Shown: positions 1-64,000 of the stretch, in pieces | Numbering within the stretch: position 1 is the stretch's first letter | How the letters are laid out: the number at the start of each line of letters is the position of its first letter | Assembly (NCBI GenBank): GCA_033286805.1 | Contig: GCA_033286805.1_4727.1 | Source: a phage | Reading direction: 5' to 3' (one strand) | Length of the DNA: 64,000 bases | The notes under the pieces: generated by a model | What the model was told of the DNA's origin: nothing | What the model saw: only the letters and a program-made list of their open reading frames with translations | The model's database searches: none | Made by a program: the position numbers and the translations under genes

Positions 1-456
1 AGCGATTGCCAAATTCTGTTTGTATAACGTATTCCCAGTTGTGAAGTCGAATCCAAAACTGTTCCCATACCGTAGGTGCGGTGCCAGCGTTGACGAAGCT
101 TCGAAGCTTTGCGCGATGGGTTTACGACCAACGGCTTTTGTGTAGTGACGGCGGATGTTGCTGAGTTCGAGCTGTAGTGCGCGACTACGATCGATAAACC
201 GTGCGATAAACGCGGTAATGTTCCGCAACGTTGTCCAGATCGCATCGATGATGGCTTTGATGATTTTCATCGCAAGCTGATTGTACGATTCCATCGTGAG
301 GAGATCAGCACTTTCTGTGGTATAACCGGTTGCCGGAATACCGCCTGCTTGCTGATAAATAAGCTGGTGAATTTGTCGTTGCGTTGCTGTCTCTGGCACA
401 GGTAATGTTTTTAACAAGCTTAACGCTTGAATCTGTCCGTCATAGGTCTGCAGCAT
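1..456 (-). CDS. hypothetical protein, 3' end runs off the window edge (begins MLQTYDGQIQAL)
   Basis: ATG at 456-454 preceded by GAGGAAA; frame checked open for ~40 codons towards position 1; start overlaps the end of the upstream gene. Confidence 0.45.
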   Translation of the reverse strand, partial: MLQTYDGQIQALSLLKTLPVPETATQRQIHQLIYQQAGGIPATGYTTESADLLTMESYNQLAMKIIKAIIDAIWTTLRNITAFIARFIDRSRALQLELSNIRRHYTKAVGRKPIAQSFEASSTLAPHLRYGNSFGFDFTTGNTLYKQNLAIA

Positions 457-1741
457 TGCTGGTTTCCTCAAGTTCGAGATGCGCGTCAAGATAATCATTA
501 AGACCGTCGATGACGTCGCAGACAGTTAACAGGAATCGGGCAAAAGCAACCGCCTGGAAGCCGACGACGTTACGCGCGATACCCACACGTTGAACGATAG
601 CGGATGCGGTGGTATCGTCGTTGTCCATCTGTTGTAGCAAACGCTCGTAAGGTTGAATCCATTCGTCCTGGTCGGCAAGGCTTGTTTCAAGACAACGTTT
701 AAATTCCAACTGTCGTAGCGTAGACCATAACGTACTTAATGCGTTGATGATCGCGTTGGTTCCGTCGATAACATCGTTTAACGGTAAGAAACGGAATCCG
801 TCTTTTGCTGATTGGAAAGGTACAGCCTCCCACACAACACTGAACTGCGTTCCTGATGCGTCTTCGATGTTGTGTAATTTAAGGTAGGAAGCACCAACAG
901 GAACGTCAACGACCAGATCGTCTGTTCCGGTAGGTGTTAACGGTTTCTCGCATAACGCATCGTTGATGACTTCGAGGATATTCTCCCAACAGGCTTCGTT
1001 TTCTGCAGCGATACCTTCTTTGTTATCCGCTGATGGTGCTTTTAGTAGCTGCATTAATAACGGATCGAGTTGACGATGCCATGCTGCGAGGATTCCTGTG
1101 TTCGTTACGATGTTTTCTGCGGTTTGTCGTAAATCAGCAATGCTGCTCACCGCACCGCCTTTCGGATGAAGATATCGCCAGTTGTAAGGAAAGTTCTCCC
1201 AGAATGCGTTATCTTCATTAACATCGTATTCGGAAATAGTTTTCAACGCAGCCGCTTTCTTTAATAACGGCTTCACCTGACGAACGAATCGACGATAACA
1301 ACGATTGCAGATATCGATCGCGTAGCGGTATAATTCGTTCATGTAAAGCCATAACGCTCGGGTTGCTTCTTTTGCGGTCTTGTCAAAACTTTCCATGTTC
1401 AAGCTCATCCCGCTGGAAGTTTCCTCTTCCATACCTTCGATGATGTGGTTTGGATCCATCCCCATCCCGGCTGCTGCGGTCGATGCGATATGTTTGATGG
1501 TGTTGATATCGCGTTCCTCGACTTCAGCCATGTTTGGGACAATATCCAGCCTGAGTTTATTTAATGTTTGAAGGTGTTGTTCACCTTCTTTCATCACCGT
1601 GTTTGTTTCGTCGATTGAGTGAAACTGATTCTCAATATTACTGGCATCGAGAATGTTGCCAGCGATACCGAACGATTCTACAGGTTCATCATCAATCCCT
1701 TGAAACAACGATGTCATGGGTTGTTGTAACACGTTTTCCAT
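440..1741 (-). CDS. putative virion/internal protein, paralog family member
   Basis: 433-aa ORF, ATG with GGAG SD; shares a central segment (IIEGM...) with neighbouring paralogs. Confidence 0.65.
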   Translation of the reverse strand: MENVLQQPMTSLFQGIDDEPVESFGIAGNILDASNIENQFHSIDETNTVMKEGEQHLQTLNKLRLDIVPNMAEVEERDINTIKHIASTAAAGMGMDPNHIIEGMEEETSSGMSLNMESFDKTAKEATRALWLYMNELYRYAIDICNRCYRRFVRQVKPLLKKAAALKTISEYDVNEDNAFWENFPYNWRYLHPKGGAVSSIADLRQTAENIVTNTGILAAWHRQLDPLLMQLLKAPSADNKEGIAAENEACWENILEVINDALCEKPLTPTGTDDLVVDVPVGASYLKLHNIEDASGTQFSVVWEAVPFQSAKDGFRFLPLNDVIDGTNAIINALSTLWSTLRQLEFKRCLETSLADQDEWIQPYERLLQQMDNDDTTASAIVQRVGIARNVVGFQAVAFARFLLTVCDVIDGLNDYLDAHLELEETSNAADL

Positions 1742-1767
1742 TTGGGACTCCTACGTAGGAAAATCTT

Positions 1768-1816
1768 GGCGGGTGATCATGTCCGCCATTTACCTTCTGA
1801 ACCGTTGATTCAGAAG
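1768..1816. promoter_or_regulatory. two further hairpins in the same leader (GGCGG...CCGCC and CTTCTGAA...TTCAGAAG)
   Basis: Inverted repeats at 1768-1787 and 1794-1816 between the terminator hairpin and the start at 1741. Confidence 0.4.
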
Positions 1817-1848
1817 TCAAAAGATAACCGGATACCAACGTCATAAAA

Positions 1849-1881
1849 CCTTCCTCCAACCCAACAGGGAAGGAGGAAGGG
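1849..1881. terminator. GC-rich hairpin element CCTTCCTCC-AACCCAACAGGGA-AGGAGGAAGG
   Basis: 9-bp stem read directly; flanked by CATAAAA on the left; 10 nt downstream of the minus-strand stop at 1891. Confidence 0.6.
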
Positions 1882-1890
1882 ATATAGTGG

Positions 1891-3180
1891 TTATGCTTTT
1901 TCGGTTACAGCGTCGAAGTATTTCGCTGCAGCAAATACAGCATCTGCATATTGACGGTTAGCAACACGGAGGATCTTAGCTGCTAATACTGCACTCAAGC
2001 GTGCCATTTCAGAAATGGCGCTTATATAAGGGCGAACGGTTTCACGATCTGCTTCCGGTAGATTGTCGAGCATACCGTCCCATTTAGTTTTAATTTTCAT
2101 ACCGTTTAGTTTAGCAGTACGTTCGACAGTACTCGTTAAACTTTCGGTCTGGCGGAAATATGCAGGGTCAACAATACGAAATACGTTAAGATACGAAGTC
2201 AGTGCGGCTTTCAATTCGTCGTCGTTATTGAAAATGTTCGCGTTTTCGATATTACCGGTCGCGGTTTCTTCAACTTCGATCTGAATATTCTTCACGAGCG
2301 CGCAGGCCTTAATGGTATCTTTCTCAGCCAAAAGAGCGTCAAGACCTTTAACAACATATCGTTTCCCACCGCTTTCTGGTATTTTGAGTCCTTTTAACGC
2401 AGGCTTGATAGCGTAAATATAATCGTCCAGAATATCGGCAAGTGTCGTCAAATCGGTTAGTTTATTAACTTTCTTGTTAATGTCGTCAGTTTGGAGTAGT
2501 AAAAAAGTGGATGCTTGTGTGGATGCCGCTAACTGCTCAATATGTTTACGAATCTCCAACGCGTTAACCGTTTTTGCGTTAGGGAACATGCTAATCATAT
2601 TCCCGGTCGGTTTATTTAGTTGTTTGATGTGACGCTCGCCTTTATTTACAGCGGTTGCAACATCAGTAATTTTTTTATACGCTACAGCAAGGTTTTTGAA
2701 AAGCAGCTGAATCAGTTTACATAACTGTTCAGCCATGTTCGCAATGATTACCCAAACTGCGTATAACGCTTGCGCAGCGCGTTCTTTAAAGCCTTCCAGT
2801 ACGATAGCTTGCCCTTCCACCAAACGATCGTCAGCTTGGAACATGTCTTCATCAGACATCCCCAGGTTTGCTGCTGACGTCGAAGCAATCTGACGGATAA
2901 GGGCGATGTCGCTCGCACGTGCTTCAGGGATCGTAGGTGCGATCATGTACGCGGTATCTTCCAGCGTTGCTGAGGTACGCACCGCAATTTCAGCCAGTTC
3001 GCTGGATTCATCGATTGTCTCGTCGGTACGTCGAATCACCAACTCAACTTCGTCCTCTTCGATTTCTGCGTTGGGATCATTTTGCTCCGCTGGAATTGCC
3101 GCAAGAAGATCTTCGGCGCTGAGCAGTGCGAGTTCGAATGCGTTTTTATTGACGTTATCAAAAAGAGAGATGCGGGCCAT
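1891..3180 (-). CDS. putative virion/internal protein, paralog family member
   Basis: 429-aa ORF, ATG with SD; central motif RLVEGQAIVLEGFKERAAQA paralogous to the 3190-4506 product. Confidence 0.7.
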   Translation of the reverse strand: MARISLFDNVNKNAFELALLSAEDLLAAIPAEQNDPNAEIEEDEVELVIRRTDETIDESSELAEIAVRTSATLEDTAYMIAPTIPEARASDIALIRQIASTSAANLGMSDEDMFQADDRLVEGQAIVLEGFKERAAQALYAVWVIIANMAEQLCKLIQLLFKNLAVAYKKITDVATAVNKGERHIKQLNKPTGNMISMFPNAKTVNALEIRKHIEQLAASTQASTFLLLQTDDINKKVNKLTDLTTLADILDDYIYAIKPALKGLKIPESGGKRYVVKGLDALLAEKDTIKACALVKNIQIEVEETATGNIENANIFNNDDELKAALTSYLNVFRIVDPAYFRQTESLTSTVERTAKLNGMKIKTKWDGMLDNLPEADRETVRPYISAISEMARLSAVLAAKILRVANRQYADAVFAAAKYFDAVTEKA

Positions 3181-3189
3181 GTTAGTTCC

Positions 3190-4506
3190 TTAACCTTTGG
3201 TATAAGCTTTAACGAGAGTGTTGATAAATGAGGTCAATGCACGAAGATATTGGTAAGCGAATTGGTTTTCAATACGGTTCTCTTTACCGCAAAGCAGAAT
3301 CGCGCGCTTAACGAGCTTAGGATAGATCTCAACGTACGGTTGGTAGCTTGCATCAAAATTCTGTTCGTTGAAGCGTTTCATGGTGATTTCCTGGATGCGC
3401 TCCATGGTACGAATTTTATTGCGAGAGAACATCTCAGAGAAAGCACGTCCGCGTTTTGTTACCATCAACAGATCTTTCGCGAACGTCAGTTGTCGAACGC
3501 TACGCAAATCGTCAGGTGTCGGCAGGACGTACGTTTCCGGGTCACTATCCCATTCAACATCTTCAACGACAATATCCAAGTCGAGGTAACGTTTAACCGC
3601 ATCGACGATATTGTCTTTTGATGCGTCGAATTCTTTCAAGAAGACCGCGCCGTTGATGTAACGAATGCGTTTTCCGGAAACCGTTGGAGTGATAACGTCA
3701 GTACCTTCCACGGAACCGCGATTTTCCAGCGTTGATTTGACAGCGTTCAAGAAAGACAGGTAATCAACGGGAAGTTTTTCAACCTTATCTAAATGGAAGT
3801 CGATGATGTTTAACCCCAACCCATCAATAACCGAATAGCCGTCCGATTTAAGGAACATCTGATTGAAGGTATCAATGTTGCTTTTCAGCGTGTCTACACC
3901 ACCAACGTTGTTACGGTTAGGGAAAAGTGTCCGCCACTCCGCTTTAAACGCAACTTCTTTATTTTCCTTGTATTTGCCTTTAGGCATTTGTTCGAGGTCT
4001 GCAACGGCTTTCTGAAAATTGCGCGTCTCGTCGTAAACAAGACGGGTAAGCTTCTCGAAGGCTGCTGCCAAGGTCAGGGCAATATCAACAATGATATCCC
4101 AGATCTTTTTCATGGCTTTTACAACGGTGTCCTTAAACCCTTCAACAACCAAAGCTTCTCCAACTTCAACACGATCGGTTGGAGTCAGCAATGCTTCGGA
4201 GGGTAGACCCAGAGCAATCGATGCGGATTCTTGCACATTACGAACTAATGCAACGTCACTGTAGTTAGCCGATTCGATAGTCGGAGCAACATCAAAACTG
4301 ATTTCCCGTAATGCGGCAACAGCAGGGAAAGCACGATCAAGTGCATCTTCATGTTCGTCGATTGTCGCCAAACGTAATTCAACGCCATCAGCATCGATGA
4401 CATCGGCTGTAGGCTCCACAGCAAGCGCCTCAGCAACAATAGGATCTTTTTCAAACGCCTCAAGGCTGATATCGCCTTGGGTCGCAAATAGCGGTATGTG
4501 TACCAT
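3190..4506 (-). CDS. putative virion/internal protein, paralog family member
   Basis: ORF track starts at TTG 4530; ATG at 4506 has a GGAGA SD. Motif RVEVGEALVVEGFKDTVVKAMKKIW. Confidence 0.7.
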   Translation of the reverse strand: MVHIPLFATQGDISLEAFEKDPIVAEALAVEPTADVIDADGVELRLATIDEHEDALDRAFPAVAALREISFDVAPTIESANYSDVALVRNVQESASIALGLPSEALLTPTDRVEVGEALVVEGFKDTVVKAMKKIWDIIVDIALTLAAAFEKLTRLVYDETRNFQKAVADLEQMPKGKYKENKEVAFKAEWRTLFPNRNNVGGVDTLKSNIDTFNQMFLKSDGYSVIDGLGLNIIDFHLDKVEKLPVDYLSFLNAVKSTLENRGSVEGTDVITPTVSGKRIRYINGAVFLKEFDASKDNIVDAVKRYLDLDIVVEDVEWDSDPETYVLPTPDDLRSVRQLTFAKDLLMVTKRGRAFSEMFSRNKIRTMERIQEITMKRFNEQNFDASYQPYVEIYPKLVKRAILLCGKENRIENQFAYQYLRALTSFINTLVKAYTKG

Positions 4507-4554
4507 GTGTTGTCTCCAGTAATGATTCAAAAGATAAACCTGAGCGGCATAGAA

Positions 4555-4586
4555 CCCTCTCCCAACCCGTCAGGGAAGGGAGAGGG
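4555..4586. terminator. hairpin element CCCTCTCCC-AACCCGTCAGGGAA-GGGAGAGGG
   Basis: Perfect 9-bp stem; flanks CATAGAA and AATATG; between the stop at 4609 and the start at 4506. Confidence 0.65.
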
Positions 4587-4608
4587 AATATGTCAGTTTA
4601 TTAACTGA

Positions 4609-5931
4609 TTACTGCTGTGCTGCGTCAGCCGGTTTCTCAGCCGCCTGGCCGCCGTACTCTTTCAGCATTTTAGCAACGCCATCCAGGACAGCGTTACCTG
4701 CCTGAACACCGTATTTCATCAGACCGGTCTGCGGGTTCACGTAGCAGGAACGTGCGTCTTTCAGCGCAGACAGTACAGCTTGAACACGCTGTTTTTCCTG
4801 AGCGGAAACTTCGCCTTTCTTAGACAGATCGGCTTCCATATCGTCACCGAATTTAACAGCGTCTTTGAAGCCCTGGGATTTCTTACCGATGTTGCCTTTC
4901 AGCGCCAGCAGTTTGTCAGCCAGTACTTCAACACCGCTAACCGCAGCAGCCAGCTGGTTCAGGGACAGGACGGTAGCTTCAACTTCTTTTGCTTCGCCGG
5001 TGCGTTCCCAGGTTACTTTACCATCGTTGGCTTTGAAACCCCAACCTGCCGGACCAGCAACGTCAGCAATCGCCGGAGCGTTCAGTTTATCAGCGTACTC
5101 GGTGTGAGATTTAGCAACAACGGTACCAACGAATTTATCAGCGCGATCGTCAGCAGCCTTCATTGCTTTCTCGAAGGTGTCAGCGATTTTGGTCGCGCCG
5201 GTAACCAGATCGTCGCCACCGATGTAGCCAGAAACGCCGCTACCCAGTTTAACTTTGGTATTTTTAGCAGCGCCTTTACGTTTGGCGATCATTTCTTTCA
5301 GTTTAGCGGCACGTGCTTTCAGCTTGGTTGCGCCGTCGAAGATACGATCCATGAACTTCACGAAGGTTTCCCAGGAAGTCTTCAGGAAGTTCTTGATGGT
5401 TGCCCACAGTTTCTGCCACCATTTTTGTTCTTCCAGGAAGATCATGTTGGTTGCATCGTAGCGGGAAGCGGAACCACCGAAGCTTTCGAAGGACGGCATG
5501 GTTTCCGGCAGTTTGAAACCGATAGTACCGCACAGACGTTTCAGATTACGCATGTGTTCCTGAGCGGTTTGTGCAGACATACCACCGTCTTTCAGGTAGC
5601 TTTCGGTTGCAACAACGGTTTCCGTCAGTTCATCCATGGCTTCGTCCATGGCTTCTGCGGTTTCGTCGTCTTTTGCAATTTCGATAACAACAGCATCAAC
5701 CTGCTCGATATCACCACGAACTTCGATAGCCAGTTCGGTTTCAGCTGCGGTATCTTCAGCGATTTCAGCACGTTCGGTCAGTTCAGCCACAACGGTTTCA
5801 TCCGCTGGTGCAGCATCAGCTGCCGGTTCTGCTTCAACGGTTGCCGCTGCATCCGGATCGATCTCAGCAGCCAGTTGAACCAGCTGTGCGTTAGATGGAT
5901 TTGCGACAAGACGATCAAAAATAGAAGGCAT
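4609..5931 (-). CDS. putative virion protein with acidic Ala/Glu/Asp-rich N-terminal region
   Basis: 440-aa ORF, ATG with AAAGGAAAC SD; the antisense 390-aa ORF is Cys/Phe-rich and was rejected. Confidence 0.7.
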   Translation of the reverse strand: MPSIFDRLVANPSNAQLVQLAAEIDPDAAATVEAEPAADAAPADETVVAELTERAEIAEDTAAETELAIEVRGDIEQVDAVVIEIAKDDETAEAMDEAMDELTETVVATESYLKDGGMSAQTAQEHMRNLKRLCGTIGFKLPETMPSFESFGGSASRYDATNMIFLEEQKWWQKLWATIKNFLKTSWETFVKFMDRIFDGATKLKARAAKLKEMIAKRKGAAKNTKVKLGSGVSGYIGGDDLVTGATKIADTFEKAMKAADDRADKFVGTVVAKSHTEYADKLNAPAIADVAGPAGWGFKANDGKVTWERTGEAKEVEATVLSLNQLAAAVSGVEVLADKLLALKGNIGKKSQGFKDAVKFGDDMEADLSKKGEVSAQEKQRVQAVLSALKDARSCYVNPQTGLMKYGVQAGNAVLDGVAKMLKEYGGQAAEKPADAAQQ

Positions 5932-5971
5932 AATTTGTTTCCTTTACAATAAATTGCACATTAGCTAATGC

Positions 5972-6004
5972 GGCTTAAGTGAACCATCAGCCCACTTAAA
6001 AGCC
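5972..6004. terminator. hairpin TTAAGTG...CACTTAA
   Basis: 7-bp inverted repeat overlapping the 3' end of the 5996-6526 gene. Confidence 0.35.
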
Positions 6005-6526
6005 CTTAAAACCCGGTGCCATAGGTTGCCCAAACACCGCATTCAAAGTACATATGATGTCCTGGATGCCATTGTCCCAATGGAGCCAAGTACGCACCAT
6101 CTCTTCGTCTGACAACGTGATATAACTCATAAGTTTACCGCTGCTTTCCAGACGTTGGTGTGAACTTAACGACTGACGATCTGACCAGTTATCAATCAGT
6201 TGACCAGCAATCTGAACGTTCGTGTCTCGTCTACCCGTGTGAATGAATCGTAGCGTATCACGGATAAACTCCAGACTGGTGAAGTTCAGATTTGGGTTAT
6301 GGCTGTTCATTTCCACCCAATCGGTGATGGGGTACATCAAACGATAAAGGGTAGAAAGAACCTGACGTTCATATTTCCAGTCATCGAGAGGAGTACCGTC
6401 GACCAGACGCTGATACAAACTAACAACGTCACGATCGTAGTTCTCCTGGCGTTTTACGCCGTTAACCGGAAAACCAAAGAACCCGGTACCGTATAATGTT
6501 AAAGGGACGTCACGAAGTGCATTCAT
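5996..6526 (-). CDS. hypothetical protein
   Basis: 176-aa ORF; ATGA start/stop overlap with the upstream gene. Confidence 0.6.
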   Translation of the reverse strand: MNALRDVPLTLYGTGFFGFPVNGVKRQENYDRDVVSLYQRLVDGTPLDDWKYERQVLSTLYRLMYPITDWVEMNSHNPNLNFTSLEFIRDTLRFIHTGRRDTNVQIAGQLIDNWSDRQSLSSHQRLESSGKLMSYITLSDEEMVRTWLHWDNGIQDIICTLNAVFGQPMAPGFKGF

Positions 6527-7425
6527 ACAGCCGCCTCTTCTTTTCGTTTAATATCGTAACGAAGTTTCTTCAGTCGCTCTTCGTGATATTCGATCTGCTG
6601 CTGGATTTTTGGATCGTTGCCCGCATTCTGTTGCTTTTGCTTCAGTGACAAAATCCAATACTCCAACGCTTGGGCTTCTTCTTTGGCTGCTTGTAATGAT
6701 GCTTCTTCACGTTCGCTACGCCAGATGCGATAACGGTAAATAAGCGTGCTGGTCATTTGAGTGTCGGACCATGAGCCCATACGCATCGGGTCAGTATTAC
6801 CCGCGTTGTATAAGCCATTACCAACACCGTCTTCATCAGAAACCACAACATCCGGGATTTTATCCAACCCAGCAAGGATCTGTTGTTTCTGTCCGCACAG
6901 CACCTCGGTGGCAATGGCAAAACCGTACATGTTGGCGGTCAGGTAAGCAATCTCGTTTTTGGTGAAGAACTCACCAAGTGCTTTATCACCACCTGGCATG
7001 CTTTCGCAGATGACCGTTGCACGAAGCAGCGTACGAGCATAGCTAACGTAGAAGCCCAGGGACTCAACAAGACGTACCAGAGCAGCTTCTTTGAAACTTA
7101 GGCCGTCAGCGGCAACATCGATTTCCAGGTTTTTGTTAACACGTTTAACAATTTCTGGAATCAGGTCAACAGCATTACGTAGCGCTAAGTGAACGTTTTC
7201 TACCCAGCTTCCGGAGCGAACGCGGGTTAAACGCTGGTGCAGATCCTTATCAGCAAGTTTCCATAAGGCGCTTTCTCCCTTTTGGAGAAGCGAAGCGGAT
7301 GTCTCGTAGTAAGGAATCGCGGTGTTGTTGATTTCGTCACGGATTGATTCGAGTGCGTCAGCAACACCGGTGCGTTTAAAAAGCGGCTTCAAACCGCGAA
7401 TGAATTCTTTAAAATCGATTGCCAT
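6523..7425 (-). CDS. hypothetical protein
   Basis: 300-aa ORF, ATG with AGGTG SD. Confidence 0.65.
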   Translation of the reverse strand: MAIDFKEFIRGLKPLFKRTGVADALESIRDEINNTAIPYYETSASLLQKGESALWKLADKDLHQRLTRVRSGSWVENVHLALRNAVDLIPEIVKRVNKNLEIDVAADGLSFKEAALVRLVESLGFYVSYARTLLRATVICESMPGGDKALGEFFTKNEIAYLTANMYGFAIATEVLCGQKQQILAGLDKIPDVVVSDEDGVGNGLYNAGNTDPMRMGSWSDTQMTSTLIYRYRIWRSEREEASLQAAKEEAQALEYWILSLKQKQQNAGNDPKIQQQIEYHEERLKKLRYDIKRKEEAAV

Positions 7426-7464
7426 GAGTGAGCACCTATGCTATTTCGAAACAGGTTGCGTGTA

Positions 7465-8571
7465 TTAACGAATCTGTGGGACGTTTCCGGTACGGAGCGC
7501 CTGGAGGATCGTCAGGAGATCGGAACCCGAAGTTGACGAACTGTTGGATTTTTCCAGTTGCTTGAAGCTTACGGTGGTCCCTTGATCCAAGCTGTGGAAA
7601 TAGAAGGTCACCATCTCTTCAGCTTCGTCGATGATGATCAACTGCATTGCGAGGGCTTCAGCCATGACTTTCTGACGTGTGGTATAGTCAGATAAACGAC
7701 GTCCGATCTTACGCTCGATGGCTTCCTGGTTAGCCTTAGAGATGATATAGGTGGAGGCGATGGCTCCAGAAGAAGGGATCTTTGTGCTCGCTGCAGCTTT
7801 TGCGGCATTGATGCGCGCAGCGTTAACAGCCTTACGGATACCCTCTTTATCCATGCGTGAGATTCGTTTATGTTCACGAACCAGATCGCTAAGCAGGATC
7901 ATATCGCTCCAGAAAGATAGCTCACCTGCCATCATGCGATGCCAACGTGCTCGCCAGGTGTTCTGTGGGCCACCGATCGCTAAAATCGATGCAAGCACTT
8001 CCGCCGGTGAACTTGCGATACGCATGCTGATGTTCAACGGCATTTTCATCGTTGCCTGACCATCGGTCAGCGTCACGGTTAAGAACTTGCCGGTAACCGC
8101 GTTCGCATCTTTGTTCAGCAATTCGATCGCAGCGTCGCTGGCTCCAACATCGGCGATATTTTTTTGTTTCCCCTGCAGGTTGAATCCTTTGTCATCAAGG
8201 AAAACAAGGCTTTTGCTATCCGCACTTTCCAGCGCTAATTTAACAGCCTTATCCATCAGGTTAGCGTTACGATTTGGGTTCACACGACCCAGCGTTTTAT
8301 CGACACTGATGTTACCCACCTGCATGATGGTATTCAACGCCAGTAAATAGAACCCGGTATACATGTTTTCAGCGGTGCGCATGCAGTTGCCTAACGCATT
8401 GCGTGCGTCGCTATAATACAACTCACGTTCAAAGATCAACGGCGCGATAACGCGTGAAGGTTGTGAGAGTTCAACCAGCGAACCTGGCTGGATAAGTTTA
8501 TTAACTTCGTAGACTTTAGCGATACCGGACGCAACAACGTTAACAGCGTCGGCAATTTCTGATGCTACCAT
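7465..8571 (-). CDS. hypothetical protein (possibly structural)
   Basis: 368-aa ORF, ATG with AAGGA SD. Confidence 0.65.
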   Translation of the reverse strand: MVASEIADAVNVVASGIAKVYEVNKLIQPGSLVELSQPSRVIAPLIFERELYYSDARNALGNCMRTAENMYTGFYLLALNTIMQVGNISVDKTLGRVNPNRNANLMDKAVKLALESADSKSLVFLDDKGFNLQGKQKNIADVGASDAAIELLNKDANAVTGKFLTVTLTDGQATMKMPLNISMRIASSPAEVLASILAIGGPQNTWRARWHRMMAGELSFWSDMILLSDLVREHKRISRMDKEGIRKAVNAARINAAKAAASTKIPSSGAIASTYIISKANQEAIERKIGRRLSDYTTRQKVMAEALAMQLIIIDEAEEMVTFYFHSLDQGTTVSFKQLEKSNSSSTSGSDLLTILQALRTGNVPQIR

Positions 8572-8605
8572 ATTGAAATCCTTATTTACAAATAAAGGAA
8601 AGAAA

Positions 8606-9811
8606 ATGTCTAATTACTACGACCAAGCTATTCAAACCATTCAGGAGAATAATGCGTCGTTAACACCCGAAGCTGTGGAGGCAGCGGGTAATGCGGTGTT
8701 ATTCACTGATTCGGATTGGGCAATAGCGCGGAAGAATATTCGTACCAGTGTCGGTCAAGGGACATACGAGGACAGTATCGCCAGACGGTATCGGAATGTC
8801 TCACCTATTCCGGGTAACAGTCCGATTCCGATTAACCGCGATCATGCCGGTATTACCTTCTTCACACGACCTAATTTACATCTTACCGACGCGAACTTAA
8901 AACGAGATCGACGTTTGTGGTCGTTACGCACGGATAACCCTAACAGTATTCAGGCTGTTGTCCGCGACTACTTGGACCCTGTGGGTGCCAGAAAGCGGAA
9001 CCATCGAGGACGTGCCATCGTCGATGAGCGCAATCCATTCATAAGTATACTGACGGACAACCTAACGGATATCAGTGGCTTCAACGACATGGAAATGCAG
9101 GTCTATCAGGGCAAACCGGGATTACGCCAAGAAACCGTTGTGATGGCTGACGGTTCGGTGGATATGTTTCAACCCTATAACCTGAACGCGACGTTCAAGA
9201 ACATCATGGGTAACCCCATCATGTTCCTTCATTATATTTGGTTGATTTACATCGCGGGCGTGCATAATGGCGAACTGACGCCAAGCCCTCAGGCCATCAT
9301 TGATAATGAAATGGATTACTGGACAAGATGTTATCGTATCATCTTGGATCCGACTGGGATGTATGTTCGTTATATCTTCGCACCGACCGCGATGTTTCCT
9401 GTCGGACTACCGATTGGTAATATGGCTAACTACAGCATCGATAAACCCTTCACGCAAGATAACGAACGTATCACTATTCCATATCAGGCGGTTGGTAACA
9501 ACGCATTCGATGAGATTCTGAAGGATGAATTCAATCGACTTGTCCTGATGTTCTATTACGGTGAGAACGATACCCGTACGTTCCTTGAAGATGAGGAGCT
9601 GGTACCTATCTCACCCTACGAGCGTCGAATCATGTCGTATCGTGTCGATATGTATCCATTTATTCATCCGTTGACCTCAGAGCTTCTTTGGTTCGTACCC
9701 GCTGATGATTACAACGAATTCTATCTGGATCTTGAGCCGTCGGCGTTACCACCGGATACGTTCAGTCGCGACCTTGTCCGTACCACCATTCCGCAAAATT
9801 ACGAGGGATAA
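8606..9811 (+). CDS. hypothetical protein
   Basis: ORF track start 8573 lacks an SD; ATG at 8606 follows AAAGGAAAG. Confidence 0.65.
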   Translation: MSNYYDQAIQTIQENNASLTPEAVEAAGNAVLFTDSDWAIARKNIRTSVGQGTYEDSIARRYRNVSPIPGNSPIPINRDHAGITFFTRPNLHLTDANLKRDRRLWSLRTDNPNSIQAVVRDYLDPVGARKRNHRGRAIVDERNPFISILTDNLTDISGFNDMEMQVYQGKPGLRQETVVMADGSVDMFQPYNLNATFKNIMGNPIMFLHYIWLIYIAGVHNGELTPSPQAIIDNEMDYWTRCYRIILDPTGMYVRYIFAPTAMFPVGLPIGNMANYSIDKPFTQDNERITIPYQAVGNNAFDEILKDEFNRLVLMFYYGENDTRTFLEDEELVPISPYERRIMSYRVDMYPFIHPLTSELLWFVPADDYNEFYLDLEPSALPPDTFSRDLVRTTIPQNYEG

Positions 9812-9814
9812 TAA

Positions 9815-12808
9815 ATGAGCGTAACCAACAAAGATCTTGCTGAACAGCTCAATCGCTATATGCTTTCACCTATTGAAATGCAGGCTGTTGCAAGCGATAT
9901 GATCCGTTTGGCTTCTGATGGTGAATTAACCCTGGTTGACCCCAGCTGTCCGTTTGTTTATCTGCTGGAGGTTGCAACGGCGACGGCGGCGAACCAGAAC
10001 GCACGGGATGAGTCCCGTGTTCGCGAACTGTATCCAAAACTTGCAACGAACTGGAACCAGCTCTATCGTTGGATGTATGATGAGTCGTACGTCGGACGTT
10101 TCGCAATGCCGGGTAAAACGGAAATCATTTATTCGTTAGGGTATCAGGAAATCCTCGATCGTGCGGTAGAGATTCCCAACACCATCGCCTCCGATGATTT
10201 AAGCCGTTCTTACAGCCGTAAGTTAGTGATACCGCGTACGACGGCGTTTACGGTGGCCGGGATGGATTTCGGGTTGCATTATCCCATCGAAATCCAAGTG
10301 CAAGCGCACGACCAGATACGCGTCGTTTATAACACTGATAACATCAGCCCATTGCAAACCTTGGAGAGTAACCAAGTTGAGTACGGGGTCGTTCGTGTAA
10401 AAGCGGGTAAAGTGTTGGTTATGCGTATCCCGCTGTTCCAGTTTAAAACACTGGTAAAAGATGTGCCGTTTAACAGCGTTCATGGGATGAACAGCAGCAT
10501 TACCTTCGAAGATCAGTTTTACCATTGTCGTGCATACATGTCGTCGGATAACGATACCTGGACGGAGATAGCGACAACACACAGTCAGCAGATTTACGAT
10601 CCGTTAACACCAACCATCGCGTTACAAGTAGAAGGGAACAAACTTAACTGGCGTGTTCCTGAAATTTATTTGTCTCAAGGTACGATGGATAAAAGCACCA
10701 TTCGACTTGAGGTGTTGACGACGAAAGGGAAAATCAGCGTCGACCCGTCTGATTACGACGTGACCGATTGGAAAGATAACTACATCGATCTGTCGCCAAA
10801 AGCCGAACAGAAATACAGTGCGCCGCTAAGTGCATTCAACATTAAAGGGATTTATAGCGAAGGGGCATTGTCGGGTGGACGATCTGCGTTAACGTTCGAG
10901 GAACAACGTGAACGTGTTATGGCGGGTGTGAACAAAACCAAGGTACCAATCACAGGAACGCAGGTCGAGCTGGTGCTTCAAGATGCGGGCTATGGGATGG
11001 TGACCACCATCGACAACGTAACTAATCGTTCGTTCCTGGCAACCCGAGATTTACCGCAATTGAGCGACAGCGTGCCGCAAGCCGGTTCGTTGATGGGGTC
11101 TTTCTATACGTCAGCCGCAGCATTGGTGAAAAGTAAGTTTGTCGCCGATAACGGCGATCGTATTACGATTAAACCTGATTGCTTGTATCGTGACAGTAAC
11201 GGAAGTATCGCGCTGTTGTCAGACGATGAAATTGACCGTATTAATGCAGGCAACTCCGATGCGAAGTTGAATGCGGTAAACAACGCCATGTTGTTCTACA
11301 GTCCGTTTCATTACGTATTAGATGCAACAAGCGATTTCGACATCCATGCTTATTACCTGGATGCCCCTAAGATCGGCACGCAAGCATTCCTCGACGCGAA
11401 CGAGACGATCCCGTTAACCGCTATGGTGACCGGATACCGTCTGGATCGTATCGCTGAAGGATATCGTCTAAGCCTCATTGTAGAAGGTAACGACGCATGG
11501 AAGGCGCTCGACGATAAAAACGTGCATATCCAGCTGGGGTTCAATCCGCGGGGTGAGGGTGATTATGCGACGATGCTAGCATCACCGACAACCGATGAAC
11601 AAGGTCGTCGTTTGTTCACCTTCGATATCACCACGAATTATGATTTTACGCGAATCCTGGCTGATGATTCCACGGCGTATGAACCGTATATCGCATTGAC
11701 GTCGTTCTCGATGTATGAATCAACACCGCGGGATTATTGGGCATCACTGCAGCAGTATTTGGAAATCTTCCATGTGGTGACGGATTACGCACCGGAAGAT
11801 GTCGACGGTATTTTACACAGTGCTTCCGATAATTACCTGGTTAAGAAACTCACGCTTCAAAATGGGTATTGTTTCTACCGTGAACGTCTCACCGCAACCT
11901 TTGGTTACGATCTGGACGGTCTTTGGATGCGCTCACGTACGGTGGCCTCGGAGATTACGTATAAACGTTACACCGAGAACATCCCGTGGGTGTATGACGA
12001 AGATATTCCAGCGACGGATGAGACCGGTTCGGTTATCATCGAACAAGGTGATGATGGTACGTTGTCGGTTAAATACCTGCATCGTAAAGGAGACCCGAAA
12101 TTAAACAGTGATGGAAGCCAAGCCTATCGTTATCTGAAAGGCGACATCATGAAAGATAATTACGGTAATCCGATCCCCGTTGATGAACGTGAGGTTCTGC
12201 GTAACCTGGACATGTTCTTTATCGATGCGTCGTATCTGCTCGCGAACGATACGGACGTGATTGACTATCGTAATGCGATTCCTACGCAGCTTATTGAGTG
12301 GATCCAGAACGATATCAGCACGTTCAGGAATTTCTGTTATGAGGAAACAGAGATTTCATTGTATCCTAAGCAATCGCTGGGGTATGTGGATGTTATTGTG
12401 GAAAACGGATTGGAAACAACGCTTCCTGCTGCCTTATCGTTCAACGTGACGCTTTACTTACCGGCTAAGCAGTACGCAGACTTGGATTTACGTCAAGTCC
12501 TTCAAGCGATGGTATCGAAAGTCATCAATGAATGCTTAACATCACGTACAGTGGCTAAAGCAGAAATGATCGCGATGATTCGTGAGGAGGGCGGTGACGA
12601 CATCCTTAACGTTGAAATCGATGATTTTGGACCAGGTAAGAACCTCAGTGTTTATACCGCGAAGAACGACGGTGTTCGTTGTGCGGTGAAGAAAGAGCTA
12701 TATGTGAAAGCGGATGGTATCTTGTCCGTACGCGAAGCGATTGATGTGAGTTTTGTGAAACACGCACAAAGCAACAGTTCAGCGCTAGCGCAAGGCCTTC
12801 GTGTCTAA
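9815..12808 (+). CDS. large hypothetical protein (997 aa), possibly structural
   Basis: Long ORF starting 4 nt after the upstream stop. Confidence 0.7.
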   Translation: MSVTNKDLAEQLNRYMLSPIEMQAVASDMIRLASDGELTLVDPSCPFVYLLEVATATAANQNARDESRVRELYPKLATNWNQLYRWMYDESYVGRFAMPGKTEIIYSLGYQEILDRAVEIPNTIASDDLSRSYSRKLVIPRTTAFTVAGMDFGLHYPIEIQVQAHDQIRVVYNTDNISPLQTLESNQVEYGVVRVKAGKVLVMRIPLFQFKTLVKDVPFNSVHGMNSSITFEDQFYHCRAYMSSDNDTWTEIATTHSQQIYDPLTPTIALQVEGNKLNWRVPEIYLSQGTMDKSTIRLEVLTTKGKISVDPSDYDVTDWKDNYIDLSPKAEQKYSAPLSAFNIKGIYSEGALSGGRSALTFEEQRERVMAGVNKTKVPITGTQVELVLQDAGYGMVTTIDNVTNRSFLATRDLPQLSDSVPQAGSLMGSFYTSAAALVKSKFVADNGDRITIKPDCLYRDSNGSIALLSDDEIDRINAGNSDAKLNAVNNAMLFYSPFHYVLDATSDFDIHAYYLDAPKIGTQAFLDANETIPLTAMVTGYRLDRIAEGYRLSLIVEGNDAWKALDDKNVHIQLGFNPRGEGDYATMLASPTTDEQGRRLFTFDITTNYDFTRILADDSTAYEPYIALTSFSMYESTPRDYWASLQQYLEIFHVVTDYAPEDVDGILHSASDNYLVKKLTLQNGYCFYRERLTATFGYDLDGLWMRSRTVASEITYKRYTENIPWVYDEDIPATDETGSVIIEQGDDGTLSVKYLHRKGDPKLNSDGSQAYRYLKGDIMKDNYGNPIPVDEREVLRNLDMFFIDASYLLANDTDVIDYRNAIPTQLIEWIQNDISTFRNFCYEETEISLYPKQSLGYVDVIVENGLETTLPAALSFNVTLYLPAKQYADLDLRQVLQAMVSKVINECLTSRTVAKAEMIAMIREEGGDDILNVEIDDFGPGKNLSVYTAKNDGVRCAVKKELYVKADGILSVREAIDVSFVKHAQSNSSALAQGLRV

Positions 12809-12830
12809 AACAAAAATAGCATGAGCATAA

Positions 12831-12862
12831 CCCTCCTCCAACCCGTCAGGGAAGGAGGAGGG
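12831..12862. terminator. hairpin element CCCTCCTCC-AACCCGTCAGGGAA-GGAGGAGGG (bidirectional)
   Basis: Perfect stem between convergent genes (plus gene ends 12808, minus gene ends 12872). Confidence 0.7.
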
Positions 12863-12871
12863 AATATGTTG

Positions 12872-15800
12872 TTATCTTACGTTACTGCTATTCTGCTGTT
12901 CGCTGAACCAACCGTACACCTTGAGATCGGTACCATATCTCAGTGCGATATACGCATTCAGCGCAGCACAGAACAAAGACGCGAATGCCCATATCAGCGA
13001 AGGATCAACATCTTCCGTTACCACTGGGAGAGTATTATCCGGTTCCCATGATGGAGAACTGTCCATGAACGTCGTGTACCATTCCCGCCGTTGTTCTTCA
13101 GTGGTAAAGTCGCTATGGGGTTCCAATGCTTCTTTTGCCAGACGTCGATATTCGAACATATGCGTTGCTAAAGCCGATGAGTTACCAGATTCGCCTTCAT
13201 AGTTCGGATCCACCGCATAACAGAGTTCTGTGGAATCTAACAAAGCGACCGCCTGTGTGATGCTGTCGGCAGTGCCTGCACCATAGAGCTCGATAGACCG
13301 CGAGAGCTTCTCACAGAACGCATTTAACGCGGCAGGATTGGACACCTGAAGGTCAAGGCCTAATGTCCACGGATAGTTACTGAATACACCCGTAAACCGC
13401 GGCATAACACCCAACAGATGTTGTCCGATTACAGCACGGTTATAAACAGCCCGGTTATAGACTTGAAACGCAGCCTCCAGGGCTTGGTTATAATGACGAC
13501 GAAGTTCATCACGCGTGTTGCGGAACCTGTTTGCCGCGAGACTTGTGGCTGCAACGCTACAAACATCGTAATTGGTGGACGAGAGCACAACCTCGTTAAG
13601 ATCGAACGATTCCTGTTTCAATGTTCCGCTAACAGCTGCCGCTTCGCTGTTCGCTTTATCGACAACTGTACTCAAAGCGTTGATGTAACGTTTAGCTCGG
13701 ACCTCCAACCATTGTGCGATGCCGAGAATATCCACCGCAGCTTTAGCAAGATCGCGTGCATTCACGATTTCGTTCTTCAACGCCCCTAAACCTTTATTTT
13801 CAGGCGATGAGGCTTGTTGACGAATCATGCTGTTCAACATGGTAAGCAGATTATCCAACTCATGTCCGCTGACCTTGTTACGCGCATCGGTAATCGGCCC
13901 TTGCAGGAATTTACGGCAACCATCGTTGTATCGAATCAGTTTATCCACATCGATAGATTCGTTCGTAGATTCCTTGAACTGATCCTTCAATTCTTCACGG
14001 TAGTCGTGGATTTCACTTGCGAGATTATCGATAGTGATACCGTCATGTCCAAGAAGAACTTTATTGAAGTTACCTTTCTCGAATGCCAGAGCAAGACCTT
14101 CACGAATCTTAGCGAGTTTATCCTGATCGAGTTCACGACCGTTCGATAGCTCTTTCACTTCCGAGCTGATTAATGCCGAAACGTTACCCAGATTGTCGGT
14201 AACTCCTTTGAACGCTCCCGACCAAATCGTTCCTACTTCAGCATATTTCGCAATGGTCTGAATACCGACGGTGTGTAGCGACGCTAAACGTTTCTTCGTG
14301 CCTTCGGTAAGCAGAGCGTCTTTAGCTCGCGTAAGCTGACTGTTATTAGCTTCCGCCTGCTGAATCGCTGCTTTCGCACTTCCATTACGCCAGCTCTTAA
14401 CCAGCCAATCAACCAAACGTTTTAGGATATTGACGGTGTATTCCATTGTCCGCCGTAACGTTTCCCACGCGCTTTCTGCGGTATAGATGCCGTACCCTTC
14501 CATCTTCAACGCTTTCAAGCTTGTTTGACGTGCCAACCATTCTACCGTTGCAGAGCAAACGTTTACTAATGCTTCCAGGTAGTTGTAATAGACGTCTGTT
14601 GCAGTTGTTTCGTTGAACTTTGAATGCAGATAGAACTGATCGTAAAGTTCGTCGTCATCGCCGAAGGCATCATAGTTCCACAGTTCTGTATCACAACCTG
14701 TACCGCAGAAGACGTCAGCTGTCGTAAACTCTTTAAGCGCTTTAGCTGCGTCATTTGTCAGGAATTTACCTGTTTCAACTACATCGTCAACATTAAGCTT
14801 GGGGAGTTCGTCGGTGACTGGCTCTTCCAACATCAGCATATTGAAGAATGTGCTGTACTTGTATCCGAGCCATTTTGGATAACTGCTTTCAGGGATCGTA
14901 GACAGCGGCTTGATTTTCTTGGCTTCAGCCAATGTGTCTTTTGCGACCTGATATTGGTTTTCCCCAGCCTTGACGCGACGTAATGCTTTTTCTTCCAACT
15001 GCTTAAGCTTGGCATGGCGTGCTTGTGCTGGAGCTTCAACAAGTTTTTGTACCGACCGCATTGCAGAAATCGCTTCTTTTAATACGATCATCGGCATACG
15101 AACTTTACCGTCGTCGAAACTAAGAGCGCGAGCGACACGTTTACTTACGACCGGCTTATCATGGATATTTCGTTCCACCCACGATTTGTTTGCGTAAGTT
15201 TGAGCGATCTGCTGTTGGATATTTTCAAGGTATTTCCAGCTGCTGGATGCTTTATTATCCAAAAGCGGATTCGGTCCCTTCTTATCGAAAAGTTTCAGAA
15301 TCGGACCAAAGAAACCTTCCTGTACGAGTTCGATACGCGTGTATCCGTCAGCCGCTTCGATTTCTTCTTGGGTTTTGTCCCAGAGCTGTTCACTACGGAC
15401 AGCAGTAGCTGTTTCAGATACCGACATAACAAGCTCGGCAACAACTTCAGCGCAGGTCAGTACGGTACGCACGCATTGCAGTAGCATACGCTGGTAAACG
15501 ATACGGGCGTTTTGTAAACGTGCGATAACCGCTAAATAACCGATATTGTCAAGACGTTCGTCGGCTTGAGCAGAGTCAACACGTTCTATCAGTTGTTTAA
15601 CCAGCGCGGCTGTTTCCGGATAATCGTTCACGACGTCACGCATAATTCGTGATGCGAAAACCGCGGTACCTAAAACAGTGAGGAGTGTTTTACTATCCCA
15701 TTCTTTTGGTGTCGCTACCGATTCAGTAGGGATGAGATTTCCCGCCTGGTCGAAGTACGGCATAAGGACATTGATATCAGTAGACGGAACAGCAGTAATT

Positions 15801-16477
15801 GCGTTATACTCTTCATCCGCACCATCGTTGCCAGACGGCTGTAATGCAAGTGCTTGTTCAAGGATTTTGCGGTCAGCGGCATAAAGCGCCGACAGAGCTT
15901 GCGTTGCCGCAACCAAATCAACGATCGGCGACCAGAGCTGTGCGAGCTTACCTTCGTATTTCCGTACAGCGATAGCAAGGTCTTCTTTTACGTCTGGATG
16001 ATTGATTAAACCACCCAATGTTTCATGGATGGCAGAAAAACGTTCGGAATGTGCTTGTGTCAACGCGGTAAAATCGTCAACGTACGACGCATTTTCTTCA
16101 AGGCGTGTAAGTTCCTGCTCCAGGAGATCTTTTACTTGCGTAGCAGATGCGTTTCTCAACTGTTCACCGATAATCGCGATGGCTTTATCGACAACGCGAC
16201 AAGCTTCATTGAAGCCGGTTGTTGAAGGTAACTCGGTCCATAATGCCAGCGGCTTACCTTCCATTGCGTCAGGAAGGGAATATGACAACATTGCTAGTTG
16301 TTGACGTGATACCTGTTTGTCACGATGTAATGTTTCTTTCAACGCCAGAAGCTCATCAAGACCCACACTGCTAGGGATCGTGGGATGTGATACAGCGTTG
16401 ATGTTTTCTGCTAATGACTCAAGAACCAATAAACCATTTTCAGCGGAAGATAACCCTGCTTTAAGGTATTTGTTCAT
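12872..16477 (-). CDS. large putative virion/internal protein (1201 aa), paralog family
   Basis: ATG with GGAG SD; contains RIELVQEGFFGPILKLF, related to the motif in the 430-aa paralogs. Confidence 0.7.
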   Translation of the reverse strand: MNKYLKAGLSSAENGLLVLESLAENINAVSHPTIPSSVGLDELLALKETLHRDKQVSRQQLAMLSYSLPDAMEGKPLALWTELPSTTGFNEACRVVDKAIAIIGEQLRNASATQVKDLLEQELTRLEENASYVDDFTALTQAHSERFSAIHETLGGLINHPDVKEDLAIAVRKYEGKLAQLWSPIVDLVAATQALSALYAADRKILEQALALQPSGNDGADEEYNAITAVPSTDINVLMPYFDQAGNLIPTESVATPKEWDSKTLLTVLGTAVFASRIMRDVVNDYPETAALVKQLIERVDSAQADERLDNIGYLAVIARLQNARIVYQRMLLQCVRTVLTCAEVVAELVMSVSETATAVRSEQLWDKTQEEIEAADGYTRIELVQEGFFGPILKLFDKKGPNPLLDNKASSSWKYLENIQQQIAQTYANKSWVERNIHDKPVVSKRVARALSFDDGKVRMPMIVLKEAISAMRSVQKLVEAPAQARHAKLKQLEEKALRRVKAGENQYQVAKDTLAEAKKIKPLSTIPESSYPKWLGYKYSTFFNMLMLEEPVTDELPKLNVDDVVETGKFLTNDAAKALKEFTTADVFCGTGCDTELWNYDAFGDDDELYDQFYLHSKFNETTATDVYYNYLEALVNVCSATVEWLARQTSLKALKMEGYGIYTAESAWETLRRTMEYTVNILKRLVDWLVKSWRNGSAKAAIQQAEANNSQLTRAKDALLTEGTKKRLASLHTVGIQTIAKYAEVGTIWSGAFKGVTDNLGNVSALISSEVKELSNGRELDQDKLAKIREGLALAFEKGNFNKVLLGHDGITIDNLASEIHDYREELKDQFKESTNESIDVDKLIRYNDGCRKFLQGPITDARNKVSGHELDNLLTMLNSMIRQQASSPENKGLGALKNEIVNARDLAKAAVDILGIAQWLEVRAKRYINALSTVVDKANSEAAAVSGTLKQESFDLNEVVLSSTNYDVCSVAATSLAANRFRNTRDELRRHYNQALEAAFQVYNRAVYNRAVIGQHLLGVMPRFTGVFSNYPWTLGLDLQVSNPAALNAFCEKLSRSIELYGAGTADSITQAVALLDSTELCYAVDPNYEGESGNSSALATHMFEYRRLAKEALEPHSDFTTEEQRREWYTTFMDSSPSWEPDNTLPVVTEDVDPSLIWAFASLFCAALNAYIALRYGTDLKVYGWFSEQQNSSNVR

Positions 16478-16492
16478 AAAACACTCCGTTGA

Positions 16493-16523
16493 CCTAGGTG
16501 GAGGCCAATAACCTCCACCTAGG
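16493..16523. terminator. hairpin CCTAGGTGGAGG-CCAATAA-CCTCCACCTAGG
   Basis: Perfect 12-bp stem between the 16559 gene end and the 16477 gene start. Confidence 0.6.
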
Positions 16524-16558
16524 GTTGAACAACGCGTACGGTTATACGGTACGCACGA

Positions 16559-19357
16559 TTACGCTAATTTACCGAAACCGGCTTTCTGTAGTTTCTCGTT
16601 GATCAGTTTTGCTTCCGCGAAAACATAATCACGATACGCGGTCACTAACCCGTCCACCCGTGAACGCAAGGCTTCTTCGAAGCTATACCACGCAGCGATT
16701 TCACGAATCTGTGCGTTGATATAATCAACGGTTGAGCGAAGCTCGGTTGCGTTTTCTTGCGGGATGGCTTTCACCTGGCGAGCAACGTCATTTAAACGAC
16801 GGAACTGTGTTTCGATTTCTTTAAACTTACTGTCGGCAAGTTTGCTGAATTCGTCACCAGAACGGGTAAATAACAGATAGCTGTTGCCGTCAAGTGCGGT
16901 CGCTAACTGCTGAAGTACGTTGGTGTCCGGATACACAGGAGTACCGCTTTGCAATACTTTCTCACCGAATTCCGCGAAGTCCTTCGGCGGTAAGTGCGCA
17001 GACGTTGTCAATTCGTTGAAACGGAAAGTCAGCGAATTATCATACAGCATCCGGTACGCTTCCATACCCTGTTTCATGGTACCGGCCAGGTTAGCCAGAC
17101 GCGGAGCAATCTCACCCTCTTTAGCGCGTTTCTGATCTTCTAACGCCCCTTCCAGTTCTTTACATTGGTCGTTCAGATACACGATACGATCGGGACGCAG
17201 ACGACGCATCTCACGAAGAATAGTATCCAGCTTGCCTTCCTGGAAATAACCTAACGTTAAAGACGTACACGCTTGCTGAAGACGATCGAAGACCGGTAAA
17301 GTCACCATCTCCTTACGGATACCATCAACAATCGCAGAGACAGCCGAAAGTTTCTGTTCTGTCGTTAATGGAACATCAGAGGCCGACTTGCTGGGTGCAC
17401 CAACAACGTTACGCATTGCGTCGGTATCCTCGGTTTTATCAACCTCTTTACGAACATGCTCATCAGGAACATAAACGTTAGCATTACGTTTCGCCTGCTT
17501 GATGGCGTCGTTGGCCGCTTTTTCGGTGGCTGCTACGCTATCAGCACGTTTCTTCAAGAGTTCAATAATCCAGAGCAACAGACGACGAATCGCAGTATAG
17601 GCCGTCGTGATGATGACACCGATAACAGCCATCTTCATGATACCGAACGATTCCATGGTCGGCTCTAATGCCTGGTCTGGCATATACCGTTCACGCAGTT
17701 CCAGATAGATCTGCTCATCTGGTTTGCTGACCTCACCACGATGCGAAGTACGATAGATGGCTTCGTCAATCTCAACAAGATCTTTGCGGGCCTGACGGTC
17801 TGTTTCGGTCAGATAAGCGCAGCCAGATACGTCGTCTTCAAAACTTTCGAACTTAAAGAAATCGACAACCATCTGGGCAAGCATCTCCTTCTTAGCAGGA
17901 TCGAGTGTCTTCGCATCTTCTTTTTGCTTAGCCGCTGCTTTATCGAATTTCTCTTTGTAATCATTCAGGGGTTTCACTGCTCTTGCTTTCAGTGCCTGAT
18001 AAATGATTTTCCAATCATCGTCACGTTCGAGGATGATGAAATGGTTTTTGAGTTCGAAAGCGCGATAGCGTGCAACGAGCTGTTCCACCTGAATGTGGGC
18101 GAGTTGGATATCCATTAGCCAACGGGACATCGCTGAAATCAAACGACTAAAAGCAAACAGCGCTTGATACGCGAGTTTCATATGCGTCTCGTACAGCTCT
18201 ATATCGCCGCTCCGGATATCGGCTGTTGGATTCATTTCTTTCGTTGCTTTGAAGATCTGCTCTGCTTCTTTCAGCGTCTTTTCGAACTTAACGTCATTAA
18301 ACGCGGTGAATGGTTCAGCGAGCTCATGCATTTTATCATGGAGTTCACGAACCCAAGCTTCCTTGTTGTTGCGGATGACGCTTCCATCGTGAAGTTCGGT
18401 TTGGTGTTTCTGTACCCATTCTTCGACGATATCTGCTGCGGCGACAACACCGACGTTTTTACCAACGAGAGGAACAATGGCTTCAAGTGTGCCGCGTCGG
18501 ACACCCCATAACCGATTTACCGAATCGTAGAATTCTCTGATCTCGGCTATATGTGGAACAATATTTAAGAAGGTGTTCCCGTTATGGCTCATCGATGAAG
18601 CCATTTCCGAGAATTGCTGGAACTTAATGACGACATCAGGGATCGTGTCCATCAGCCATTCTGCAGTATACTTCGCTTTCTCTTTCAGATTTTTGTCAGC
18701 GATTTCTTTAAGGTTAATCGCGCTACCGTATCCTGCAAGTTCGTTGTAGACGTCGTTAACCGTCATCTCTTTATCCAGCATTTCTTTAAAACGTGGATAA
18801 TCTGCACCTAACGCATCGATGACTTCTTGGATGATGTCGTCTGTGGTGGCGATAAATTTATTCGTACCCCCGTAATGTTTCCAGATTTTCTGTAGCGTCT
18901 TCTTAAAGAATTCGAAGACGAATGTCCAGATACGCTTAATGAGTTCCCAGACTTTCTTCGCACCATCGACAAACAGTTTAGAGACCTTGGCAACGAATCC
19001 TTCCTGTACCAACTCAACGCCGTTACGTGATGGGATTTCGGTGAAGAAAGCATCCGGTAGTTGTTTCGGGAACGCATCACCAAGTCGCATACGCAATTCG
19101 GGTACATCGGCACGAGAAATACCACGCGTCGTTAGCTGCTCGTGAAGACGAACGTTTTCTTCACCAGAGGCTACGAATTCGTTAACGTCAAATGAAACCA
19201 GTTCTTGATCTTCGGTGGTAACGACGCTTGAACCGTCACTGGTTTGGATGTCTTCGTCAGGGAATGCCATGAGCATACCGTGACGCATTTCAACCACTCC
19301 GTAATCGGTTGCTAAACCGAATTCGTTGTGGTCTGGGGTAATAACTGGGATACTCAT
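16559..19357 (-). CDS. large putative virion/internal protein (932 aa), paralog family
   Basis: ATG with AAGGAG SD; contains GVELVQEGFVAKVSKLF. Confidence 0.7.
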   Translation of the reverse strand: MSIPVITPDHNEFGLATDYGVVEMRHGMLMAFPDEDIQTSDGSSVVTTEDQELVSFDVNEFVASGEENVRLHEQLTTRGISRADVPELRMRLGDAFPKQLPDAFFTEIPSRNGVELVQEGFVAKVSKLFVDGAKKVWELIKRIWTFVFEFFKKTLQKIWKHYGGTNKFIATTDDIIQEVIDALGADYPRFKEMLDKEMTVNDVYNELAGYGSAINLKEIADKNLKEKAKYTAEWLMDTIPDVVIKFQQFSEMASSMSHNGNTFLNIVPHIAEIREFYDSVNRLWGVRRGTLEAIVPLVGKNVGVVAAADIVEEWVQKHQTELHDGSVIRNNKEAWVRELHDKMHELAEPFTAFNDVKFEKTLKEAEQIFKATKEMNPTADIRSGDIELYETHMKLAYQALFAFSRLISAMSRWLMDIQLAHIQVEQLVARYRAFELKNHFIILERDDDWKIIYQALKARAVKPLNDYKEKFDKAAAKQKEDAKTLDPAKKEMLAQMVVDFFKFESFEDDVSGCAYLTETDRQARKDLVEIDEAIYRTSHRGEVSKPDEQIYLELRERYMPDQALEPTMESFGIMKMAVIGVIITTAYTAIRRLLLWIIELLKKRADSVAATEKAANDAIKQAKRNANVYVPDEHVRKEVDKTEDTDAMRNVVGAPSKSASDVPLTTEQKLSAVSAIVDGIRKEMVTLPVFDRLQQACTSLTLGYFQEGKLDTILREMRRLRPDRIVYLNDQCKELEGALEDQKRAKEGEIAPRLANLAGTMKQGMEAYRMLYDNSLTFRFNELTTSAHLPPKDFAEFGEKVLQSGTPVYPDTNVLQQLATALDGNSYLLFTRSGDEFSKLADSKFKEIETQFRRLNDVARQVKAIPQENATELRSTVDYINAQIREIAAWYSFEEALRSRVDGLVTAYRDYVFAEAKLINEKLQKAGFGKLA

Positions 19358-19794
19358 GCATTCTCTCCTTGCAGTGCGTTAGCGAAAGCCGTTGCGAGTT
19401 GCGCAACCAGTTTCGGATCAACACCTTCGATAACGTCAGGCAGCCCTGCGGTTTCCTGGTCACGAACGGCGGAGGCTAATAACAGCATGGTTTCAGGCGC
19501 GGTTGGCTCATGCACCATGCGGTAACGCAGGCACCAGAAGTAGCGAGCAACGTCTAACGCATCAGCCAGCCCGATAACCAGCACCTTGTTCAGCTTATCC
19601 AACCCTTCACGGATTTTAGGGAGATGTTCACGAACGAAGATGCTGTCCGCAGTCAGATCTTCTTTTTCAGCGAATACCGGCATGCTGTAACCGGCGATGT
19701 AACCAGCGGCAATACTTAATGCGCGGGTCTGTTGTTCGGCTGGGAAGTCACGTACCAGGTCTTTCAGCTGAACGGCGAAATCAGAAATATTCAT
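19354..19794 (-). CDS. hypothetical protein
   Basis: 146-aa ORF, AAAGGAA SD; stop overlaps the downstream start (ATGA). Confidence 0.6.
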   Translation of the reverse strand: MNISDFAVQLKDLVRDFPAEQQTRALSIAAGYIAGYSMPVFAEKEDLTADSIFVREHLPKIREGLDKLNKVLVIGLADALDVARYFWCLRYRMVHEPTAPETMLLLASAVRDQETAGLPDVIEGVDPKLVAQLATAFANALQGENA

Positions 19795-19826
19795 GTTAAA
19801 TTCCTTTATAGTAAAAATAGAAGAGA

Positions 19827-21137
19827 TTAGGCGATAATGGAATCAAGAGTCGCTGCGGTTTTGAACAGATCGCTGTTCATTGTAGAAGAAAGGACTTGCT
19901 GAATTTCTTCCTGTTTAACCGCTTTACGAACCCCAGGACGAAGGATAAGCGTAACCATCTGTGAAAAGGTACGATTATTGTTCATCGCACTCAGCGTTTC
20001 ATCGATTGTTTTGATGGCATCCAGCGTCATGGAACGAACATCGCTTGGGATATCACGATCTTTCAAGCGTATAATTAAATCTTGTTTGATTTTACGGAAT
20101 CGTTCCATGTCGTTATCGTAAATGCTGTATGTCGGATCTAACCAAACAGAAAGCGCGGTTACAGCGACAACAACCAACACGCCGATAGCACCAACAGAAG
20201 CTAAACCTATCGCCATCATAGAAGCTATAGTAGCATCCATGATGAAGGAGAGCCAGAACATCGTTTTGGACTTCACGGAGTCTTTGCTATAAAGCCGATA
20301 CATTTTAGCAAGCCCGCTAACGAGATACTCCCCACCACCATGACGCGTAGCGAACTGATCGGCCATGAATTCGGAAGCAACGTCGGTATATCGTCCAGCG
20401 TTGTTTACATTTCGTAACTGCATTGCTCTGTTAGACACGTAAACCGTGTACCAGACACTACCATCGTCTGAATCACTGATTTTGTCTACGTCGACGTTGG
20501 TATCCAACGTTTTGTTTAACGCTTTCGCCAGTTCGATACGTTTTACCTTATCGGTTGTCCCCAACAGTTCACGCTGTACGGTCATGATTGAGGCTTCGAC
20601 ACGAACCGTTTCCGACAATGTTTCAAGGAAGGTAAATGCGTGCCCGATTTCATGCAGCATTATGGCTGCTTTTTCTTCCGGAAGAAAGGGTTCTGTCGCT
20701 GTTAGCAATTCATACGTGATGGCAGAACGAATCTTCAATTCTTCAAAGATACCGTAAACACGACCTTTTTCTAAATCGACGTAACCGACAGGCGTATCTT
20801 TAATCTTCTTAAGGAGCGTAACGCCATCAGCACCGCGCATCCATAACCGATGATAGTCTGCCAGAATTGTGTTGTTTGTCGAAATATCCGGTGGGTACAC
20901 GTAGGCATTCATTTGGCCCATTTTCACGTCGACCGAGAATTCGATGTTCAACCCCGTATAGCGTTTAACCATCTCGGTTAAACGACCGTCCTTGAAAACG
21001 TTTAAAACCTCTTTTTTATCCAGTCCCTGTTTGCTTCTGAAGAACTCGGTCATTTCCTTGAACAAGGAACCATCTTGAAACTTGATGGCCTCCATCGTTA
21101 ATTCGTCATGACCGTACACGCGTTGTAGTAATGACAT
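19827..21137 (-). CDS. putative zinc metallopeptidase (HExxH) with C-terminal transmembrane segments
   Basis: MLHEIGHAF motif; hydrophobic stretch WLSFIMDATIASMMAIGLASVGAIGVLVVVAVTALSVWL. Confidence 0.5.
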   Translation of the reverse strand: MSLLQRVYGHDELTMEAIKFQDGSLFKEMTEFFRSKQGLDKKEVLNVFKDGRLTEMVKRYTGLNIEFSVDVKMGQMNAYVYPPDISTNNTILADYHRLWMRGADGVTLLKKIKDTPVGYVDLEKGRVYGIFEELKIRSAITYELLTATEPFLPEEKAAIMLHEIGHAFTFLETLSETVRVEASIMTVQRELLGTTDKVKRIELAKALNKTLDTNVDVDKISDSDDGSVWYTVYVSNRAMQLRNVNNAGRYTDVASEFMADQFATRHGGGEYLVSGLAKMYRLYSKDSVKSKTMFWLSFIMDATIASMMAIGLASVGAIGVLVVVAVTALSVWLDPTYSIYDNDMERFRKIKQDLIIRLKDRDIPSDVRSMTLDAIKTIDETLSAMNNNRTFSQMVTLILRPGVRKAVKQEEIQQVLSSTMNSDLFKTAATLDSIIA

Positions 21138-21358
21138 TGTACACTCTCTAAATTTACGTAAATTTAAGGGCTAATGGATCGGCTGGCCGCACCAATCACA
21201 ATGTGTCCGCTGCTATGCAACGGCATTCATAGAAATACCTTTTGACGGTAACATCACCGTTCATAGCCCAAGCAATAAGAGTGGTCGGTTAAAAACAACA
21301 GAACGTGGGGATGATATAGAAAATCACCTTTTAACACTTATTACGAGTTTATCAAGCC

Positions 21359-23110
21359 ATGAGCGAACAAGAACGAAAACCTAAGAAGAAACTGCTCGGT
21401 ATTCAATGTCGACACATCAGCTATAACGAAGCGAACGATGGCAGCAAGAACGACCTCATGATCGCAAAAGAGATCATGTTCTTCGATGATAATACGCAAG
21501 CGACGAATCTTCGCTTCTTCGAGAATTACAAACGTCCGTTTTGGGTGACGGTAGAGAGTAAACGTAAGAACAAATATAAAAAGGAAAGCGAGAAGCTCTC
21601 GCATGTGCGTCGCTATGATGTCCGCCAAAGTGAACTGGTTGAAAAGATCAGTTCGGTGCTTTATAAAAGACGTGCTGATGACAACACCCGTCTACAGCAG
21701 CTTGCACGGAGTCCATACCTCTATGGCACGGACGTTAGCGCCAGCTGTTATTTAAAAACCCAGTACAACACAAAATGGCCGGAATACGTCGATAAATTAC
21801 CCGCTTCCATTGCCTGTTTCGATATCGAAACCGACGTTGTCCACGGGCACGGTAAGATCGTCTGTATGTCTATTACAATGGGATACAATGCGATACTTTG
21901 CTATACCAAGGACTTCGTTGGTCATATTCCGAATGCGATTGAGAAAACCCATGAGAAGATTCGATATTACCTGGCCGAACGTCTGAATACCAAAGAAGAT
22001 CCTCATGCGTTCGAAAAATATCATTACGATGTGCGAATCGTAGAAAGTCCGGCGCAAGCAGTCATCCAGTGCATGCAGAAGGTTCACGAATGGCAGCCGG
22101 ATTATCTCCTTGGCTGGAATATCGCGTTCGATATTCCGCGCATGCTCCAGGCACTGAACGAGGAAGGGTATCGTCCCGAGGATGTTTTCTCCGATCCTCG
22201 TGTACCACCTAAATATCGTATTGCTCGCTGGGTACCACCGAAGACAGACAAGGTATCTGCTTCAGGTCGTAAAACCAACCTTACCCTTGAGCAGACCTGG
22301 CCGATGTTTTATACGATGGCCACATACCAGGTTATGGATGCGATGTGCGGTTATAAGTTCGTTCGTTTAGGAAGACCGGATGAAGGACGCTATTCACTCG
22401 ATGCGGTGTTAGAGCGAAATAAATGCCATACGAAATTAAAAGCGATTCCTGGTACAGAGGGGTTCACGGAGCTTGCGTGGCACGAAGAGATGCAAACGAA
22501 CCATCAAATCGACTACGGCGTATATAACCTTTGGGATAACCAGGGTATCGAGGCGTTGGACCAGAAAACAAAAGACTATTCGATGACCATCCCTATTCGT
22601 TTGGCGGCGTCGGATTTGAAAGATTTCAGTTCTAACCCTAAACGTATCTGTGACAAACTTTTCTTCGTTTATCTTAACCGTGGGGAAGTCATGGGATGCA
22701 CTGCCGACGACATGACCCAGGAAGAAGATAAGTGGGTTATCTCACGAACCGGACATATCGTCACATTACCGTGCGATCTCATGGCGGACAACGGCATTCA
22801 TCTCTTCTGGGATATGCCGAACCTGAGAAGTTATATCCGTCTATTCGTTGCAGACCTCGACATTAGCAGTTCATACCCAAACGGGCAGATCCTGTTGAAT
22901 TTATCCAGAGCATGTGTTTTTCGTGAGCTCTCGCGCATTGAAGGCGTCTCTGACTATCAATTCAGGAAGTTAGGTATCAACTTTATTACCGGAGGTAAAA
23001 CGAACGCTGTAGACTTCTGTAGAATCGTTTATAAAGCACCATCGATGTTCGAACTCTTAGAACATTTCGATGCAACGCGTCCAAAAGGGGAAGCGCGGAC
23101 CATCGAATGA
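21359..23110 (+). CDS. family-B DNA polymerase N-terminal fragment (3'-5' exonuclease domain plus palm motif A)
   Basis: Exo I CFDIETD, Exo II GWNIAFD, Exo III YNLWD, motif A DLDISSSYP; ends ~75 aa after motif A with no motif B or C. No SD before the ATG. Confidence 0.6.
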   Translation: MSEQERKPKKKLLGIQCRHISYNEANDGSKNDLMIAKEIMFFDDNTQATNLRFFENYKRPFWVTVESKRKNKYKKESEKLSHVRRYDVRQSELVEKISSVLYKRRADDNTRLQQLARSPYLYGTDVSASCYLKTQYNTKWPEYVDKLPASIACFDIETDVVHGHGKIVCMSITMGYNAILCYTKDFVGHIPNAIEKTHEKIRYYLAERLNTKEDPHAFEKYHYDVRIVESPAQAVIQCMQKVHEWQPDYLLGWNIAFDIPRMLQALNEEGYRPEDVFSDPRVPPKYRIARWVPPKTDKVSASGRKTNLTLEQTWPMFYTMATYQVMDAMCGYKFVRLGRPDEGRYSLDAVLERNKCHTKLKAIPGTEGFTELAWHEEMQTNHQIDYGVYNLWDNQGIEALDQKTKDYSMTIPIRLAASDLKDFSSNPKRICDKLFFVYLNRGEVMGCTADDMTQEEDKWVISRTGHIVTLPCDLMADNGIHLFWDMPNLRSYIRLFVADLDISSSYPNGQILLNLSRACVFRELSRIEGVSDYQFRKLGINFITGGKTNAVDFCRIVYKAPSMFELLEHFDATRPKGEARTIE

Positions 23111-23158
23111 ATCAAGTATGTTGATCCTCGTTTAACAAAAAAGAAAACGCATGCGAAG

Positions 23159-23190
23159 CCCCTCCCCCTGGCGGAAGCCGGAGGGAGGGG
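23159..23190. terminator. GC-rich compound hairpin with flanking T/A runs (bidirectional)
   Basis: CCCCTCCC...GGGAGGGG stem followed by TTTT on plus and preceded by an A-run; between convergent genes. Confidence 0.65.
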
Positions 23191-23208
23191 TGGAGGTTTT
23201 ATGTGTTT

Positions 23209-23655
23209 TTAATTATTGTTGGTGGGGTTATCGTCCGGTTTATATTCAATGCCGTAGGCGACGTAACGGTCTGTTGTATGGACGACAAGCGAGATAGGGA
23301 AATCATAATGCATAGTTTTGTCTCGAACGAGCTGAGTAAAGAGATCCATATAACGTATTAAGTCTTCACTGGTGTAATCAGAAGGGAAGAAGACATCGAT
23401 GGTTATTGAATCTTCATAGAGGCGTATGACCAACTTATCCAGAAGGTCGGCATATTGGTTAGCCGGGGTGACGTCCAGCTGACAGATGTCACGATCTCCT
23501 TCGTCTCGCGATACCCACATCGTGGTATCCTGTAATGAGGTTTCAAGGATCTCGAAAACACATTTTGCTGTAAGTCTTAGTTTATTTGTTACGTCATGGT
23601 TAGGTGAATAATGGTCACGGATGTTTTTCACTGCGTCTTTGATAGAGAAAGTCAT
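23209..23655 (-). CDS. small paralog-array protein (family member A)
   Basis: Start moved to the ATG with AGGAA SD (MTFSIKDAVKNI); C-terminal DFPISLVVH...YGIEYKPDD shared with the neighbouring paralogs. Confidence 0.6.
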   Translation of the reverse strand: MTFSIKDAVKNIRDHYSPNHDVTNKLRLTAKCVFEILETSLQDTTMWVSRDEGDRDICQLDVTPANQYADLLDKLVIRLYEDSITIDVFFPSDYTSEDLIRYMDLFTQLVRDKTMHYDFPISLVVHTTDRYVAYGIEYKPDDNPTNNN

Positions 23656-23686
23656 TGTTGCTGTTCCTGTTATAGTCAACATATAG

Positions 23687-23717
23687 CCCTTCCCTAGCCG
23701 TCAAGGCCGGGGAAGGG
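23687..23717. terminator. hairpin CCCTTCCC...GGGAAGGG
   Basis: 8-bp stem flanked by ATATAG and TATG; between paralog genes. Confidence 0.55.
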
Positions 23718-23732
23718 TATGTTTACGTGTAA

Positions 23733-24128
23733 TTACTTTTTGGCGTCCGTTGGTGATTCAGTATGTTTCTCGCTGCTGGTGTACCAGAGTAGGTATGTCG
23801 GGAAAAGATTAACCTCTAAGCTAAACGGGATATTATATTTTTCTTCCATTTTGCAGAGATGTTCTTTAAGTAAATCCCTTGCTTCTTTGTTACGGCGAGC
23901 GGAGTGCCAATGTAGTTCTTCGTTCTCCTTTACCAGTACTTCTACAATGATACGCTGCTCGTGAACCTCGGTTTTCACAATAGCAAGTAAATCGTTACTA
24001 TCGAAACGGGTAAAACGAATGTACGAACCAGGCGTTTTTTCTTGTTTAACGATATCGATCATAGTAGAAATGTGTGGGTGATCGATGTTGTCGTTAACTG
24101 CTTTAACGATGGAATCTACAACGCTCAT
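23733..24128 (-). CDS. small paralog-array protein (divergent member)
   Basis: N-terminus MSVVDSIVKAVN resembles the paralog N-termini; AAGGA SD. Confidence 0.55.
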   Translation of the reverse strand: MSVVDSIVKAVNDNIDHPHISTMIDIVKQEKTPGSYIRFTRFDSNDLLAIVKTEVHEQRIIVEVLVKENEELHWHSARRNKEARDLLKEHLCKMEEKYNIPFSLEVNLFPTYLLWYTSSEKHTESPTDAKK

Positions 24129-24168
24129 TTTTTTTTATCCTTAATGTTATCGGTTTAGAAATAATATT

Positions 24169-24933
24169 TTATTTGCTGTTATCTTTATCGACAGTTGTTA
24201 CCCATGATGGGAAAGCCGGATGGAAACAGAGCGTGAACGTAACCTTCGTATCGTATTTAAACGCACGGTCCACTAGCCGAGTATCGAACGTTTCCCTTAG
24301 ACCGTCATCATCGTTATCGATGACAGCCATATCCCTTAATATCCCAAGCACGTTAACGCCATCTGGTGTCTGGGTTACAACAAGTCGTCGTAATGGTCCG
24401 CATGTATAATCACGTACGTATCCTTTCTTCGGGTCCGATACTCTATTTAACGCATCGTGATTTTCGATGAATTCATCGGCAATACGAGTGATGTGTTCCC
24501 TTGCTTTATCTGGATCGTATTCTGCTAATAGTTCCTTCGTGTCGAATGTTATCGCGTTATTAGCATTCGATTCAGAAGGGAAACATAAAACTAAACGAAC
24601 AGGGTATTCGTATTGATCTGTTCTTGTTTCGAAAGCATTAGCTAAACACGGCTTGTATGCCTTTGCGTCGACATTGTCCAAACACGGATGCAATAATGCA
24701 TGAATAACGGCACCATCATCAGTTAAACCGAATTCCATAAATTGTGTTTCATCGGTGTCTGTTACGGTTTTCTGAAGGTACGCTTTACCGTTAACAATAT
24801 CGGTATCCCACATATCGTCGTTTAACGATTCTTCAAACTTATCGAATATATGGTTTACGAGATTGACGAGTTCATCAATACGGCACTGTTGGTTGAATTC
24901 GATTAATCGTTGAACTTTATCTTTGATAGACAT
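24169..24933 (-). CDS. small paralog-array protein, apparently duplicated domain (254 aa)
   Basis: MSIKDKVQRL N-terminus; internal YEYPVRLVLCFP and VTFTLCFHP repeats; AGGAG SD. Confidence 0.6.
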   Translation of the reverse strand: MSIKDKVQRLIEFNQQCRIDELVNLVNHIFDKFEESLNDDMWDTDIVNGKAYLQKTVTDTDETQFMEFGLTDDGAVIHALLHPCLDNVDAKAYKPCLANAFETRTDQYEYPVRLVLCFPSESNANNAITFDTKELLAEYDPDKAREHITRIADEFIENHDALNRVSDPKKGYVRDYTCGPLRRLVVTQTPDGVNVLGILRDMAVIDNDDDGLRETFDTRLVDRAFKYDTKVTFTLCFHPAFPSWVTTVDKDNSK

Positions 24934-24935
24934 GA

Positions 24936-25394
24936 TTACCCATTAGCTCCTTCTTCGTCTGGAGAGTATTCCATCGTGTAGAATTCATAACCGTCGGAAA
25001 ACTTGAGTGTTAATGTAATAGGGAAATCGCACGGCATAGCTGATTTCGTAAATGCGTTATTAGCAACATCAGCCAACCGACGTATAGCATCAGTCCCGCT
25101 GACGCTGAATGGTAGTTGTATGTTGATAAGGATGCGGTGCTTGTAAACATAGAAAACAACGGTGCTGTCAAGATAAACGCTATGGAACGGTATTGTTGGG
25201 ATGCGTTCCACGATGGTAAAATACGTCCCGTCATTATCGCTATGTCCCACCGACCAAATATCGGATTTGCGTAGATTTTGTTTGAGAGATTCGATACTTC
25301 GAGTGACGGTATCAGCAACAGGTGCGACGTAAGCGTCTTTATGCGAGTCGAAAAGTTCGTTGACGTTAGATTCGAATGAATACATTGTTGCCAT
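24936..25394 (-). CDS. small paralog-array protein
   Basis: C-terminal DFPITLTLKFSDGYEFYTMEYSPDEEG; GAGGT SD. Confidence 0.6.
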   Translation of the reverse strand: MATMYSFESNVNELFDSHKDAYVAPVADTVTRSIESLKQNLRKSDIWSVGHSDNDGTYFTIVERIPTIPFHSVYLDSTVVFYVYKHRILINIQLPFSVSGTDAIRRLADVANNAFTKSAMPCDFPITLTLKFSDGYEFYTMEYSPDEEGANG

Positions 25395-25460
25395 TATTCT
25401 ACCTCAATGGTTTAACCGATACGTGCCCCACCTAACAAGGGACACGTTATCGTTGATTAA

Positions 25461-25955
25461 TTACTCTTCTGTGTTTTCATTGTCTGGATCGTAGTGGAAT
25501 TCGAACAGCCCTGAACCGTCGTGCCCGTTGATTGTTAGTATAACGGGCATATCGAATCCTCGGACACGCGAATGAAAACACTGTGCTAATTTTAGTTTGG
25601 CATATGCCGCTATTTCATTGATGGCAATACACGACTCACCTGTTATACTCAGTATAACGTCGATACTAATGATGTTATCATGCAACGCAAAACGCCAGCG
25701 ATCGATACGATTATTATCTTTATCGGTTGTCTCGTTTACGAGATAGACTTTATCATCAACCGACAAAGCGGGACTCCAGCAACGTTCGTTTATTAAATTC
25801 GCCTGGAGTTTTAGTATCGTCTGATCGATAATATCCCAACACGTAACCAGCGTGGTGTCAGGCACTGAGTAGAGAAGGGCGTGCACTTTATCCTTTATTT
25901 TAAGTGCTTCCGCAGGACGTCCGCAAATACCATGCATTTCAACTTTCTTATTCAT
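25461..25955 (-). CDS. small paralog-array protein
   Basis: C-terminal DMPVILTINGHDGSGLFEFHYDPDNE; ORF-track start is GTG 25961, ATG at 25955 preferred. Confidence 0.55.
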   Translation of the reverse strand: MNKKVEMHGICGRPAEALKIKDKVHALLYSVPDTTLVTCWDIIDQTILKLQANLINERCWSPALSVDDKVYLVNETTDKDNNRIDRWRFALHDNIISIDVILSITGESCIAINEIAAYAKLKLAQCFHSRVRGFDMPVILTINGHDGSGLFEFHYDPDNENTEE

Positions 25956-25998
25956 ATTCACTTCTTTCTTAATCTAAATGTTAGTTGGGGTGGGATGC

Positions 25999-26601
25999 TT
26001 ACATGCTTTCTAGCATATTGACGATCATGGAACCCATACCGAAACTCGGTCTTTCACCGATGTACTCAGCAAGCTGGCGATGGACGTCTTTTGGATTTCC
26101 TTCTTCACCATCGGCATCGATGTAAACCGAAAAAGAAACCGAATCGGAATCCACGCTGATAACCAGACGACGTTCATTGCGTTCCTTGAGCGTGTCGACG
26201 ATAGATGCTTTCAGTACCGGGATCGCATTCATCGCGTGCAAGATATCTCCATCGGGTTTCGGCAGATCGATCTTTTCTTTCAGGTCGATATTGATGTTGG
26301 TTACAATTGGGTTGAGGTCGACCTTGACGTAATCGTTAGGGTACATGCGAATAATCGCACGATCAATATCTGAACCGTAAAAGTCAACACGTGGCTTTAA
26401 CACTTCTTTGTTTGGATCCATGTTTTCATCCATACCTGCCTGCAAGAAACGTTCTACGTTATCCAGTTCACGATAAACTGACGCTTCGATTTCTTTCAGA
26501 TAGTTGGCTGCGGTTTCATGTTCTTTGCGCAGCTCGTCTTTAAGGAGCTGTACGGTGGTTTCACTGGAACGGATGCTGTTCGCGAATTGGGTAATTGACA
26601 T
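25999..26601 (-). CDS. hypothetical protein
   Basis: 200-aa ORF, AAGGAA SD. Confidence 0.6.
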   Translation of the reverse strand: MSITQFANSIRSSETTVQLLKDELRKEHETAANYLKEIEASVYRELDNVERFLQAGMDENMDPNKEVLKPRVDFYGSDIDRAIIRMYPNDYVKVDLNPIVTNINIDLKEKIDLPKPDGDILHAMNAIPVLKASIVDTLKERNERRLVISVDSDSVSFSVYIDADGEEGNPKDVHRQLAEYIGERPSFGMGSMIVNMLESM

Positions 26602-26649
26602 ATCGAATTCCTTAAATTATCTTGAGTTCAATTAATGATGAAAAGCTGT

Positions 26650-26675
26650 AAAAAAAAGGTGGGGCGAACCCCACC
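26650..26675 (-). terminator. rho-independent terminator (minus strand)
   Basis: GGTGGGG-CGAA-CCCCACC preceded on plus by A8, so a U-tract follows on the minus transcript; just past the stop at 26701. Confidence 0.75.
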
Positions 26676-26700
26676 AAAACGTCAGACACACGCAGGAAAA

Positions 26701-27126
26701 TTAATTCAGTGATGCATATAACGCGTAACGACTGTAGATCTCAACCGCCGGTCCGTTATGCGTTAACAGACCATCCTGGTTGTAATATTGGAAAAATGAA
26801 TAACGTTTGTCGAAGTGATAAACAAAAGCAATGTCTTTGCTGCCAAGACCTGTGATGCGTGGTCTGTTTTTATCTAGCAGAGCTTTGACTTTTAACAGTG
26901 TTGCCGCACGTGCTTTAACGTTAGGGATCAAGCCATCACAATCGATATAAACTGTGTAACCTGTTTCAGATGTTGCGACGGTTGTATTACGATTGACGCG
27001 GAAGATTTTTGTTTCGTATGTACTATCTTCAAGAATTGGGTTTTGTTTTTCGTATTTTCGTTTACGTAGAAATTCTACAACGGTGATATAGTTAGCGGTG
27101 ATATGTCCGGTTATAGCTTGTAACAT
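26701..27126 (-). CDS. hypothetical protein
   Basis: 141-aa ORF; AAGAGGA SD lies inside a conserved leader element. Confidence 0.6.
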   Translation of the reverse strand: MLQAITGHITANYITVVEFLRKRKYEKQNPILEDSTYETKIFRVNRNTTVATSETGYTVYIDCDGLIPNVKARAATLLKVKALLDKNRPRITGLGSKDIAFVYHFDKRYSFFQYYNQDGLLTHNGPAVEIYSRYALYASLN

Positions 27127-27244
27127 CTTGACATCCTCTTATATCGGATTGATTACAGTTATCTTAAATAGGCGATAAGATATTTTGCTCTTATCACTAA
27201 GGTAATGTAGTCGCGAAATAAACTGCGTTAAAACGAAATAAAAC
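27127..27244 (-). promoter_or_regulatory. conserved leader/promoter-like element, copy 1
   Basis: 30 nt directly upstream of the ATG are 27/30 identical to 53683-53712, with a second conserved block ~90 nt upstream (ctaaggtaatgtagtcgcgaaataa). Confidence 0.5.
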
Positions 27245-27254
27245 AGCATAGAAA

Positions 27255-27297
27255 CCTCCTCCCCCATCCTTCAAGAGGACGGTGGGAAGAGGGAGAG
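27255..27297. terminator. imperfect GC-rich hairpin
   Basis: CCTCCTCCCCCATCC...GGTGGGAAGAGGGAGAG directly after the stop at 27299; left flank CATAGAAA. Confidence 0.5.
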
Positions 27298-27298
27298 A

Positions 27299-27700
27299 TT
27301 AAATGTCGTGGACGGCAATGCCGTTTAACCAGCAATACAGCTTAACGCGACAGGAATACCGCTTCGTTGCGGCAACCATTTCATCGCGTAAACGCTGGTA
27401 GATTTCATCCTGGTGTTCACGATCAATGGGGTAATCAGCCCAACATTCGATCATGACGTCACCATTCGTCAGAATCGTCGTACGCATCCTGTCCTGGATA
27501 CGGCGGTCTTTCCCGGCATTAGGGAAATACATTCCTTCAGTACGAATAAGGTCGCCGCAGGGCATGACTAACCATTCGTTCGTTTTGCCGGTATTCTTAT
27601 AATCCATTACAGCTTGCATTGCGGTGTCAACGCTAAAAGAAACATAATTCCAAACGGATGTCCAACGATAGATTGCGGGTTGTTCGAGTGTTTCGTTCAT
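27299..27700 (-). CDS. hypothetical protein
   Basis: 133-aa ORF flanked by hairpin elements. Confidence 0.55.
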   Translation of the reverse strand: MNETLEQPAIYRWTSVWNYVSFSVDTAMQAVMDYKNTGKTNEWLVMPCGDLIRTEGMYFPNAGKDRRIQDRMRTTILTNGDVMIECWADYPIDREHQDEIYQRLRDEMVAATKRYSCRVKLYCWLNGIAVHDI

Positions 27701-27754
27701 GGAGTGCTTGTCCTATTTTTATTTTCTGCACAGGATAAATTCAACGGCATAAAG

Positions 27755-27786
27755 CCCTTCCCTGCCCTTATATGGGGCGGGAAGAG
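27755..27786. terminator. hairpin CCCTTCCCTGCCC-TTATAT-GGGGCGGGAAG
   Basis: Flanks CATAAAG and TTTATG; in the 214-bp intergenic region. Confidence 0.5.
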
Positions 27787-27914
27787 TTTATGACCGCAAT
27801 GAGAATCTCTCACGACAAGCTCACGACGATTATCGCATCACCCCGCGAGTGAGGGAGATCAGGATCACCTCCTACGTCGTAACGACAGCAATCCCGTTAA
27901 CGCCACCTTAGGCA

Positions 27915-28541
27915 TTATGCAAAGCGACGCATGTAACCTGCCAGATAGTTACGCGTATCGAAGTAGGCAATTTCAGGAATTGCGATATTAAGGTCGATAG
28001 CACGGATTTCAACTTGGCGACGGCTTTCATCATAGATCGCATCCATCAGACGCAGTACTGTCAGGAAAGCCATGCGGGTATGGTAGTCCAGCGGCATGTT
28101 ATCGATACCGCGATACAGATAACGGTTTGCGTTAAATGCCCCTTCGCTGTTATCTTTCCAGATCTTCAGAATATCAGCAAAGGCGGTGCGGAAAACCTCA
28201 GGATTATCCACATCCAGTAACGCACGGAAAGCAGACATTAAAGACCGCTGATGACGGATCAACGACTGCGGCGTTTGCGGCATGGTCGGACCCATTTCTT
28301 CCGCATATTTCTGGAACGGAGCAACCAGGGTTGCGGCACGAGAAGCCACGATAGAAATAACAGGCGATTCTTTCACCACCGGTTTCGCAGGCTTTTCTTC
28401 AACAACGGTTTCCTTCTTCTCAACAGCGACCGTTTCCGGCTGTGCTACAACATCACTAACCGGAGCATCGGCAACGGTGGTTTCTACCGCAGTAATCTCC
28501 TCGTCCATTTTTGCAGAACGTTGGTCTTTATTCTTGCTCAT
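27915..28541 (-). CDS. hypothetical protein with low-complexity N-terminal region
   Basis: 208-aa ORF, AAAGGAAA SD. Confidence 0.6.
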   Translation of the reverse strand: MSKNKDQRSAKMDEEITAVETTVADAPVSDVVAQPETVAVEKKETVVEEKPAKPVVKESPVISIVASRAATLVAPFQKYAEEMGPTMPQTPQSLIRHQRSLMSAFRALLDVDNPEVFRTAFADILKIWKDNSEGAFNANRYLYRGIDNMPLDYHTRMAFLTVLRLMDAIYDESRRQVEIRAIDLNIAIPEIAYFDTRNYLAGYMRRFA

Positions 28542-28566
28542 GTTTATTTCCTTTCATTTAACAAGG

Positions 28567-29868
28567 TTAACTAATATAAAGTTCAGGATCGTAAGGCGCT
28601 AACGATACACTGGCGTTATGCATTGCTTTCATCATAGTGTTCATGAAAACGTTGTTTACACCGGTGATCTCTGCCCCGATCGCGTCTGGGGTTGGAGCCA
28701 TCGCGTTACCGCAACAGGTAGCACAGTATTCCAATGGGCCTGCTTTACAACGTTGAGGATCACGTAACTTGATGGTTTGTCCTTCCAAGGAAGCAAGTAA
28801 TTCAGCATCAATAAGTTTAAGCGCCGCGCCGTCGATCATGTAACGACCGACAAGCAGCTTATCTTTGACATGATCGCGGTTTACCGTGAACAGAATATGT
28901 TCGTGGGTACCACAGTCGTCCATCGTGATTTTAAGGTTCTGTGTCGCACGCTGTGATTCTTTCGCCGTCTGTCCCGCTAAAGCGGTCAGTGCGCCACGTG
29001 AGAACGAACCTGCACGTGCACTGTTGTTGTACTCCGCCCAATGGTCGACACGCATCCCTTCAGCCAGGCTGTGTGTGATAACGTTACGTTTACCAGGGTC
29101 AACGAAGTCGGCTTCAACCCCCATCATGATGTGCGTTTTCTTTCGAGTATTACCGAAACTCTTGCCAGGGTTAATATAAAACCCTTCCGATTCATCACCC
29201 TTAAAGGATTCCTTATCCATTTTGGTTAGCGTGGCTTCGAGTTTGATCAGTTCTTCAGGTGTGAACTTACCTTCCTCTTGTAAGCGTGCTAACTCTTTAT
29301 CACGATAGGCAATAATATCATCATCGACCGTTAACGCTTTATCGCTCATCGATGGGACAATTAAACGGTTGATAGCGGTTAACGCACTGATATTGTTGGT
29401 GAATTTCTTCACTTCGCTTGCGTACAGCGGGCCAATAGGACGTTCGTTAGGATCGGGTATCCCCTCTTCGGGATCGTCCGCTACGCGTGGCGCAATCAGT
29501 GATTCCAGTGTACCGCTGGTCAACCGCCCTGCCTGATATTCAATCTGAATACCAAAAGCATCATAAAGGACGTACATATTGAACAACGCTTCACCGAAGG
29601 TTGTGGTGGTCGTATTCTTAACCGACGGTAGATCACCAGGTGCAAGCTCCAATGGCTCCCAGAAACTCAACAGGGGTTTTGTTGGCTCGGTTTCCCATTG
29701 GTGTTCTTCACCGTCGATGGTAACCGTAACGACGTTACCTTGACGACGTAATTTAGGCTGATACTTCTCAGCGCCGCCTTCCGTAAAAGCAAATGCGTCG
29801 TTAATCCATTCAAGATAACGGTAGTGCCCTTCACGCATCGCGTAAAGGAAATATTCACGAGGTGTCAT
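28567..29868 (-). CDS. putative multisubunit RNA polymerase beta-prime fragment
   Basis: By-eye match to the E. coli beta-prime region: bridge-helix-like SRGALTALAGQTAKE, then DCGT, then CKAGPLEYCATCCG (cf. C..CAHCYG zinc motif), then AIG...TMMKAMH (cf. GEAIGV...TMRTFH). No NADFDGD motif. AAGGAG SD. Confidence 0.45.
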   Translation of the reverse strand: MTPREYFLYAMREGHYRYLEWINDAFAFTEGGAEKYQPKLRRQGNVVTVTIDGEEHQWETEPTKPLLSFWEPLELAPGDLPSVKNTTTTTFGEALFNMYVLYDAFGIQIEYQAGRLTSGTLESLIAPRVADDPEEGIPDPNERPIGPLYASEVKKFTNNISALTAINRLIVPSMSDKALTVDDDIIAYRDKELARLQEEGKFTPEELIKLEATLTKMDKESFKGDESEGFYINPGKSFGNTRKKTHIMMGVEADFVDPGKRNVITHSLAEGMRVDHWAEYNNSARAGSFSRGALTALAGQTAKESQRATQNLKITMDDCGTHEHILFTVNRDHVKDKLLVGRYMIDGAALKLIDAELLASLEGQTIKLRDPQRCKAGPLEYCATCCGNAMAPTPDAIGAEITGVNNVFMNTMMKAMHNASVSLAPYDPELYIS

Positions 29869-29881
29869 GTAACAACTCCTT

Positions 29882-30754
29882 TTAAACCCGGGTCAGGTCA
29901 CCGTGACATGAAACGAACTCTGATAGCGCTCGGGTTGCTTCTTTGGATTCTTCAGCCATCGGGAAGTTTGCGGTAATAAGTTCTCGTAAGACAGGGACGA
30001 GTTCATTATCTTCGAGATCGGAAGCTAAGGCGAATGCAATCAGTTCTTGGGTGTATGCATACGGTTGCTGACGTAATGCAGTAAGCTGATCCCGACACTG
30101 CGACATTAGCAGGTCCAGTGGAACCGCTATCGTACCCCCTTCATCAATATACTGGCTGAACACCGGTGGGAACGCATCGCTGATGACACGAATACGTCGA
30201 CGAATATGATCCGGAATCTGGACGTTTTCTTCGTCAGCGACGTTTTCGCTATCTTTCTCCAGCTTCTTGGTCAGTACCTGTTGGATGCGTGGGAGCAAGC
30301 TTGAATGCACGAAACCGATTAATGGGGTTACGTTAACAGCATCAACGCCGTAAATATGACGCACGCATTCCGCCAGCGCTTCAGCTGTGGTGTAGTCTTC
30401 ATCTTCAACGATAGCGAGTAGAAAAGCGGTATCGTCGTGTGTTTCCAGGTCTAATAACGTAGACGCTAGTGCATGAAGATATTTCAGGCTATCCAGAGTT
30501 AGCTGTCCTTCGTTAATTCGGATCCCGAAGGCAAGCAATTGTTGTTTATAAAGTTCGATACATCCGTTTGTTAAAATGATATCTAATTCGTTTAAATCGT
30601 ATTGTTCCCCAGCACCTGATAACATCGTACTGCAGAACGTTTCCAGTTGTTCACATTTAAAATCTTGGTATAAACGATGCATGCAGTGCTGTAACAGCGT
30701 ACGCCTTGTTTCAGGGATCTTACCTTCTAACAAAGCCAAGACGGAATCAATCAT
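29882..30754 (-). CDS. hypothetical protein
   Basis: ORF-track start is GTG 30760; ATG at 30754 with GGAGTGG SD. Confidence 0.6.
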   Translation of the reverse strand: MIDSVLALLEGKIPETRRTLLQHCMHRLYQDFKCEQLETFCSTMLSGAGEQYDLNELDIILTNGCIELYKQQLLAFGIRINEGQLTLDSLKYLHALASTLLDLETHDDTAFLLAIVEDEDYTTAEALAECVRHIYGVDAVNVTPLIGFVHSSLLPRIQQVLTKKLEKDSENVADEENVQIPDHIRRRIRVISDAFPPVFSQYIDEGGTIAVPLDLLMSQCRDQLTALRQQPYAYTQELIAFALASDLEDNELVPVLRELITANFPMAEESKEATRALSEFVSCHGDLTRV

Positions 30755-30850
30755 ATCCACTCCGATGCGGTAAATGTCTACTAGCTCTCATAATCTATTG
30801 AAGAAACTACCAGCTTACGCCAACTTAGATTAATCAGGAGTAACCATCCC

Positions 30851-31324
30851 ATGCCAGTTTCATCCAAACCAAGAAAAAAATCCGTAGGAAACCCTAAAGC
30901 TCAGGAAACAACAGCGATTCGTTGGGACGAGTTACGTGAACCTATCGAAAACTGCGAATTGTTGTTGGGCACCCTGGGTGCGGCTATTTACCAAGCGACG
31001 CAACCCTGTCGTTTACGATTAACCCAAAACAAACGTGATGAGTTCGTTGCGTTATCAACAAGCACGAATAAAGATCTGACCGAACTTCAAACCGAGTTGA
31101 CGACGATCAAGAACTCCATTACGCCGATGTACGGTAAAGAAGTTGATGAACAAAGTATTCTGTTACAGTACAACTACGGGATGTCGTTAATGAACATCCT
31201 GGAACGCGCATCCGATATTCTGCGTCCTGACGTTGCACGCCTAAGCCAACTGCGTGTCGAAGGGATGGAGAACCAGATCCGATTCGCTAACAGTGTTAAA
31301 TCTCAAGGAGCCACCGAAGCATGA
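30851..31324 (+). CDS. hypothetical protein
   Basis: 157-aa ORF, AGGAG SD; stop overlaps the next start (ATGA). Confidence 0.6.
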   Translation: MPVSSKPRKKSVGNPKAQETTAIRWDELREPIENCELLLGTLGAAIYQATQPCRLRLTQNKRDEFVALSTSTNKDLTELQTELTTIKNSITPMYGKEVDEQSILLQYNYGMSLMNILERASDILRPDVARLSQLRVEGMENQIRFANSVKSQGATEA

Positions 31325-33006
31325 GCGAACAAGAAAAAGAAGTCGTGACGAATCAGGAAGCCGTCGAGCGTTCAGAGTCGTCCGTTGAAACCACGATTCC
31401 GGCAAGTTCCGAGCCTGTTGGTTCCACACAGCAGGAAAGTAAAGACGAAGTCAGCACGACTAAAGAAGATGTAGCGGCTCCAGAAGCAACCCGTGAAGAA
31501 GAACCATCACATCCACCGCTGGTTGATTTCTCGAAAGCAACGATACGTTTCCAATGCGAAGACATTCGTCCTAAGAGCCCGAAGAAAACAAAACGCCAGC
31601 CGCTGGTGTTACCGCTGTATTCTCCGCGTGTACAAACAGCGTATTACAAGGAATACATCAACGAAGCAATGGATACCGTACAAGCCATTGTCGCTCAACG
31701 CGGTAAACCTTCGGACGAGCAATTTGATAAATTCAGTAAAGCGGTAGTGCAATCGGTTGCTGATGGGCAATACCAACCGCGTGGCCCAGCTCACGATCGC
31801 GCCTTGGAACGTAAGGGCAGTCAGTGGACTAACGTACCCGTAGACTCATCGGGTGTTGGTCGCGTTATTCCTGGCATTCCACAACCGAATCATATTCCTG
31901 ATGATGTCGAAGCGCCGCTGACAGGAACCGATGCGATCTATTTTGCAATCCGCAATACGAAATCGGGCGCACCTGCGGTAATGCCGTTATGGCATAGCGG
32001 TATTAAGCTGCAGTTCAATCCACCGTCAAATGAACGTGTCGCAATTATGCATGAACGTATTGCACGCGATAAAATCCTGGGTGGACGTGATAGTACCGGT
32101 TTCCTGTTTTCGGCAACCTCGATTATCACCATGAAGCACGCAATCGAATTAGCATTAGAATGCTGCTACATGGCCAACGTACCGAACCTGGATATCCAGC
32201 GTTTGAAAGACATTATTCCGGTTACCGATGTTCCAGCACTGTTGTTGAACGTGCTGGTAACCATGTATCCGTACGGATATCCTTACGTACAGACCTGCTA
32301 TCAGAATCCAGAAACCTGCGACTATCGTGTTGAAGATACCGTAAGCTTTGCGAAGCTCTATCAAGTTGACAACAGTGCGATTACCAAACGTATGCGACAG
32401 ATCATGACCGAAGGTCCGGTCATGACCGATGAACTTTTGCGTGAGTATGCAAACGAACTGGGTGAAACAAACTCCCGTACGCTGGATCTGTCCGACAACG
32501 GTTCTGTTATCATTGAACTTGAAGTACCGAAGATCTCACGACAAATCGCCATGGGCGAGCGCTGGTTAAGCGATACCCTGGAAGATCTGCGTGATATTCT
32601 ATCGCGTCCGTCAATGACCGAAGAAGAGCGCGATCGTGTTATTCGTGAACGTCAGTTCTATAGCTGGATGCGTCAGTATGATGCATGGATCAAATCGATG
32701 CATGTGTCAGTAAACGGCACCATGCGTCGTGTAAGCGATGCGGATACAGCAACGGTATTAGCGCAGCTGTCTCGTGATAGTGATCTTCGTGAACGCTATA
32801 TCGATGGGTTGATGCAATTCATCGGTGATTCGACGATTGCGCTCGCAGCAATGCCTGCCTGGAAATGTCCGAAATGTAATGCCGATATTGCTGACAATCT
32901 GCGTGACCAGAAATACTACGATCTGATTGCTTTGGATGTACCCCAGCTTTTTTTTACCCTAAACTCCGTCCAATCTCTTCAGGAGGGGATGGACGCGGTA
33001 TTCTAA
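31321..33006 (+). CDS. hypothetical protein with acidic Ser/Thr/Glu-rich N-terminus (561 aa)
   Basis: AAGGAG SD; a T8 run at 32948-32955 lies near the 3' end. Confidence 0.65.
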   Translation: MSEQEKEVVTNQEAVERSESSVETTIPASSEPVGSTQQESKDEVSTTKEDVAAPEATREEEPSHPPLVDFSKATIRFQCEDIRPKSPKKTKRQPLVLPLYSPRVQTAYYKEYINEAMDTVQAIVAQRGKPSDEQFDKFSKAVVQSVADGQYQPRGPAHDRALERKGSQWTNVPVDSSGVGRVIPGIPQPNHIPDDVEAPLTGTDAIYFAIRNTKSGAPAVMPLWHSGIKLQFNPPSNERVAIMHERIARDKILGGRDSTGFLFSATSIITMKHAIELALECCYMANVPNLDIQRLKDIIPVTDVPALLLNVLVTMYPYGYPYVQTCYQNPETCDYRVEDTVSFAKLYQVDNSAITKRMRQIMTEGPVMTDELLREYANELGETNSRTLDLSDNGSVIIELEVPKISRQIAMGERWLSDTLEDLRDILSRPSMTEEERDRVIRERQFYSWMRQYDAWIKSMHVSVNGTMRRVSDADTATVLAQLSRDSDLRERYIDGLMQFIGDSTIALAAMPAWKCPKCNADIADNLRDQKYYDLIALDVPQLFFTLNSVQSLQEGMDAVF

Positions 33007-33068
33007 TCGATCCGCGATACGGGTTACATGACGGACAACTTGTTCGTAATGATGGAAAAATCTGGGAA

Positions 33069-33428
33069 TTGCTGTTAGCGCGTAAAGGCGATGGTGGCAT
33101 GAAATTGAACATCGAAATGGGTATTGCGTACGATACCATGTTTGGTTTGTACGATCGGGTTAACGACTGGACGCCGTTGAAATGGGTGGCTCAGCACCCC
33201 GCTGAAGATCCCTGGGACAGATTAGGGATTAAACCCTTAATCGAGGATTATGTCCGATTCGGTATTAAAGAGTTCATGACGCTGGATGCGTTTTTAAAAG
33301 CACCGTATCCTTACGCGCAAACGGTACTCAAAATCGCACAAGACGAACTGCGGAAACGTAGTGCGGTACTGGACGACGATGAGGACAAGTTACGACGAGA
33401 AGAAGAACGTTTACGAAACGGAAAATAA
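33069..33428 (+). CDS. hypothetical protein; possibly the C-terminal continuation of 31321-33006 after a -1 shift
   Basis: This frame is open from 32907 with no ATG/GTG/TTG until TTG 33069 and ATG 33099; translation upstream of 33069 looks protein-like. Confidence 0.45.
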   Translation: MLLARKGDGGMKLNIEMGIAYDTMFGLYDRVNDWTPLKWVAQHPAEDPWDRLGIKPLIEDYVRFGIKEFMTLDAFLKAPYPYAQTVLKIAQDELRKRSAVLDDDEDKLRREEERLRNGK

Positions 33429-33429
33429 A

Positions 33430-33939
33430 ATGGCAAGATTTACCAGTTTGATTGGATTGGACATTTGGGAAACACCGGCTGACGTTCGGGTTATTCCTGT
33501 CAACACCGTCGGTGTGATGGGACGTGGTCTTGCCAAGCAGGCAGCCGATCGTGTGCCCGGTCTTCTTGAAGCGTACCGTAAGCAATGTCAAGATGGGTTT
33601 AAGGTGGGCGAAGTCGTGTCATATCAGCATGGCGAGAACGATCAGCTCACTTACGTGTTGTTTCCATCAAAATCGGATTGGCGTGAAAGAACACGACGCG
33701 AGTATATCGTTAACGGTTTACTGGCGTTAAAAGCATGGTTATTGGAGCTTCAGTTCGAAAGAGATGGCTTCTCATACCACCGTCCGGCTGAACCGTTGAT
33801 TGTCGCAATTCCTCCGGTTGGTTCTGGTTGCGGTAATATCGGTTACGGACAATCCGAAACAATCCAGCCTCAGTGGGTACGCGCACAAATCAAACAGTAT
33901 CTTGCCACCGTGCCGAACGTTCATTTCTACTTGTTCTAA
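33430..33939 (+). CDS. macrodomain protein, DarG/TARG1-like (putative ADP-ribosyl hydrolase)
   Basis: IPVNTVGVMGRGLAKQ (cf. VNTVNxVGVMGKGIA), FPSKSDWRER with candidate catalytic Lys, AIPPVGSGCGNIGYG. ATG 2 nt after the upstream stop; start moved from ORF-track 33361. Confidence 0.6.
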   Translation: MARFTSLIGLDIWETPADVRVIPVNTVGVMGRGLAKQAADRVPGLLEAYRKQCQDGFKVGEVVSYQHGENDQLTYVLFPSKSDWRERTRREYIVNGLLALKAWLLELQFERDGFSYHRPAEPLIVAIPPVGSGCGNIGYGQSETIQPQWVRAQIKQYLATVPNVHFYLF

Positions 33940-33955
33940 CGCAACGGTAACATAA

Positions 33956-33987
33956 CCCTCTCCCAACCCAGCAGGGAAGGGAGAGGG
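33956..33987. terminator. hairpin element CCCTCTCCC-AACCCAGCAGGGAA-GGGAGAGGG (bidirectional)
   Basis: Perfect stem between convergent genes (33939 and 34005); flanks CATAA and CTTATG. Confidence 0.7.
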
Positions 33988-34004
33988 CTTATGCTGTTAT
34001 GCTA

Positions 34005-34379
34005 TTAATGTTCGTTCCAGATGGCATCTTCCGGTGGAACAATAGGATCTTTCTTCGGCATTGATGGCACTTCATGACGATGTTTACGGAACTGCCTATC
34101 AATAACCTCACGAAGCCGGTACGCGTCAACCCATGTTGATTTATTGAACAGCTCCAATGTCACAGTTAATCGTGTTCTTGACATTGAATAGCTTTTCTTT
34201 GCAATCAAATTGGGATAATTCAGTTGAGCGAACCACGCACGTATTTGTGCTTCGGTAAAAGCGATGCTGTAATAACTAAGTTTACCGTCATTAAAATCGT
34301 GCGCGTGGGTGTAGCGTCCAGCGTAACGCCAGACAAGATGCACATTCAGATCGATCCATGGTGGGGTGGTATCAGCCAT
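34005..34379 (-). CDS. hypothetical protein
   Basis: 124-aa ORF, GAGGG SD. Confidence 0.55.
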   Translation of the reverse strand: MADTTPPWIDLNVHLVWRYAGRYTHAHDFNDGKLSYYSIAFTEAQIRAWFAQLNYPNLIAKKSYSMSRTRLTVTLELFNKSTWVDAYRLREVIDRQFRKHRHEVPSMPKKDPIVPPEDAIWNEH

Positions 34380-34388
34380 GTGTTACCC

Positions 34389-34958
34389 TCAACGATTCTT
34401 CATCACTTTACCCAGGCTTTCGATATTATCCCAAAAGCGATTTTTACTTGGCGCATCGCCAACGATAACCGACATCAAATCGCGACGTTCGCGACTGATG
34501 ATGCCCTGTGATTTCCAGATCACCATCGTCCAGCAAGCTGCCAGAACGAACAGATGGTTAATGCTCGGTTTGGTTTGCGCGATGAACGCAAGCCATGCCC
34601 AGATACCGGTGTATACTATCGTCACTAAAAAGAGCGAGATTGTTGCAACGACAACAACGAAGTTTTGGACAGCGGGTTGATTAGCGTTATCATGAATAGC
34701 GGTAAGATCAGGAAGGTTACCTTCAACTGAACTCGTTTCATCGATTTCCAATTCTTCGATTTCTTTTCGTGTGTCGGGAGCTAATCCGGCATCATCAAGA
34801 TGCTTTTTTAACCGCTGTATACTTAATCGTTGACCGACAGGAATGTTGATGTTGTCGTAACTATTAAGCGCATCAACCAGGGAGCGTCCATCAACGAGAA
34901 CCAAGCTCGCGGTACCCATCGTTTGCGGTTTTATTTTGTAAAGGTCTTTTACTTTCAT
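34389..34958 (-). CDS. hypothetical membrane protein (C-terminal TM helices)
   Basis: Hydrophobic VVVVATISLFLVTIVYTGIWAWLAFI; GGAGGTGG SD. Confidence 0.6.
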   Translation of the reverse strand: MKVKDLYKIKPQTMGTASLVLVDGRSLVDALNSYDNINIPVGQRLSIQRLKKHLDDAGLAPDTRKEIEELEIDETSSVEGNLPDLTAIHDNANQPAVQNFVVVVATISLFLVTIVYTGIWAWLAFIAQTKPSINHLFVLAACWTMVIWKSQGIISRERRDLMSVIVGDAPSKNRFWDNIESLGKVMKNR

Positions 34959-34979
34959 GTAGACACCACCTCCAACGTG

Positions 34980-37592
34980 TTAAGCGTCCGGCGTAAAATC
35001 AAAAGGAATGTCCGTACGAATGATATCGTAACGTTTTCCTAGGAAATAAAACTCTTCGGGAACCTGACCAGGAATAATGCTATCGCCGATGAACTGCGGA
35101 TACGCCCAGATGTACTGAGTGAGTCCTTCGAACATATCCAGGTTATTTGCATGGTTACCCATGATACGTTTCCAGAGTTCGCGTTTATACGGTGTTTTAA
35201 CATCGAATCCATAAAGCGGTGCAAGATCTTCACCAGGAACAAATCCCAGGTAATAATGGATCTGACTAACCGGGAAACCAAGCGTATCTCGCGGAATGGT
35301 GATCGCTTGCTCTGCCTTGGTGACATGCGTCTCAATAATCCAGTCGTAGCACTCCGAATAGAACCGGTCGAATTTCTCTGGGTTATACCACGCTTTGGGA
35401 AGATTGAGTTTCTCCGTGAACGCGTTCGACATGATCGTCGGCAAGAACGGAAGAACACCGGTTTTGATCTGCGTGTATTTCGATTTTACCCGATTAACCA
35501 AATTCCAGCAACTGTATCCTAACTGTTCGTTACAAAACTCAACGTAGAGATCGTAGTCACCACCGGATAATGGGTTGTTAATATCACCGATGTCTGCGGC
35601 ATATTTGTTGGGATATCGGTTATTGAAAGCCAGTTTGGTTTGGTAATCGTAGATACACGGTTTGTTGTTCGCTGTATTGATCCACCACCAGGGTTCACCT
35701 ACTTGCACACAAATGTCCTGGACATGGGGGTAGATGATATCAGCAAACGCGGTTAACACATCCCCTAACCACGCCATCGCCTGTTGGTTACATGGAGACA
35801 GCAACCAGGACGGTGGTGTGTATCCGGTTGCTGCGATGTTTCCTTCCCAATCCTGCTGCGCCCACTCGAACGGGCAGGCTGTACTCATCAATTCGTAACT
35901 TAAACTGATGGTGACAGAGAAATGGTGTTTTGCGGCGTATGCAGCGAAAGCTTCATGCCATGCGATACAGGGTGGATTTAATACATCCGTGGTGTTCACC
36001 AGTAACTTACCTGCACTTGGCGTCCAGACAGTATCGTAGAAATGCGACATTCCAACATAGTGCACTAATTCATCCTGATATCCAGCATAAACCAGGTTTT
36101 CAAATACACGCTCTGGCGTGATGTTGTAATGGTCATCATAAGCGGTTATCGCACGAAGTTCGTGTGGCGTACAATGATGGCGATTAACCGTCATTTCCTG
36201 ATACACCCCATCGATAGGAAGAATCTCGAGGGTTAAACCAAGATCGATCGGTGTTTCCAGATAGGTCGTTTCTGTAGCACCTTCTTTATAATGTCGAGAA
36301 CTCATGCTGAACATCAACGACGTTACCGATTCGAGTTCGATAGGCTCGTCAGCATAGAACCCCGCCATTGCGTCATTGAAATCGATCGTTACGATTGCGC
36401 TTCTACCGTCTTCAGAGACATCGGTGGCGTATCGGGTTAATGAGATATACTGACGGCTATCGTCTTTGTGTACGACGGTTAAAACCGGCGGGTTTTCGGT
36501 ATCTGCAAAGTTACGCTGATCGCCAGTAAACGTGATCTTCGCTTTAAAGATCAAACCGAATAACGACGTCATGGGATCATACGCAATACAACCGTGATCC
36601 AGCGTATCCGTTGTCCGCCATTCTATCCCGACCAACCCGTTAGCGGTATGGCATCGCATATACGCATTAAGGACCATGTCTTCACTGACAACCGCGAAGT
36701 TCTCTGTTGACTGACCGTTGATAATCCAATACATCGGTTGCCAGAGGTTACGCGTACCTTTTGCGTAGCGGTAGGTTGGCGCGCCTTTAGGGTTGCCGTT
36801 ATTAAGATGGAATACAGCAGTACCTTGATAATGGTCGTTCGTATTAATCGGAACACTGTAAGCATCACCGAGATCCGTACGTTCCACCTTCTTGACTGTT
36901 GCGTTTTCAAATAACCCACGCAGCGCGGGTAAACCGATATCATCAGGCGCGTTTTCTCGACGAATCGCATCCGCGATGCGGTGGGCTAGGGCGGGGTAAA
37001 TGGTCTCACCCTGTTGTAGGTTTGCAAGACCTACAAAGCGATCGGGAGCGATGCCAGCAATCAATAACTCAACATCACCCTTCGTTCTATCGTCATTAAG
37101 ATATTTCAGTCCGGTAAGGTCAAGATGCTGAATAAGCGACAACAGGTTGTATTTACGGTTTTCAACAGTTAGTACAAGATCGCCTGCCCAAACCAAACTT
37201 CCCTCATCCGCTGTTACTTTAACGGATTGTCGGCCTGTGGTAGACGTTGTTGTCGTTTTATTTAATTGTCCTTGTAGGAAGTCGGTTGCGAGGTCAAAGG
37301 CAATACCGTAACGGTCAGCGACCGCTTGCATGATTTCACGTAACTGGGTATCTTCTTCAATGATAATCTTGACAGGTATTCCCAAGAACGCTTTAGCGAG
37401 GTCTCGTTTAACCAACGAGACGAATACGGATTTGTAGTATCGGCTTCCATCTTTCCCTTTAAAAAGAATGGAGGTTGTTTCGGGTGCCGATAGAACACGT
37501 GCAAATACAACATCGTCGGAAGTAAGAGAAAGTCCGTTTTTCTCGTTGACCAATCTTAGTATTTCATTTTGCGCGGTTTCATGTAACTTCAT
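34980..37592 (-). CDS. putative tail fibre/tailspike-like protein (870 aa) with shared N-terminal domain
   Basis: N-terminal ~110 aa (RDLAKAFLGIPVKI) paralogous to the 43326-43853 and 47669-48499 products. Confidence 0.55.
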   Translation of the reverse strand: MKLHETAQNEILRLVNEKNGLSLTSDDVVFARVLSAPETTSILFKGKDGSRYYKSVFVSLVKRDLAKAFLGIPVKIIIEEDTQLREIMQAVADRYGIAFDLATDFLQGQLNKTTTTSTTGRQSVKVTADEGSLVWAGDLVLTVENRKYNLLSLIQHLDLTGLKYLNDDRTKGDVELLIAGIAPDRFVGLANLQQGETIYPALAHRIADAIRRENAPDDIGLPALRGLFENATVKKVERTDLGDAYSVPINTNDHYQGTAVFHLNNGNPKGAPTYRYAKGTRNLWQPMYWIINGQSTENFAVVSEDMVLNAYMRCHTANGLVGIEWRTTDTLDHGCIAYDPMTSLFGLIFKAKITFTGDQRNFADTENPPVLTVVHKDDSRQYISLTRYATDVSEDGRSAIVTIDFNDAMAGFYADEPIELESVTSLMFSMSSRHYKEGATETTYLETPIDLGLTLEILPIDGVYQEMTVNRHHCTPHELRAITAYDDHYNITPERVFENLVYAGYQDELVHYVGMSHFYDTVWTPSAGKLLVNTTDVLNPPCIAWHEAFAAYAAKHHFSVTISLSYELMSTACPFEWAQQDWEGNIAATGYTPPSWLLSPCNQQAMAWLGDVLTAFADIIYPHVQDICVQVGEPWWWINTANNKPCIYDYQTKLAFNNRYPNKYAADIGDINNPLSGGDYDLYVEFCNEQLGYSCWNLVNRVKSKYTQIKTGVLPFLPTIMSNAFTEKLNLPKAWYNPEKFDRFYSECYDWIIETHVTKAEQAITIPRDTLGFPVSQIHYYLGFVPGEDLAPLYGFDVKTPYKRELWKRIMGNHANNLDMFEGLTQYIWAYPQFIGDSIIPGQVPEEFYFLGKRYDIIRTDIPFDFTPDA

Positions 37593-37614
37593 TAAAAACC
37601 TCAGCCCTTTAGAA

Positions 37615-38256
37615 TTAAATGTACTGCTTACCGCCCACGAAGGAAGTTAACCAGTTCCCGCTGACGAGTTGTGATACCCAGCCTGGAACGGCTCTACCAT
37701 TCTGGCTCATGATGTTACCACACCAACCAGGGAATCCGGGACGGATGTAATAGAAAGTTAAATTGTAGAGATGGCAATTCCATACCGCAACGTTATGTTT
37801 ACCAGAAACCGCTTTAAAGACAAACGCGACAGGTAACGGAGACGATAACAATTCGGTCACAGGGACGGCTGACCAGTTCGCATTCGCGTTCCATGGCTGC
37901 CAGGTATGGCTACGCGAGTCACCGTTAACGTTACCGTTGCTACCGCGTCCGCCCGCGTTCCACCATAGCGACGGACTCATGTTCTTAAGTGAGGTAAATT
38001 GCTGTGGTGGAATATTCGGAATGATAACAGGGTTGGTACCTTGTCCGTGTTTCTTTTCTTTTGCGTTCACATACCCGCTTATCGATTCCAGGTATTTGGT
38101 ACCAGGATAATTGTTCTGGACTTGTGTCGCAATATCACGAACGTCGAACGTCCAGCAGATCATGGTGTTGTAGTAAGCGTCGGTGTTATCGTGCCATGAG
38201 TTACCATCTTGTAAACGTGCGCCGCTATTCGGTGTTTTATCTGTGCTTATAGCCAT
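37615..38256 (-). CDS. hypothetical protein, possibly tail-fibre associated
   Basis: 213-aa ORF with Trp/Gly/Asn-rich segments, next to the fibre module. Confidence 0.5.
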   Translation of the reverse strand: MAISTDKTPNSGARLQDGNSWHDNTDAYYNTMICWTFDVRDIATQVQNNYPGTKYLESISGYVNAKEKKHGQGTNPVIIPNIPPQQFTSLKNMSPSLWWNAGGRGSNGNVNGDSRSHTWQPWNANANWSAVPVTELLSSPLPVAFVFKAVSGKHNVAVWNCHLYNLTFYYIRPGFPGWCGNIMSQNGRAVPGWVSQLVSGNWLTSFVGGKQYI

Positions 38257-38438
38257 GGTGTTGTCCTATACGTTGGTGGTTGAGGTGGCGGATATCGGAT
38301 GCGTGTTGTCGTCAGGTAATACATACAGAAACGCCCACTGATAAAACAGTAGCTTCTTTTAAATGGAATTTAGATATCGCGTATTTCTACCTCGTTTCTA
38401 TTCTCAAAAAGGAAATTTCATACGATGACGCCATAGCA

Positions 38439-38468
38439 GCTCCTCCTTCCCTGACGGGTTGGAGGAGC
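38439..38468. terminator. hairpin element in inverted orientation (GCTCCTCC-TTCCCTGACGGGTT-GGAGGAGC)
   Basis: Same stem and loop as the 12831 element, reverse-complemented; 9 nt past the lipoprotein gene stop. Confidence 0.65.
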
Positions 38469-38476
38469 ATACTTAA

Positions 38477-38983
38477 TTACTTACTGATAACCTCAACGGA
38501 GTTGGGATCAGCGATCAATGCACGGTCGGTAGAACAATTGAAGAAGACCGTACCAACACCATCACCGTTCGAGTTCAGGGTTGAACTTGCGTAAGACAGG
38601 GTTGGTTTATTCATGCGGTAGAAGCGTTCGCTGGTTGCGGTATTGAACCCCAGGTCAACGTAGTCTTTCACCGTGGTATACAACTGGGTGGACTCGAAAA
38701 CGGTTACCGGAGAGTCGACGGTAAATTGACTGCCTTCGTCCACAACCAGAACTTTATCGTTCCAGATTTCAGTGGTTGAGAACTTCGGTTTCCAATGTTC
38801 GAATTCCTGGGTTGCACCCCAGCAAGAATACACAGCGAGATTGCTGTTCTTCTCGACAGGTTTCAACCCCACCAGTTGTGTCAGGTCTTTATCCAGGTTC
38901 GGTAAACCTTCCAGCGTAGCACACCCACCCAGAGAAAGCACCATTAGCATACCAAGAACGATCGCGCAAAGTTTCTTTGTCAT
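38477..38983 (-). CDS. putative lipoprotein
   Basis: Signal peptide with lipobox LSLGG-C (MTKKLCAIVLGMLMVLSLGGCAT); GAGGAAA SD. Confidence 0.65.
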   Translation of the reverse strand: MTKKLCAIVLGMLMVLSLGGCATLEGLPNLDKDLTQLVGLKPVEKNSNLAVYSCWGATQEFEHWKPKFSTTEIWNDKVLVVDEGSQFTVDSPVTVFESTQLYTTVKDYVDLGFNTATSERFYRMNKPTLSYASSTLNSNGDGVGTVFFNCSTDRALIADPNSVEVISK

Positions 38984-39024
38984 CGGATTTCCTCATGTGT
39001 TAACGGGAGTGATTTCCATAGTAA

Positions 39025-39441
39025 TTACACAGTTGTAGGAAATTCCGGCCAATCGATATTTGGTGCAGCATCGGTATCGACAGCAGTCACCGCATCAGTG
39101 TAATCCAAAACAGCATTAAGTCGGGTCGTTTCTTCCTGAGTCAGTTTTCGCCCAGCCCGTAATTTTAACTGAATAAGATCGATGGAAGCCAGCGCAGAAT
39201 CAATCAAAGATTGTTTTATCTGTTCTGCCTCGGCGACGAGATCTTCGTGTTGCCGCTCGGGTTCCGGAGGTGCGGTAAACTCACCATTTGAGTATGACCA
39301 ACCTATTCCAGGTGACACAGCCTCCTTATCGTCGATATGAACCAACTGCTGATTGTCGAATATATCGAGCTCTGCTTCACCGTCGTAAACAATCGTGTTT
39401 ACTACCACCCCATTTTCAATAACAGCGTATGATGTACTCAT
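39025..39441 (-). CDS. tail fibre assembly protein (Tfa-like chaperone)
   Basis: C-terminal NIDWPEFP resembles the Tfa C-terminus; TAATG overlap with the fibre gene; start moved to ATG 39441 with GAGGAG SD. Confidence 0.7.
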   Translation of the reverse strand: MSTSYAVIENGVVVNTIVYDGEAELDIFDNQQLVHIDDKEAVSPGIGWSYSNGEFTAPPEPERQHEDLVAEAEQIKQSLIDSALASIDLIQLKLRAGRKLTQEETTRLNAVLDYTDAVTAVDTDAAPNIDWPEFPTTV

Positions 39442-42400
39442 TACATAAACTCCTCGATGATGCAAATCCCATTAGCACCACGCCCACCAGGCTTAGCGGT
39501 TCCTGAGTAAGAGTTATCGTAAGCACCGCCACCACCCGAACCAGGCGCGAGGCCGTTATGGGCGGTGCCAACACCAGCGCGACCGCCACCGCCCCAATAT
39601 GACGCACCCCCACATCCACCGACGGCAAGAGTACCGGCTTGTCCATCGTTACCGTCTCCGCCCGGAATGCGTATATCCCCGGTAGTAGGTACGCCCCCAT
39701 AGCCACCGCCAGTGTTTGTGACAGTTGTTTTTCCTGCGCCTTGCCCGCCGGGAGCAGTTAGCAGGGATGCAAATTTACTATCCCCACCCCCGTTCCCAGA
39801 CGTCGCCCCAGAGCCACCGGAACCACCAGAACCAATTACAACAGAATAACTAGCAGCTGTTACCGTTATAACCGAAATTACTGTTCCGCCAGCGCCTCCC
39901 CCAGCGCCAAAAAACGTTTCGCTGTTGGAATAAGCCTGACAGCCACCGCCGCCACCGCCGCCACCGGTTATTGTTACTCTAATCCGTTTTGTTCCTTGTG
40001 TTGGGGTGTACGTCCCTGACGATGTGAAAACACGCATGTTCAGTAAACGTCCGACATATCCGCTAGAATCGGCTAAACCAAGATCTTTAGCTGCTAACGT
40101 GATATTAGCTGTACCGTCAAACGGTTTACCGTTAATCGTGCGCGCGGTCTGCAACTTCGTCGCCGTTGCTGCGTTTCCTGATGTGTTCTGGTTCCCCGCA
40201 GCGTTAACACCCGGCAGATTGATGTTCGCACTACCGTCGAAAGATACCCCACCAATGGTGCGGGCTGTTTTCAGTTTTGTCGCCGTGGCAGCATTACCGG
40301 TTGTGTCTTGGTTACCGGTGGTGTTTACCCCAGGCAGGTTGATATTTGCCGTTCCGTTAAATGAAACACCGCCAATCGTCCTTGCTGTTTGAAGCCTCGT
40401 CGCGGTAGCGGCGTTACCCGTCGTGTTCTGGTTTCCGGTTGTGTTCACACCAGGGATACTATCTTTCGAGGTGTAGATCTGTGCCCATTCTGACCAGTTC
40501 GAATCGGCCGCATCACGACGTGAACGTAGGTAAGCTGGAGCGTATGCACCTGAGGTACCTGACCACCCAATGAGGATTTCACCTTCACCGACCGATGAAG
40601 CCCCTTTAAGATGAATGACGTTACCATAAGCGGTGGGATACCCGTTATTGTACGCTTCATACATCTGGATGCCCGCATTGCTGCCCTGAGCCGTGTTAGC
40701 TAATGCCGTAACACGACCTTTGGAGGCGAGAGCGGTAATACTGAAGCTAATATCCTTAGTACCGTCAAAGGCGACCCCATTAATCTTCCGTGCTGTTTGG
40801 AGTTTCGTGGCGGTAGCCGCATTACCAGAGGTACTCTGATTACCTGCTTTGTTCACGCCAGGCAAATCAATGTTGGCTGTTCCATCAAAGGACACGCCCC
40901 CTATGGTTCTCGCTGTCTGGAGTTTTGTTGCTGAGCCAGCGTTTCCGGAAGTGCTTTGATTACCTGCCGCGTTGACACCTGGTAGGTTAATGCTAGCAGA
41001 GCCATCAAAAGAAACTCCACCGATCGTGATTGGTGTTTTCAATTTCGTGGCTGTCGCAGCATTACCCGTCGTATTCTGATTGCCAGCCGCATTAACGCCT
41101 GGTAATGCGATATCGGTCGTACCATCGAACGCGACACCACCGATTTTACGGGCAGTCTGTAGCTTGGTCGCTGTAGCCGCGTTGCCGCTGGTATTTTGCG
41201 TGCCCGCTTTATTTACGCCTGGTAAATCAATGTTCGCAGTACCATCAAAAGAAACACCCCCGATGGTTCTCGCGGTCTCAAGTTTGGTTGCGCTTCCTGC
41301 GTTTCCGCTGGTGTCTTGGTTTCCCGCTGCATCAACACCCGGTAGACTGATGCTGGCCGAACCATCGAAACTCACACCACCGATCGTAACAGCGGTTTTC
41401 AATTTCGTAGCGGTTGCAGCGTTCCCCGTGGTATTTTGGTTACCTGTCGCATTCACACCCGGTAATGCAATATCCGCTGTTCCGTCAAAGGCAACGCCAC
41501 CGATTCTACGTGCAGTTTGTAGCTTGGTTGCACTAGCAGCGTTACCGCTGGTATTCTGGGTGCCAGCTTTGTTAACACCAGGGAGATCGATGTTAGCAGA
41601 ACCATCGAAGCTAACGCCACCTATCGTTCTTGCAGTAGCAAGTTTAGCTGCTGTAGCAGCGGCGTTACCGACTTTTAACCATTCGCCCCATGGACCATCC
41701 TGGCCGTTCCATGATGCCGTTAAACTACGTACGTAAATATTGCCGGTACATACAGTGTAACGTTGCGTTCCACCGAATTGCCCGGTTGGGAGCACTTCAA
41801 TGTAACCTGCGGCATTTGCTTCAGGGAAATTGTGGGCGACGTCCGCGTTCGTTGATACTGGTTTAGACCAAATACCCACAGACGCTTCAACCGGACCGTA
41901 CGTATTCAGATTTGCGTCGGTGGGAAGTTGTCCTCGAAAACGCTGGAATTGTGTTGCCGATAACCCCAACGTTGTTTGCATGCTTTCAATGCTGGATTGC
42001 TGAAGTAACGTCCGTGCTGTCGACGTAATCACGGTAAGCGCAACTTTATTAACACCGGTGAAATACGGGAGTTTGTCTGCTGATGTCGCTAAACCTGAAA
42101 AGGCGGTCAGTAATGCGTTAAGGGGCTGCTTCCCAGCTAACGCATTTGTTACCGTCGTTGCGAAATTAGGATCACTTCCTATAGCTCGAGCCAGCTTATT
42201 AAGCGTATTTAGCGTCGCTGGTGACGAGTCGATCAGCGCCGTGATCGCACGCATCACAAATTCCGTGTTGGCTATCTGTCGACTGCTATTGTTAACTGCT
42301 GCGGTGGGCGCTGCTGGCGTACCAGTGAATACAGGGCTATTAAGATCCGCCTTGAGGGCGATGAGACGTTTAAGCGCTTCAACATCAACTTTCAGGTTTT

Positions 42401-43319
42401 CCCATCCGATGAGAGAACCACCACTGTTGGTATGATAACGGTTGTACCAGAAGTCACCGTTAACGCCAAAAAAGAATATACATTTCTCTTCGTTTTGTGG
42501 ACCGGAACTATTTCGTGATGAGTCGATATATTTGATTTCAATAAGACCGCTAAACACCACTCCTGGGATTATATTGTTGTCTCCAGCTGATTGTGATACT
42601 TGGTACATCCCCGGGGTTGCAGCTTTAACCCACGTTAAGAATTCTGTTACTCCAGCGTTACCGCTGAAACGCTTAACGTCGGTAAGTATCGCCCCATAAC
42701 CGAACATACCGGGTAAAGCAACTCGCCCATCGGTACGGTCACGAATATCTGTTGCAACAACAGGCAATTGTTTACGAACGGCATTAACCGCTTTAGGCGT
42801 GGCCGATTTTGTCTCGTCGTCGCTATCGGTTTCATTACTTAGAATAGTTAAACCGCGTGTAGTAGTAGTTGCATCAGGAAGAAATGCGTTATCCAACACC
42901 TTAAGCTGTACTGCACTCGTATTACTAACAACGACATGCACTTGACAGTTAAGAACGCTGGTTGCGCCTTCGGCAGGCGTAGGCTTATATCTTTCTGGTG
43001 CACTGCAGACGGCAATCAGAACACCTTGGTCGTCATACAGACCGATCTCACGTACCCAGAACCCACCTTGACCAGCAGGAATAATACCCTCAACGATAAT
43101 CCTAGTTGTGCTATCACCATCCGCATGGATATTAGAAACTTCCCCACGATAAACTTCGTGAACAAGCGCTGTTTGGCTGGCGGTAGGGGTTGGGATCGAG
43201 CCGTTACCATCACCAACGGCAAAGTGTGTGATTTTTAGTTTCTCACCGTCGGGAAGTAACGCAGCGGTGATACGTTCTGCTCCTTTATCGGTAACTACCG
43301 TTATATATGCTGTACTCAT
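39441..43319 (-). CDS. tail fibre protein (1292 aa) with tandem repeats and glycine-rich C-terminus
   Basis: N-terminal KITHFAVGDGNGSIPTPTASQTALV (P2 H / side-tail-fibre-like); more than 10 repeats ending GNAATATKL; Gly-rich C-terminus; Tfa gene immediately downstream. Confidence 0.8.
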   Translation of the reverse strand: MSTAYITVVTDKGAERITAALLPDGEKLKITHFAVGDGNGSIPTPTASQTALVHEVYRGEVSNIHADGDSTTRIIVEGIIPAGQGGFWVREIGLYDDQGVLIAVCSAPERYKPTPAEGATSVLNCQVHVVVSNTSAVQLKVLDNAFLPDATTTTRGLTILSNETDSDDETKSATPKAVNAVRKQLPVVATDIRDRTDGRVALPGMFGYGAILTDVKRFSGNAGVTEFLTWVKAATPGMYQVSQSAGDNNIIPGVVFSGLIEIKYIDSSRNSSGPQNEEKCIFFFGVNGDFWYNRYHTNSGGSLIGWENLKVDVEALKRLIALKADLNSPVFTGTPAAPTAAVNNSSRQIANTEFVMRAITALIDSSPATLNTLNKLARAIGSDPNFATTVTNALAGKQPLNALLTAFSGLATSADKLPYFTGVNKVALTVITSTARTLLQQSSIESMQTTLGLSATQFQRFRGQLPTDANLNTYGPVEASVGIWSKPVSTNADVAHNFPEANAAGYIEVLPTGQFGGTQRYTVCTGNIYVRSLTASWNGQDGPWGEWLKVGNAAATAAKLATARTIGGVSFDGSANIDLPGVNKAGTQNTSGNAASATKLQTARRIGGVAFDGTADIALPGVNATGNQNTTGNAATATKLKTAVTIGGVSFDGSASISLPGVDAAGNQDTSGNAGSATKLETARTIGGVSFDGTANIDLPGVNKAGTQNTSGNAATATKLQTARKIGGVAFDGTTDIALPGVNAAGNQNTTGNAATATKLKTPITIGGVSFDGSASINLPGVNAAGNQSTSGNAGSATKLQTARTIGGVSFDGTANIDLPGVNKAGNQSTSGNAATATKLQTARKINGVAFDGTKDISFSITALASKGRVTALANTAQGSNAGIQMYEAYNNGYPTAYGNVIHLKGASSVGEGEILIGWSGTSGAYAPAYLRSRRDAADSNWSEWAQIYTSKDSIPGVNTTGNQNTTGNAATATRLQTARTIGGVSFNGTANINLPGVNTTGNQDTTGNAATATKLKTARTIGGVSFDGSANINLPGVNAAGNQNTSGNAATATKLQTARTINGKPFDGTANITLAAKDLGLADSSGYVGRLLNMRVFTSSGTYTPTQGTKRIRVTITGGGGGGGGCQAYSNSETFFGAGGGAGGTVISVITVTAASYSVVIGSGGSGGSGATSGNGGGDSKFASLLTAPGGQGAGKTTVTNTGGGYGGVPTTGDIRIPGGDGNDGQAGTLAVGGCGGASYWGGGGRAGVGTAHNGLAPGSGGGGAYDNSYSGTAKPGGRGANGICIIEEFM
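40094..41654 (-). repeat. in-frame tandem coding repeats (~42 aa / ~126 bp units) within the tail fibre gene
   Basis: Repeated TARTIGGVSFDGSANIDLPGVNxxGNQNTSGNAATATKLQ units in two blocks; mirrored by antisense repeat ORFs. Boundaries approximate. Confidence 0.7.
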
Positions 43320-43325
43320 GGTGTT

Positions 43326-43853
43326 TTATCCTGGATAAATAGTGATGATATCACCAATGACGGTTGTGGCACCGGCGTAAAGATGAGCCGGAGATACATC
43401 ATGTTGGTTTGTCACAGTAAGATCCAATCGACCACGCCAAACCATGGAGGTATTCGCGATGGGGATAGAAATCTTTTTGGATATATCGTCACGAAAATCA
43501 ATAACAGTGGCAAGGGTAACCGCATCAAAATCAACATCGGGATCAAAGACGAACCCGTATTGATCTGAAATCGCCCGAATAATGGCATGTATAGTTGTTG
43601 TCTCAACAGACTCTAAAACGATTTTTACCGGTATTCCTAAAAATGCCTTCGCGATATCGCGTCGGGCGTAAACGATAAAGCATTCACCGCACCACTTTGT
43701 TCCTTCATTTGCTGTGACGATCACTTTTGCCCTGTTAGCACCAGAACTCCCATCCAAGGTTAATGTAAGATCGGAGTTGCTGAACACGCTACCGTTACGT
43801 TGGTTTATCAACGTAATCAGTTCGTCTTTCCATGGTGGGTAAAGTGAACGCAT
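43326..43853 (-). CDS. hypothetical tail protein with shared N-terminal domain
   Basis: RRDIAKAFLGIPVKI segment; start moved to ATG 43853 with GGAGGAGGG SD. Confidence 0.55.
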   Translation of the reverse strand: MRSLYPPWKDELITLINQRNGSVFSNSDLTLTLDGSSGANRAKVIVTANEGTKWCGECFIVYARRDIAKAFLGIPVKIVLESVETTTIHAIIRAISDQYGFVFDPDVDFDAVTLATVIDFRDDISKKISIPIANTSMVWRGRLDLTVTNQHDVSPAHLYAGATTVIGDIITIYPG

Positions 43854-43894
43854 AAGCGCACCCTCCTCCAACAATCAAATTAAGATATATAACT

Positions 43895-43998
43895 CCTCGA
43901 AACCAAAGTGCGATTCGAGGTAAGCGTAAACAGTCCAGACGACCGCATAAAATTCCGCGCATATTACCCCTCTACCCCGACAAAGCGAGATAGAGGGG
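43895..43998. terminator. two hairpins (CCTCGAA...TTCGAGG and CCCCTCTA...TAGAGGGG)
   Basis: Inverted repeats at 43895-43920 and 43967-43998 in the 184-bp intergenic region. Confidence 0.5.
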
Positions 43999-44058
43999 AG
44001 GTTAATACGATTATGCTATTGCACTCCAAAGTTCATGGGGCGGTAACCGCCCCATCGG

Positions 44059-47000
44059 TTAAATTGTCGGTTTTACATCACGTAATAAGGCAATATAATA
44101 GCCTAATCCTCGGAGGATCTCCCCACTCCAGAAACCAAAATACATTCCGTCTCTGCCGAGATTAGCGCTATCTGGTGCGGGACTCCACCCACCGTTCATT
44201 ACGTCATCAACGGTGTAGCGGTTGATGTAGTTCTCAACGATTTCGTTATACGCATTAACAGCAACAGAATAGCCTTTATCGTTGGGATGTCCGTACAACA
44301 TTGCTAACGACGCACCAGCCAACCATAATCCTGCCATGTGACCAGTAAAGTCATTAGGGATAAAAGCAGGGGGTTTATCCATCGGAAAATCCGTAGGAGA
44401 TTGATAGGCGTTTTCCTGTTGATACGTAAACAAGAAATCAATCCAATGACTGATGTAAGTGGTTAATTTCTCAGGGACGGCTAAACCACGATCAAGCAGT
44501 CCAGCATAAAGCCGCACCGCTGAAAAGAAAGCCCTCGGCTGATAACCAGACCATGCTGTCTGATCGCCGAAATGGTACATCGTAAAATCATTAACTTTTG
44601 ATCCGCTTGGCGCATCCCAACGATCCCACACGTACGCACTTGCCCCTGGCCCTAAAACCCCGAATTTCTGATAATACCACTGCTGCGAGTCATACCAGAA
44701 ATTCACAACATTCTGAATCATGAGGTCACGTCGTTCAGCCGATACGTCCATATCCAGGAAGACCCATGGATGTTGGTAGCCGGGATAAGGCTGACCACGC
44801 CAACTGTCGAACGTCGGTGCGTTAGGGATATAGTTGTTAGAGAACGGAATAATACCCGGAGTATAAGGCAATGGATCCAGACGTTGGTTGACAATCGTAC
44901 AATCGCCAACACGTAATGTTCCCTCCGCCTCAAAGGTTGCTTTTAACGTAAACAGCATGGTATATCCGTCATCCGTGGTGTAAGTTGACGGTGGATTGTT
45001 GATAGCGTAAAGCTTAAATACCCCTTCAGCGATATCGCTGTCATCAGGCAAGAACAGAATTTCAGTTGAGCCATCACCCCACACAGGTGCAGAAGGTTTA
45101 GGGTCAGTGTCAACATGGTTCGGTTGATACCCTGAGAGCGTCCACCCATTCGCCGAAAGCGTCAATGTATTTCTTGCTGTGGTGGCCGGTAGCATATACC
45201 ACCATCGCCAACCATTTGCATCTTCTACACGAACGTTGTAGTCAATCGACGCGAAATAACTGACCTGCCTTACGATCTGTTTTGCGGTTGGATTGAATTC
45301 AAATTGCCCGCCTGCCGCAGTAAGCTGCGCTTTTAGGAACAACCCATCCCAGGAATCTTCCACCGCTTCGCTGAATTCTGTTGTAATTGCGACATCGTCT
45401 TTCCAGCCGACTTTATCAGCCGATATCAACACAGAACCTGTAACAGCATCGCCGGTTGGCGTTGAAGCTTCATCAACCGCATCAGCAGGAATCAACGAGC
45501 CTATTTTGAAATCCCATTCTTTCGGCTCAGCACTGGAAGGTAATACCAGCTTGTATGTTTTGGCTTTCGCTTCGGTTTTGTCCAAAGAAAGCGATAATGA
45601 GATCTCAACCGGAATTGCAATACCTGCCGTATCCTTACCTCCGCAGGTTACACGAAGAATTGAATTACGATTGACACGGAACGGAATGGCCTGCTGTTCA
45701 AGATAAATTTGTGCTGAAGATGCTTGAATCACGATCCAGCCATCGGTATCACGTGTGATTGTGAACGGTGCTTTCGATGGGTACGTATACGTGTAAGCGA
45801 TACCGTCGGTGTCGTAACGATCGGTTCCTTTTACTTGACGGAAGAACTTATCGTTGGCGTCAATACGGGTATATTCTTCAATCGTAAACAAAGATGCCTT
45901 GTACGCTTTCTGATAACGCTCCTGCTGCGTTAAACGATATAAGGTGTAGGCTGCTTCACAAAACCATTGTTCGGCGTCTGACGCGTTTCCCATGTAGTCT
46001 CTGGTGACCGGCACCTGGATCGGTCGGTTATGCTGACACTCGTTCGTTTTGATGAGGTATCCGCCATATTCAACAGGAACACGCGGTGCCCATGCAACCA
46101 AGTAAGAACCGCTGACGGATTTATCTTTGAGTACGATGGTACCTACCTCATCGTCAGTACACGCTTCAAGATCGTCTCCGTCAGCACTTACGTAACGTTT
46201 TGTGCGTAACGCAACTTTCTCGATAGGGAACACCGTACCCTTTGTATCCCAGTCAATCGTCCCATCATCATTGGTTTTGAACACATCGGCGTTCAAATTC
46301 TGCCAGCCGAGTTTACCCTCATAGACCTGAACAACAAGATCCATGTATTCCCCGAACGTTGGTGCCCCATGTGTTATTTTTCCAATACCGTTGGTGAATG
46401 TAACCGCTGTGTCATGGAAACCGCCATGTGTTGGGTAATCGTCTTTTGCAAGAGGATAATGGGCCAACACAGGTTGTTTACCATTAACAATCCAGTTAGC
46501 GATCCAGCGTGTCGGTGTATCCGGTGGTTCAAGGCCTGCATAGAACGCTTTTATATACGCATCGAACGATGTCTCTGCTAATGTGAGATAATGCGCTTTA
46601 AGCTTGGTGTCATCCGTTGTATGACTGAATATACCCGCACCCAGAATTAACAACGACTGTCCTTCTGTTGTTGCGTCACCATCCGGTTGTGCTTCTTGTC
46701 GTGTTGCTGCAATGAAATGACGGTTGTTTACCATGACCCCGCTTTCATTTAACACGTAATGATCGGTTTCTGGGTCGGTAAACGTTCCTGTGTTTCGGGT
46801 TAAGAATCTTGCATGGCCATAACCAACGAAATTAACCGGCGACGCTGTAATCACCCATTTACCGATAAGTTGAGCAACATCATTATAACGCTCGGATGCG
46901 GTGATTTGTTTCACGTACCAGTCTTTATGGTTAAATGTCCAAAGCAGGAAGTAATAAGTTGTATCGATTTCCATCACTGGGAACGTCGGCGTTAACGGCT

Positions 47001-47655
47001 CCAGCATTAAGTAGTTGCTCCAGTCAATCTGTCCGCCAACAACCGATGGGGTAATCTCTAATAACTGACACCATTCATAACGGTCCGGTACACTACTGTA
47101 CGTTGTTGGTAAAGGTAACTTGTATACGCCAGTACGATTCAGATCGAACGCTTTTCTAGCCGATCCTAAATCAACATAAATACTCGACGATGTGCTTGCA
47201 TCAGATGCCTCCAAAGCACCTAACGTTGACCGATACATTGAGATGAACAACGTATCTTTCCAGTAAGGGTTATCCTTGATTGGTTCTAAAGCGATTTGTG
47301 CGGAGATGCTGTTCTGTGTCCCTAACTGGTATGTTGCATTTAAAGATTCTTCTGTGAAATAACTTTCTGCAATCGTCAGATGGAACTGCTCGTTCAATAA
47401 CGCGAGTGCGGCGCGGCCAGTAACATCCTCGTTACCGGTTTCTTTTTTCACGATCGCGCCGAACGGAAACAGTGTCGCGAATGACCGTTTTGGTTTATTA
47501 ACCGTAACCGTCCCTGTGTAATTTCCAACACCGTCAAGTTTTTGACTATCGCCAACAGCAGTGACTGCGATACCATCAGCCGGGATATTTGTTTTATTTA
47601 GCACATTGAGTTGGTCAACCAGATCCTGCTTATCGTCAGGTAAGAATGTCGCCAT
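44059..47655 (-). CDS. large tail-associated protein (1198 aa)
   Basis: Long ORF, AAGGTGGAG SD, located within the tail-fibre module. Confidence 0.6.
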   Translation of the reverse strand: MATFLPDDKQDLVDQLNVLNKTNIPADGIAVTAVGDSQKLDGVGNYTGTVTVNKPKRSFATLFPFGAIVKKETGNEDVTGRAALALLNEQFHLTIAESYFTEESLNATYQLGTQNSISAQIALEPIKDNPYWKDTLFISMYRSTLGALEASDASTSSSIYVDLGSARKAFDLNRTGVYKLPLPTTYSSVPDRYEWCQLLEITPSVVGGQIDWSNYLMLEPLTPTFPVMEIDTTYYFLLWTFNHKDWYVKQITASERYNDVAQLIGKWVITASPVNFVGYGHARFLTRNTGTFTDPETDHYVLNESGVMVNNRHFIAATRQEAQPDGDATTEGQSLLILGAGIFSHTTDDTKLKAHYLTLAETSFDAYIKAFYAGLEPPDTPTRWIANWIVNGKQPVLAHYPLAKDDYPTHGGFHDTAVTFTNGIGKITHGAPTFGEYMDLVVQVYEGKLGWQNLNADVFKTNDDGTIDWDTKGTVFPIEKVALRTKRYVSADGDDLEACTDDEVGTIVLKDKSVSGSYLVAWAPRVPVEYGGYLIKTNECQHNRPIQVPVTRDYMGNASDAEQWFCEAAYTLYRLTQQERYQKAYKASLFTIEEYTRIDANDKFFRQVKGTDRYDTDGIAYTYTYPSKAPFTITRDTDGWIVIQASSAQIYLEQQAIPFRVNRNSILRVTCGGKDTAGIAIPVEISLSLSLDKTEAKAKTYKLVLPSSAEPKEWDFKIGSLIPADAVDEASTPTGDAVTGSVLISADKVGWKDDVAITTEFSEAVEDSWDGLFLKAQLTAAGGQFEFNPTAKQIVRQVSYFASIDYNVRVEDANGWRWWYMLPATTARNTLTLSANGWTLSGYQPNHVDTDPKPSAPVWGDGSTEILFLPDDSDIAEGVFKLYAINNPPSTYTTDDGYTMLFTLKATFEAEGTLRVGDCTIVNQRLDPLPYTPGIIPFSNNYIPNAPTFDSWRGQPYPGYQHPWVFLDMDVSAERRDLMIQNVVNFWYDSQQWYYQKFGVLGPGASAYVWDRWDAPSGSKVNDFTMYHFGDQTAWSGYQPRAFFSAVRLYAGLLDRGLAVPEKLTTYISHWIDFLFTYQQENAYQSPTDFPMDKPPAFIPNDFTGHMAGLWLAGASLAMLYGHPNDKGYSVAVNAYNEIVENYINRYTVDDVMNGGWSPAPDSANLGRDGMYFGFWSGEILRGLGYYIALLRDVKPTI

Positions 47656-47668
47656 TATTTACTCCACC

Positions 47669-48499
47669 TTAATCGTAACTAAAATAAAGTTTGCTGCTGA
47701 CGCCGCTATCGGAATGAGGTTTTAATACCAGAACAGAGCTTCCGAACGACGGAAGTATTGGAACATCTAAATCGTTCGCATCGGCAACTTTTCCATTATA
47801 AACGACATTGGCTGTTGTGATGAGTTCCCAAGCTAAGGTATAACTCATTGAAATCAGCGACGAGGCTAAACGGAATGCGTTGTATCCTTCTGGAGTATCT
47901 CCAACCGACATCGAACGTATCGCATCTTGCGGTGGTAAATTTAGCTTGATGCCGTAGGTGCTGAATGTGTGGAAATCCCCTTGTTTACTATCTTCTGGAT
48001 AATACGAGGTTAGCGGTTCTCGCACCGTAATCAGTTCGCTAATATCGGTACTTACATCTTTTCGTGCGAGGAATTGAAACGTACCGTGCCATGATGCCGA
48101 TGCGTCAGAACGAACGGGAACAGATATGGTTTTCTCGCCGCTTTCAAATTTAACCTGTGATGCTAACGCTGAAGAATCAAAGATCGTTAAATCGATCTTC
48201 AACCCATATTTCTTAAACAGCTGCGTTAAGCAGTCTGCTATCGTCGTCTTATCAGCAACGACAATAAAAGGTTGGTGTTTGATAAAGAGCTTATTAATGT
48301 CTCGACGTTGAAGATAAACCTGTACGGGGTCTTCGACGTAGTAAACCGATTGTGGTGCGGGGGCTATAGAAAGGCGTAACCGACCCGATGCACCATACCA
48401 GGCTGGCGTTAACGTAACGTCTGACAGGGACAACGGATGCTGGAGATAGGCGTTTATTTTAGATAACACTTCCTCCTGCCATGATGCTTCAGGATACAT
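47669..48499 (-). CDS. hypothetical tail protein sharing the N-terminal domain
   Basis: N-terminal segment (LQRRDINKLF) weakly paralogous to the 34980 and 43326 products. Confidence 0.5.
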   Translation of the reverse strand: MYPEASWQEEVLSKINAYLQHPLSLSDVTLTPAWYGASGRLRLSIAPAPQSVYYVEDPVQVYLQRRDINKLFIKHQPFIVVADKTTIADCLTQLFKKYGLKIDLTIFDSSALASQVKFESGEKTISVPVRSDASASWHGTFQFLARKDVSTDISELITVREPLTSYYPEDSKQGDFHTFSTYGIKLNLPPQDAIRSMSVGDTPEGYNAFRLASSLISMSYTLAWELITTANVVYNGKVADANDLDVPILPSFGSSVLVLKPHSDSGVSSKLYFSYD

Positions 48500-48560
48500 G
48501 CTGACCTCATAGATGATCGTTGATAGGAAAGAGACCTAATTCATACCATGGGAACCTCAA

Positions 48561-48614
48561 AAAAAAAAACGAAAAATAGGGAAACGGTGTTCATCCTTTT
48601 TAGGGATGAACACC
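48561..48614 (-). terminator. rho-independent terminator (minus strand)
   Basis: Perfect stem CGGTGTTCATCC/GGATGAACACCG with loop TTTTTA; plus-strand A11 run gives a U-tract on the minus transcript. Confidence 0.75.
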
Positions 48615-48635
48615 GCGTACCGTTATATCGAACGA

Positions 48636-49211
48636 TTAGTAAGGAATCAGATCGTTAAGCTTTTCTTCTTCAACGACAAAGAAGTTGTTCTGGTCGTCTA
48701 AATCTGTTAACAGGACTTGTCCGACAGTAAAGCAGGTGCCGCCCTTCTTAGGTATCCATACCGGCTCATTCGTTACCTTATCGGGATACCATTTGAAACG
48801 ATTGGTATCCAAGAAGAACGCTGCTTTGTTCGCTTTATCGGTTGAACGATAGCTAACCAACGCAGGCCACTCAATCCAGGTGTTTGTGCATGGTACATGT
48901 AAAGGATACCATGCGCGCCAGCGTTTGCCTGGGTTGCTAGGATCAACCCAATACTCGGCAGTCAATACAGCATCTTTATAATGTTTCTGCATTAACATTT
49001 CGAGCACAAGCTCATTACCTTTTGATGCATCTAAAGTCACTTCCGTCATATAAAGAGATTTAGGTAACTCAGACTGTTTTGCGGGTGTTACAACACCGGT
49101 AACCAACGGTCTGCTCGGTTTACGTTTCTGTTCTTTCCGACGTGTGTAAAAGAATAGTCCGACAGATACAGCAACAAGTACAATAAACAACACTACCTTA
49201 ATCCAATTCAT
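48636..49211 (-). CDS. hypothetical membrane-anchored protein (N-terminal TM helix)
   Basis: MNWIKVVLFIVLVAVSVGLFFYTRRK; ATGA overlap with the upstream gene. Confidence 0.6.
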   Translation of the reverse strand: MNWIKVVLFIVLVAVSVGLFFYTRRKEQKRKPSRPLVTGVVTPAKQSELPKSLYMTEVTLDASKGNELVLEMLMQKHYKDAVLTAEYWVDPSNPGKRWRAWYPLHVPCTNTWIEWPALVSYRSTDKANKAAFFLDTNRFKWYPDKVTNEPVWIPKKGGTCFTVGQVLLTDLDDQNNFFVVEEEKLNDLIPY

Positions 49212-49948
49212 TCGTCAATGTCTCCTTCTGCAAACAGGGTCAATTTGATTTCGGGATCATAGAACATGGTGATCACACCATCTCGCTCTGCTGAACGCTG
49301 TGCTGTCCATATTAACTGTTCATCCCGAATATCAAACTTATACCGTTCGTCGCTAACCACCGCTTCCGCATCGACATAGTGATAAATGCCACCTTCAGGA
49401 TTCTCAATCCAACCACGTACCATCAGACGGTCTTTCTGCTTACGTGTGAAGAATCTATACGGATCTTCGCAGGTTTGCCAAACGTCACCGCTCTCGCTTA
49501 CCAGTTCGTCATACACCTTCGAAAGCTCGTCAGGCACTGGAATCAAAATGTTATCCTGATAGCCTGACCAGAAACGACGTACGTCTTGTAATAGATCGTC
49601 GCTTTGTAGTTTAACCACATGCGTGTGATTCGCAAAATCAGTTTTTGATTCGCTGAACCAAAACGCTTTTTCGTTCCCTACAACGACATCGATTCGATCA
49701 TGTTGAACACAAACCCACCCATAAATCCATCCGTAACCATCAACGTTATATAACGTTGTTTGGTAACTGACAATATCGATATCATCAAACGATGCTAATA
49801 AAGCTTTAGCCGCTAGAAGCGGGGAGAAGTTTTTCGATTGCGATGCTTTACGGATGTCTTCTTTGATGAGTAATTTACCGTGAATTGGATGTTCAATAAC
49901 AAAACCACAGGAGAGCATGATGCTTCCTTGATAACGTGCTTCTTGCAT
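49208..49948 (-). CDS. hypothetical protein
   Basis: 246-aa ORF, GAGGAA SD. Confidence 0.6.
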   Translation of the reverse strand: MQEARYQGSIMLSCGFVIEHPIHGKLLIKEDIRKASQSKNFSPLLAAKALLASFDDIDIVSYQTTLYNVDGYGWIYGWVCVQHDRIDVVVGNEKAFWFSESKTDFANHTHVVKLQSDDLLQDVRRFWSGYQDNILIPVPDELSKVYDELVSESGDVWQTCEDPYRFFTRKQKDRLMVRGWIENPEGGIYHYVDAEAVVSDERYKFDIRDEQLIWTAQRSAERDGVITMFYDPEIKLTLFAEGDIDE

Positions 49949-50065
49949 TTCTATTCCTCAAATAAAGATTGTCTTTTAACGCGACATGATTACAAGTACA
50001 CAGGTTACTGGATTTCTGTAAAAGTTAATTTTCGTAAACTAAAAGAAAATGTATCCGTGTTTCTT

Positions 50066-50102
50066 GGTTCTTCCCCTCCACAGCCTCAGGAAGAGAAGAA
50101 CC
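50066..50102. terminator. hairpin GGTTCTTC...GAAGAACC
   Basis: Inverted repeat downstream of the 50123-50380 gene. Confidence 0.5.
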
Positions 50103-50122
50103 GTTTGCTAAGTTGTTATGTA

Positions 50123-50380
50123 TTAAAATGCATTGATTGGACTGCTCAACGCTTTATCGCGGATTTGAATCGCCGCCAGCATTGCTTTCTGGTACGAATC
50201 GTAAGCATCAACAGAAACCGTCATATCAACCAATTTCTCTAATACGGATTCAGCCGCTTTTACACGAACGCGGAACTTGGTGATTGCGTTATCTTTGTTA
50301 CGATAAACCGTGATGTGGTGCAGCGGTTGAACGTTAGTTTTATTGGTTTTAACGGATTTAGTTGCTTTGATCGTTTTCAT
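50123..50380 (-). CDS. small basic hypothetical protein
   Basis: 85-aa ORF with strong GAAGGAAA SD. Confidence 0.5.
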   Translation of the reverse strand: MKTIKATKSVKTNKTNVQPLHHITVYRNKDNAITKFRVRVKAAESVLEKLVDMTVSVDAYDSYQKAMLAAIQIRDKALSSPINAF

Positions 50381-50434
50381 GATGATTTCCTTCTTTATTA
50401 GGATGATTACATTTAGTCAGTTTAACAGCATAAA

Positions 50435-50459
50435 CCCTTCCCGCCTTACGCAGGAAGGG
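50435..50459. terminator. hairpin CCCTTCC...GGAAGGG
   Basis: Left flank CATAAA; downstream of the endolysin gene stop. Confidence 0.55.
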
Positions 50460-50473
50460 CATACGGATTTGTT

Positions 50474-50971
50474 TTACGTGTGTCGTCGTTTACCAAAGAA
50501 AATGTGGCTGTCTACCACGGTGATATTGGTAGCATGTTTTCTGAAATGTTTAGGGCGAAGATGTTTCGCGTTAAAGAATACGGCTCCTCGTGTTGGGTCG
50601 GCTTTATGGTAAGCCGCAATGTCAGTATAACGTAATGTTGCGACCTCTCGTGCTATTGCTCTTGCTCGCTCAAAAGCAGCATGATCGCGTATGACAATAC
50701 GCCTTTGTTTTGTCCAGGGGAATTGACCTCTTTGCAGTACGACGTCTCTGACGTTCGTAGGGAATCGGTAGTCCATAGATCGATTATGTATTAAAAACGC
50801 CACGGAGTATTGCCCTTTTACAGATTCGCCTCTGGCTTCCATATACACCGCACATGCGACGATCTCTTTCCGGCAATCGATTCTAGGCCCTGCGTTCACT
50901 GATGCTTGACTGAACGGTGTAATAAGCAGCATAACAAGCCCTAAAATCAACGTGTGTAAAATACCTTGCAT
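50474..50971 (-). CDS. SleB-type cell wall hydrolase (putative endolysin) with N-terminal signal/SAR-like segment
   Basis: AVYMEARGE...SVAFLIHNR...DVVLQRGQF...GAVFFN matches the SleB/Hydrolase_2 signature; hydrophobic N-terminus MQGILHTLILGLVMLLITPFSQA. Confidence 0.75.
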   Translation of the reverse strand: MQGILHTLILGLVMLLITPFSQASVNAGPRIDCRKEIVACAVYMEARGESVKGQYSVAFLIHNRSMDYRFPTNVRDVVLQRGQFPWTKQRRIVIRDHAAFERARAIAREVATLRYTDIAAYHKADPTRGAVFFNAKHLRPKHFRKHATNITVVDSHIFFGKRRHT

Positions 50972-51223
50972 CTTAATAACCTCACGATAAGGTGCTGTCC
51001 ACTGGCGTCTTGATAACGCATCCCGTCATCGGGTTGTTCTATTCAGCGGGCAGCAGGTTAGCGTCAGATGTTTGCCCGACATCCACGACAGAAATAAACG
51101 GTACTGAAAATACGGTCTCCTCTGGTTTGGCAATAAACATAACGTTGGATAACAGAACCCATTTCCCGCATCCAACGCGGTAAAGGTGTACATCGTTTGA
51201 ATTCATATAGTTTCTCAAAGATG

Positions 51224-51535
51224 TTAACCTCTACCGTCGAGCCATAGGTTGTATTTATCCCGAATGTACGGATCACGATAAATACGTCGATAGACTTGAT
51301 GCGGTATAAACTTGCAATGTACGAGTTCGTCGCTTAATTTATGCCGTCGCTCCATACCGTTGTGAATACGACGTATCTCCCGGATATTAAAGGTTGTTTT
51401 ATTCAAGAGAATAGACATAATGGCGGATCGATGATCCAGATTAAAGATCGCCATCACGCTTCGTATCTCGCGTAAAACAACTTCTCTATCGACAAGGATG
51501 CGATTAGTTAACTTAAGATTCTCCGTGATACCCAT
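51224..51535 (-). CDS. hypothetical basic protein (start uncertain)
   Basis: ORF-track 134-aa ORF overlaps the upstream gene by ~116 nt; an internal ATG at 51535 with GAGG SD gives 103 aa. Confidence 0.35.
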   Translation of the reverse strand: MGITENLKLTNRILVDREVVLREIRSVMAIFNLDHRSAIMSILLNKTTFNIREIRRIHNGMERRHKLSDELVHCKFIPHQVYRRIYRDPYIRDKYNLWLDGRG

Positions 51536-51884
51536 AACCTTCATCCTCGACACGTCGACACATCGGTAAAAATAAACACCAGCTTGTTGCACTGAGGATC
51601 GCCGTTGCGATGATATTTGCGATATCACTCAATCGAGCATCGGCTTGCCACATAACAAGCATGAAAAGAACGTACGCGAACCCATACACGACAAACCGTC
51701 TGATGTTACGCGTCGACCACGTACAAATATACAAAAGGGGAAGCTGCCCTATAACACAAACGATGGTTCGGATAACGTAATAAACGCGTTCCGTCGTTGT
51801 TTCAAAATCGATATTCGTTGCAGAAATCCCAATCATTATAAAAGTGAAAATGAAATAGATTTTTGCGTATGTCTTTAAACTCAT
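51513..51884 (-). CDS. multi-pass membrane protein, holin candidate
   Basis: 123 aa with 3-4 hydrophobic segments, next to the endolysin. Confidence 0.5.
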   Translation of the reverse strand: MSLKTYAKIYFIFTFIMIGISATNIDFETTTERVYYVIRTIVCVIGQLPLLYICTWSTRNIRRFVVYGFAYVLFMLVMWQADARLSDIANIIATAILSATSWCLFLPMCRRVEDEGYGYHGES

Positions 51885-51900
51885 GGCTTTTCCCGATCGT

Positions 51901-52134
51901 TTATTTGTGTTTTCCTACATTCCTCAACAAGGTAACGATAACGAATACCGCTATCATCAAGAAGACGAACCATAACCCTACGTTAATTCGGGCAGCAGGT
52001 TCATCGACCATGAAGAACATCATCCCACAAAACCCAATGACCATCCATGCTAGAACCATCCCCGTTAATCCCCGTAGTAGCATATGTCCCATCATGAACT
52101 CCTTCTTACTTTTTCTGATAAAGCGATGATTCAA
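51901..52134 (-). CDS. small two-TM membrane protein, holin/antiholin candidate
   Basis: 77 aa, two hydrophobic helices, basic C-terminus. Confidence 0.5.
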   Translation of the reverse strand: MNHRFIRKSKKEFMMGHMLLRGLTGMVLAWMVIGFCGMMFFMVDEPAARINVGLWFVFLMIAVFVIVTLLRNVGKHK

Positions 52135-52268
52135 ATTTTAGAAACACCGCTAACGCGAATGCGAGTAATAACGCACGTACCCACATACCTCCTTGACAAC
52201 TGTTGTACAACATAAAGACCAGAGCAATGCCGCCCATATGTAGGCGGCACTTATCGAACAATGTTGGT

Positions 52269-52478
52269 TTATACATAAGAGATTAAACGTTGAATGATTT
52301 TTACTTTGCCTTTACCTGGACCTTTCTTGCGGCGATTCAACAGTCGGATACTGTTTCCAGTTACGGTGTCGCCATCATAATCAGCCCGGAACTGTGATAA
52401 AAAAGCAGGCTGTATCGGATCGACACCAGGATTGCTGTGGAAAGGATTGAGACTTAAAAGAGGGTTAGCTGGAATCAT
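52269..52478 (-). CDS. small hypothetical protein
   Basis: ORF-track start is TTG; ATG at 52478 with AAGGA SD gives 69 aa. Confidence 0.35.
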   Translation of the reverse strand: MIPANPLLSLNPFHSNPGVDPIQPAFLSQFRADYDGDTVTGNSIRLLNRRKKGPGKGKVKIIQRLISYV

Positions 52479-52496
52479 CGTATTGTCCTTACTCAA

Positions 52497-52847
52497 TTAT
52501 TTACCCAGATAGAGATATTCACCGCCCTGAACAACACCGGTTGCAGGATCAACAAGTATACGAACCCGCGCGTAGGTCTTGAAAGAGGGGTTGAAAACTT
52601 CGAAGTCTGCCACTTTCAATTTCACGCTGGGGTTGGTAGGGTTCTTAACTCCGGGAAGTTCTTTCGGGGTACCGAAATCAACACCGCATTCTTCAAGGTC
52701 TGCTGGCGTCATGCTCTCCATGGCCATGTAGATTGCTTTCGCTTTATCGTAAACTTCTGGGCTATCCAGCAATCCAGCCTGCGCTGAACCGACAACACTA
52801 CCGAACAGAATAGCAACAGCAACAAACAATTTAGTTAACGTTTTCAT
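52497..52847 (-). CDS. secreted/periplasmic hypothetical protein
   Basis: Signal peptide MKTLTKLFVAVAILFGSVVGSAQA; GAGGAAAA SD. Confidence 0.6.
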   Translation of the reverse strand: MKTLTKLFVAVAILFGSVVGSAQAGLLDSPEVYDKAKAIYMAMESMTPADLEECGVDFGTPKELPGVKNPTNPSVKLKVADFEVFNPSFKTYARVRILVDPATGVVQGGEYLYLGK

Positions 52848-52883
52848 GATATTTTCCTCGAAAGTAAAATGTTACAATACTTA

Positions 52884-53306
52884 TTAACGTACGGCCGCCA
52901 CACTGTTAGCGCATGCCTGAATATCATCGGTATTTACGATGATGGTTTCGTTAAACGCACGAATACGCGCACGACGTGCTTCTTTAAGGCTGGCGATTGC
53001 GCTAGCAGCTTGATCTGTATTCGCAAGGCTAATAACCGGGATCAAACGCATGTCAGGACTGCAGATATTCAATGCTTGGTATACACGTCCATTGATTCCT
53101 ACGGTATCAGACATCGGATAGTGCGCACGGCATTGAAATTGACCCATGACAACAAGCGAACGATCGGAGATACCAATCTGATAACGACCGTCTTCGCTGT
53201 AGGCGTAGCAGTTATTCCCACGAGCCATCCAGTTAGCCTGTGCTTGCGTGCTAACAAAAGCCAGGGTGGTGACGATAGCGAATACGATATTTTTGAACAG
53301 TTTCAT
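52884..53306 (-). CDS. secreted/periplasmic Cys-containing hypothetical protein
   Basis: Signal peptide MKLFKNIVFAIVTTLAFVSTQAQA; AAGGA SD. Confidence 0.6.
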   Translation of the reverse strand: MKLFKNIVFAIVTTLAFVSTQAQANWMARGNNCYAYSEDGRYQIGISDRSLVVMGQFQCRAHYPMSDTVGINGRVYQALNICSPDMRLIPVISLANTDQAASAIASLKEARRARIRAFNETIIVNTDDIQACANSVAAVR

Positions 53307-53341
53307 GATAAAGATCCTTATTGAAATAAAATCGGTATAAA

Positions 53342-53361
53342 GGCCCCCATTTAGGGGGACC
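53342..53361. terminator. hairpin GGCCCCC-ATTTA-GGGGGACC
   Basis: Left flank TATAAA; between the 53365 gene end and the 53306 gene start. Confidence 0.5.
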
Positions 53362-53364
53362 TGA

Positions 53365-53682
53365 TTAGTTTGCGCGTAAGAAATGACCCAGAACCGTTAC
53401 GATTGGAAACAGCCCTGTAACAGTATCATCGCCCGAAAACATCATCATTGTTCCGTTAACGGTGATGAAACGGATGTCGGTTGCGGACCCATCGATAGCG
53501 ACAAAACGCATCGAGTTCGGTGGAAGGTCCTCAACCACTTCCACGAGATACTCGCGATTATCAAAGGCTTCTTTAACACGACGCATGAAACGAATCAGTG
53601 TTCCTTCCGCGTCGGCTTCCAAATGACCTAAGATATCGCGATTATTACGAATAGCAAATACAGCCATTTTAAACATACACAT
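53365..53682 (-). CDS. hypothetical protein
   Basis: 105-aa ORF directly preceded by a conserved leader element. Confidence 0.55.
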   Translation of the reverse strand: MCMFKMAVFAIRNNRDILGHLEADAEGTLIRFMRRVKEAFDNREYLVEVVEDLPPNSMRFVAIDGSATDIRFITVNGTMMMFSGDDTVTGLFPIVTVLGHFLRAN

Positions 53683-53790
53683 CTTGACATCCTTTTATAT
53701 TGGATTGATTGCTAATAATTCAAGGTGAAGCTGATTACTGTATTGCTTCACCTAGGTAATATAGCCGTGAAAATTAATGTATTAACCTAT
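53683..53790 (-). promoter_or_regulatory. conserved leader/promoter-like element, copy 2
   Basis: cttgacatccttttatattggattgattgc ... cctaggtaatatagccgtgaaaattaa, matching the 27127-27244 copy. Confidence 0.5.
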
Positions 53791-54747
53791 TCACGCTTTT
53801 GCTGAGTAGGGTTGGATCTCATTAATTCGTTTAACCACAACCTCAGGGAAAAGTTTGAGTATCTCATCAGGTGGTATCGCACCTTCTGTCCAACGATAAC
53901 GTTCAACCATCTCGATGCGTGGACTCCCTCCGACGTCAGCGATACGAAAGATGCAGGCGATGCCTAAATCGAAGCATACGCTGTAAATATCTTCCGTACC
54001 TCCTTTATCTGCAAGTATTTTCGCAAAATGCTCGTTATCAGGAAGAATGGCTAAATTACGGATACACCAAACATTATTCCCCATTTCTTCAAGTTTTGGG
54101 TAGGTTAAAGTGTGCCCGTATTGTGTTAACCATCGATGATTTTCGAGGTAGAAGTCCTTATCTCCGGGTCGATAACTCCGTAACACCGCCGTGTAGAAGA
54201 GATTGGGCATATCGAGCAGTTCTTGAATCGTTGGACCCGTATGCTCCCAGAGACAGATTTGTTTACGGTCTATATCGTAATCTGTGACGTTACTCACCTC
54301 CCAACTTATCGTAAGTTCATCGGCAACATGCCAACCTAAAGCCTGTTCACCACCAAGCAGATTAACAATGGCTGTTATTTCATACTTGTCAAATACGCCT
54401 AAATTACGCGGCGGCTGCATCGTACGTAATGGCTCCCACAGCACACTGTAATCATAGAGCAAATGGCGACATAAACTTTTTGTTAGAGGTGTCTGTTCAG
54501 TGAACAGTGGAAGAATCACCGTATCCAATAACGGGCGTAACGGATGACCATTCGGTGGTAACGGGGCAGCCAGCCGACCTCCTTCTTTGGGGTAATCGAA
54601 ACCAAACCCGTAACGCTCCGAAATGAGTGCAATCAGCACTTTTGCTACGCGGTTACGTAGCATGCGATGGATGTCATCACTGTAACTGAATTTCGGTTTA
54701 TTACCGCAAACGAAGGTGAAGTATCTGGGCGTTAGCGCAGCCATCAT
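53791..54747 (-). CDS. hypothetical protein
   Basis: 318-aa ORF, GAGGGAAAG SD. Confidence 0.6.
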   Translation of the reverse strand: MMAALTPRYFTFVCGNKPKFSYSDDIHRMLRNRVAKVLIALISERYGFGFDYPKEGGRLAAPLPPNGHPLRPLLDTVILPLFTEQTPLTKSLCRHLLYDYSVLWEPLRTMQPPRNLGVFDKYEITAIVNLLGGEQALGWHVADELTISWEVSNVTDYDIDRKQICLWEHTGPTIQELLDMPNLFYTAVLRSYRPGDKDFYLENHRWLTQYGHTLTYPKLEEMGNNVWCIRNLAILPDNEHFAKILADKGGTEDIYSVCFDLGIACIFRIADVGGSPRIEMVERYRWTEGAIPPDEILKLFPEVVVKRINEIQPYSAKA

Positions 54748-54754
54748 CTTTCCC

Positions 54755-55201
54755 TCAATCTAAATAGTACGTGATGGATAGGTCTTTTCCATCGAATACG
54801 ATATCCGTGCAATCGTGGATCGTCGGTAATACCATTTTTGCTGCTATTGGGACGTATGCCTGCAGTTCCATGAAGTTATTCATGCGGAACGCACGACGTA
54901 CCATCAGCGGTGTTAGTGTAAACGTTACGCTGACGTTACCGCTTGGGAGCAGGTGCATTATCGCATGCCCGTGATCGCACCAGCAATGGTTTTCGATCCA
55001 TCCGGTGTAAATCAGAATATCTTTATCTTCGTCGTAATAAGCAATGCCGGTCTGCTTTAAGTGGCTGGTAAATCGAGAGGCTTGCTCGTAGCCTGCACGC
55101 AACATTCGAGCAACCAGTCGAGTATTGTTGGCGATTCGATTCTGTTCGTTGGTTTTTGTGGTTTTGAAAATTTCGATACGTTCTGCTTTTGTAATTTGCA
55201 T
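54755..55201 (-). CDS. hypothetical protein
   Basis: 148-aa ORF, AAGGA SD. Confidence 0.6.
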   Translation of the reverse strand: MQITKAERIEIFKTTKTNEQNRIANNTRLVARMLRAGYEQASRFTSHLKQTGIAYYDEDKDILIYTGWIENHCWCDHGHAIMHLLPSGNVSVTFTLTPLMVRRAFRMNNFMELQAYVPIAAKMVLPTIHDCTDIVFDGKDLSITYYLD

Positions 55202-55283
55202 GATTACTGTCCTTTTGAAATATGTTTAGATAAGGAGGATTTACCGGGTATTAAAAAGTTATTTGGTATGTAATGTTTTTTTT

Positions 55284-55883
55284 TTACTTAGGTTCCAGTA
55301 TTGGTCCGAACAACCAGAATGTCAGACGCTGGTAAACCTGTTCGATGACTGCGGCTTCTGTTTGCTCTTCTAGCGCTTTCCCTTTCTTATGTTGTATTTC
55401 TGGCGGGATGTCGCCGTTGTAAACATACCCTGCTGAGAAGTCCCACGCCAGCCGTTTACCGAAAGTAGGTAAGAACACCTCTTCGAATCGGAACGCTTTC
55501 GAATTCCAATGAAGCAGCTGATCGGATTCAACATGTAAAGCTTTATTACGTTTGCTTGGCATGTTTCCGAAGTACTGAACGATAGCTGATTTCATAACCC
55601 GATCTGCGAAGTCTTTGGCTTCGACCTCATCGAGGGGAGGCAGACGATGCGATAGATTCAGCTTGCGTTGTTCAACATCTATCTTACGCATCGCTTTAAT
55701 CAAATCACCAGGAACGATTTTACCCTTATGGCCTTCCTGTCGGTGTATGAAACACCCCTGGAATAGCACGCAAAGTTCTTGAGGTGCTGTACTTTCCATT
55801 CGTCCGTAAGCAACGATCACCGAACGACGACGATCAATAACTTCGCGGATAAACCGCGGCTCAGTAATACTCACCACTGTCAT
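55284..55883 (-). CDS. hypothetical protein
   Basis: 199-aa ORF, AGAGGG SD. Confidence 0.6.
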   Translation of the reverse strand: MTVVSITEPRFIREVIDRRRSVIVAYGRMESTAPQELCVLFQGCFIHRQEGHKGKIVPGDLIKAMRKIDVEQRKLNLSHRLPPLDEVEAKDFADRVMKSAIVQYFGNMPSKRNKALHVESDQLLHWNSKAFRFEEVFLPTFGKRLAWDFSAGYVYNGDIPPEIQHKKGKALEEQTEAAVIEQVYQRLTFWLFGPILEPK

Positions 55884-55927
55884 TTAAAGCCCTCTTTATC
55901 TTTTTCCATTTCTCTTTACATAACCAC

Positions 55928-56614
55928 TTAAGACGTTGCCATCTTATCTTCCAGAGACTTCTTCGGTAAACCATGGATAACTCCTTCCGGGGTTAAGAAC
56001 ACACAGTCTGGATTCTGCGTTCGCGAACGGTCTTCTGGGCTGTTCAACGAGAACAGCAACGCAGAAATACCTTTTGTCCGATTTAACGTTGCGACGATCA
56101 CATCAAGCTGCCGTAGCGCATCCGATACCGTTCGATGAGGAACGATTCGCGACTGTTTGAAGCTGGCTAACCGCCAAGTCTCGAACAAACAACGCAGTTT
56201 AAACACGTCGGACGGAATAGCTGTAGATCCCTGTTCGATAACCTCAACCCGATCAGCTTCAGGATAACCTACAGCAACCGCACTAAAGTGTCTTACCCCA
56301 TTATGAAAATCATTGATAGACGCTTCGGCGTATTTACATACCGTACCAGAAACGACCATCACTTTTGCTAAACCGCGATAATTGATCGTTAACGGAATAC
56401 GAAATACACGTAAAGCATGTTCCGGATTTAATGAGACGTCATTCACTTTCGCAGATACCAGCGCACCTCGTTCATATCGAGCTTTGAACGGCAGCCCATT
56501 ATAAACGGGGTTGATTACAACGCCCCCTGGGGAGGCGTTAGCGTTAAGATGAGTGTTAAGCCAATCGGATACTTCCTGCCTGCTGGTTACGATTAACATA
56601 AAACGGTCCTCCAT
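55928..56614 (-). CDS. hypothetical protein
   Basis: Start moved to ATG 56614 with GAAGGAAAAG SD, avoiding overlap with the methyltransferase gene. Confidence 0.55.
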   Translation of the reverse strand: MEDRFMLIVTSRQEVSDWLNTHLNANASPGGVVINPVYNGLPFKARYERGALVSAKVNDVSLNPEHALRVFRIPLTINYRGLAKVMVVSGTVCKYAEASINDFHNGVRHFSAVAVGYPEADRVEVIEQGSTAIPSDVFKLRCLFETWRLASFKQSRIVPHRTVSDALRQLDVIVATLNRTKGISALLFSLNSPEDRSRTQNPDCVFLTPEGVIHGLPKKSLEDKMATS

Positions 56615-56624
56615 TTCTTTTCCT

Positions 56625-57275
56625 TCATTCATGGCGCATATCTTCCAAATCATCCTTTTGTTTTGTAAATTCTGATTGCTTGCGATAAACCTCCCATGAG
56701 TCGTATATACCGTAAAAGTTCAAATGGCGTGCATTTAAGTTCACAGTAAATTCTTCCACAGAGGCAAAATCCGAACGAAGCATCGAATGGAAGGTGTCAT
56801 CTCCAGTGCAGCCTCCGTATCCTTCACCCTGATAGACCAAAAGCTGGTGAGGTTGGATACGTGCGGCAACCAATGCAGCTTGTGGTTCGTCGTAAGGTGG
56901 CCATGACAGTAGAATAACGTCGTACTGTGAAAGATCGATGTTTGTGTAGTCGGCTTGCTGAATGTCCTCGATAAACGGGTGGGGATGTAATTCCGTATCG
57001 TAAGCGGTAATGTCCTCAACACCAAGTTTACGCAACACATAGGTCAGGTAACCTGTCCCACAACCCAGGTCAGCAACACGTCGCCCGTAACAGATGTTCG
57101 CTAACTGGAGTGCGGTATCCATGGTTAACAACGACCATCCAACGTGCTGGGTATATTCTTCACGGACAATCCATTGTTGATGGTGCGTCATCGGTTCTAA
57201 GATAGCAGCAAGCTGCTGGTACGGCAACGGCATTTTGGTTTCGCCTTGCGTGAGTAATGCGATAACATCGTTCAT
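56625..57275 (-). CDS. SAM-dependent methyltransferase (GxGxG plus PPY motif)
   Basis: VADLGCGTGYLT (SAM motif I) and ILLSWPPY (xPPY-like); ORF-track start 57308 lies in a terminator hairpin loop, ATG 57275 has AAAGGAAA SD. Confidence 0.6.
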   Translation of the reverse strand: MNDVIALLTQGETKMPLPYQQLAAILEPMTHHQQWIVREEYTQHVGWSLLTMDTALQLANICYGRRVADLGCGTGYLTYVLRKLGVEDITAYDTELHPHPFIEDIQQADYTNIDLSQYDVILLSWPPYDEPQAALVAARIQPHQLLVYQGEGYGGCTGDDTFHSMLRSDFASVEEFTVNLNARHLNFYGIYDSWEVYRKQSEFTKQKDDLEDMRHE

Positions 57276-57298
57276 TTTGTTTCCTTTTATCGGCATAA

Positions 57299-57319
57299 GC
57301 CCTCCCATGTCGGGAGGGT
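57299..57319. terminator. hairpin GCCCTCCC-ATGTC-GGGAGGG
   Basis: Left flank CATAA; just past the 57324 gene stop; overlaps the ORF-track start of the methyltransferase. Confidence 0.55.
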
Positions 57320-57323
57320 ACGA

Positions 57324-57752
57324 TTATTCATTTTCAATAACTTTAAGATTCGGTGTACCGAGCGTTTTCTTCACCAACGCCTCAGCGACGCGTTTCTCGA
57401 TGAAATCGGTCGCATTGCTTCCGTCTATCGTACGCATATCACCACGGAAATTGTTGAAGACCATAAACAAGTCACAACCGTCGATAGGTATCGCAAGATC
57501 ATAACTGACTTGTGATGCGGTGAAATGGACACCCACGACAACGGCGGGAACGAATTTAACCGCTGTGTTATCTCCTTCTTCTCCGGTTCCGAACGGAAGC
57601 TCAACACGATCACCGATAGAGAACTGTGAGACATCATTAATCGCGTGAGTTAGTGCGATTCGTTGCATGTCGGCGATCTTTTCCTTATTCGCGTCGCAAG
57701 GTAGGTCCAAGACTTCTTCCAACGTGAAGAATTTACGATCGAACCAGCTCAT
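57324..57752 (-). CDS. hypothetical protein
   Basis: 142-aa ORF starting 2 nt after the GNAT gene stop. Confidence 0.6.
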   Translation of the reverse strand: MSWFDRKFFTLEEVLDLPCDANKEKIADMQRIALTHAINDVSQFSIGDRVELPFGTGEEGDNTAVKFVPAVVVGVHFTASQVSYDLAIPIDGCDLFMVFNNFRGDMRTIDGSNATDFIEKRVAEALVKKTLGTPNLKVIENE

Positions 57753-57753
57753 G

Positions 57754-58287
57754 TTAAGCTCCTTTGTGTTTTACGGACGATGTTAACCAGGACGATCTTA
57801 CCGTGAAACCCTCAGACTCGTAGAACGCCTGGGCTTCAGCGTTATCAGCACGAACATCCAGACCAATAGAATGCCCGCCGCATCGGTAAGCGATGTTGCG
57901 CGCTTCATTCATCAAGGCATGACCGATCCCACGTCCGCGATATTCGGGTTTTACAATAATCGATGTAACGTCATGAATGCCCATATGGCTCTCTGTATTC
58001 ACTTCCAAGAGGCCTACCGGTATCGAAGCGATAGCATCGATCATAACGACCAACATTGCAGTATCTGGTAAACGCTTTTCTAATTCTAAAGCATCGTACT
58101 CGCGTTTTAAATCGGGGATATTCTCAAACATAAACGTGGTAGCCCATGCCTCTGATTCTACATCGTCGAGAATACGGTACAGCTCACGAATCTGTCGTTT
58201 ATGTGGGTAAAGGTGTGGATCGGCAGCCGTTGAGGCGATAACGCAATAGAACTGTCGTTCATTAATAACTACTGTTTTGATGCTCAT
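57754..58287 (-). CDS. GNAT-family N-acetyltransferase
   Basis: Acetyl-CoA motif VKPEYRGRGIGHALM and AQAFYESEGF; GAGGGAA SD; ATGA overlap with the upstream HTH gene. Confidence 0.75.
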   Translation of the reverse strand: MSIKTVVINERQFYCVIASTAADPHLYPHKRQIRELYRILDDVESEAWATTFMFENIPDLKREYDALELEKRLPDTAMLVVMIDAIASIPVGLLEVNTESHMGIHDVTSIIVKPEYRGRGIGHALMNEARNIAYRCGGHSIGLDVRADNAEAQAFYESEGFTVRSSWLTSSVKHKGA

Positions 58288-58790
58288 GCTAAAATTCCCT
58301 CATTACCTAACAGTCGATTACGATGACGTCGGTACATTTGACAAAGTGTTGTGATTTGATAATGTTTGTTGTAACGTACCTCGATACGTTTTTGCACCTC
58401 TTTCCATGGAAGTTTATCGTATTGCCGATAACGATGGATTTCATTTAACATACGAAGACGAGTAGGATCGGTGTTCTTTATCGTCGTGAGCTTCACACGT
58501 TGATATCCACGCTGTAGTCCTGATTCGGAATACGTGACGTCAAACTCATCTTGAATGATGGTAATGATCTCCCGCCACCGACGGTTCTCGCCGTCACGTA
58601 AATGGACAACCCGCGATAAGATATCGTTCCGATTACGATGACTCAGTTTAATGTTAAGCATTGAAGCAATCGCGCTAATTGCTCTCTGACTCCGTCCTAA
58701 CGCTTCACCTATTTCTTTCGATGTCATGACGCCCGCGTTTCGGCGTATGAATGCGATTTCGGTTGTTGTGTATTCTTTACCTGCTGCCAT
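58284..58790 (-). CDS. HTH DNA-binding protein, tandem paralog 1
   Basis: YTTTEIAFIRRNAGVMTSKEIGEALGRSQRAISAIASML helix-turn-helix-like repeat. Confidence 0.6.
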   Translation of the reverse strand: MAAGKEYTTTEIAFIRRNAGVMTSKEIGEALGRSQRAISAIASMLNIKLSHRNRNDILSRVVHLRDGENRRWREIITIIQDEFDVTYSESGLQRGYQRVKLTTIKNTDPTRLRMLNEIHRYRQYDKLPWKEVQKRIEVRYNKHYQITTLCQMYRRHRNRLLGNEGILA

Positions 58791-59254
58791 TTCTTACCAC
58801 GTGTGTTATAATAGTAACGCTGACAAAGATGTGTGTGACGGTACTCCCGTTTGAACTCGACGCTGATAATGCGAGCAACTTCTCTCCAGTTAACTCCTTC
58901 ATGCCGAAGTGCTGTAATACGGTCTGAAATTTTGCACCATTCATCTGGGTCGTATCGTCGTAGCTTGAGTCGTCGTATTACGGAGGCGACACTCGCTCTC
59001 GATCGGCCAAGATGATTTGACAGTTGTTTAACCGAGTATCTGTGGATATTGTCGCGAATATAGGAAATCTCGTTGTTCGTATATGCCTCATTGGTTCTCG
59101 ACGAAGGGAACAGCATATACAACTTATTCTTAATCGCGCTTTCTGTGCGTTGAAATACAATAGCCAGATCACTAACCGGTGGTCTGGGTATCTGATCCGC
59201 GTAACTCTCGAGGCGTGAGAGTTCCTCATCTGTCCAGCGACGGTATTTGCGCAT
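58724..59254 (-). CDS. HTH DNA-binding protein, tandem paralog 2
   Basis: Start moved to ATG 59254 (MRKYRRWTDEELSRL) with AAGGAG SD; two HTH-like repeats. Confidence 0.6.
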   Translation of the reverse strand: MRKYRRWTDEELSRLESYADQIPRPPVSDLAIVFQRTESAIKNKLYMLFPSSRTNEAYTNNEISYIRDNIHRYSVKQLSNHLGRSRASVASVIRRLKLRRYDPDEWCKISDRITALRHEGVNWREVARIISVEFKREYRHTHLCQRYYYNTRGKKWQQVKNTQQPKSHSYAETRAS

Positions 59255-59729
59255 AGGCAACTCCTTTGTTTTTCGTGTAGTAACACCAACGTTGATACAA
59301 CGCATGTTTATTCGTTGTAATCCCAAATTTAACAACAACGTCGTATGTGATAACATTCCAATTTTGGGTAACGTTAAGTCGTTCCGCGATAAACGCGATA
59401 ATCGCTTCCCGTTCTTGCTTGGTGAGCGCACGACGAATTCCATTAAGCCGTATAAACTGACGAACCGAGTCATACGAACGGTTTAAATCGTACGCAATCT
59501 CACGCAGCGATTTTTGTTTGATTACGGACTTGATGTACGCGCGTTCTTCTTCCGTATAAGGTCGATGCTTTTGGCGTTGACGTATTCCCAAACGTCCCAG
59601 ACGCGCGTCGATGCTGGCGCGTGTTCGTCCTGTCCGTTGTGCGATTTCATCAATCGTCATCGATGTGTTTAAGTACAGATGCGTGACGTCTTTCAGCTCG
59701 TCGTCACGCCATGGTTGAGATCGTCCCAT
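59226..59729 (-). CDS. HTH DNA-binding protein, tandem paralog 3
   Basis: WRDDELKDV...MTIDEIAQRTGRTRASIDARLGRLGI plus a second repeat; start/stop overlaps with neighbours. Confidence 0.65.
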   Translation of the reverse strand: MGRSQPWRDDELKDVTHLYLNTSMTIDEIAQRTGRTRASIDARLGRLGIRQRQKHRPYTEEERAYIKSVIKQKSLREIAYDLNRSYDSVRQFIRLNGIRRALTKQEREAIIAFIAERLNVTQNWNVITYDVVVKFGITTNKHALYQRWCYYTKNKGVAYAQIPSLDR

Positions 59730-60207
59730 CTTGTATCCCTCTTTTCTTTCTATGATGCCACCAACGCTGATAGACAGCCTGCTTCGTACGTGTTATACCG
59801 AAATGCGCATTAACCCGTTCAGCAATGTGGTGCCAATCCTGTGTTTCTTCCAACAATGTATCAACGAAGGCTACGAAGATCTTAGTATCAGCCTCGCTTA
59901 ACCGCTTGAAACCATGACGGTGTGCTATCGTTCTAATACTGTTTGGATCCCTGTTTAAATCGCGTGCGAGTTGTTTGTAACTTTTGTGTTTGCAGTGTGC
60001 TCTGATATATTCCAACTCATCGACACTGAAACGTTTATGCGGTTTACGACGTTCAACATTTAAGTATATCAACCTCGATTTAATTGCACCGTACGTTGTT
60101 TCCATGATTTCTGCGATTTCACGGATTTTTAATTTCGGGTGACGATAGTACAATTCCAGCAACTGTTCATCATCCTTACGATTCCATCGTCGTACTGGAG
60201 GTTTCAC
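59704..60207 (-). CDS. HTH DNA-binding protein, tandem paralog 4
   Basis: RRWNRKDDEQLLELY...IREIAEIMETTYGAIKSRL plus a second repeat. Confidence 0.65.
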   Translation of the reverse strand: MKPPVRRWNRKDDEQLLELYYRHPKLKIREIAEIMETTYGAIKSRLIYLNVERRKPHKRFSVDELEYIRAHCKHKSYKQLARDLNRDPNSIRTIAHRHGFKRLSEADTKIFVAFVDTLLEETQDWHHIAERVNAHFGITRTKQAVYQRWWHHRKKRGIQDGTISTMA

Positions 60208-60220
60208 AACGAGATTTCTC

Positions 60221-60688
60221 CTATTCTGCGCGTTTTAATGCTTGAGTGTAGTAGAGGCTATGAACACCGCTTAACGTGTAATGGGTGTTAAATTCGTTAT
60301 TGATGATATTCCGTATTCTCTCCCAGGTGTTATTCTCTTTTCTAAGGGTGTGTATTCGATAATAAATCATCTCTCGACGTTGCGCTTTGCATGCAACAAT
60401 ACCGTAACGGTAGCAGAGTTTAGCGATTGCATCCACGCTACGATTGAACATCACTGCGGCTTCTTTTACGCTATGCGTCTTAAGATAATCAGCTAACATC
60501 ACGCGTTCTTCGAAACAGCAATAGCGGTGACGCGACGTGAGTTTCCAACGCTTGCGATTACGGTTAATTCGACCTTGAACAGAGCCTTCTGTTCGGTCAA
60601 GCCGTGCCGCAATCTCTTGCATCGGGATACCGTTTCGGTACAGAGTAATCAATATCGCGTCTTCTTCGGGTGTCCAGTCCTTGACCAT
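60221..60688 (-). CDS. HTH DNA-binding protein, tandem paralog 5
   Basis: WTPEEDAILITLYRNGIPMQEIAARLDRTEGSVQGRI resembles the GcrA N-terminal / Myb-like HTH. Confidence 0.65.
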   Translation of the reverse strand: MVKDWTPEEDAILITLYRNGIPMQEIAARLDRTEGSVQGRINRNRKRWKLTSRHRYCCFEERVMLADYLKTHSVKEAAVMFNRSVDAIAKLCYRYGIVACKAQRREMIYYRIHTLRKENNTWERIRNIINNEFNTHYTLSGVHSLYYTQALKRAE

Positions 60689-60700
60689 AGTGCCACCCCA

Positions 60701-63364
<2,664 letters not shown>

Positions 63365-63471
63365 GTTGTCGTTTCCTCCATACGAAACCAAAAAATTGTC
63401 AAAATGTACATCAGCATAACGCCCGTGCCCGCCCGCGATGGGAGGGACACAGGCAATACGCTTTTATTTCA

Positions 63472-64000
63472 TCAAGACTTCACAACACATTCGACTTCGT
63501 CGTTCATATAAGCTTCGTATAACGACAGCACTTCCTTCATTTTAATTTCAGGTAGCGCGACGGAACGAATCGCTTTCAGGATATTCCGTGTTTGATGGTG
63601 TTTAACCTTCGCTTCACGTAGTTTACAGAATTGACGGATGCAGGTATTAACCTTACCCCCTTCCGCACGTTCGAGGGCGACATGCAGTTTCAGGTCCAGT
63701 AATACTTCCGTGAGTTCCTGGGTGGCAGGATCGTTACGAATAAGCCGTACTGTACGTTCATCCGGATTCAGCATCTCGAGATACTGAAGCTTGATATGTT
63801 CAGGTACGGGTTTCGTGTTCATCATGATGGCATCAAGCTGTTCCTTAACACCCAACTCATTGAACACGTAACGTTCGATGTTTACGACATGTGCTTTTCC
63901 TGACTCACCATAAACCGCCATCGCACGATAGTCATCAAACAGCACAGCATACAACAAATCCTGTTCCGGTCCGATGGTACCATCGATGAGCTTCGGCGCA
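63472..64000 (-). CDS. hypothetical protein, 5' end beyond the window
   Basis: Reading frame remains open upstream of the ORF-track TTG start to position 64000. Confidence 0.5.
   Translation of the reverse strand, partial: APKLIDGTIGPEQDLLYAVLFDDYRAMAVYGESGKAHVVNIERYVFNELGVKEQLDAIMMNTKPVPEHIKLQYLEMLNPDERTVRLIRNDPATQELTEVLLDLKLHVALERAEGGKVNTCIRQFCKLREAKVKHHQTRNILKAIRSVALPEIKMKEVLSLYEAYMNDEVECVVKS

Follow-up and report, generated by a model that had tools for sequence, protein, structure and literature searches.

Nucleus-forming jumbo phages are thought to depend mainly on physical shielding of their DNA. The early anti-defence proteins of classical coliphages, such as T7 Ocr (gp0.3) and T4 Arn, are small, acidic and non-enzymatic and bind host defence proteins. 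In T4-type phages, early ORFan cassettes of the hyperplastic regions are shuffled at promoter/stem-loop (PeSL) modules (PMC2839356, PMC4122927). The Chimalliviridae have tandem, fast-evolving acidic paralogues in the phiKZ-like PF12699 'inner body' family, some members of which are dispensable in phiKZ; these proteins are 300-500 aa long, arise from late transcripts, are proteolytically processed and are packaged in hundreds to thousands of copies.

Here we describe an array of five paralogous genes in a 64,000-nt stretch of DNA (the window) from a relative of the nucleus-forming E. coli jumbo phage Goslar (Chimalliviridae). Like the T4-type hyperplastic cassettes, the array consists of small early genes with no annotated function that lie between conserved core blocks and are variably present in near-identical phages: six related genomes hold six differing arrays, with the variable accessory genes confined between the conserved blocks. 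Intergenic hairpins recur at junctions, as in PeSL cassettes, the same hairpin and leader standing before gene A here and before gp71 in Goslar, and the island is headed by an early-promoter-like motif with a stem-loop. However, the T4 cassettes are unrelated ORFans, whereas those of the array are paralogues of one domain, and a Goslar-like phage transcribes with a multisubunit virion RNA polymerase of its own rather than with sigma-70. The promoter-like motif is present in one copy for the island and most gene junctions carry no promoter/stem-loop element, so that PeSL-style modules for each gene are conjectural here. In contrast to PF12699 proteins, the array family is early, is essentially absent from virions and has no sequence match to them. 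Ocr and Arn may serve, by analogy only, as a working model for the family as early small acidic binders; the array proteins have no sequence or fold similarity to either, and at -4 to -18 their net charge is nowhere near that of DNA mimics.

Layout of the array and its flanking elements

The open reading frames of the window include five adjoining members of one family on the minus strand, at 23209-25961:

23209..23655, minus strand, gene A: 148 aa (MTFSIKDAV...), single domain of the 'A' subtype
23733..24128, minus strand, gene B: 131 aa, the shortest and most divergent single-domain member
24169-24933, minus strand, gene C: 254 aa, with the domain in two copies
24936..25394, minus strand, gene D: 152 aa, gp72 orthologue
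25461..25955, minus strand, gene E: 164 aa, gp73 orthologue

An earlier note on this DNA had claimed five neighbouring minus-strand paralogues, and these are found where it placed them, with the starts of A and E corrected. Gene A can be read as a longer ORF of 157 aa (23209-23682); its start is most likely the ATG at 23655, because this codon is supported by an AGGAA ribosome-binding site, by the L002 gene call and by the match to orthologue P0102. For gene E, a longer ORF (25461-25961) has a GTG at 25961 as an alternative start. The ATG at 25955 is the most likely one, and the L002 gene call for the E orthologue is likewise 164 aa. A ribosome-binding site was found before each of genes A to E. 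Gene E has a 20-aa N-terminal extension (..HGICGRP..), and part of the N-terminal helical hairpin is missing from gene B in the alignment.

The array is flanked or interrupted by the following features:

27174..27222, minus strand: putative early (virion RNA polymerase) promoter, T-rich block-N5-TACATTAC, then a 5' stem-loop
26701-27126, minus strand, gene G: gp75 orthologue
26658..26675, minus strand: GC-rich hairpin and T-run resembling an intrinsic terminator, between G and F; annotated as a terminator in Goslar
25999-26601, minus strand, gene F: gp74 orthologue
23680..23717, minus strand: conserved hairpin CCCTTCCCC..GGGAAGGG, then CTATATG, directly upstream of gene A
23159..23190, minus strand: terminator-like hairpin that closes the array

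The putative early promoter, predicted at 27202-27222 within this stretch, separates late gene H (gp76) from early gene G (gp75). At the orthologous position in Goslar, ChmA-independent expression rises from a log2FC of about -5 (gp76) to +1.1 (gp75). TAYATTAC occurs at two sites only in the 64 kb, with the same flanks at both, and the second site (53756-53777) lies at the gp106/gp105 step. From motif and position, we infer that 27174..27222 is probably an early promoter. Goslar read density is alike on either side of the terminator between G and F, which means that this element is leaky or that another start follows it. The hairpin upstream of gene A, together with its downstream leader, recurs before another family member, namely gp71 in Goslar and the gp71-type gene in L003 and L005; its loop is inverted relative to Goslar. 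The closing terminator-like sequence is identical in Goslar, L003 and L005, where it follows an unrelated gp70-type gene. Scanning the region for sigma-70 promoters and terminators gave counts not above those of shuffles; this is uninformative, because the phage has its own polymerases.

Genes F and G lie upstream of the array on the same strand and are 96-97% identical to gp74 and gp75, which belong to the early expression class in Goslar. No relation of F or G to the family is detectable by HMM or hhalign. As candidate members, F, G, H, the gp70-type gene and two extra L005 genes were all rejected (HMM/hhalign probability of at most 1%, E>0.05). By eye, these genes display a similar pattern of strand, acidic turn, helix and strand.

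Family relationships and predicted fold

Pairwise BLASTP connects A with D (31.5% identity over 73 aa, E 2.5e-8), D with E (24% over 153 aa, E 1.8e-6) and C with E (26% over 125 aa, E 8.5e-5). As a control, each member was scored against 1000 of its own shuffles with a profile from which its whole subfamily had been omitted. Under these conditions all members beat all 1000 shuffles. Gene A reached 50.7 bits and the first domain of gene C 35.1 bits; gene B was modest, at 13.9 bits against a shuffle maximum of 10.3, and the second half of gene C was the weakest and marginal, at 8.3 bits against 7.5. Leave-one-out E values were 4e-6 for gene B and 1e-3 for the second domain of gene C. Judged by BLASTP and by leave-out profiles that score above shuffles, the shared similarity lies beyond chance and A to E are a true paralogue family.

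Conservation across the family is highest in the (Y/F)D(F/M)P-strand block. The motifs by which the array was first recognized are real in the alignments, but their strictness is unequal: the terminal Y.PD is present only in A, D and E, and the SIKD-type N-terminus is strict only in A and C, with E having it after the 20-aa extension and B and D in a degenerate form. It had also been proposed that one member carries the domain twice. This is gene C, in which the HMM reports two domains:

24532..24933, minus strand, gene C domain 1: residues 1 to ~134, from the HMM and the AlphaFold2 model
24169..24531, minus strand, gene C domain 2: residues ~135-254 and the stop codon; second, divergent copy, from the HMM and the model

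The AlphaFold2 model of C (pLDDT 78) contains the series helix, beta-meander, helix, beta-hairpin twice over. Domain 1 is modelled with a helix at 3-37, four strands at 43-81, a helix at 90-105 and strands at 112-118 and 126-131; domain 2 has the same order of elements, with a helix at 141-158, three strands at 172-199, a helix at 210-222 and strands at 231-236 and 243-248. These observations support a tandem duplication of the domain in gene C, for a total of six copies in the five genes of the array.

The fold models are based on shallow alignments of 21-22 sequences. For D the AlphaFold2 model has a pLDDT of 88 and a pTM of 0.80, and its helix/sheet topology is common to both halves of C. 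One domain, of ~130-165 residues, is predicted to be a compact acidic alpha/beta module. It opens at the N-terminus with a helical hairpin, continues through an antiparallel meander of four strands and a third helix, and ends at the C-terminus in a beta-hairpin whose start is marked by the conserved (Y/F)D(F/M)P turn. Compared site by site, 34 D-type orthologues vary across helices 2 and 3 as well as the C-terminal tail, with no change in the (C/Y)DFP turn. The proteins are soluble and acidic by their pI of 4.6-6.0 and negative GRAVY (hydropathy). No polar residue conserved family-wide was found; a catalytic site is therefore unlikely.

Foldseek searches of the PDB gave a best TM-score of 0.39 and no convincing neighbour, and with the D model the sole real match in the BFVD viral fold search was Goslar gp73. 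The nearest solved folds are the T3S4 substrate-switch domain of PscP (5cuk) and the domains of the CamS sex-pheromone-precursor lipoprotein (3ib5, 2qx2, 3n2q). Identity with the T3S4 (PscP/YscP/FliK) substrate-switch domain was rejected, as a significant superposition combined with the sequence signature of that family was not found. DNA-mimic anti-restriction proteins of the Ocr/ArdA type were rejected on charge array and fold match. Searches of Pfam-A, PHROGs v4, NCBIfam, PADLOC-DB and PDB sequences returned no match reaching the cut-off (best E 0.01-0.3, at chance level), none of the 22 family members scanned matched PF12699, and no solved inhibitor structure turned up in the PDB searches. 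The earlier note had not recognized the motif, and in agreement with this, profile libraries, PDB sequences and fold searches gave no convincing match: the domain is previously undescribed and the family is new. Elsewhere in the window, a gene at 3190-4530 has a weak match to PF12699.

Distribution and turnover in the Goslar lineage

An exhaustive HMM scan of 1.84e9 (1.84 billion) representatives returned 15 clusters at E<=1e-3, made up of 14 clusters of short proteins of the family's own sequence types and one false positive. The latter, P0110, is a 1448-aa repeat protein whose score is the sum of weak repeats. In three word-indexed searches, the longest contigs of all matches were either fragments or 229-259 kb in length and came from E. 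coli, Salmonella and Shigella samples. No distant relatives in other phages or bacteria came out of the HMM scan, the word-indexed searches, an IMG/VR scan or a tblastn search of 50,697 phage records, and the matches of all of these, P0110 apart, were Goslar-like sequences only. Other chimalliviruses yielded no homologue in either the exhaustive HMM search or the viral fold search, and the whole Goslar genome matched only at gp71, gp72 and gp73. These searches show that the family is restricted to the Goslar-like phage lineage. In the literature, gp71, gp72 and gp73 are named in no main text that we found and are confined to rows of two supplementary tables.

Gene D is 88.5% identical to Goslar gp72 and gene E is 81% identical to gp73; Goslar lacks orthologues of A, B and C. 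The arrays of the six genomes are drawn from at least 10 subtypes in a conserved order (E-X-D-C-B-B2-gp71t-Y-A) and have the gp74 orthologue and the terminal terminator, both conserved, as their boundaries. D and E are present in all six, and the number of family copies per genome ranges from 3 to 8 among near-identical phages. Truncated or chimeric forms exist in the databases, including a chimera (P0106), an internal-deletion form (P0111) and P0099. Reading frames are unbroken in every genome examined, and full-length forms occur on many database contigs.

The dN/dS ratio is 0.16-0.47 for C, D, E and the L005 orthologue of B, compared with 0.08-0.12 for F, G and H, and the non-synonymous rate of the array is 2-5 times that of its neighbours. 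Relative to L003, identity is only 40-44% for A and B, inside flanks that keep more than 92%. The diversification proposed earlier for this array is thus apparent both as presence/absence polymorphism and as dN/dS values above those of the flanking genes. These data show that the array proteins evolve faster than their neighbours while purifying selection persists. Since dN/dS remains well under 1, relaxed constraint could account for the fast evolution instead of an arms race. Moreover, the paralogues are ancient (12-28% identical, against 54-96% for orthologues), so a recent 'accordion' response to selection does not explain the array.

Expression and candidate functions

Published RNA-seq data for Goslar compare chimallin knock-down with control at 30 min (Sup. 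Table 2); the log2 ratio of the former to the latter is +1.0 to +1.3 for gp70-75 and -3.6 to -6.1 for gp68, gp69 and gp76-79 (bioRxiv 10.1101/2023.09.20.558163). According to its authors, the knock-down transcriptome equals the early transcriptome at 5-20 min (bioRxiv 10.1101/2023.09.20.558163). These data show that the Goslar genes gp70-75 form an early, nucleus-independent transcript class, an assignment that discriminates weakly because 175 of 249 Goslar genes (~70%) are already transcribed at 5 min. By extension from gp71-73, genes A, B and C of the window phage are probably equally early.

We consider it an evenly balanced proposition that A to E are a lineage-specific multigene family of early, non-structural, host-directed binding proteins in Goslar-like phages of enterobacteria and that the array is an accessory tool-kit. 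The genes would belong to an early-gene island (gp70-75 in Goslar) with nucleus-dependent genes on both sides. The injected virion RNA polymerase would transcribe this island from the early infection vesicle, before and independently of the phage nucleus, and host ribosomes would translate the messages in the cytoplasm. There the paralogues may act by protein binding, probably non-enzymatically, each on a separate host target, for instance a component of a defence system or a factor that the phage takes over. The composition of the tool-kit would be reshuffled among phages by deletion, fusion and recombination at the conserved intergenic hairpins. Early class, absence from virions, presence/absence variation and faster evolution are consistent with the earlier suggestion of an anti-defence or host-manipulation role, which we infer rather than observe.

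A more specific version of host-directed binding, which we regard as possible but doubtful, is that the array constitutes a counter-defence island and encodes structurally novel early effectors that each neutralize a different cytoplasmic immunity or stress pathway of the host. The effectors would act while the genome is still in the early vesicle, when only phage mRNA and protein are exposed. If true, this would explain why close relatives carry differing subsets, and it would make the array a host-range determinant in enterobacterial chimalliviruses. The family offers a tractable list of candidates for acting on defences that sense RNA, proteins or early infection, and Goslar with E. coli is a model system in which knock-down tools, RNA-seq and proteomics are in place. 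In addition, the catalogue of phage proteins gains an undescribed domain with no convincing fold neighbour.

It is rather unlikely, in our judgement, that the family serves the early programme of the phage itself and not the host, for instance as chaperones or adaptors for early phage proteins, as modulators of the two phage RNA polymerases or as helpers of genome transfer from vesicle to nucleus. The array does have gp78, the gene for a virion RNA polymerase subunit, on one side and the DNA polymerase gene on the other, its early class is shared with nucleus-building genes, and the occurrence of D and E in 6/6 genomes, with selection purifying overall, would fit a conserved phage-internal role equally well. 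However, that programme is conserved throughout the Chimalliviridae, in which neither the exhaustive HMM search nor the viral fold search found a homologue outside the Goslar lineage, and both the 3 to 8 copies among near-identical phages and the elevated non-synonymous rates speak against it. If the function were phage-internal, or the phenotype negligible, this would be an ordinary case of another hypothetical accessory gene family.

We see still less reason to expect that the paralogues mediate competition between related jumbo phages, as superinfection exclusion or incompatibility factors directed at a co-infecting relative, with diversification driven by other Goslar-like phages as targets. 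Many close Goslar-like genomes with differing arrays co-circulate in similar sample types, expression is early, and the divergence of A and B from their L003 counterparts inside well-conserved flanks is allele-like; but host-directed functions predict the same signals, and no fold link to nucleases or known exclusion proteins was found.

Chimalliviruses also have tandem paralogue families of injected head proteins, and the array proteins, being acidic and encoded in Goslar beside the unrelated gp70, which is detected at ~166 copies per virion, might resemble the PF12699 paralogues of phiKZ-like phages in being packaged and injected with the DNA. Virion LC-MS (Table S4, median copies per virion) makes this very improbable. 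It gives 3.7 copies for gp71, 0.54 for gp72 and 0.40 for gp73, amounts that match those of non-virion RNA polymerase contaminants, against 330-2150 for the PF12699 proteins gp53 and gp58 (bioRxiv 10.64898/2026.04.21.720040). In the part of the RNA-seq table drawn on here, the transcripts of capsid protein gp41 and other virion genes are nucleus-dependent (bioRxiv 10.1101/2023.09.20.558163), unlike those of the family, which also has no PF12699 match. Goslar gp71, gp72 and gp73 are thus shown to be early transcripts with trace-level peptides, essentially absent from the virion, and a virion role is already largely refuted for gp72 and gp73.

Finally, decaying duplicates or chance ORFs with no function are scarcely credible and are already contradicted by conservation and expression, since the truncated or chimeric database forms and the weak conservation of gene B and the second domain of C are set against intact frames, dN/dS of 0.16-0.47, a ribosome-binding site at each gene, confident models, and transcripts and peptides from the Goslar orthologues.

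The tandem array and its domain family

Region 22800-27200 of the window shares 91.2% nucleotide identity with Escherichia phage vB_EcoM_Goslar, a 237-kb, nucleus-forming jumbo phage of the Chimalliviridae, with only 60% of its length covered. Five adjacent genes for small proteins (A-E) lie here, followed by neighbours F-I; all are annotated as 'hypothetical protein', and in Goslar gp71 and gp70 occupy the place of A, B, and C. Gene numbers 70-79 agree between the GenBank and RefSeq records of Goslar.

Genes of the region, with Goslar orthologues and amino acid identities
A: 23209-23682, minus strand, no Goslar orthologue
B: 23733-24128, minus strand, no Goslar orthologue
C: 24169-24933, minus strand, no Goslar orthologue
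D: 24936-25394, minus strand, gp72 (88.5%)
E: 25461-25961, minus strand, gp73 (81%)
F: 25999-26601, minus strand, gp74 (96%)
G: 26701-27126, minus strand, gp75 (97%)
H: 27299-27700, minus strand, gp76 (98%)
I: 27915-28541, minus strand, gp77 (93%)

On the Logan contig L002, which encodes a C protein identical to that of the window, the gene caller started A at ATG 23655 (148 aa) and E at ATG 25955 (164 aa). Based on these calls and on a ribosome-binding site at each, we adopted both as the probable starts.

The earlier note had described the five adjacent genes as related. This was confirmed by pairwise BLASTP (E-values of 2.5e-8 for A-D, 1.8e-6 for D-E, 8.5e-5 for C-E, and 0.004 for A-E), by a MAFFT alignment in which the members have in common a helix motif at the N-terminus, a Trp, a hydrophobic strand (..I.I..), and a (Y/F)D(F/M)P-strand block, and by leave-one-out HMMs, whose E-values, calculated for the window's 209 ORFs, were 1e-13 (A), 4e-6 (B), 8e-9 (N-terminal half of C), 1e-3 (C-terminal half of C), 2e-17 (D), and 1e-11 (E). 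When an entire subfamily was withheld from the profile, each member outscored all 1000 of its own shuffles, placing the shared similarity above chance; the score was modest for B (13.9 vs 10.3 bits for the best shuffle) and marginal for the second half of C (8.3 vs 7.5 bits).

Fold models were built with AlphaFold2 on shallow alignments. The model of D is confident (pLDDT 88, pTM 0.80; 22-sequence alignment) and runs from two helices through a four-stranded meander and a third helix to a β-hairpin. The model of C (pLDDT 78) has this element order twice, at residues 1-~134 and ~135-254, bearing out the earlier suggestion that one member carries the domain twice. Together with the family matches, this makes the array one of five genes and six domains. 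The proteins are hydrophilic and acidic (pI 4.6-6.0, negative GRAVY hydropathy). No polar residue is invariant family-wide in the alignments and conservation peaks at the turn leading into strand 5, which argues for a scaffold rather than an enzyme.

The motif was unfamiliar in the earlier note, and searches of Pfam-A, PHROGs, NCBIfam, PADLOC-DB, and PDB sequences returned no significant family match. The top Foldseek match in the PDB reached a TM-score of just 0.39, and Goslar gp73 was the sole return from BFVD. These results show a genuine, previously undescribed domain family.

Distribution and array variation among Goslar-like phages

When 1.84 billion representative proteins, a library without genomic context, were searched exhaustively with the profile, 15 clusters reached E<=1e-3: 14 consisted of short proteins with sequence types of the family itself, and the other was a repeat-protein false positive. 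Word-indexed searches, which give context, placed every match on contigs from samples of E. coli, Salmonella, or Shigella, the longest of them being either fragments or 229-259 kb in size. Goslar alone was matched by tblastn among 50,697 phage records, IMG/VR added two further Goslar-like contigs, and within the whole Goslar genome the profile found only gp71, gp72, and gp73. F, G, H, and the gp70-type gene had no detectable relation to the family. Together, these results show that the family is restricted to Goslar-like enterobacterial chimalliviruses. Isolate assemblies of Salmonella enterica, E. coli, and Shigella hold many members (up to ~200 member sequences per cluster), pointing to frequent co-sequencing of Goslar-like phages with clinical or food isolates.

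Comparison of six Goslar-like genomes revealed six different arrays, colinear in the order of at least 10 subtypes. Only E and D occur in all six.

Subtype order of the arrays (X, Y, A2, B2, and gp71type are subtypes found in relatives)
Window: E-D-C-B-A
Goslar: E-D-gp71type
L003: E-X-D-C-B2-gp71type-Y-A2
L005: E-X-D-C-B-gp71type-Y
L014: E-X-D-B-B2-gp71type-Y (contig stops here)
L015: E-D-C-Y-A2

Paralogues are 12-28% identical to D, whereas orthologues are 54-96% identical. Therefore, the duplications are old, and the differences between arrays reflect loss, exchange, and fusion, not recent amplification. Two database proteins resemble recombination or deletion products that arose within the array: P0106, a natural chimera lacking the central sheet, joins a Y-type N-terminus (46% identity) to an A-type C-terminus (96%), and P0111 is an internally deleted E-type protein. 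C, D, E, and the L005 orthologue of B had dN/dS ratios of 0.16-0.47, compared with 0.08-0.12 in the neighbours F, G, and H. A and B are only 40-44% identical to their L003 counterparts, against >92% for flanking proteins. The array is thus variable in composition and evolves faster than its neighbours, under purifying selection overall.

A conserved hairpin and leader (23680-23717, minus strand) lies upstream of A in the window; in Goslar, L003, and L005 it stands before the gp71-type gene instead, and an array-closing terminator-like hairpin is kept in the same four genomes. Such conserved junction elements around variable cargo are reminiscent of PeSL-mediated shuffling in T4-type hyperplastic regions (PMC2839356, PMC4122927). 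The array represents a new family within the phage early accessory multigene families of hyperplastic regions.

A GC-rich hairpin with a GGGAAGGGCT(A/T)TATG end occurs upstream of A (23687-23717, minus strand) and of the late gene H (27748-27762, minus strand); the Goslar copy before gp71 (L001 5369-5457) has the same stem as the window's, with a loop that is reverse-complemented. The gp70-type gene, unrelated to the family, closes the array in Goslar (L001 4323-4808), L003, L005, and L015 and is absent from the window.

Early expression and possible role

In Goslar RNA-seq at 30 min (Sup. Table 2), the log2 fold change on chimallin knock-down relative to control is bimodal genome-wide, with +1.0 to +1.3 for gp70-75 and -3.6 to -6.1 for gp68, gp69, and gp76-79; the knock-down transcriptome was shown to match the 5-20 min early transcriptome, made in the early infection vesicle (bioRxiv 10.1101/2023.09.20.558163). 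Therefore, gp70-75 form an early-gene island amid nucleus-dependent genes. Early expression is common to most Goslar genes.

The 64 kb contain only two TAYATTAC octamers, both intergenic; each is preceded at a distance of 5 nt by a T-rich block and followed by a stem-loop.

27202-27222 (27174-27222 with flanks), minus strand: between late H and early G
53756-53777, minus strand: at the gp106/gp105 step

Both match upward steps in Goslar nucleus-independent expression, and the first coincides exactly with the expression-class switch (gp76/75). They agree with the way phiKZ early promoters have been described, as a T-rich motif upstream of an extended -10 box (PMC8244752), and are candidate early promoters of the virion RNA polymerase. 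A terminator-like hairpin lies between G and F, with similar Goslar read density on either side.

In virion proteomics (Table S4), gp71, gp72, and gp73 have medians of 3.7, 0.54, and 0.40 copies per virion, comparable with non-virion RNA polymerase subunits (~0.5); abundant contaminants include PhuZ (171) and chimallin (126), gp77 is a capsid decoration protein, and gp78 is a virion RNA polymerase subunit (bioRxiv 10.64898/2026.04.21.720040). With both transcripts and peptides detected, the family in Goslar is expressed, early, and not structural, as read from the orthologues there; A, B, and C are without Goslar counterparts. The unrelated gp70 pairs, unusually, an early-class transcript with ~166 copies per virion (166 in the same table).

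We give roughly even chances to these proteins being binding modules that act on host targets in the cytoplasm of the infected cell, in counter-defence or take-over, with the caveat that the family's dN/dS stays <1. The earlier proposal of anti-defence or host-manipulation factors is partly supported. An early role internal to the phage is unlikely, given that the family is absent from all other chimalliviruses and its copy number varies between relatives, and a role in competition between phages is more doubtful still. That these are virion proteins is highly improbable, being contradicted by the Goslar proteomics, and conservation and expression make non-functional ORFs even less credible. 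The array supplies concrete candidates for the factors with which a nucleus-forming phage may manage the part of infection that takes place in the cytoplasm.

Other repeated genes and the DNA polymerase gene in the window

A second tandem paralogue array (58284-61048, minus strand) comprises five or six neighbouring genes that encode related proteins of 115-249 aa (lowest BLASTP E-value 4e-26) with repeated sigma-70-region-4, HTH, or Myb-like motifs and orthologues at ~Goslar gp114-119. Three adjacent paralogues of ~430-446 aa occupy 440-4530 (minus strand), one with a weak match to PF12699, phiKZ internal head protein (E 7.7e-5, under the gathering score). Three dispersed minus-strand genes (43326-43874, 47669-48499, and 34980-37592) share an N-terminal domain. 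Pfam assigns DUF7941 to the first two; gp86, the Goslar orthologue of the third, bears this label in the virion table, and DUF7941 proteins are described there as forming a filament cloud (bioRxiv 10.64898/2026.04.21.720040).

Plus-strand ORFs 40006-40392 and 41080-41736 are 62% identical over 99 aa and lie antisense to 39441-43319 (minus strand), indicating a long internal repeat in this 1292-aa tail-fibre-like gene. The DNA polymerase gene (21359-23110, plus strand) is a single uninterrupted ORF of 583 aa in the window. The annotation of its Goslar counterpart spans 499 aa, and behind it come a NUMOD1/HNH homing-endonuclease gene (gp69) and ~800 bp without annotation; the L005 gene is interrupted in the same way, and in L003 the polymerase is intact with a DUF7941 gene inserted alongside.

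Follow-up and report, generated by a model that had tools for sequence, protein, structure and literature searches.

Predicted phiKZ-type early promoters and a conserved leader in front of two unrelated genes of a Goslar-like jumbo phage

Two unrelated minus-strand genes carry two separate conserved blocks in their upstream regions within the window, which here denotes the entire 64,000-nt stretch of phage DNA that was analyzed. The distal block (block A) belongs to a motif family that is spread over the genome of the related phage Goslar, while the proximal block (block B), which adjoins the start codon, precedes these two genes only. We consider it likely that the two genes form two monocistronic early units that share a promoter type and a translation-initiation leader kept by selection. 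The upstream regions would be instances of a single kind of regulatory cassette, each of which would drive a small early gene and consists of three parts. These are a phiKZ-type early promoter of ∼45 bp, a gene-specific RNA hairpin at the putative 5′ end of the transcript that most likely shields the mRNA from decay by RNase E and RppH, and a shared 28-nt leader that combines an extended Shine-Dalgarno sequence with an invariant AAUCAAUCC upstream of it, the AUCC of which can pair with GGAU. Such a leader would give both mRNAs equal translation-initiation properties, and the two unrelated proteins are predicted to be coexpressed as infection begins.

An earlier, sequence-only reading of this DNA had described a duplicated element of ∼110 bp and proposed that it serves as a shared promoter or leader for coregulation. 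The idea of a shared promoter or leader appears essentially right, although the promoter is common to a dozen other early units. The element is not one continuous repeat, since the ∼45 nt between the blocks are not alignable and two separate conserved blocks are left.

Phage background and the two putative transcription units

Megablast searches with both regions returned a single match, Escherichia phage vB_EcoM_Goslar (Goslar), at 95 to 96% identity, and the window is colinear with positions 59,161 to 125,082 of the Goslar genome apart from a few indels. Goslar, which itself carries both block copies, infects E. coli and belongs to the Chimalliviridae, jumbo phages that form a nucleus, and transcription in this family is carried out by two phage-encoded multisubunit RNA polymerases. 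Differences in gene content between the window and Goslar were seen at window positions 14508-16178, 22852-24949, ∼55234-55283, and ∼61025. The region of the Goslar NUMOD1/HNH endonuclease gp069 is replaced in the window, gp108 and gp120 of Goslar are without a counterpart in it, and a 1201-aa open reading frame of the window contains a stretch that is divergent from Goslar.

Besides the window and Goslar itself, the set of Goslar-like genomes comprised two contigs from IMG/VR, four from metagenomes (238 to 249 kb), several assemblies, and some shorter contigs. Leaders recovered from viral contigs, metagenomes, and assemblies amounted to 12 distinct gp075-type and 7 distinct gp105-type sequences, which were compared with each other. 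Viral, metagenome, and genome collections were scanned with an exact block B pattern, and matches without TCRAGATG after the match and without a promoter before it were discarded. These unrelated chance matches were L008, L028, L029, L031-L033, L038, L039, L041, L042, L047, L048, and L049-L054.

The first gene (26701-27126, minus strand) encodes a 141-aa homolog of Goslar gp075, and the second (53365-53682, minus strand) encodes a 105-aa homolog of Goslar gp105. Both are annotated as hypothetical in Goslar, and their homologs are confined to Goslar-like phages. Searches of Pfam and PHROGs gave no family for either gene or for four neighboring genes, and the literature search on Goslar gp75 and gp105 retrieved only unrelated gp105 proteins of other phages. 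The AlphaFold model of gp075 (pLDDT 83.8) had no informative fold match, and that of gp105 (pLDDT 46.8) was unusable. Structurally, the gp075 model came closest to an uncharacterized 163-aa protein of Goslar (A0A482GHL3; Foldseek probability, 0.96; TM, 0.41; identity, 9%), the length of which matches that of the neighboring gene gp073. Because of this agreement in length, gp070 to gp075 may constitute an array of diverged paralogs.

Both units appear to be self-contained and monocistronic, as judged from the hairpins at their borders. The gp075 unit is closed by an intrinsic terminator (26658-26675, minus strand), composed of GGTGGGGTTCGCCCCACC followed by T8, that is annotated as a terminator in Goslar. 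A terminator-like hairpin follows the gp105 homolog at 53341-53362 (minus strand), where GGTCCCCC, a loop, and GGGGGCC precede TTTAT (RNAfold, -14.8 kcal/mol); a simple terminator scan did not call it. On the upstream side, the gene that precedes the gp075 unit, a homolog of gp076, ends in another terminator-like hairpin with a subsequent T-rich tract (27255-27292, minus strand; RNAfold, -28.4 kcal/mol). This module is also present upstream in Goslar and its relatives and would insulate the gp075 unit from upstream transcription.

The predicted early promoter and the hairpins that follow it

Block A, CTAyATTACCTwrGTGA, is located at 27210-27194 and 53764-53748 on the minus strand. The sequence-only reading had noticed this second block at both loci, but it lies 68 to 84 nt upstream of the ATG rather than ∼90 nt. 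As a loose 17-mer, block A is not significant by itself, and it corresponds to the core of two copies of a longer motif. A whole-genome scan of Goslar identified this ∼45-bp motif at 14 sites, all of them on the minus strand and each just upstream of a minus-strand gene (gp004, gp021, gp040, gp046/047, gp075, gp105, gp159, gp165, gp175, gp182, gp246, gp225, gp214, and gp200). The genes fronted in this way include gp246, which encodes chimallin of the nuclear shell, and gp165, which encodes an RNA polymerase beta subunit. Over its 45 nt, the consensus reads roughly aWWWtTTTCACGrC-TAyATTACyT-wrGTGA. TTTCACGrC precedes the core by 2 to 10 nt, with a TTAAy.CA-like element farther upstream, and GTGA follows the core at a distance of 3 nt.

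A position weight matrix was built from the 14 Goslar sites. In Goslar it scored these sites at 31 bits or more and all others below 12 bits, a separation that is circular in that the same sites trained the matrix. In the window, the matrix recovered exactly two sites, at 44.6 and 48.6 bits, with the remaining sequence below 8 bits. The predicted early promoter copy 1, of the virion RNA polymerase type, spans 27190-27234 (minus strand; 44.6 bits), where the core TACATTACCT occupies 27209-27200 and GTGA, the predicted initiation region, occupies 27197-27194; its assignment draws on the matrix score, the 14-site Goslar family, and the published consensus. The predicted copy 2 spans 53744-53788 (minus strand; 48.6 bits), with the core TATATTACCT at 53763-53754 and GTGA at 53751-53748, and starts 3 nt past the stop codon of the upstream gene. 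The upstream block had been read as a two-copy duplication, and it turned out to be one of ∼14 copies of a general early-promoter motif in Goslar. A genome-wide search for further copies, which the sequence-only reading had suggested, produced the 14 promoter-motif sites, while block B was recovered at the two genes only.

Early promoters have been predicted in phiKZ (TATATTAC), 201phi2-1 (WTTTRARR_BTATATTACDWHDGTG), and N1M2 (TTTCARRYAKATATTATYWAAGTGWA) (PMC7058600, Table 2). AT-rich motifs centered near position -10 of early transcription starts are considered early promoters read by the virion polymerase (PMC7598289; cf. PMC11512511), and transcription in phiKZ-type phages is independent of the host polymerase (PMC7598289). 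The Goslar motif displays the features of the published type, namely, an AT-rich core of ∼10 nt resembling TATATTAC, -20- and -30-like elements, and a downstream GTG, and its 14 Goslar sites provide the many co-oriented copies before presumed early genes. The core is the same as that of the early promoters of phiKZ, 201phi2-1, OBP, EL, and N1M2, and the upstream T-rich/TTTCA element and the downstream GTG are likewise common to both. In the phiKZ-like phages, too, presumed early units, among them that of the nuclear-shell gene, are preceded by multiple copies in the same orientation. The Goslar-clade version is set apart from the phiKZ-like promoters by CACGrC, which separates the -20 element from the core, and by CyT after the core. 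Collectively, the prediction that the upstream block is a phiKZ-type early promoter in its Goslar-clade version is well supported by sequence and literature.

A Goslar RNA-seq report (bioRxiv 10.1101/2023.09.20.558163) describes early transcription from the injected genome. It also presents a transcription start of chmA at 5 minutes after infection, in a displayed sequence that begins 91 nt before the ATG; the motif in front of chmA begins 80 nt upstream of the chmA ATG. No paper describing the motif for Goslar was found in the literature search.

One of the Goslar early promoters, at ∼49,732 (L003, minus strand), falls inside the annotated 5′ end of gp047 (49,584-49,772). An ATG with a Shine-Dalgarno sequence is present ∼115 nt downstream of the core of this promoter, so gp047 probably starts farther downstream than annotated. 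The sequence upstream of the same promoter resembles the region upstream of the gp075 promoter (tatgctgt...cagtttatttcgcgac).

By analogy with the published promoters, transcription would start in or next to GTGA, close to window positions 27195 and 53749 (∼86,691 and ∼113,783 in Goslar), which would give both genes a 5′ untranslated region of ∼70 nt. Each promoter core is directly followed by a predicted hairpin (RNAfold), the sequence of which is gene specific. Leader hairpin 1 (27172-27197, minus strand) consists of GUGAUAAGA, an 8-nt loop (GCAAAAUA), and UCUUAUCGC, and begins in the predicted initiation region. In leader hairpin 2 (53724-53752, minus strand), GGUGAAGC and GCUUCACC enclose a loop of 13 nt. 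Among the 12 distinct relatives, 99% of the cells of the gp075 stem are paired. Seven pairs, counted from the second G of GTGA, are essentially fixed, and published phiKZ-type motifs place +1 where this G lies. Three further pairs vary on one side and are still paired via G-U wobble, while the loop is freely replaced (GCAAAATA, GCAAGATA, CATCGGGT, or GTAAAGTA). The gp105 stem is invariant in the 7 distinct relatives, with variation in 6 of the 13 loop columns. The aligned leaders of the relatives contained no double compensatory changes in the hairpin stems, so the support for the hairpins comes from the conservation pattern and not from covariation. The upkeep of pairs by wobble alone fits a structure in RNA rather than in DNA.

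Folding of the sequence downstream of the cores was a broader tendency in Goslar. The 42 nt after the 14 promoter cores fold better than shuffled sequences (mean z, -1.9; 8 of 14 below -2) and also better than random genomic 42-mers (P ∼0.01). A literature search found no description of a hairpin directly after Goslar early-promoter cores. The two leader hairpins have no U-run, and the terminator scan calls neither of them. At the extreme 5′ end of an E. coli mRNA, a hairpin is a classical safeguard against degradation by RppH and RNase E, and the leader hairpins most likely protect the mRNA from 5′-end-dependent decay by these host enzymes. They are similar to the ompA-type stabilizing stem-loops of E. 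coli mRNAs in that the stem is conserved, the loop is free to vary, and the pairing is strand specific by way of G-U wobble. The ompA-type hairpins lie ∼0 to 2 nt from the mRNA 5′ end, and the leader hairpins would lie at most a few nucleotides from their predicted 5′ end.

Recombination has left traces at the gp075-type promoters of several relatives. In L017 (1372-1427), L034, L021, and L043, an insertion of 45 to 55 nt with one or two extra hairpins resides inside the gp075 promoter; in L021 and L043, it is placed in the ∼130 nt upstream of the gp075 homolog. The insertions are flanked by direct repeats of the 3′ part of the promoter (TTACCTT or CCTwrGTGA), and the insert of L021 and L043 is very similar to the leader that naturally follows the early promoter of Goslar gp200 (∼226,695). 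This sequence pattern suggests that hairpin modules move between early promoters.

The conserved leader adjoining the start codon

Block B is located on the minus strand at 27124-27154 (AATCAATCCGATATAAGAGGATGTCAAGATG; Shine-Dalgarno GAGGA at 27138-27134 and ATG at 27126-27124) and at 53680-53710 (AATCAATCCAATATAAAAGGATGTCAAGATG; Shine-Dalgarno AAGGA at 53694-53690 and ATG at 53682-53680). The sequence-only reading was correct in placing a conserved block next to the ATG of both genes, and the two copies are identical at 28 of 31 positions including the ATG. Its similarity is not confined to the Shine-Dalgarno sequence and extends ∼20 nt upstream of it. The 31-nt consensus, AATCAATCCrATATAArAGGATGTCrAGATG, comprises 28 nt of leader and the ATG. 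A match to the block B pair was absent from 100 shuffles of the window. In an all-against-all comparison of 2381 Goslar ATG contexts, the block B pair (2 mismatches) was the only one with 6 or fewer mismatches. Block B precedes gp075-like and gp105-like genes only, at both loci, in every Goslar-like genome recovered. It is thus the leader adjoining the ATG, and not the promoter, that appears to be private to the gp075/gp105 pair.

The conservation of block B is most evident in comparisons with divergent relatives, where its identity amounts to 94 to 97%. Against L020, the gp075 protein of which is 76% identical, block B shows 97% identity, compared with 77% for the rest of the leader and 83% for the bulk of the coding sequence. 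The first 87 nt of the coding sequence are 56% identical in the same comparison, so the ATG marks the precise end of the conservation. When the window is compared with Goslar, block B is 90% identical and the coding sequences are 96 to 98% identical, and the closest relatives do not display extra conservation of block B. Purines at positions -20, -12, and -4, exactly 8 nt apart, are the only block B variants among close relatives; at each of the two loci, they occur as A in some genomes and as G in others. These A/G exchanges explain why block B does not surpass the gene in conservation among the closest relatives.

In the most divergent leaders (L019, L022, and L023), AAUCAAUCC and (A/G)GGAUG persist, while the ATATAA part is changed to ACACAA in L023 and to TTGTAA in L022; the last 7 nt also change in divergent leaders. 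As judged from the comparisons with divergent relatives, block B appears to be under purifying selection, and its simplest role would be that of a matched translation-initiation region. The extended Shine-Dalgarno sequence is either AAGGAUGU or GAGGAUG, and AAGGAUGU matches the canonical AAGGAGGU at 7 of 8 positions. AUCC and GGAU could form a 4-bp stem around a 9-nt A-rich loop, but this stem is weak (-2.5 kcal/mol; z, -0.25) and no better than in shuffled sequences. Because its arms are invariant, covariation speaks neither for nor against this stem.

Two other features of the leaders were considered. A short upstream reading frame from a GTG in the leader was rejected, as it is not conserved between the two leaders. 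In the Goslar gp021 leader (L003 ∼15,016-15,008, minus strand), AATCAATAC matches 8 of the 9 nt of the invariant start of block B and is situated 51 nt from the promoter core, versus 53 and 55 nt at the two block B loci. The rest of that leader is different, and the match may be due to chance.

Alternative explanations and comparison with known systems

Four other explanations were weighed against the reading of two early units with a selected leader. It is very improbable that the two genes are ordinary duplicates, i.e., diverged paralogs that have retained their upstream region. Both do encode small, clade-restricted proteins in monocistronic units of the same layout, but BLASTP found no alignment between them at an E value of up to 100, and a profile-profile comparison of the two families (hhalign) gave a probability of 0.3%. 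Moreover, the similarity stops exactly at the ATG, and the predicted order of secondary-structure elements differs between the proteins, with the gp105 model being of low confidence. The claim that the downstream proteins are not obviously similar was thereby confirmed, and by sequence the genes are not paralogs. The view that the element is a host sigma-70 promoter with ATATAA as its -10 element has hardly any probability in our estimate. ATATAA resembles TATAAT, and a weak sigma-70-like site (9/12) overlaps the TATATTAC core of copy 2. However, no site was called at ATATAA in either copy, and the counts of such sites were not above those in shuffled sequence. The box is situated 10 to 15 nt from the ATG, immediately upstream of the Shine-Dalgarno sequence, it is replaced in the relatives L022 and L023, and phiKZ-type phages transcribe without the host polymerase. 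The "ATATAA box" was consequently dropped as a promoter element; among divergent relatives, it varies more than any other part of block B.

The two remaining explanations concern the origin and role of block B. Block B could be a historical remnant of a cassette that was copied by recombination and kept through low divergence or gene conversion, with nothing but an ordinary Shine-Dalgarno sequence in it. Recombination is indeed visible at the gp075-type promoters of relatives, the same A/G polymorphisms are found at both loci in different genomes, as expected from gene conversion, and special conservation of block B is missing among the closest relatives. We nevertheless regard this explanation as unlikely. 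Both copies are kept in every genome found, including lineages with 56 to 76% protein identity, and the identity of block B exceeds that of the adjacent leader and of the coding sequence. The remainder of the two leaders has diverged past alignment while block B has not, unlike what the neutral decay of a single duplication would produce. The A/G states are also not concerted within genomes, as one locus of the window carries G while the other carries A, and L035/L036 carry A and G. The neutral remnant is therefore weakened by the clade-wide retention at two loci, the conservation above that of the flanks, and the divergence of the remaining leaders. Alternatively, block B may be the operator of a dedicated trans-acting regulator, such as a RegA-type repressor, an RNA-binding factor, or a small RNA, which would switch both mRNAs posttranscriptionally. 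The element overlaps the Shine-Dalgarno sequence and the start codon, occurs in front of these two unrelated genes alone, and is conserved throughout the clade. Between its invariant parts, AAUCAAUCC and GGAUG, lies a variable loop, as would be fitting for a small recognition hairpin, and ChmC, an RNA-binding protein of a related phage, prefers sites near start codons. No sequence motif emerged for ChmC, however, and an operator can hardly be defined from only two targets. A search for an antisense partner of block B elsewhere in Goslar found none within 8 mismatches, Rfam returned only chance-level matches for the copy 1 region (E values of at least 0.24), and no regulator was identified. This operator was given a low probability. 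A similarly low estimate applies to a more specific version, in which block B would act as a posttranscriptional control hairpin that hides the Shine-Dalgarno sequence, is recognized by a phage factor, and couples the translation or the early-vesicle export of the two early mRNAs.

Under the favored reading of two early units with a common promoter type and a selected leader, the 14 sites and their usable consensus likely represent the early promoter set of Goslar-type jumbo phages of E. coli. This set would be useful for the annotation of early genes and for the design of early-expression cassettes in a model phage that is genetically difficult. The genes gp075 and gp105 are flagged as strongly and separately expressed early genes (predicted) that are probably translated coordinately, which makes them candidates for roles in host takeover or antidefense. 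The combination of a 5′ hairpin and a shared leader hints at how early mRNAs made by the injected polymerase may be stabilized and translated. Current understanding is not overturned by these results, most of which describe ordinary phage gene regulation and would not surprise a specialist.

Known regulatory systems of T4-type phages offer two points of comparison. The targets of T4 RegA are translational operators common to several phage early mRNAs. Block B resembles them as a conserved sequence over the Shine-Dalgarno sequence and the AUG of unrelated early genes. It differs from them in having two targets only and a sequence unlike that of RegA sites. The second point of comparison is the PeSL cassettes of T4-type phages, which combine a promoter with an early stem-loop and mediate modular shuffling (PMC2839356, PMC4122927). 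The PeSL promoter is sigma-70-like, whereas no such sites above shuffle expectation were found here. The PeSL stem-loop is a terminator, whereas the leader hairpins would lie within the transcript without a U-run and separate terminators close the units. In PeSL, insertions, deletions, and replacements between close relatives, including gene swaps, are bounded by the repeats, and mini-circles occur; here, hairpin inserts between promoter repeats were seen at the gp075 promoter of several relatives. In common with PeSL, a strong predicted early promoter and a stem-loop are repeated before small genes of unassigned function, with signs of repeat recombination moving the modules. If block B does control translation or export as a hairpin, such control together with movable promoter-hairpin modules would give jumbo phages an equivalent of the mobile regulatory cassettes seen in T4-type phages.

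Follow-up and report, generated by a model that had tools for sequence, protein, structure and literature searches.

The question raised by this locus is which part of which RNA polymerase (RNAP), if any, is encoded by a single ATG-initiated open reading frame (ORF) of 433 aa in the minus-strand ORF listing of the window, i.e. the whole 64,000-nt stretch of phage DNA that was analysed. The initial annotation, made by eye, had proposed a beta-prime fragment from a split multisubunit RNAP as in phiKZ-like phages. As described below, the ORF is almost certainly beta-prime-M, the middle beta-prime fragment of the virion RNA polymerase (vRNAP), which covers roughly residues 520-950 of Escherichia coli beta-prime minus SI3, that is, the middle third of beta-prime. 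For this assignment, homology, motif conservation, fold, orthology with phiKZ gp80 and purifying selection were computed here. The coordinates of all features are collected in Table 1.

A megablast comparison places the source of the DNA. The window matches positions 59161-125082 of Escherichia phage vB_EcoM_Goslar (NC_048170.1) in blocks of 94-97% nucleotide identity with several indels; the window phage is a close relative of Goslar, not Goslar itself. The parallel with phiKZ-like phages drawn at the outset was correct, because the phage is itself a phiKZ-like chimallivirus, and can now be narrowed to the middle piece of beta-prime and to the virion polymerase. When the phage collection is searched with tblastn, the ORF shows 99.5% identity to Goslar 88080-89378, and the matched gene is gp078 (YP_009820763.1), annotated ‘RNA polymerase beta subunit’. 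The two proteins differ at two residues (322, H in the window and Q in Goslar; 334, V in the window and I in Goslar). At the nucleotide level there are 41 differences, with 38 synonymous and 2 nonsynonymous codon changes, which points to strong purifying selection on the gene.

Further differences between the window and Goslar were seen away from this gene. A 1.8-kb segment with Goslar gp069 (a NUMOD1/HNH homing endonuclease beside the DNA polymerase gene gp068) is missing at window ~22851-22874, and Goslar gp120 is absent at ~61025. For window segments 23203-24950 and 14507-16179, megablast finds nothing at the equivalent Goslar positions. Among the stretches that do align, divergence is greatest in the tail-fibre gene at ~40100-41900 (Goslar gp090, P1 gpS-like), with 84-88% identity versus ~95% elsewhere, the usual signature of host-range variation.

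Pfam gives no match for the ORF, even at an E-value of 10; the curated RNAP domain models are thus blind to the beta-prime-M family, and the connection with cellular beta-prime has to be drawn from profiles and structure. Within phages, PHROG 2962 (‘RNA polymerase beta subunit’, a 433-position profile) covers residues 1-432 of 433 with an E-value of 4e-106. A single-sequence phmmer search of PDB sequences aligns residues 263-329 without gaps to E. coli RpoC 758-824 (E = 0.003), in keeping with the bridge helix and DCGT that had been recognized by eye; a seven-sequence profile raises the E. coli beta-prime match to 4.8e-7 and spans the bridge helix, DCGT and the Cys cluster. A word-indexed search for homologues gave only 9-10 proteins, profile included, and an exhaustive HMMER search was then used. 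It returned 2365 cluster representatives (934 at E<=1e-30, almost all of 425-455 aa), and the family is found in 311 jumbo-phage genomes with hosts from Pseudomonas to Bacillus. From these representatives we drew a 150-sequence alignment (A3) at ~30% identity, on which the per-residue conservation counts are based. [quoted passage not shown] A first AF2 model on a nine-sequence alignment reached a pLDDT of 64 and was superseded by one using the exhaustive HMMER alignment. The predicted fold resembles beta-prime across the whole fragment, with structure-based identity to E. coli beta-prime of ~17-19%.

The translation holds SRGALTALAGQTAKE at residues 290-304, DCGT at 318-321, CKAGPLEYCATCCG at 374-387, AIG at 396-398 and TMMKAMH at 411-417, and these stretches can be mapped onto E. 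coli beta-prime residue by residue. In the bridge helix, R285 corresponds to R780, G287 to G782, T295 to T790, G299 to G794 and K303 to R798. The zinc-binding cysteines suggested earlier are borne out: C319, C374, C382 and C385 are invariant in all 150 sequences, fall on the Zn-II ligands C814, C888, C895 and C898 in HMM alignments, and make up the predicted second zinc site. Significant HMM alignments to cellular beta-prime end near E. coli 905-918; past ~918, the trigger-loop map is based on an anchored ungapped alignment, invariance, a predicted helix at 397-417 and the HMM alignment to phiKZ gp74. On this basis A396-I397-G398 corresponds to A914-I915-G916, and TMMKAMH aligns with LTMRTFH (E. 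coli 930-936), pairing M413 with M932, K414 with R933 and H417 with H936. The His is invariant (150/150), position 413 has M in 129 sequences and L in the other 21, and H417 falls on H388 in the ‘LSTKH’ motif of phiKZ gp74 when profile positions 317-423 are aligned with gp74 284-394, so that the proposed start of the trigger loop also stands. In full, the invariant columns are G250, R291, T295, G299, C319, C374, C382, C385 and H417.

Table 1. Features of the beta-prime-M locus in the window, and partner genes in the Goslar reference (no window position)
Feature	Position	Strand	Remarks
Coding sequence of beta-prime-M, virion RNA polymerase	28567..29868	-	433 aa + stop; orthologue of Goslar gp078, phiKZ gp80, SPN3US gp42
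Shine-Dalgarno AAGGAG	29876..29881	-	7 nt upstream of ATG at 29868
Upstream gene, 292 aa (Goslar gp079)	29882..30760	-	phiKZ gp79 homologue, E = 3e-7; PHROG 5038, function unknown
TTFGE motif, aa 89-93	29602..29604 (T89 codon)	-	E. coli TTVGR 572-576; most N-terminal sequence anchor
Bridge helix, aa 274-309	28942..29049	-	One long helix in model; sequence alignment
D318-C319-G320-T321	28906..28917	-	E. coli D813-C814-G815-T816; C319 matches first Zn-II ligand
C374-x7-C382-x2-C385	28714..28749	-	E. coli C888/C895/C898, remaining Zn-II ligands
Trigger-loop N-terminal arm, aa 395-417	28618..28686	-	Helix 397-417 in model
C-terminal tail, 16 residues past trigger-loop His	28570..28617	-	Length fixed in 112/118 motif-bearing homologues
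Downstream gene, 208 aa	27915..28541	-	Goslar gp77
Intrinsic terminator GGTGGGG-TTCG-CCCCACC + T8	26650..26675	-	Strong; closes gp079-gp075 run
Goslar gp196			PHROG 3233; beta-C
Goslar gp205			PHROG 2986; beta-prime-N
Goslar gp207			1448 aa; beta-N
Goslar gp210			PHROG 2926 ‘virion structural protein’; phiKZ gp176; beta-prime-C

The next point is which polymerase the fragment belongs to. BLASTP matches phiKZ gp80 over query residues 1-419 of 433 (31% identity, E = 9e-50), and both proteins stop shortly past ‘MKAMH’ or ‘MSKMH’. Virion presence, the five-subunit composition and early-gene transcription are taken from the literature. Goslar gp78 has been found in virions by LC-MS/MS, together with gp196, gp205, gp207 and gp210; gene numbers in that virion study agree with the RefSeq locus tags, as seen from chimallin (gp246) and PhuZ (gp234). 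For phiKZ, the listed virion RNAP subunits are gp178, gp149, gp180 and gp80 (PMC8287921), and phiKZ gp80, annotated ‘structural head protein’, is likewise virion-detected according to the literature. In SPN3US, gp42 (431 aa) is beta-prime-M, accompanied by gp240 (beta-prime-N), gp244 (beta-prime-C), gp241 (beta-N) and gp218 (beta-C); gp42 is present in heads, and heads without gp241 lose all five RNAP polypeptides (PMC5105663). The review of Sokolova et al. gives the vRNAP core as N-, Mid- and C-beta-prime plus N- and C-beta, and states that purified vRNAP is not yet characterised (PMC7598289). The PDB copy searched yielded no vRNAP structure. As the beta-prime-M of a Goslar-like chimallivirus vRNAP, the protein is already known: it is RefSeq-annotated, has been detected by mass spectrometry in Goslar virions and has been assigned as beta-prime-M in SPN3US and phiKZ. 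The RefSeq name of Goslar gp078, ‘RNA polymerase beta subunit’, is imprecise, because the protein is the middle part of beta-prime.

The ‘structural head protein’ label of phiKZ gp80 and the failure of the Pfam RNAP models would also fit a degenerate RpoC relic that has lost any catalytic role and is now just an internal head or structural protein, and the vRNAP has been neither purified nor assayed in the literature. We consider such a relic very unlikely. At an identity of only ~30%, none of the 150 sequences deviates at the bridge-helix R, T and G, the four zinc ligands or the trigger-loop His; the gene is under strong purifying selection; the full set of complementary beta and beta-prime fragments has been kept and is packaged together; and phiKZ-type infection is independent of host RNAP (PMC7598289, PMC8287921). 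A decayed structural protein was rejected on these grounds.

A second alternative is the beta-prime C-terminal subunit of the nvRNAP (phiKZ gp74, AR9 gp154), which transcribes middle and late genes in the phage nucleus. PHROG 3015, a 653-position profile, does give a weak paralogous match (E = 2e-11), as do Goslar gp165 by tblastn (E = 8e-5) and a gp165 plus gp74 profile by hhalign (E = 2e-8 over 76 columns). However, the PHROG 3015 match extends over residues 261-389 only, and the likeness to this class is confined to the segment from DCGT to the zinc site. The ORF has 433 aa as against 630-680 aa for nvRNAP beta-prime-C, with nothing beyond a 16-residue tail after the trigger-loop His; phiKZ gp74 is not significant by BLASTP, whereas gp80 is matched at full length; Goslar has its own nvRNAP beta-prime-C in gp165 (PHROG 3015, E = 5e-170); and Goslar gp78 occurs in virions. 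Length, gp80 orthology, the separate gp165 and virion presence led us to reject this identity, which has hardly any probability left. Least likely of all, to the point of being negligible, is a recent capture from host rpoC: the phage infects E. coli, and the single-sequence PDB search matches E. coli beta-prime chains best, but a host-derived fragment was rejected in view of the low structure-based identity given above and of a deep phage-specific family (the 934 representatives and 311 jumbo-phage genomes) with conserved polypeptide boundaries.

If the ORF is beta-prime-M of the vRNAP, it should have partners. A search for complementary beta and beta-prime fragments had been suggested with the initial annotation, and its outcome depends on the DNA considered. 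Within the 64-kb window, tblastn with the Goslar RNAP subunits and E. coli beta-prime finds no other subunit, the ORF being the sole match; in the Goslar reference, the four partner genes of Table 1 are present 115-140 kb from gp078. We assume that the window phage carries all four, given its 94-97% identity to Goslar.

The D-x-D-G-D (DFDGD) catalytic motif is absent from the 433-aa translation, as expected for a fragment and as had been noted for NADFDGD, and FDGD is encoded in a different gene of the Goslar reference. There, the gp205 coding sequence ends in ‘...GLGGDQGK...’; gp206, an HNH gene, comes after it, and then a group I intron detected with Rfam (67.7 bits, E = 3e-16). Past the intron, an unannotated frame encodes ‘RFDGDTVSVNVL...GA’ and a stop, ending shortly before gp207; this frame, with FDGD, aligns to E. 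coli F461-D464 onward. RefSeq gp205 appears to be exon 1 read into the intron, and the vRNAP beta-prime-N gene of Goslar is interrupted at the catalytic motif by a group I intron (positions 1400-5400 of stretch L004, Goslar 211400-215400, outside the window). A similar arrangement was seen in the Goslar nvRNAP, also outside the window (L002 7750-11000, Goslar 167750-171000). The last residues of its beta-prime-N, gp247, are ‘...GYNADF’; a group I intron (46.9 bits, E = 5e-10) comes directly next, and then the HNH gene gp186. The sole DGD codons downstream of gp247 precede a stop, and ~350 nt on, gp185 reads ‘...TMNNHIVP’, where E. coli has DGD-Q-MAVHVPL; in between is a second, weak group I match (16.7 bits, E = 0.08). 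From these sequences, the NADFDGD of the Goslar nvRNAP may be interrupted twice, by introns on either side of a DGD micro-exon.

The surroundings of the gene can be viewed in the same light. The stop codon of the upstream gene (29882-29884) is 13 nt from the ATG, and with this spacing the two genes are probably co-transcribed. The upstream product is related to phiKZ gp79, annotated ‘structural head protein’, and gene order and orientation in phiKZ match the window: the gp79-gp80 pair is kept between phiKZ and Goslar-like phages, and phiKZ 77-78 / 79-80 mirrors Goslar gp081-080 / 079-078. It is worth asking whether the gp79-like protein is a vRNAP accessory or packaging factor. On the other side, the published Goslar virion structure includes gp77 as a modelled capsid decoration protein. 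Five same-strand genes, gp079 to gp075, follow one another here, with beta-prime-M in second place, and a unit of virion-protein genes fits a packaged enzyme. Sigma-70-type promoters show no excess around the operon (8 found, 9.2 expected in shuffled sequence), and none is expected because the phage does not use host RNAP. Rfam and tRNA scans find nothing across the whole window. Divergent from the unit, on the plus strand at 31321-33006, is a 561-aa ORF (Goslar gp081, ‘weakly similar to SL2_275’) with an acidic Ser/Thr-rich N-terminus and a C-terminal ‘CPKC’; its position matches phiKZ gp77.

The first arm of the trigger loop is in the ORF, and the second arm lies outside the 433-aa polypeptide. 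Tail length was counted over the 118 family members with a recognizable M..xH motif, and its constancy (Table 1) indicates that the polypeptide break is inside the trigger loop; the tail is itself conserved, with L421 in 120 and D427 in 83 of the 150 sequences. SI3 of E. coli is inserted ~6 residues past H936. In the AR9 nvRNAP, residues 400-508 of gp154 form an insertion domain in the trigger loop (PMC9209446), and this domain begins roughly 8 residues past the equivalent His in the 150-sequence profile alignment. The vRNAP break thus maps to a known insertion hotspot, the trigger-loop tip. An end 16 residues past the trigger-loop His was not found stated in the literature searched.

With the chain end fixed at this point, the trigger loop would be completed, if at all, by another polypeptide, presumably beta-prime-C. 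A beta-prime-C profile (Goslar gp210, phiKZ gp176) was built from 13 sequences, taken from ten phage genomes and three database matches. This profile has no beta-prime match by hmmsearch against the PDB and none by hhalign to E. coli beta-prime 1120-1407 or to gp165 plus gp74, so these tests do not locate the second trigger-loop arm in beta-prime-C; the result agrees with the weak HHpred values reported earlier (PMC5105663). One idea, which we regard as improbable but more than negligible, is that the second break in vRNAP beta-prime is non-arbitrary: it would cut the trigger loop at the tip where SI3 and the AR9 insertion lie, leaving a two-piece or free-ended half trigger loop, and a trigger-loop insertion domain might be the origin of the N-terminal, beta-rich half of beta-prime-C. 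If true, the split loop could reflect adaptation of the enzyme to being packaged, ejected via the tail or reassembled in the early-infection vesicle.

The other end of the chain can be located as well. The peptide encoded by exon 2 of beta-prime-N can be aligned from E. coli 461 and continues for ~55 residues, and the TTFGE motif starts at the equivalent of E. coli 572; together these place the break between beta-prime-N and beta-prime-M near ~520. Residue 141 of cyanobacterial RpoC2 aligns with E. coli 741, which puts the cyanobacterial gamma/beta-prime split near ~600. A ‘common split site’ has been described for phage and cyanobacterial beta-prime (PMC7598289); our alignments tentatively suggest that the site may be common only approximately, with the phage break perhaps ~80 residues upstream of the cyanobacterial one. 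Foldseek points in the same direction, aligning ~40-70 more columns with full-length beta-prime than with RpoC2.

Two variants of the family architecture were noted in passing. Metagenomic family members P0021, P0034, P0041 and P0104 have an extra N-terminal domain of ~145 aa fused to beta-prime-M, reading ‘YHGS..L.P.PS...DGE.AVFAT...’ and with no significant Pfam match. The BFVD entry A0A8S5VG94 (Myoviridae sp. ctkfK18), a 686-aa ‘RNA polymerase subunit beta’, matches the beta-prime-M model at E = 7e-17 and 22% identity, better than the usual nvRNAP class does, and the same phage also encodes a 660-aa nvRNAP-class protein; A0A8S5VG94 may be a natural unsplit beta-prime-M plus beta-prime-C.

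Taken as beta-prime-M, the ORF product would supply the secondary-channel/funnel region, the bridge helix, the second zinc site and the first trigger-loop helix with the catalytic His. It would be unable to catalyse alone and would have to assemble with beta-prime-N (carrying DFDGD), beta-prime-C, beta-N and beta-C. According to the literature, these five polypeptides would rebuild beta and beta-prime without alpha or omega, and the complex would be packaged in the head, injected with the DNA and used to transcribe early genes independently of host RNAP, in chimalliviruses from inside the early-infection vesicle. The vRNAP lets chimalliviruses start transcription in this vesicle without a host polymerase; with that role in the first transcription, its subunits would be essential and potential targets for defence systems or inhibitors. 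What the present analysis adds is marginally new: a residue-level map to E. coli beta-prime, fixed chain ends across ~900 representatives and a break in the trigger-loop tip, which should be useful for building or interpreting a vRNAP structure.

Compared with known systems, the ORF shows no substantive difference from Goslar gp078, phiKZ gp80 and SPN3US gp42 (PHROG 2962). All share full-length orthology, a length of ~430 aa and a C-terminal end 16 residues past the His, and the adjoining gp79-like head protein gene is shared with the Goslar gp078 / phiKZ gp80 family. The nvRNAP beta-prime-C subunits (phiKZ gp74, 7OGP_D; AR9 gp154, 7S00_D; Goslar gp165) are 630-680 aa long and continue through the trigger loop to the beta-prime C-terminus; unlike beta-prime-M, they are expressed early, are unpackaged and work with a fifth, sigma-like subunit. 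Relative to bacterial RpoC (E. coli ~520-950), cyanobacterial RpoC2 and chloroplast beta-double-prime, beta-prime-M is a separate polypeptide with ~17% identity, and it differs from bacterial RpoC in its second break inside the trigger loop, its lack of SI3 and its lack of alpha or omega partners.

Follow-up and report, generated by a model that had tools for sequence, protein, structure and literature searches.

In the 64,000-nt stretch of phage DNA analysed here (the window), a 561-codon ORF stops shortly after a run of eight thymines, and the −1 frame is open across that stop. Does this locus carry two genes, one gene from which two proteins are made, or one gene that has been split? An earlier note on this DNA, made from its letters, had pointed to programmed frameshifting or transcriptional slippage giving a fusion of about 700 aa, or to a homopolymer sequencing error splitting one gene. 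The gene is homologous to those for Goslar gp081, phiKZ gp77, 201phi2-1 gp136 and PhiPA3 gp074. These chimalliviruses are heavily studied for their nucleus-like compartment, and their conserved genes of unknown function are being examined one by one.

Reading frames around the T8 run

The T8 run, TTTTTTTT, occupies positions 32948-32955, near the 3' end of the 561-codon ORF (31321-33006, plus strand), and the TAA of this ORF (33004-33006) is located 49 nt 3' of the run. Between 32907 and a TAA at 33426-33428, the −1 frame stays open. After T8, its earliest ATG, GTG or TTG is the TTG at 33069 and the next ATG is at 33099; the translation upstream of TTG 33069 includes YPKLRPISSGGDGRGILIDPRYGLHDGQLVRNDGKIWELL. 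The run, the 561-aa ORF and the open −1 frame are thus as the earlier note described them, including a stop about 50 nt past T8 and the lack of a start until that TTG. The note also stated that the product immediately precedes a macrodomain gene, and the next gene (33430-33939) indeed encodes a macro-domain protein (Pfam PF01661, E 1.4e-5). The other long homopolymers of the window lie mostly outside long ORFs, and a T9 touches a 100-codon open frame.

In frame 0 the run is read within the codons CT[T TTT TTT] ACC (L F F T), where the bracketed heptamer T_TTT_TTT (32949..32955, plus strand) is in phase. We propose this heptamer as the site of tandem −1 tRNA-Phe slippage. Translation in frame 0 (31321..33006) gives a short isoform of 561 aa and 63.3 kDa, which is supported by the ORF list, homology and an AF2 model. 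Read after a shift, the −1 extension (32955..33428, plus strand) comprises 157 codons (YPKLRPISS...RLRNGK) and a TAA, and the fusion of residues 1-545 with this extension has 702 aa and 79.7 kDa. Positions 32956..33003 (plus strand) form a dual-coding overlap of the frame-0 tail TLNSVQSLQEGMDAVF with the first part of the predicted long-form linker. Part of the −1 ORF (33099..33428, plus strand) is listed in genome annotations as a separate 109-aa gene (Goslar gp082, phiKZ gp76.4-like), which we interpret as the C-terminal two thirds of the extension and not as an independent gene.

A T8 run by itself is ordinary, since 11 matches were counted on both strands of the window and 8.4 were expected from shuffles. 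The −1 frame is stop-free over 157 codons, as compared with about one −1 stop per 10 codons in the gene body (P ~2e-7 per locus). What stands above chance is the combination of an in-phase heptamer, a long open −1 frame and an arrangement kept in every relative examined.

Conservation of the site among chimalliviruses

The window is 95.6% identical in nucleotide sequence to phage Goslar, with the same T8 and the same frames. Searching with the 561-aa protein by tblastn gave matches to 158 phage records; in the representative library the gene forms 1222 clusters, and the cluster of the 561-aa form holds 355 member sequences. The site, its phase and the −1 relation are common to Goslar, phiKZ, 201phi2-1, PhiPA3, Noxifer, Eowyn and about 70 metagenomic chimallivirus contigs. 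At 74 of the 75 analysable chimallivirus loci (all but the outlier L076), it is the −1 frame that holds the downstream ORF, which extends across the frame-0 stop. At these 74 loci the −1 ORF overlaps frame 0 by 43-256 nt and then runs on for 371-548 nt, and in the same 75-locus comparison the +1 frame is usually shut within 60 nt.

An in-phase N_UUU_UUY was found at a conserved Phe-Phe pair in 52 of 52 loci, and its first position (X) is T at 43 of them, G at 7 and A at 2. All 52 loci use UUU as the first Phe codon, against 45% UUU elsewhere in these genes; the naive P of about 1e-21 is inexact because the loci are phylogenetically related. The second Phe codon is UUU in 34 loci and UUC in 18. 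A first codon that is always UUU, followed by either UUU or UUC, fits the X_XXY_YYZ rule. At three loci (L019, L020 and L043) the site is reduced to U_UUU_A, which suits single-tRNA slippage and not the classic heptamer. The length of the T-run varies over 50 loci, with T5 in 3, T6 in 12, T7 in 24 and T8 in 11. Within five Goslar-clade genomes, with amino acid identity down to 54%, T8 and ACCCTAAACTCC are unchanged, and the 17 nt 3' of T8 are invariant in relatives down to the same level of identity.

Homologue matches obtained with tblastn, phmmer and Foldseek all end at residues 545-554, and the best 150 of the 1222 homologous clusters all terminate 8-20 residues past FF. The earlier note had suggested that homologues be compared for a single continuous ORF. 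No in-frame natural fusion, which would indicate that the long form is enough by itself, was found among the five close relatives and the best 150 of the 1222 clusters.

Search for stimulatory elements

The 75 nt past the site were folded in 47 loci, and a family-wide downstream RNA structure was not found (mean z −0.36). In the window, a candidate hairpin of −16.7 kcal/mol (32963..32999, plus strand) starts 8 nt 3' of the heptamer and is a possible, weakly supported stimulator: its z is −1.68, 12 of 200 shuffles fold equally well, and it is not maintained in L079/L080. RNAalifold gave a weak consensus for the Goslar clade, with one compensatory pair, and when the phiKZ, Eowyn, L079 and L080 regions were folded one by one, none outperformed its shuffles. 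Across loci, SD-like motifs were not enriched on either side of the site. Since neither a conserved stimulatory structure nor a conserved upstream SD-like element was found, the efficiency of the shift could be low. The locus would offer a natural −1 shift that seemingly rests on a U-rich Phe-Phe pair, with no recognisable conserved stimulator, across proteins that are about 20-30% identical.

Ribosome or polymerase as the agent of the proposed shift

Taken together, these results make it very probable that T8 is a programmed −1 ribosomal frameshift site which yields a short (63 kDa) and a long (80 kDa) isoform. With UUU UUU (32950-32955) in the P and A sites, both tRNA-Phe would re-pair one base back on U_UUU_UUU, and the slipped ribosome would then read UAC CCU AAA... 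in the −1 frame. Without slippage, the ribosome would terminate 16 codons on and release the 561-aa short form, with a conserved amphipathic basic helix at its C terminus, while slipping would swap this basic helix for a linker and a domain of about 130 aa in the 702-aa long form. Both isoforms are probably required in a set ratio, which would explain why the arrangement has not been seen collapsed to one ORF or to two clean genes. With respect to the fusion of about 700 aa proposed in the earlier note, recoding is strongly supported: the predicted fusion has 702 aa, and the site, its phase and the frame relation are conserved.

The earlier note had left frameshifting and transcriptional slippage side by side. 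If the phage non-virion RNA polymerase or the host RNA polymerase added one U at T8/A8 in some transcripts, an identical 702-aa fusion would result (CTT TTT TTT TAC, L F F Y), and protein-level evidence therefore cannot tell ribosome from polymerase. The run is eight long in the window and strictly eight throughout the Goslar clade, and it is T7 or T8 in 35 of 50 loci. In addition, the second Phe codon is UUU in 65% of cases against a background of 45%, as if longer runs were favoured, and an RNA stimulator of ribosomal shifting was not found in the 47 loci folded. However, slippage by the E. coli and Thermus RNA polymerases needs runs of about 8-9 or more, and the T-runs seen here, only 5-8 long, fall short in many lineages of what efficient polymerase slippage takes. 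At 15 of the 50 loci the run is only T5 or T6 (e.g. G_UUU_UUC), where such slippage is expected to be negligible. The constraint also tracks codon phase, in that the third base of the first Phe codon is always U and that of the second is free, a pattern which tandem tRNA slippage predicts and polymerase slippage does not require. A long homopolymer of conserved length, independent of codon phase, was not found among the relatives, which range from T5 to T8. We infer that the ribosome, not RNA polymerase, is the agent of the shift. Transcriptional slippage seems an unlikely explanation of the family-wide arrangement, and polymerase slippage on T8 may contribute in the T8 lineages.

The −1 ORF and its candidate starts

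Alternatively, the locus might hold two independent genes, one for the 561-aa protein ending at 33006 and one for a small protein whose start would be TTG 33069, ATG 33099 or a near-cognate codon, for instance ATT 33000. This is how the six curated records that were inspected (Goslar, phiKZ, Noxifer, Eowyn, 201phi2-1 and PhiPA3) all list it, as do the gene calls on four contigs, and in the window an SD-like AGGAGGGG at 32981-32988 precedes ATT 33000 by 11 nt. However, no such start is conserved. Across loci the first ATG, GTG or TTG of the −1 ORF lies anywhere from codon 14 to codon 101: it is 38 codons past the site in the window, phiKZ has no NTG before codon 85, and in L029/L033 the first one is at codon 100-101. 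ATG is absent altogether from the −1 ORF in two loci, and the SD-ATT pair is lost in L079/L080. Moreover, conserved residues and purifying selection reach further 5' than any candidate start. Protein-level conservation of the −1 part extends over 50 loci and includes an xFG motif at codon 22, ahead of any start codon, and dN/dS in the −1 frame is 0.06-0.14 over codons 19-48, from the frame-0 stop to the annotated ATG. The impression in the earlier note that the translation upstream of TTG 33069 reads like real protein is borne out. The −1 relation at 74 of 75 loci, with the frame open back to Phe-Phe in every locus, would be needless if the two ORFs were independent.

These results indicate that the downstream ORF is without an independent start, and two independent genes appear very improbable. 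The earlier note had set against recoding the case in which homologues also show two separate genes, the downstream one with an independent and well-supported start. The first part holds, as homologues are annotated as two genes, but the second does not, because the downstream gene has no conserved, well-supported start; the two-gene annotation therefore does not refute recoding. We interpret the extension as a poorly conserved linker of variable length, probably flexible, followed by a conserved domain of about 130 aa that is probably helical; the AF2 model of the extension is poor (pLDDT 49).

The frame-0 tail after FF is conserved in 115 homologues as an amphipathic helix with the consensus T-L-L-x-Q-R-[LI]-x-[KR]-[IV], which suggests that the short form matters too. 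Within the overlap (32956..33003) the synonymous divergence of the −1 frame is 0.07, as compared with 0.39-0.62 downstream. Coding constraint acts in both frames.

An error in sequencing or assembling the homopolymer (true T9), or a frameshift mutation of recent date that left one gene split as a pseudogene, has next to no likelihood. Although such runs are prone to error on several platforms and a sensible protein results from translating the fusion, the same two-frame layout occurs at differing run lengths in Goslar, phiKZ, 201phi2-1, PhiPA3 and about 70 independent metagenomic contigs, the 561-aa form represents a cluster of 355 member sequences, no single long ORF exists in the best 150 of 1222 homologous clusters, and the frame-0 tail past the run is itself conserved. 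The sequencing error considered in the earlier note was rejected, as independently sequenced genomes with T-runs of 5, 6, 7 or 8 all require the same −1 shift.

Mass spectrometry and annotation

Mass spectrometry of a Goslar virion preparation gave 24 peptides for gp081 and one peptide for the gp082 region; the mass-normalised ratio of about 0.14 reflects this single peptide, a search against the two-gene annotation and a sample that also holds non-virion proteins. The peptide assigned to gp082 agrees with a separate small protein, and by itself it is no proof of fusion. Junction peptides are not among the matches listed in the Goslar supplement, for which the spectra were searched against the two-gene annotation. 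The predicted junction and linker peptides of the long form are YYDLIALDVPQLFFYPK, LRPISSGGDGR, GILIDPR, YGLHDGQLVR and IWELLLAR, and YYDLIALDVPQLFFTLNSVQSLQEGMDAVF is predicted to be diagnostic of the short form.

In the literature on phiKZ gp77, PHIKZ077, 201phi2-1 gp136 and chimallivirus frameshifting, no report of the site was found, nor was a joined annotation of it. The name 'gp77' in Goslar and PhiPA3 papers, and 'gp136' in PhiPA3 papers, denotes other proteins. If recoding takes place as proposed, two proteins come from a single conserved gene that is represented by 1222 sequence clusters in public data, and each of the six curated records inspected, the phiKZ RefSeq entry among them, wrongly annotates the small ORF that follows it as separate. 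Results for either 'gene' from knock-outs, from CRISPRi or transposon screens, from tagging or from proteomics would then have to be interpreted differently.

Protein fold and possible function

By sequence, no informative match to the protein was found in Pfam, in PHROGs (only the unknown-function families 4585, 8054 and 12109) or in a PDB sequence search. Its gene neighbours are the virion RNA polymerase (vRNAP) beta subunit, two hypothetical genes and the macro-domain gene, together with a helicase in phiKZ, Noxifer and Eowyn. The AF2 model of the 561-aa protein has a pLDDT of 84 and a pTM of 0.83. With this model, Foldseek retrieved about ten T4-like models labelled 'baseplate hub assembly protein/chaperone', with E values of 5e-5 to 9e-4, a probability of 1.0 and a target TM of 0.49-0.55. 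They are themselves predicted structures, and chimallivirus homologues and a few viral models that lack annotation rank ahead of them. Matches to annotated tail assembly chaperones were non-significant (E 0.2-1.6, probability 0.2 or less).

T4 gp26 and gp51 are baseplate hub assembly chaperones of Pfam family PF12322 (Leiman et al. 2010, PMC3004832). Alignment to T4 gp26 by hhalign was colinear, residues 244-548 against gp26 7-208, at a low probability (7-43%), and both have a beta-strand with a CPxC knuckle and, at the C terminus, an FFxLL motif. In Pfam searches PF12322 was not matched by the window protein (E <= 0.1) or by 12 family members (E <= 1), although T4 gp26 and gp51 both match. 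The modelled structures suggest that the core fold resembles the T4 gp26/gp51 baseplate-hub assembly chaperones. This resemblance leads to a working model of a chaperone in two C-terminal versions, like lambda gpG/gpGT, in which the extension might act as an adaptor to another partner. The testable lead on function is that this protein may act as an assembly chaperone of the hub or the tail. It is a tentative idea, and less probable than the frameshift itself, that the phiKZ gp77 family is an enlarged distant relative of T4 gp26/gp51, serving as a chimallivirus tail/baseplate-hub assembly chaperone with G/GT-like isoforms made by a family-wide U_UUU_UUY shift. If the chaperone reading is true, the rule of a 'conserved frameshift in tail assembly genes' would reach giant nucleus-forming phages and the T4-type hub-chaperone lineage, and the small 'gp76.4/gp082/gp135' ORFs of every chimallivirus genome would be no genes but the recoded C-terminus of a chimallivirus protein that is widely conserved.

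Comparison with known systems

The frameshift that produces the lambda tail assembly chaperone gpG/gpGT is reportedly conserved in long-tailed phages. As in lambda G/GT, the −1 shift proposed here lies near the 3' end and would give a short and a C-terminally extended form with a common N-terminal part; phages that have diverged widely keep the site but not the sequences; and the downstream ORF is start-less and often mis-annotated as a separate gene. The nearest structural relatives of the chimallivirus protein, as judged from predicted models, would likewise be assembly chaperones. In contrast to lambda, the slip site is U_UUU_UUY and not of the G_GGA_AAG type, the protein has about 550 aa (561 in the window) and not about 140, and the gene adjoins the virion RNA polymerase beta subunit and helicase genes instead of lying between the tail-tube and tape-measure genes.

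The capsid proteins 10A/10B of T7 are also said to arise by frameshifting. There, too, a −1 shift occurs at a U-rich tRNA-Phe site a few codons before the end of the ORF, with no classic strong pseudoknot adjoining the site, and the extended form of T7 is the minor one. Unlike T7 10A/10B, which is the major capsid protein, the extension here is a conserved 157-aa region and the site is kept over the whole virus family. In E. coli dnaX (tau/gamma), −1 tandem slippage on A_AAA_AAG gives two products in a fixed ratio. A homopolymeric heptamer and two products of one gene are features in common, whereas in dnaX it is the product of the shift that is shorter, and dnaX has an upstream Shine-Dalgarno-like element and a downstream hairpin, neither of which is conserved here.

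T4 gene 26 also gives two products, gp26 and the internally initiated gp26', without frameshifting. The C-terminal FFxLL motif of gp26 is shared, but its FF is encoded by UUC UUU and requires no shift, and the chimallivirus protein is more than twice as long as gp26.

Conserved slip site and -1 frame

The T8 Phe-Phe site is a real, conserved recoding site and very probably belongs with the programmed -1 frameshifts already known. The earlier note had proposed that a T8 run joins a 561-aa ORF to an ORF in the -1 frame through programmed frameshifting, slippage or sequencing error. The run is present at 32948-32955, within ...CAG CTT TTT TTT ACC CTA..., and the ORF (31321-33006) stops 16 codons past the two Phe codons. 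As had been described, the -1 frame has no stop between 32907 and the TAA at 33426-33428, and after T8 it contains no ATG, GTG or TTG until TTG 33069; its next ATG is at 33099. T8 by itself is not remarkable (11 matches in the window vs 8.4 expected), and the significance of the observation comes from context and comparison.

This region shares 95.6% identity with Goslar, an Escherichia jumbo phage that forms a nucleus and belongs to the Chimalliviridae; in Goslar, T8 and both frames are identical and the two ORFs are annotated as separate hypothetical proteins, gp081 and gp082. Window and Goslar differ by three substitutions in the stretch from the frame-0 stop to the TTG, two of them synonymous in the -1 frame. 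When the hypothetical 702-aa fusion was used in tblastn, 158 phage records were matched; among those listed, most matches end at the second Phe, query residue 545, and the remaining ones end at 519-521 or go on as a second piece. In phiKZ the homologue is gp77, with 'gp76.4' after it, and the same pair occurs in Noxifer, Eowyn, 201phi2-1 (gp136/gp135) and PhiPA3 (gp074/gp073), the small ORF being always in the -1 frame in these five phages. No joined annotation was seen in six curated phage records and the gene calls of four further contigs, and the recoding site was not found in the searchable literature.

Scanning viral contigs added 73 loci. The -1 frame is open across the frame-0 stop in 74 of 75 analysable loci, overlapping frame 0 by 43-256 nt and reaching 371-548 nt past that stop; the +1 frame is usually closed within 60 nt. 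The gene body has a -1 stop roughly every 10 codons, so the chance of a 150-codon open run is P ~2e-7 per locus. The opening of the -1 frame lies at most six codons upstream of the slip site in 16 of 50 loci. The only locus off this pattern (IMGVR_UViG_3300011972_000001) has an early frame-0 stop at 2705, with the +1 frame continuing for 874 nt, and appears to reflect either an assembly frameshift or disruption of the gene in that contig.

An in-phase N_UUU_UUY was found at the conserved Phe-Phe in all 52 loci, as T_TTT_TTT, T_TTT_TTC, G_TTT_TTY or A_TTT_TTT. Of the apparent exceptions, L074, L075 and L077 have T_TTT_TTT and a frame-0 tail that is longer, and L019, L020 and L043 have U_UUU_A. 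UUU encodes the first Phe in 52/52 loci, against a share of 45% among 1224 other Phe codons in these genes; for the second Phe, 34 loci use UUU and 18 use UUC. Polymerase slippage may add to the shift at the T8 of the Goslar clade, but it is not the general mechanism, because the T-runs of many lineages are too short (5 in 3 loci, 6 in 12, 7 in 24 and 8 in 11). A sequencing error splitting one gene was not borne out, as no single continuous ORF occurred among the best 150 of 1222 library clusters. Programmed frameshifting is upheld by a site, phase and frame kept across loci.

Start codons and coding constraint

The first NTG of the -1 ORF lies at codon 14 to 101 depending on the locus (codon 85 in phiKZ), and in two loci this ORF has no ATG at all. 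The extension can be aligned over its full length in 50 loci; at its codon 22, upstream of every start in the window, an xFG motif has a Phe/Tyr that is nearly invariant. In comparisons with two relatives 85-87% identical (L078 and L081), the -1 frame shows a dN/dS of 0.06-0.14 at codons 19-48 and of 0.01-0.02 beyond. Synonymous divergence falls to 0.07 in the 18-codon overlap vs 0.39-0.62 elsewhere, and the 17 nt directly 3' of T8 are unchanged in relatives down to 54% aa identity. The frame-0 tail (median 14 residues) is also conserved, as T-L-L-x-Q-R-[LI]-x-[KR]-[IV] in 115 homologues. From this conservation of both frames, taken with the lack of a single long ORF, both the short and the long isoform appear to be under selection.

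A hairpin 8 nt 3' of the heptamer in the window (-16.7 kcal/mol, z -1.68) is not maintained in the relatives L079 or L080, and a search for a family-wide downstream RNA structure or Shine-Dalgarno-like element found none. In the window, the Shine-Dalgarno-like stretch AGGAGGGG, within 32981-33002, is followed by ATG 32989, which is in frame 0 and five codons short of the stop, and by ATT 33000 in the -1 frame; the stretch forms the 3' arm of this local hairpin and is likewise not conserved in those two relatives.

Fold and possible function

Only PHROGs of unknown function were matched in sequence library searches. AF2 gave a confident model of the 561-aa form (pLDDT 84, pTM 0.83), with Phe-Phe within a C-terminal helix (residues 540-560). 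This model matched no solved structure. Its matches among predicted viral structures begin with chimallivirus homologues and a few unannotated viral models; next come about ten models of the T4-like 'baseplate hub assembly protein/chaperone' (target TM ~0.5, E 5e-5 to 9e-4). T4 gp26 and gp51, both of Pfam PF12322, are named among the hub assembly chaperones (PMC3004832). The C-terminal ...CPECGKTHAHVIRGLKEFFELL* of gp26 fits the CPxC...FFxLL of the gp77 family (the 561-codon ORF and its homologues), although its FF is encoded by TTC TTT, which is not slippery. Homology of the family to gp26/gp51 is plausible but not proven, because there was no Pfam hit and hhalign probability was low. By analogy with lambda G/GT, we infer that the extension may be an adaptor. 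T4 gene 26 (NC_000866, 7803-8429, minus strand) has an annotated internal-start product, gp26', and gene 25 begins at an overlapping TAATG, in the -1 frame relative to gene 26.

In Table S4 of the Goslar virion preprint, gp081 is represented by 24 peptides (49% coverage) and gp082 by one. The mass-normalised gp082/gp081 ratio of 0.336/2.349 (~0.14), which depends on that one peptide and a search against a two-gene database, would fit a minor trans-frame product; the same sample also contained PhuZ and chimallin.

Other features of the window and its relatives

As the earlier note had it, a macro-domain gene (33430-33939, plus strand; Pfam PF01661, E 1.4e-5) directly follows the -1 ORF, with its ATG at 33430. 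The Goslar record has a longer version, starting further upstream and overlapping gp082. The phiKZ macro-domain gene (ORF104, according to a note in the Goslar record) is located elsewhere, and therefore the adjacency is clade-specific.

Four other homopolymers are probably intergenic signals: T9 (24128-24136), which touches a 100-codon open frame (24107-24406); A8 (26650-26657) and A11 (48559-48569), neither overlapping an open frame of at least 80 codons; and T10 (55276-55285), which abuts a 199-codon minus-strand frame.

The 870-aa ORF at 34980-37592 (minus strand) corresponds to Goslar gp086. Its homologue in L078 carries PF25613 (DUF7941), NCTSP_N and TIM-barrel_NCTSP domains, and the Goslar virion preprint ties the chimallivirus-specific DUF7941 family to baseplate-anchored filaments. 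L078, a phage genome resembling Goslar (87% aa identity in the gp77-family protein), forms a 180-kb contig (AAHLWB010000010.1) in an assembly of Salmonella enterica serovar Panama (GCA_007261085.1). This suggests a Salmonella-associated Goslar relative, or else that the isolate carries the phage as a contaminant or pseudolysogen.
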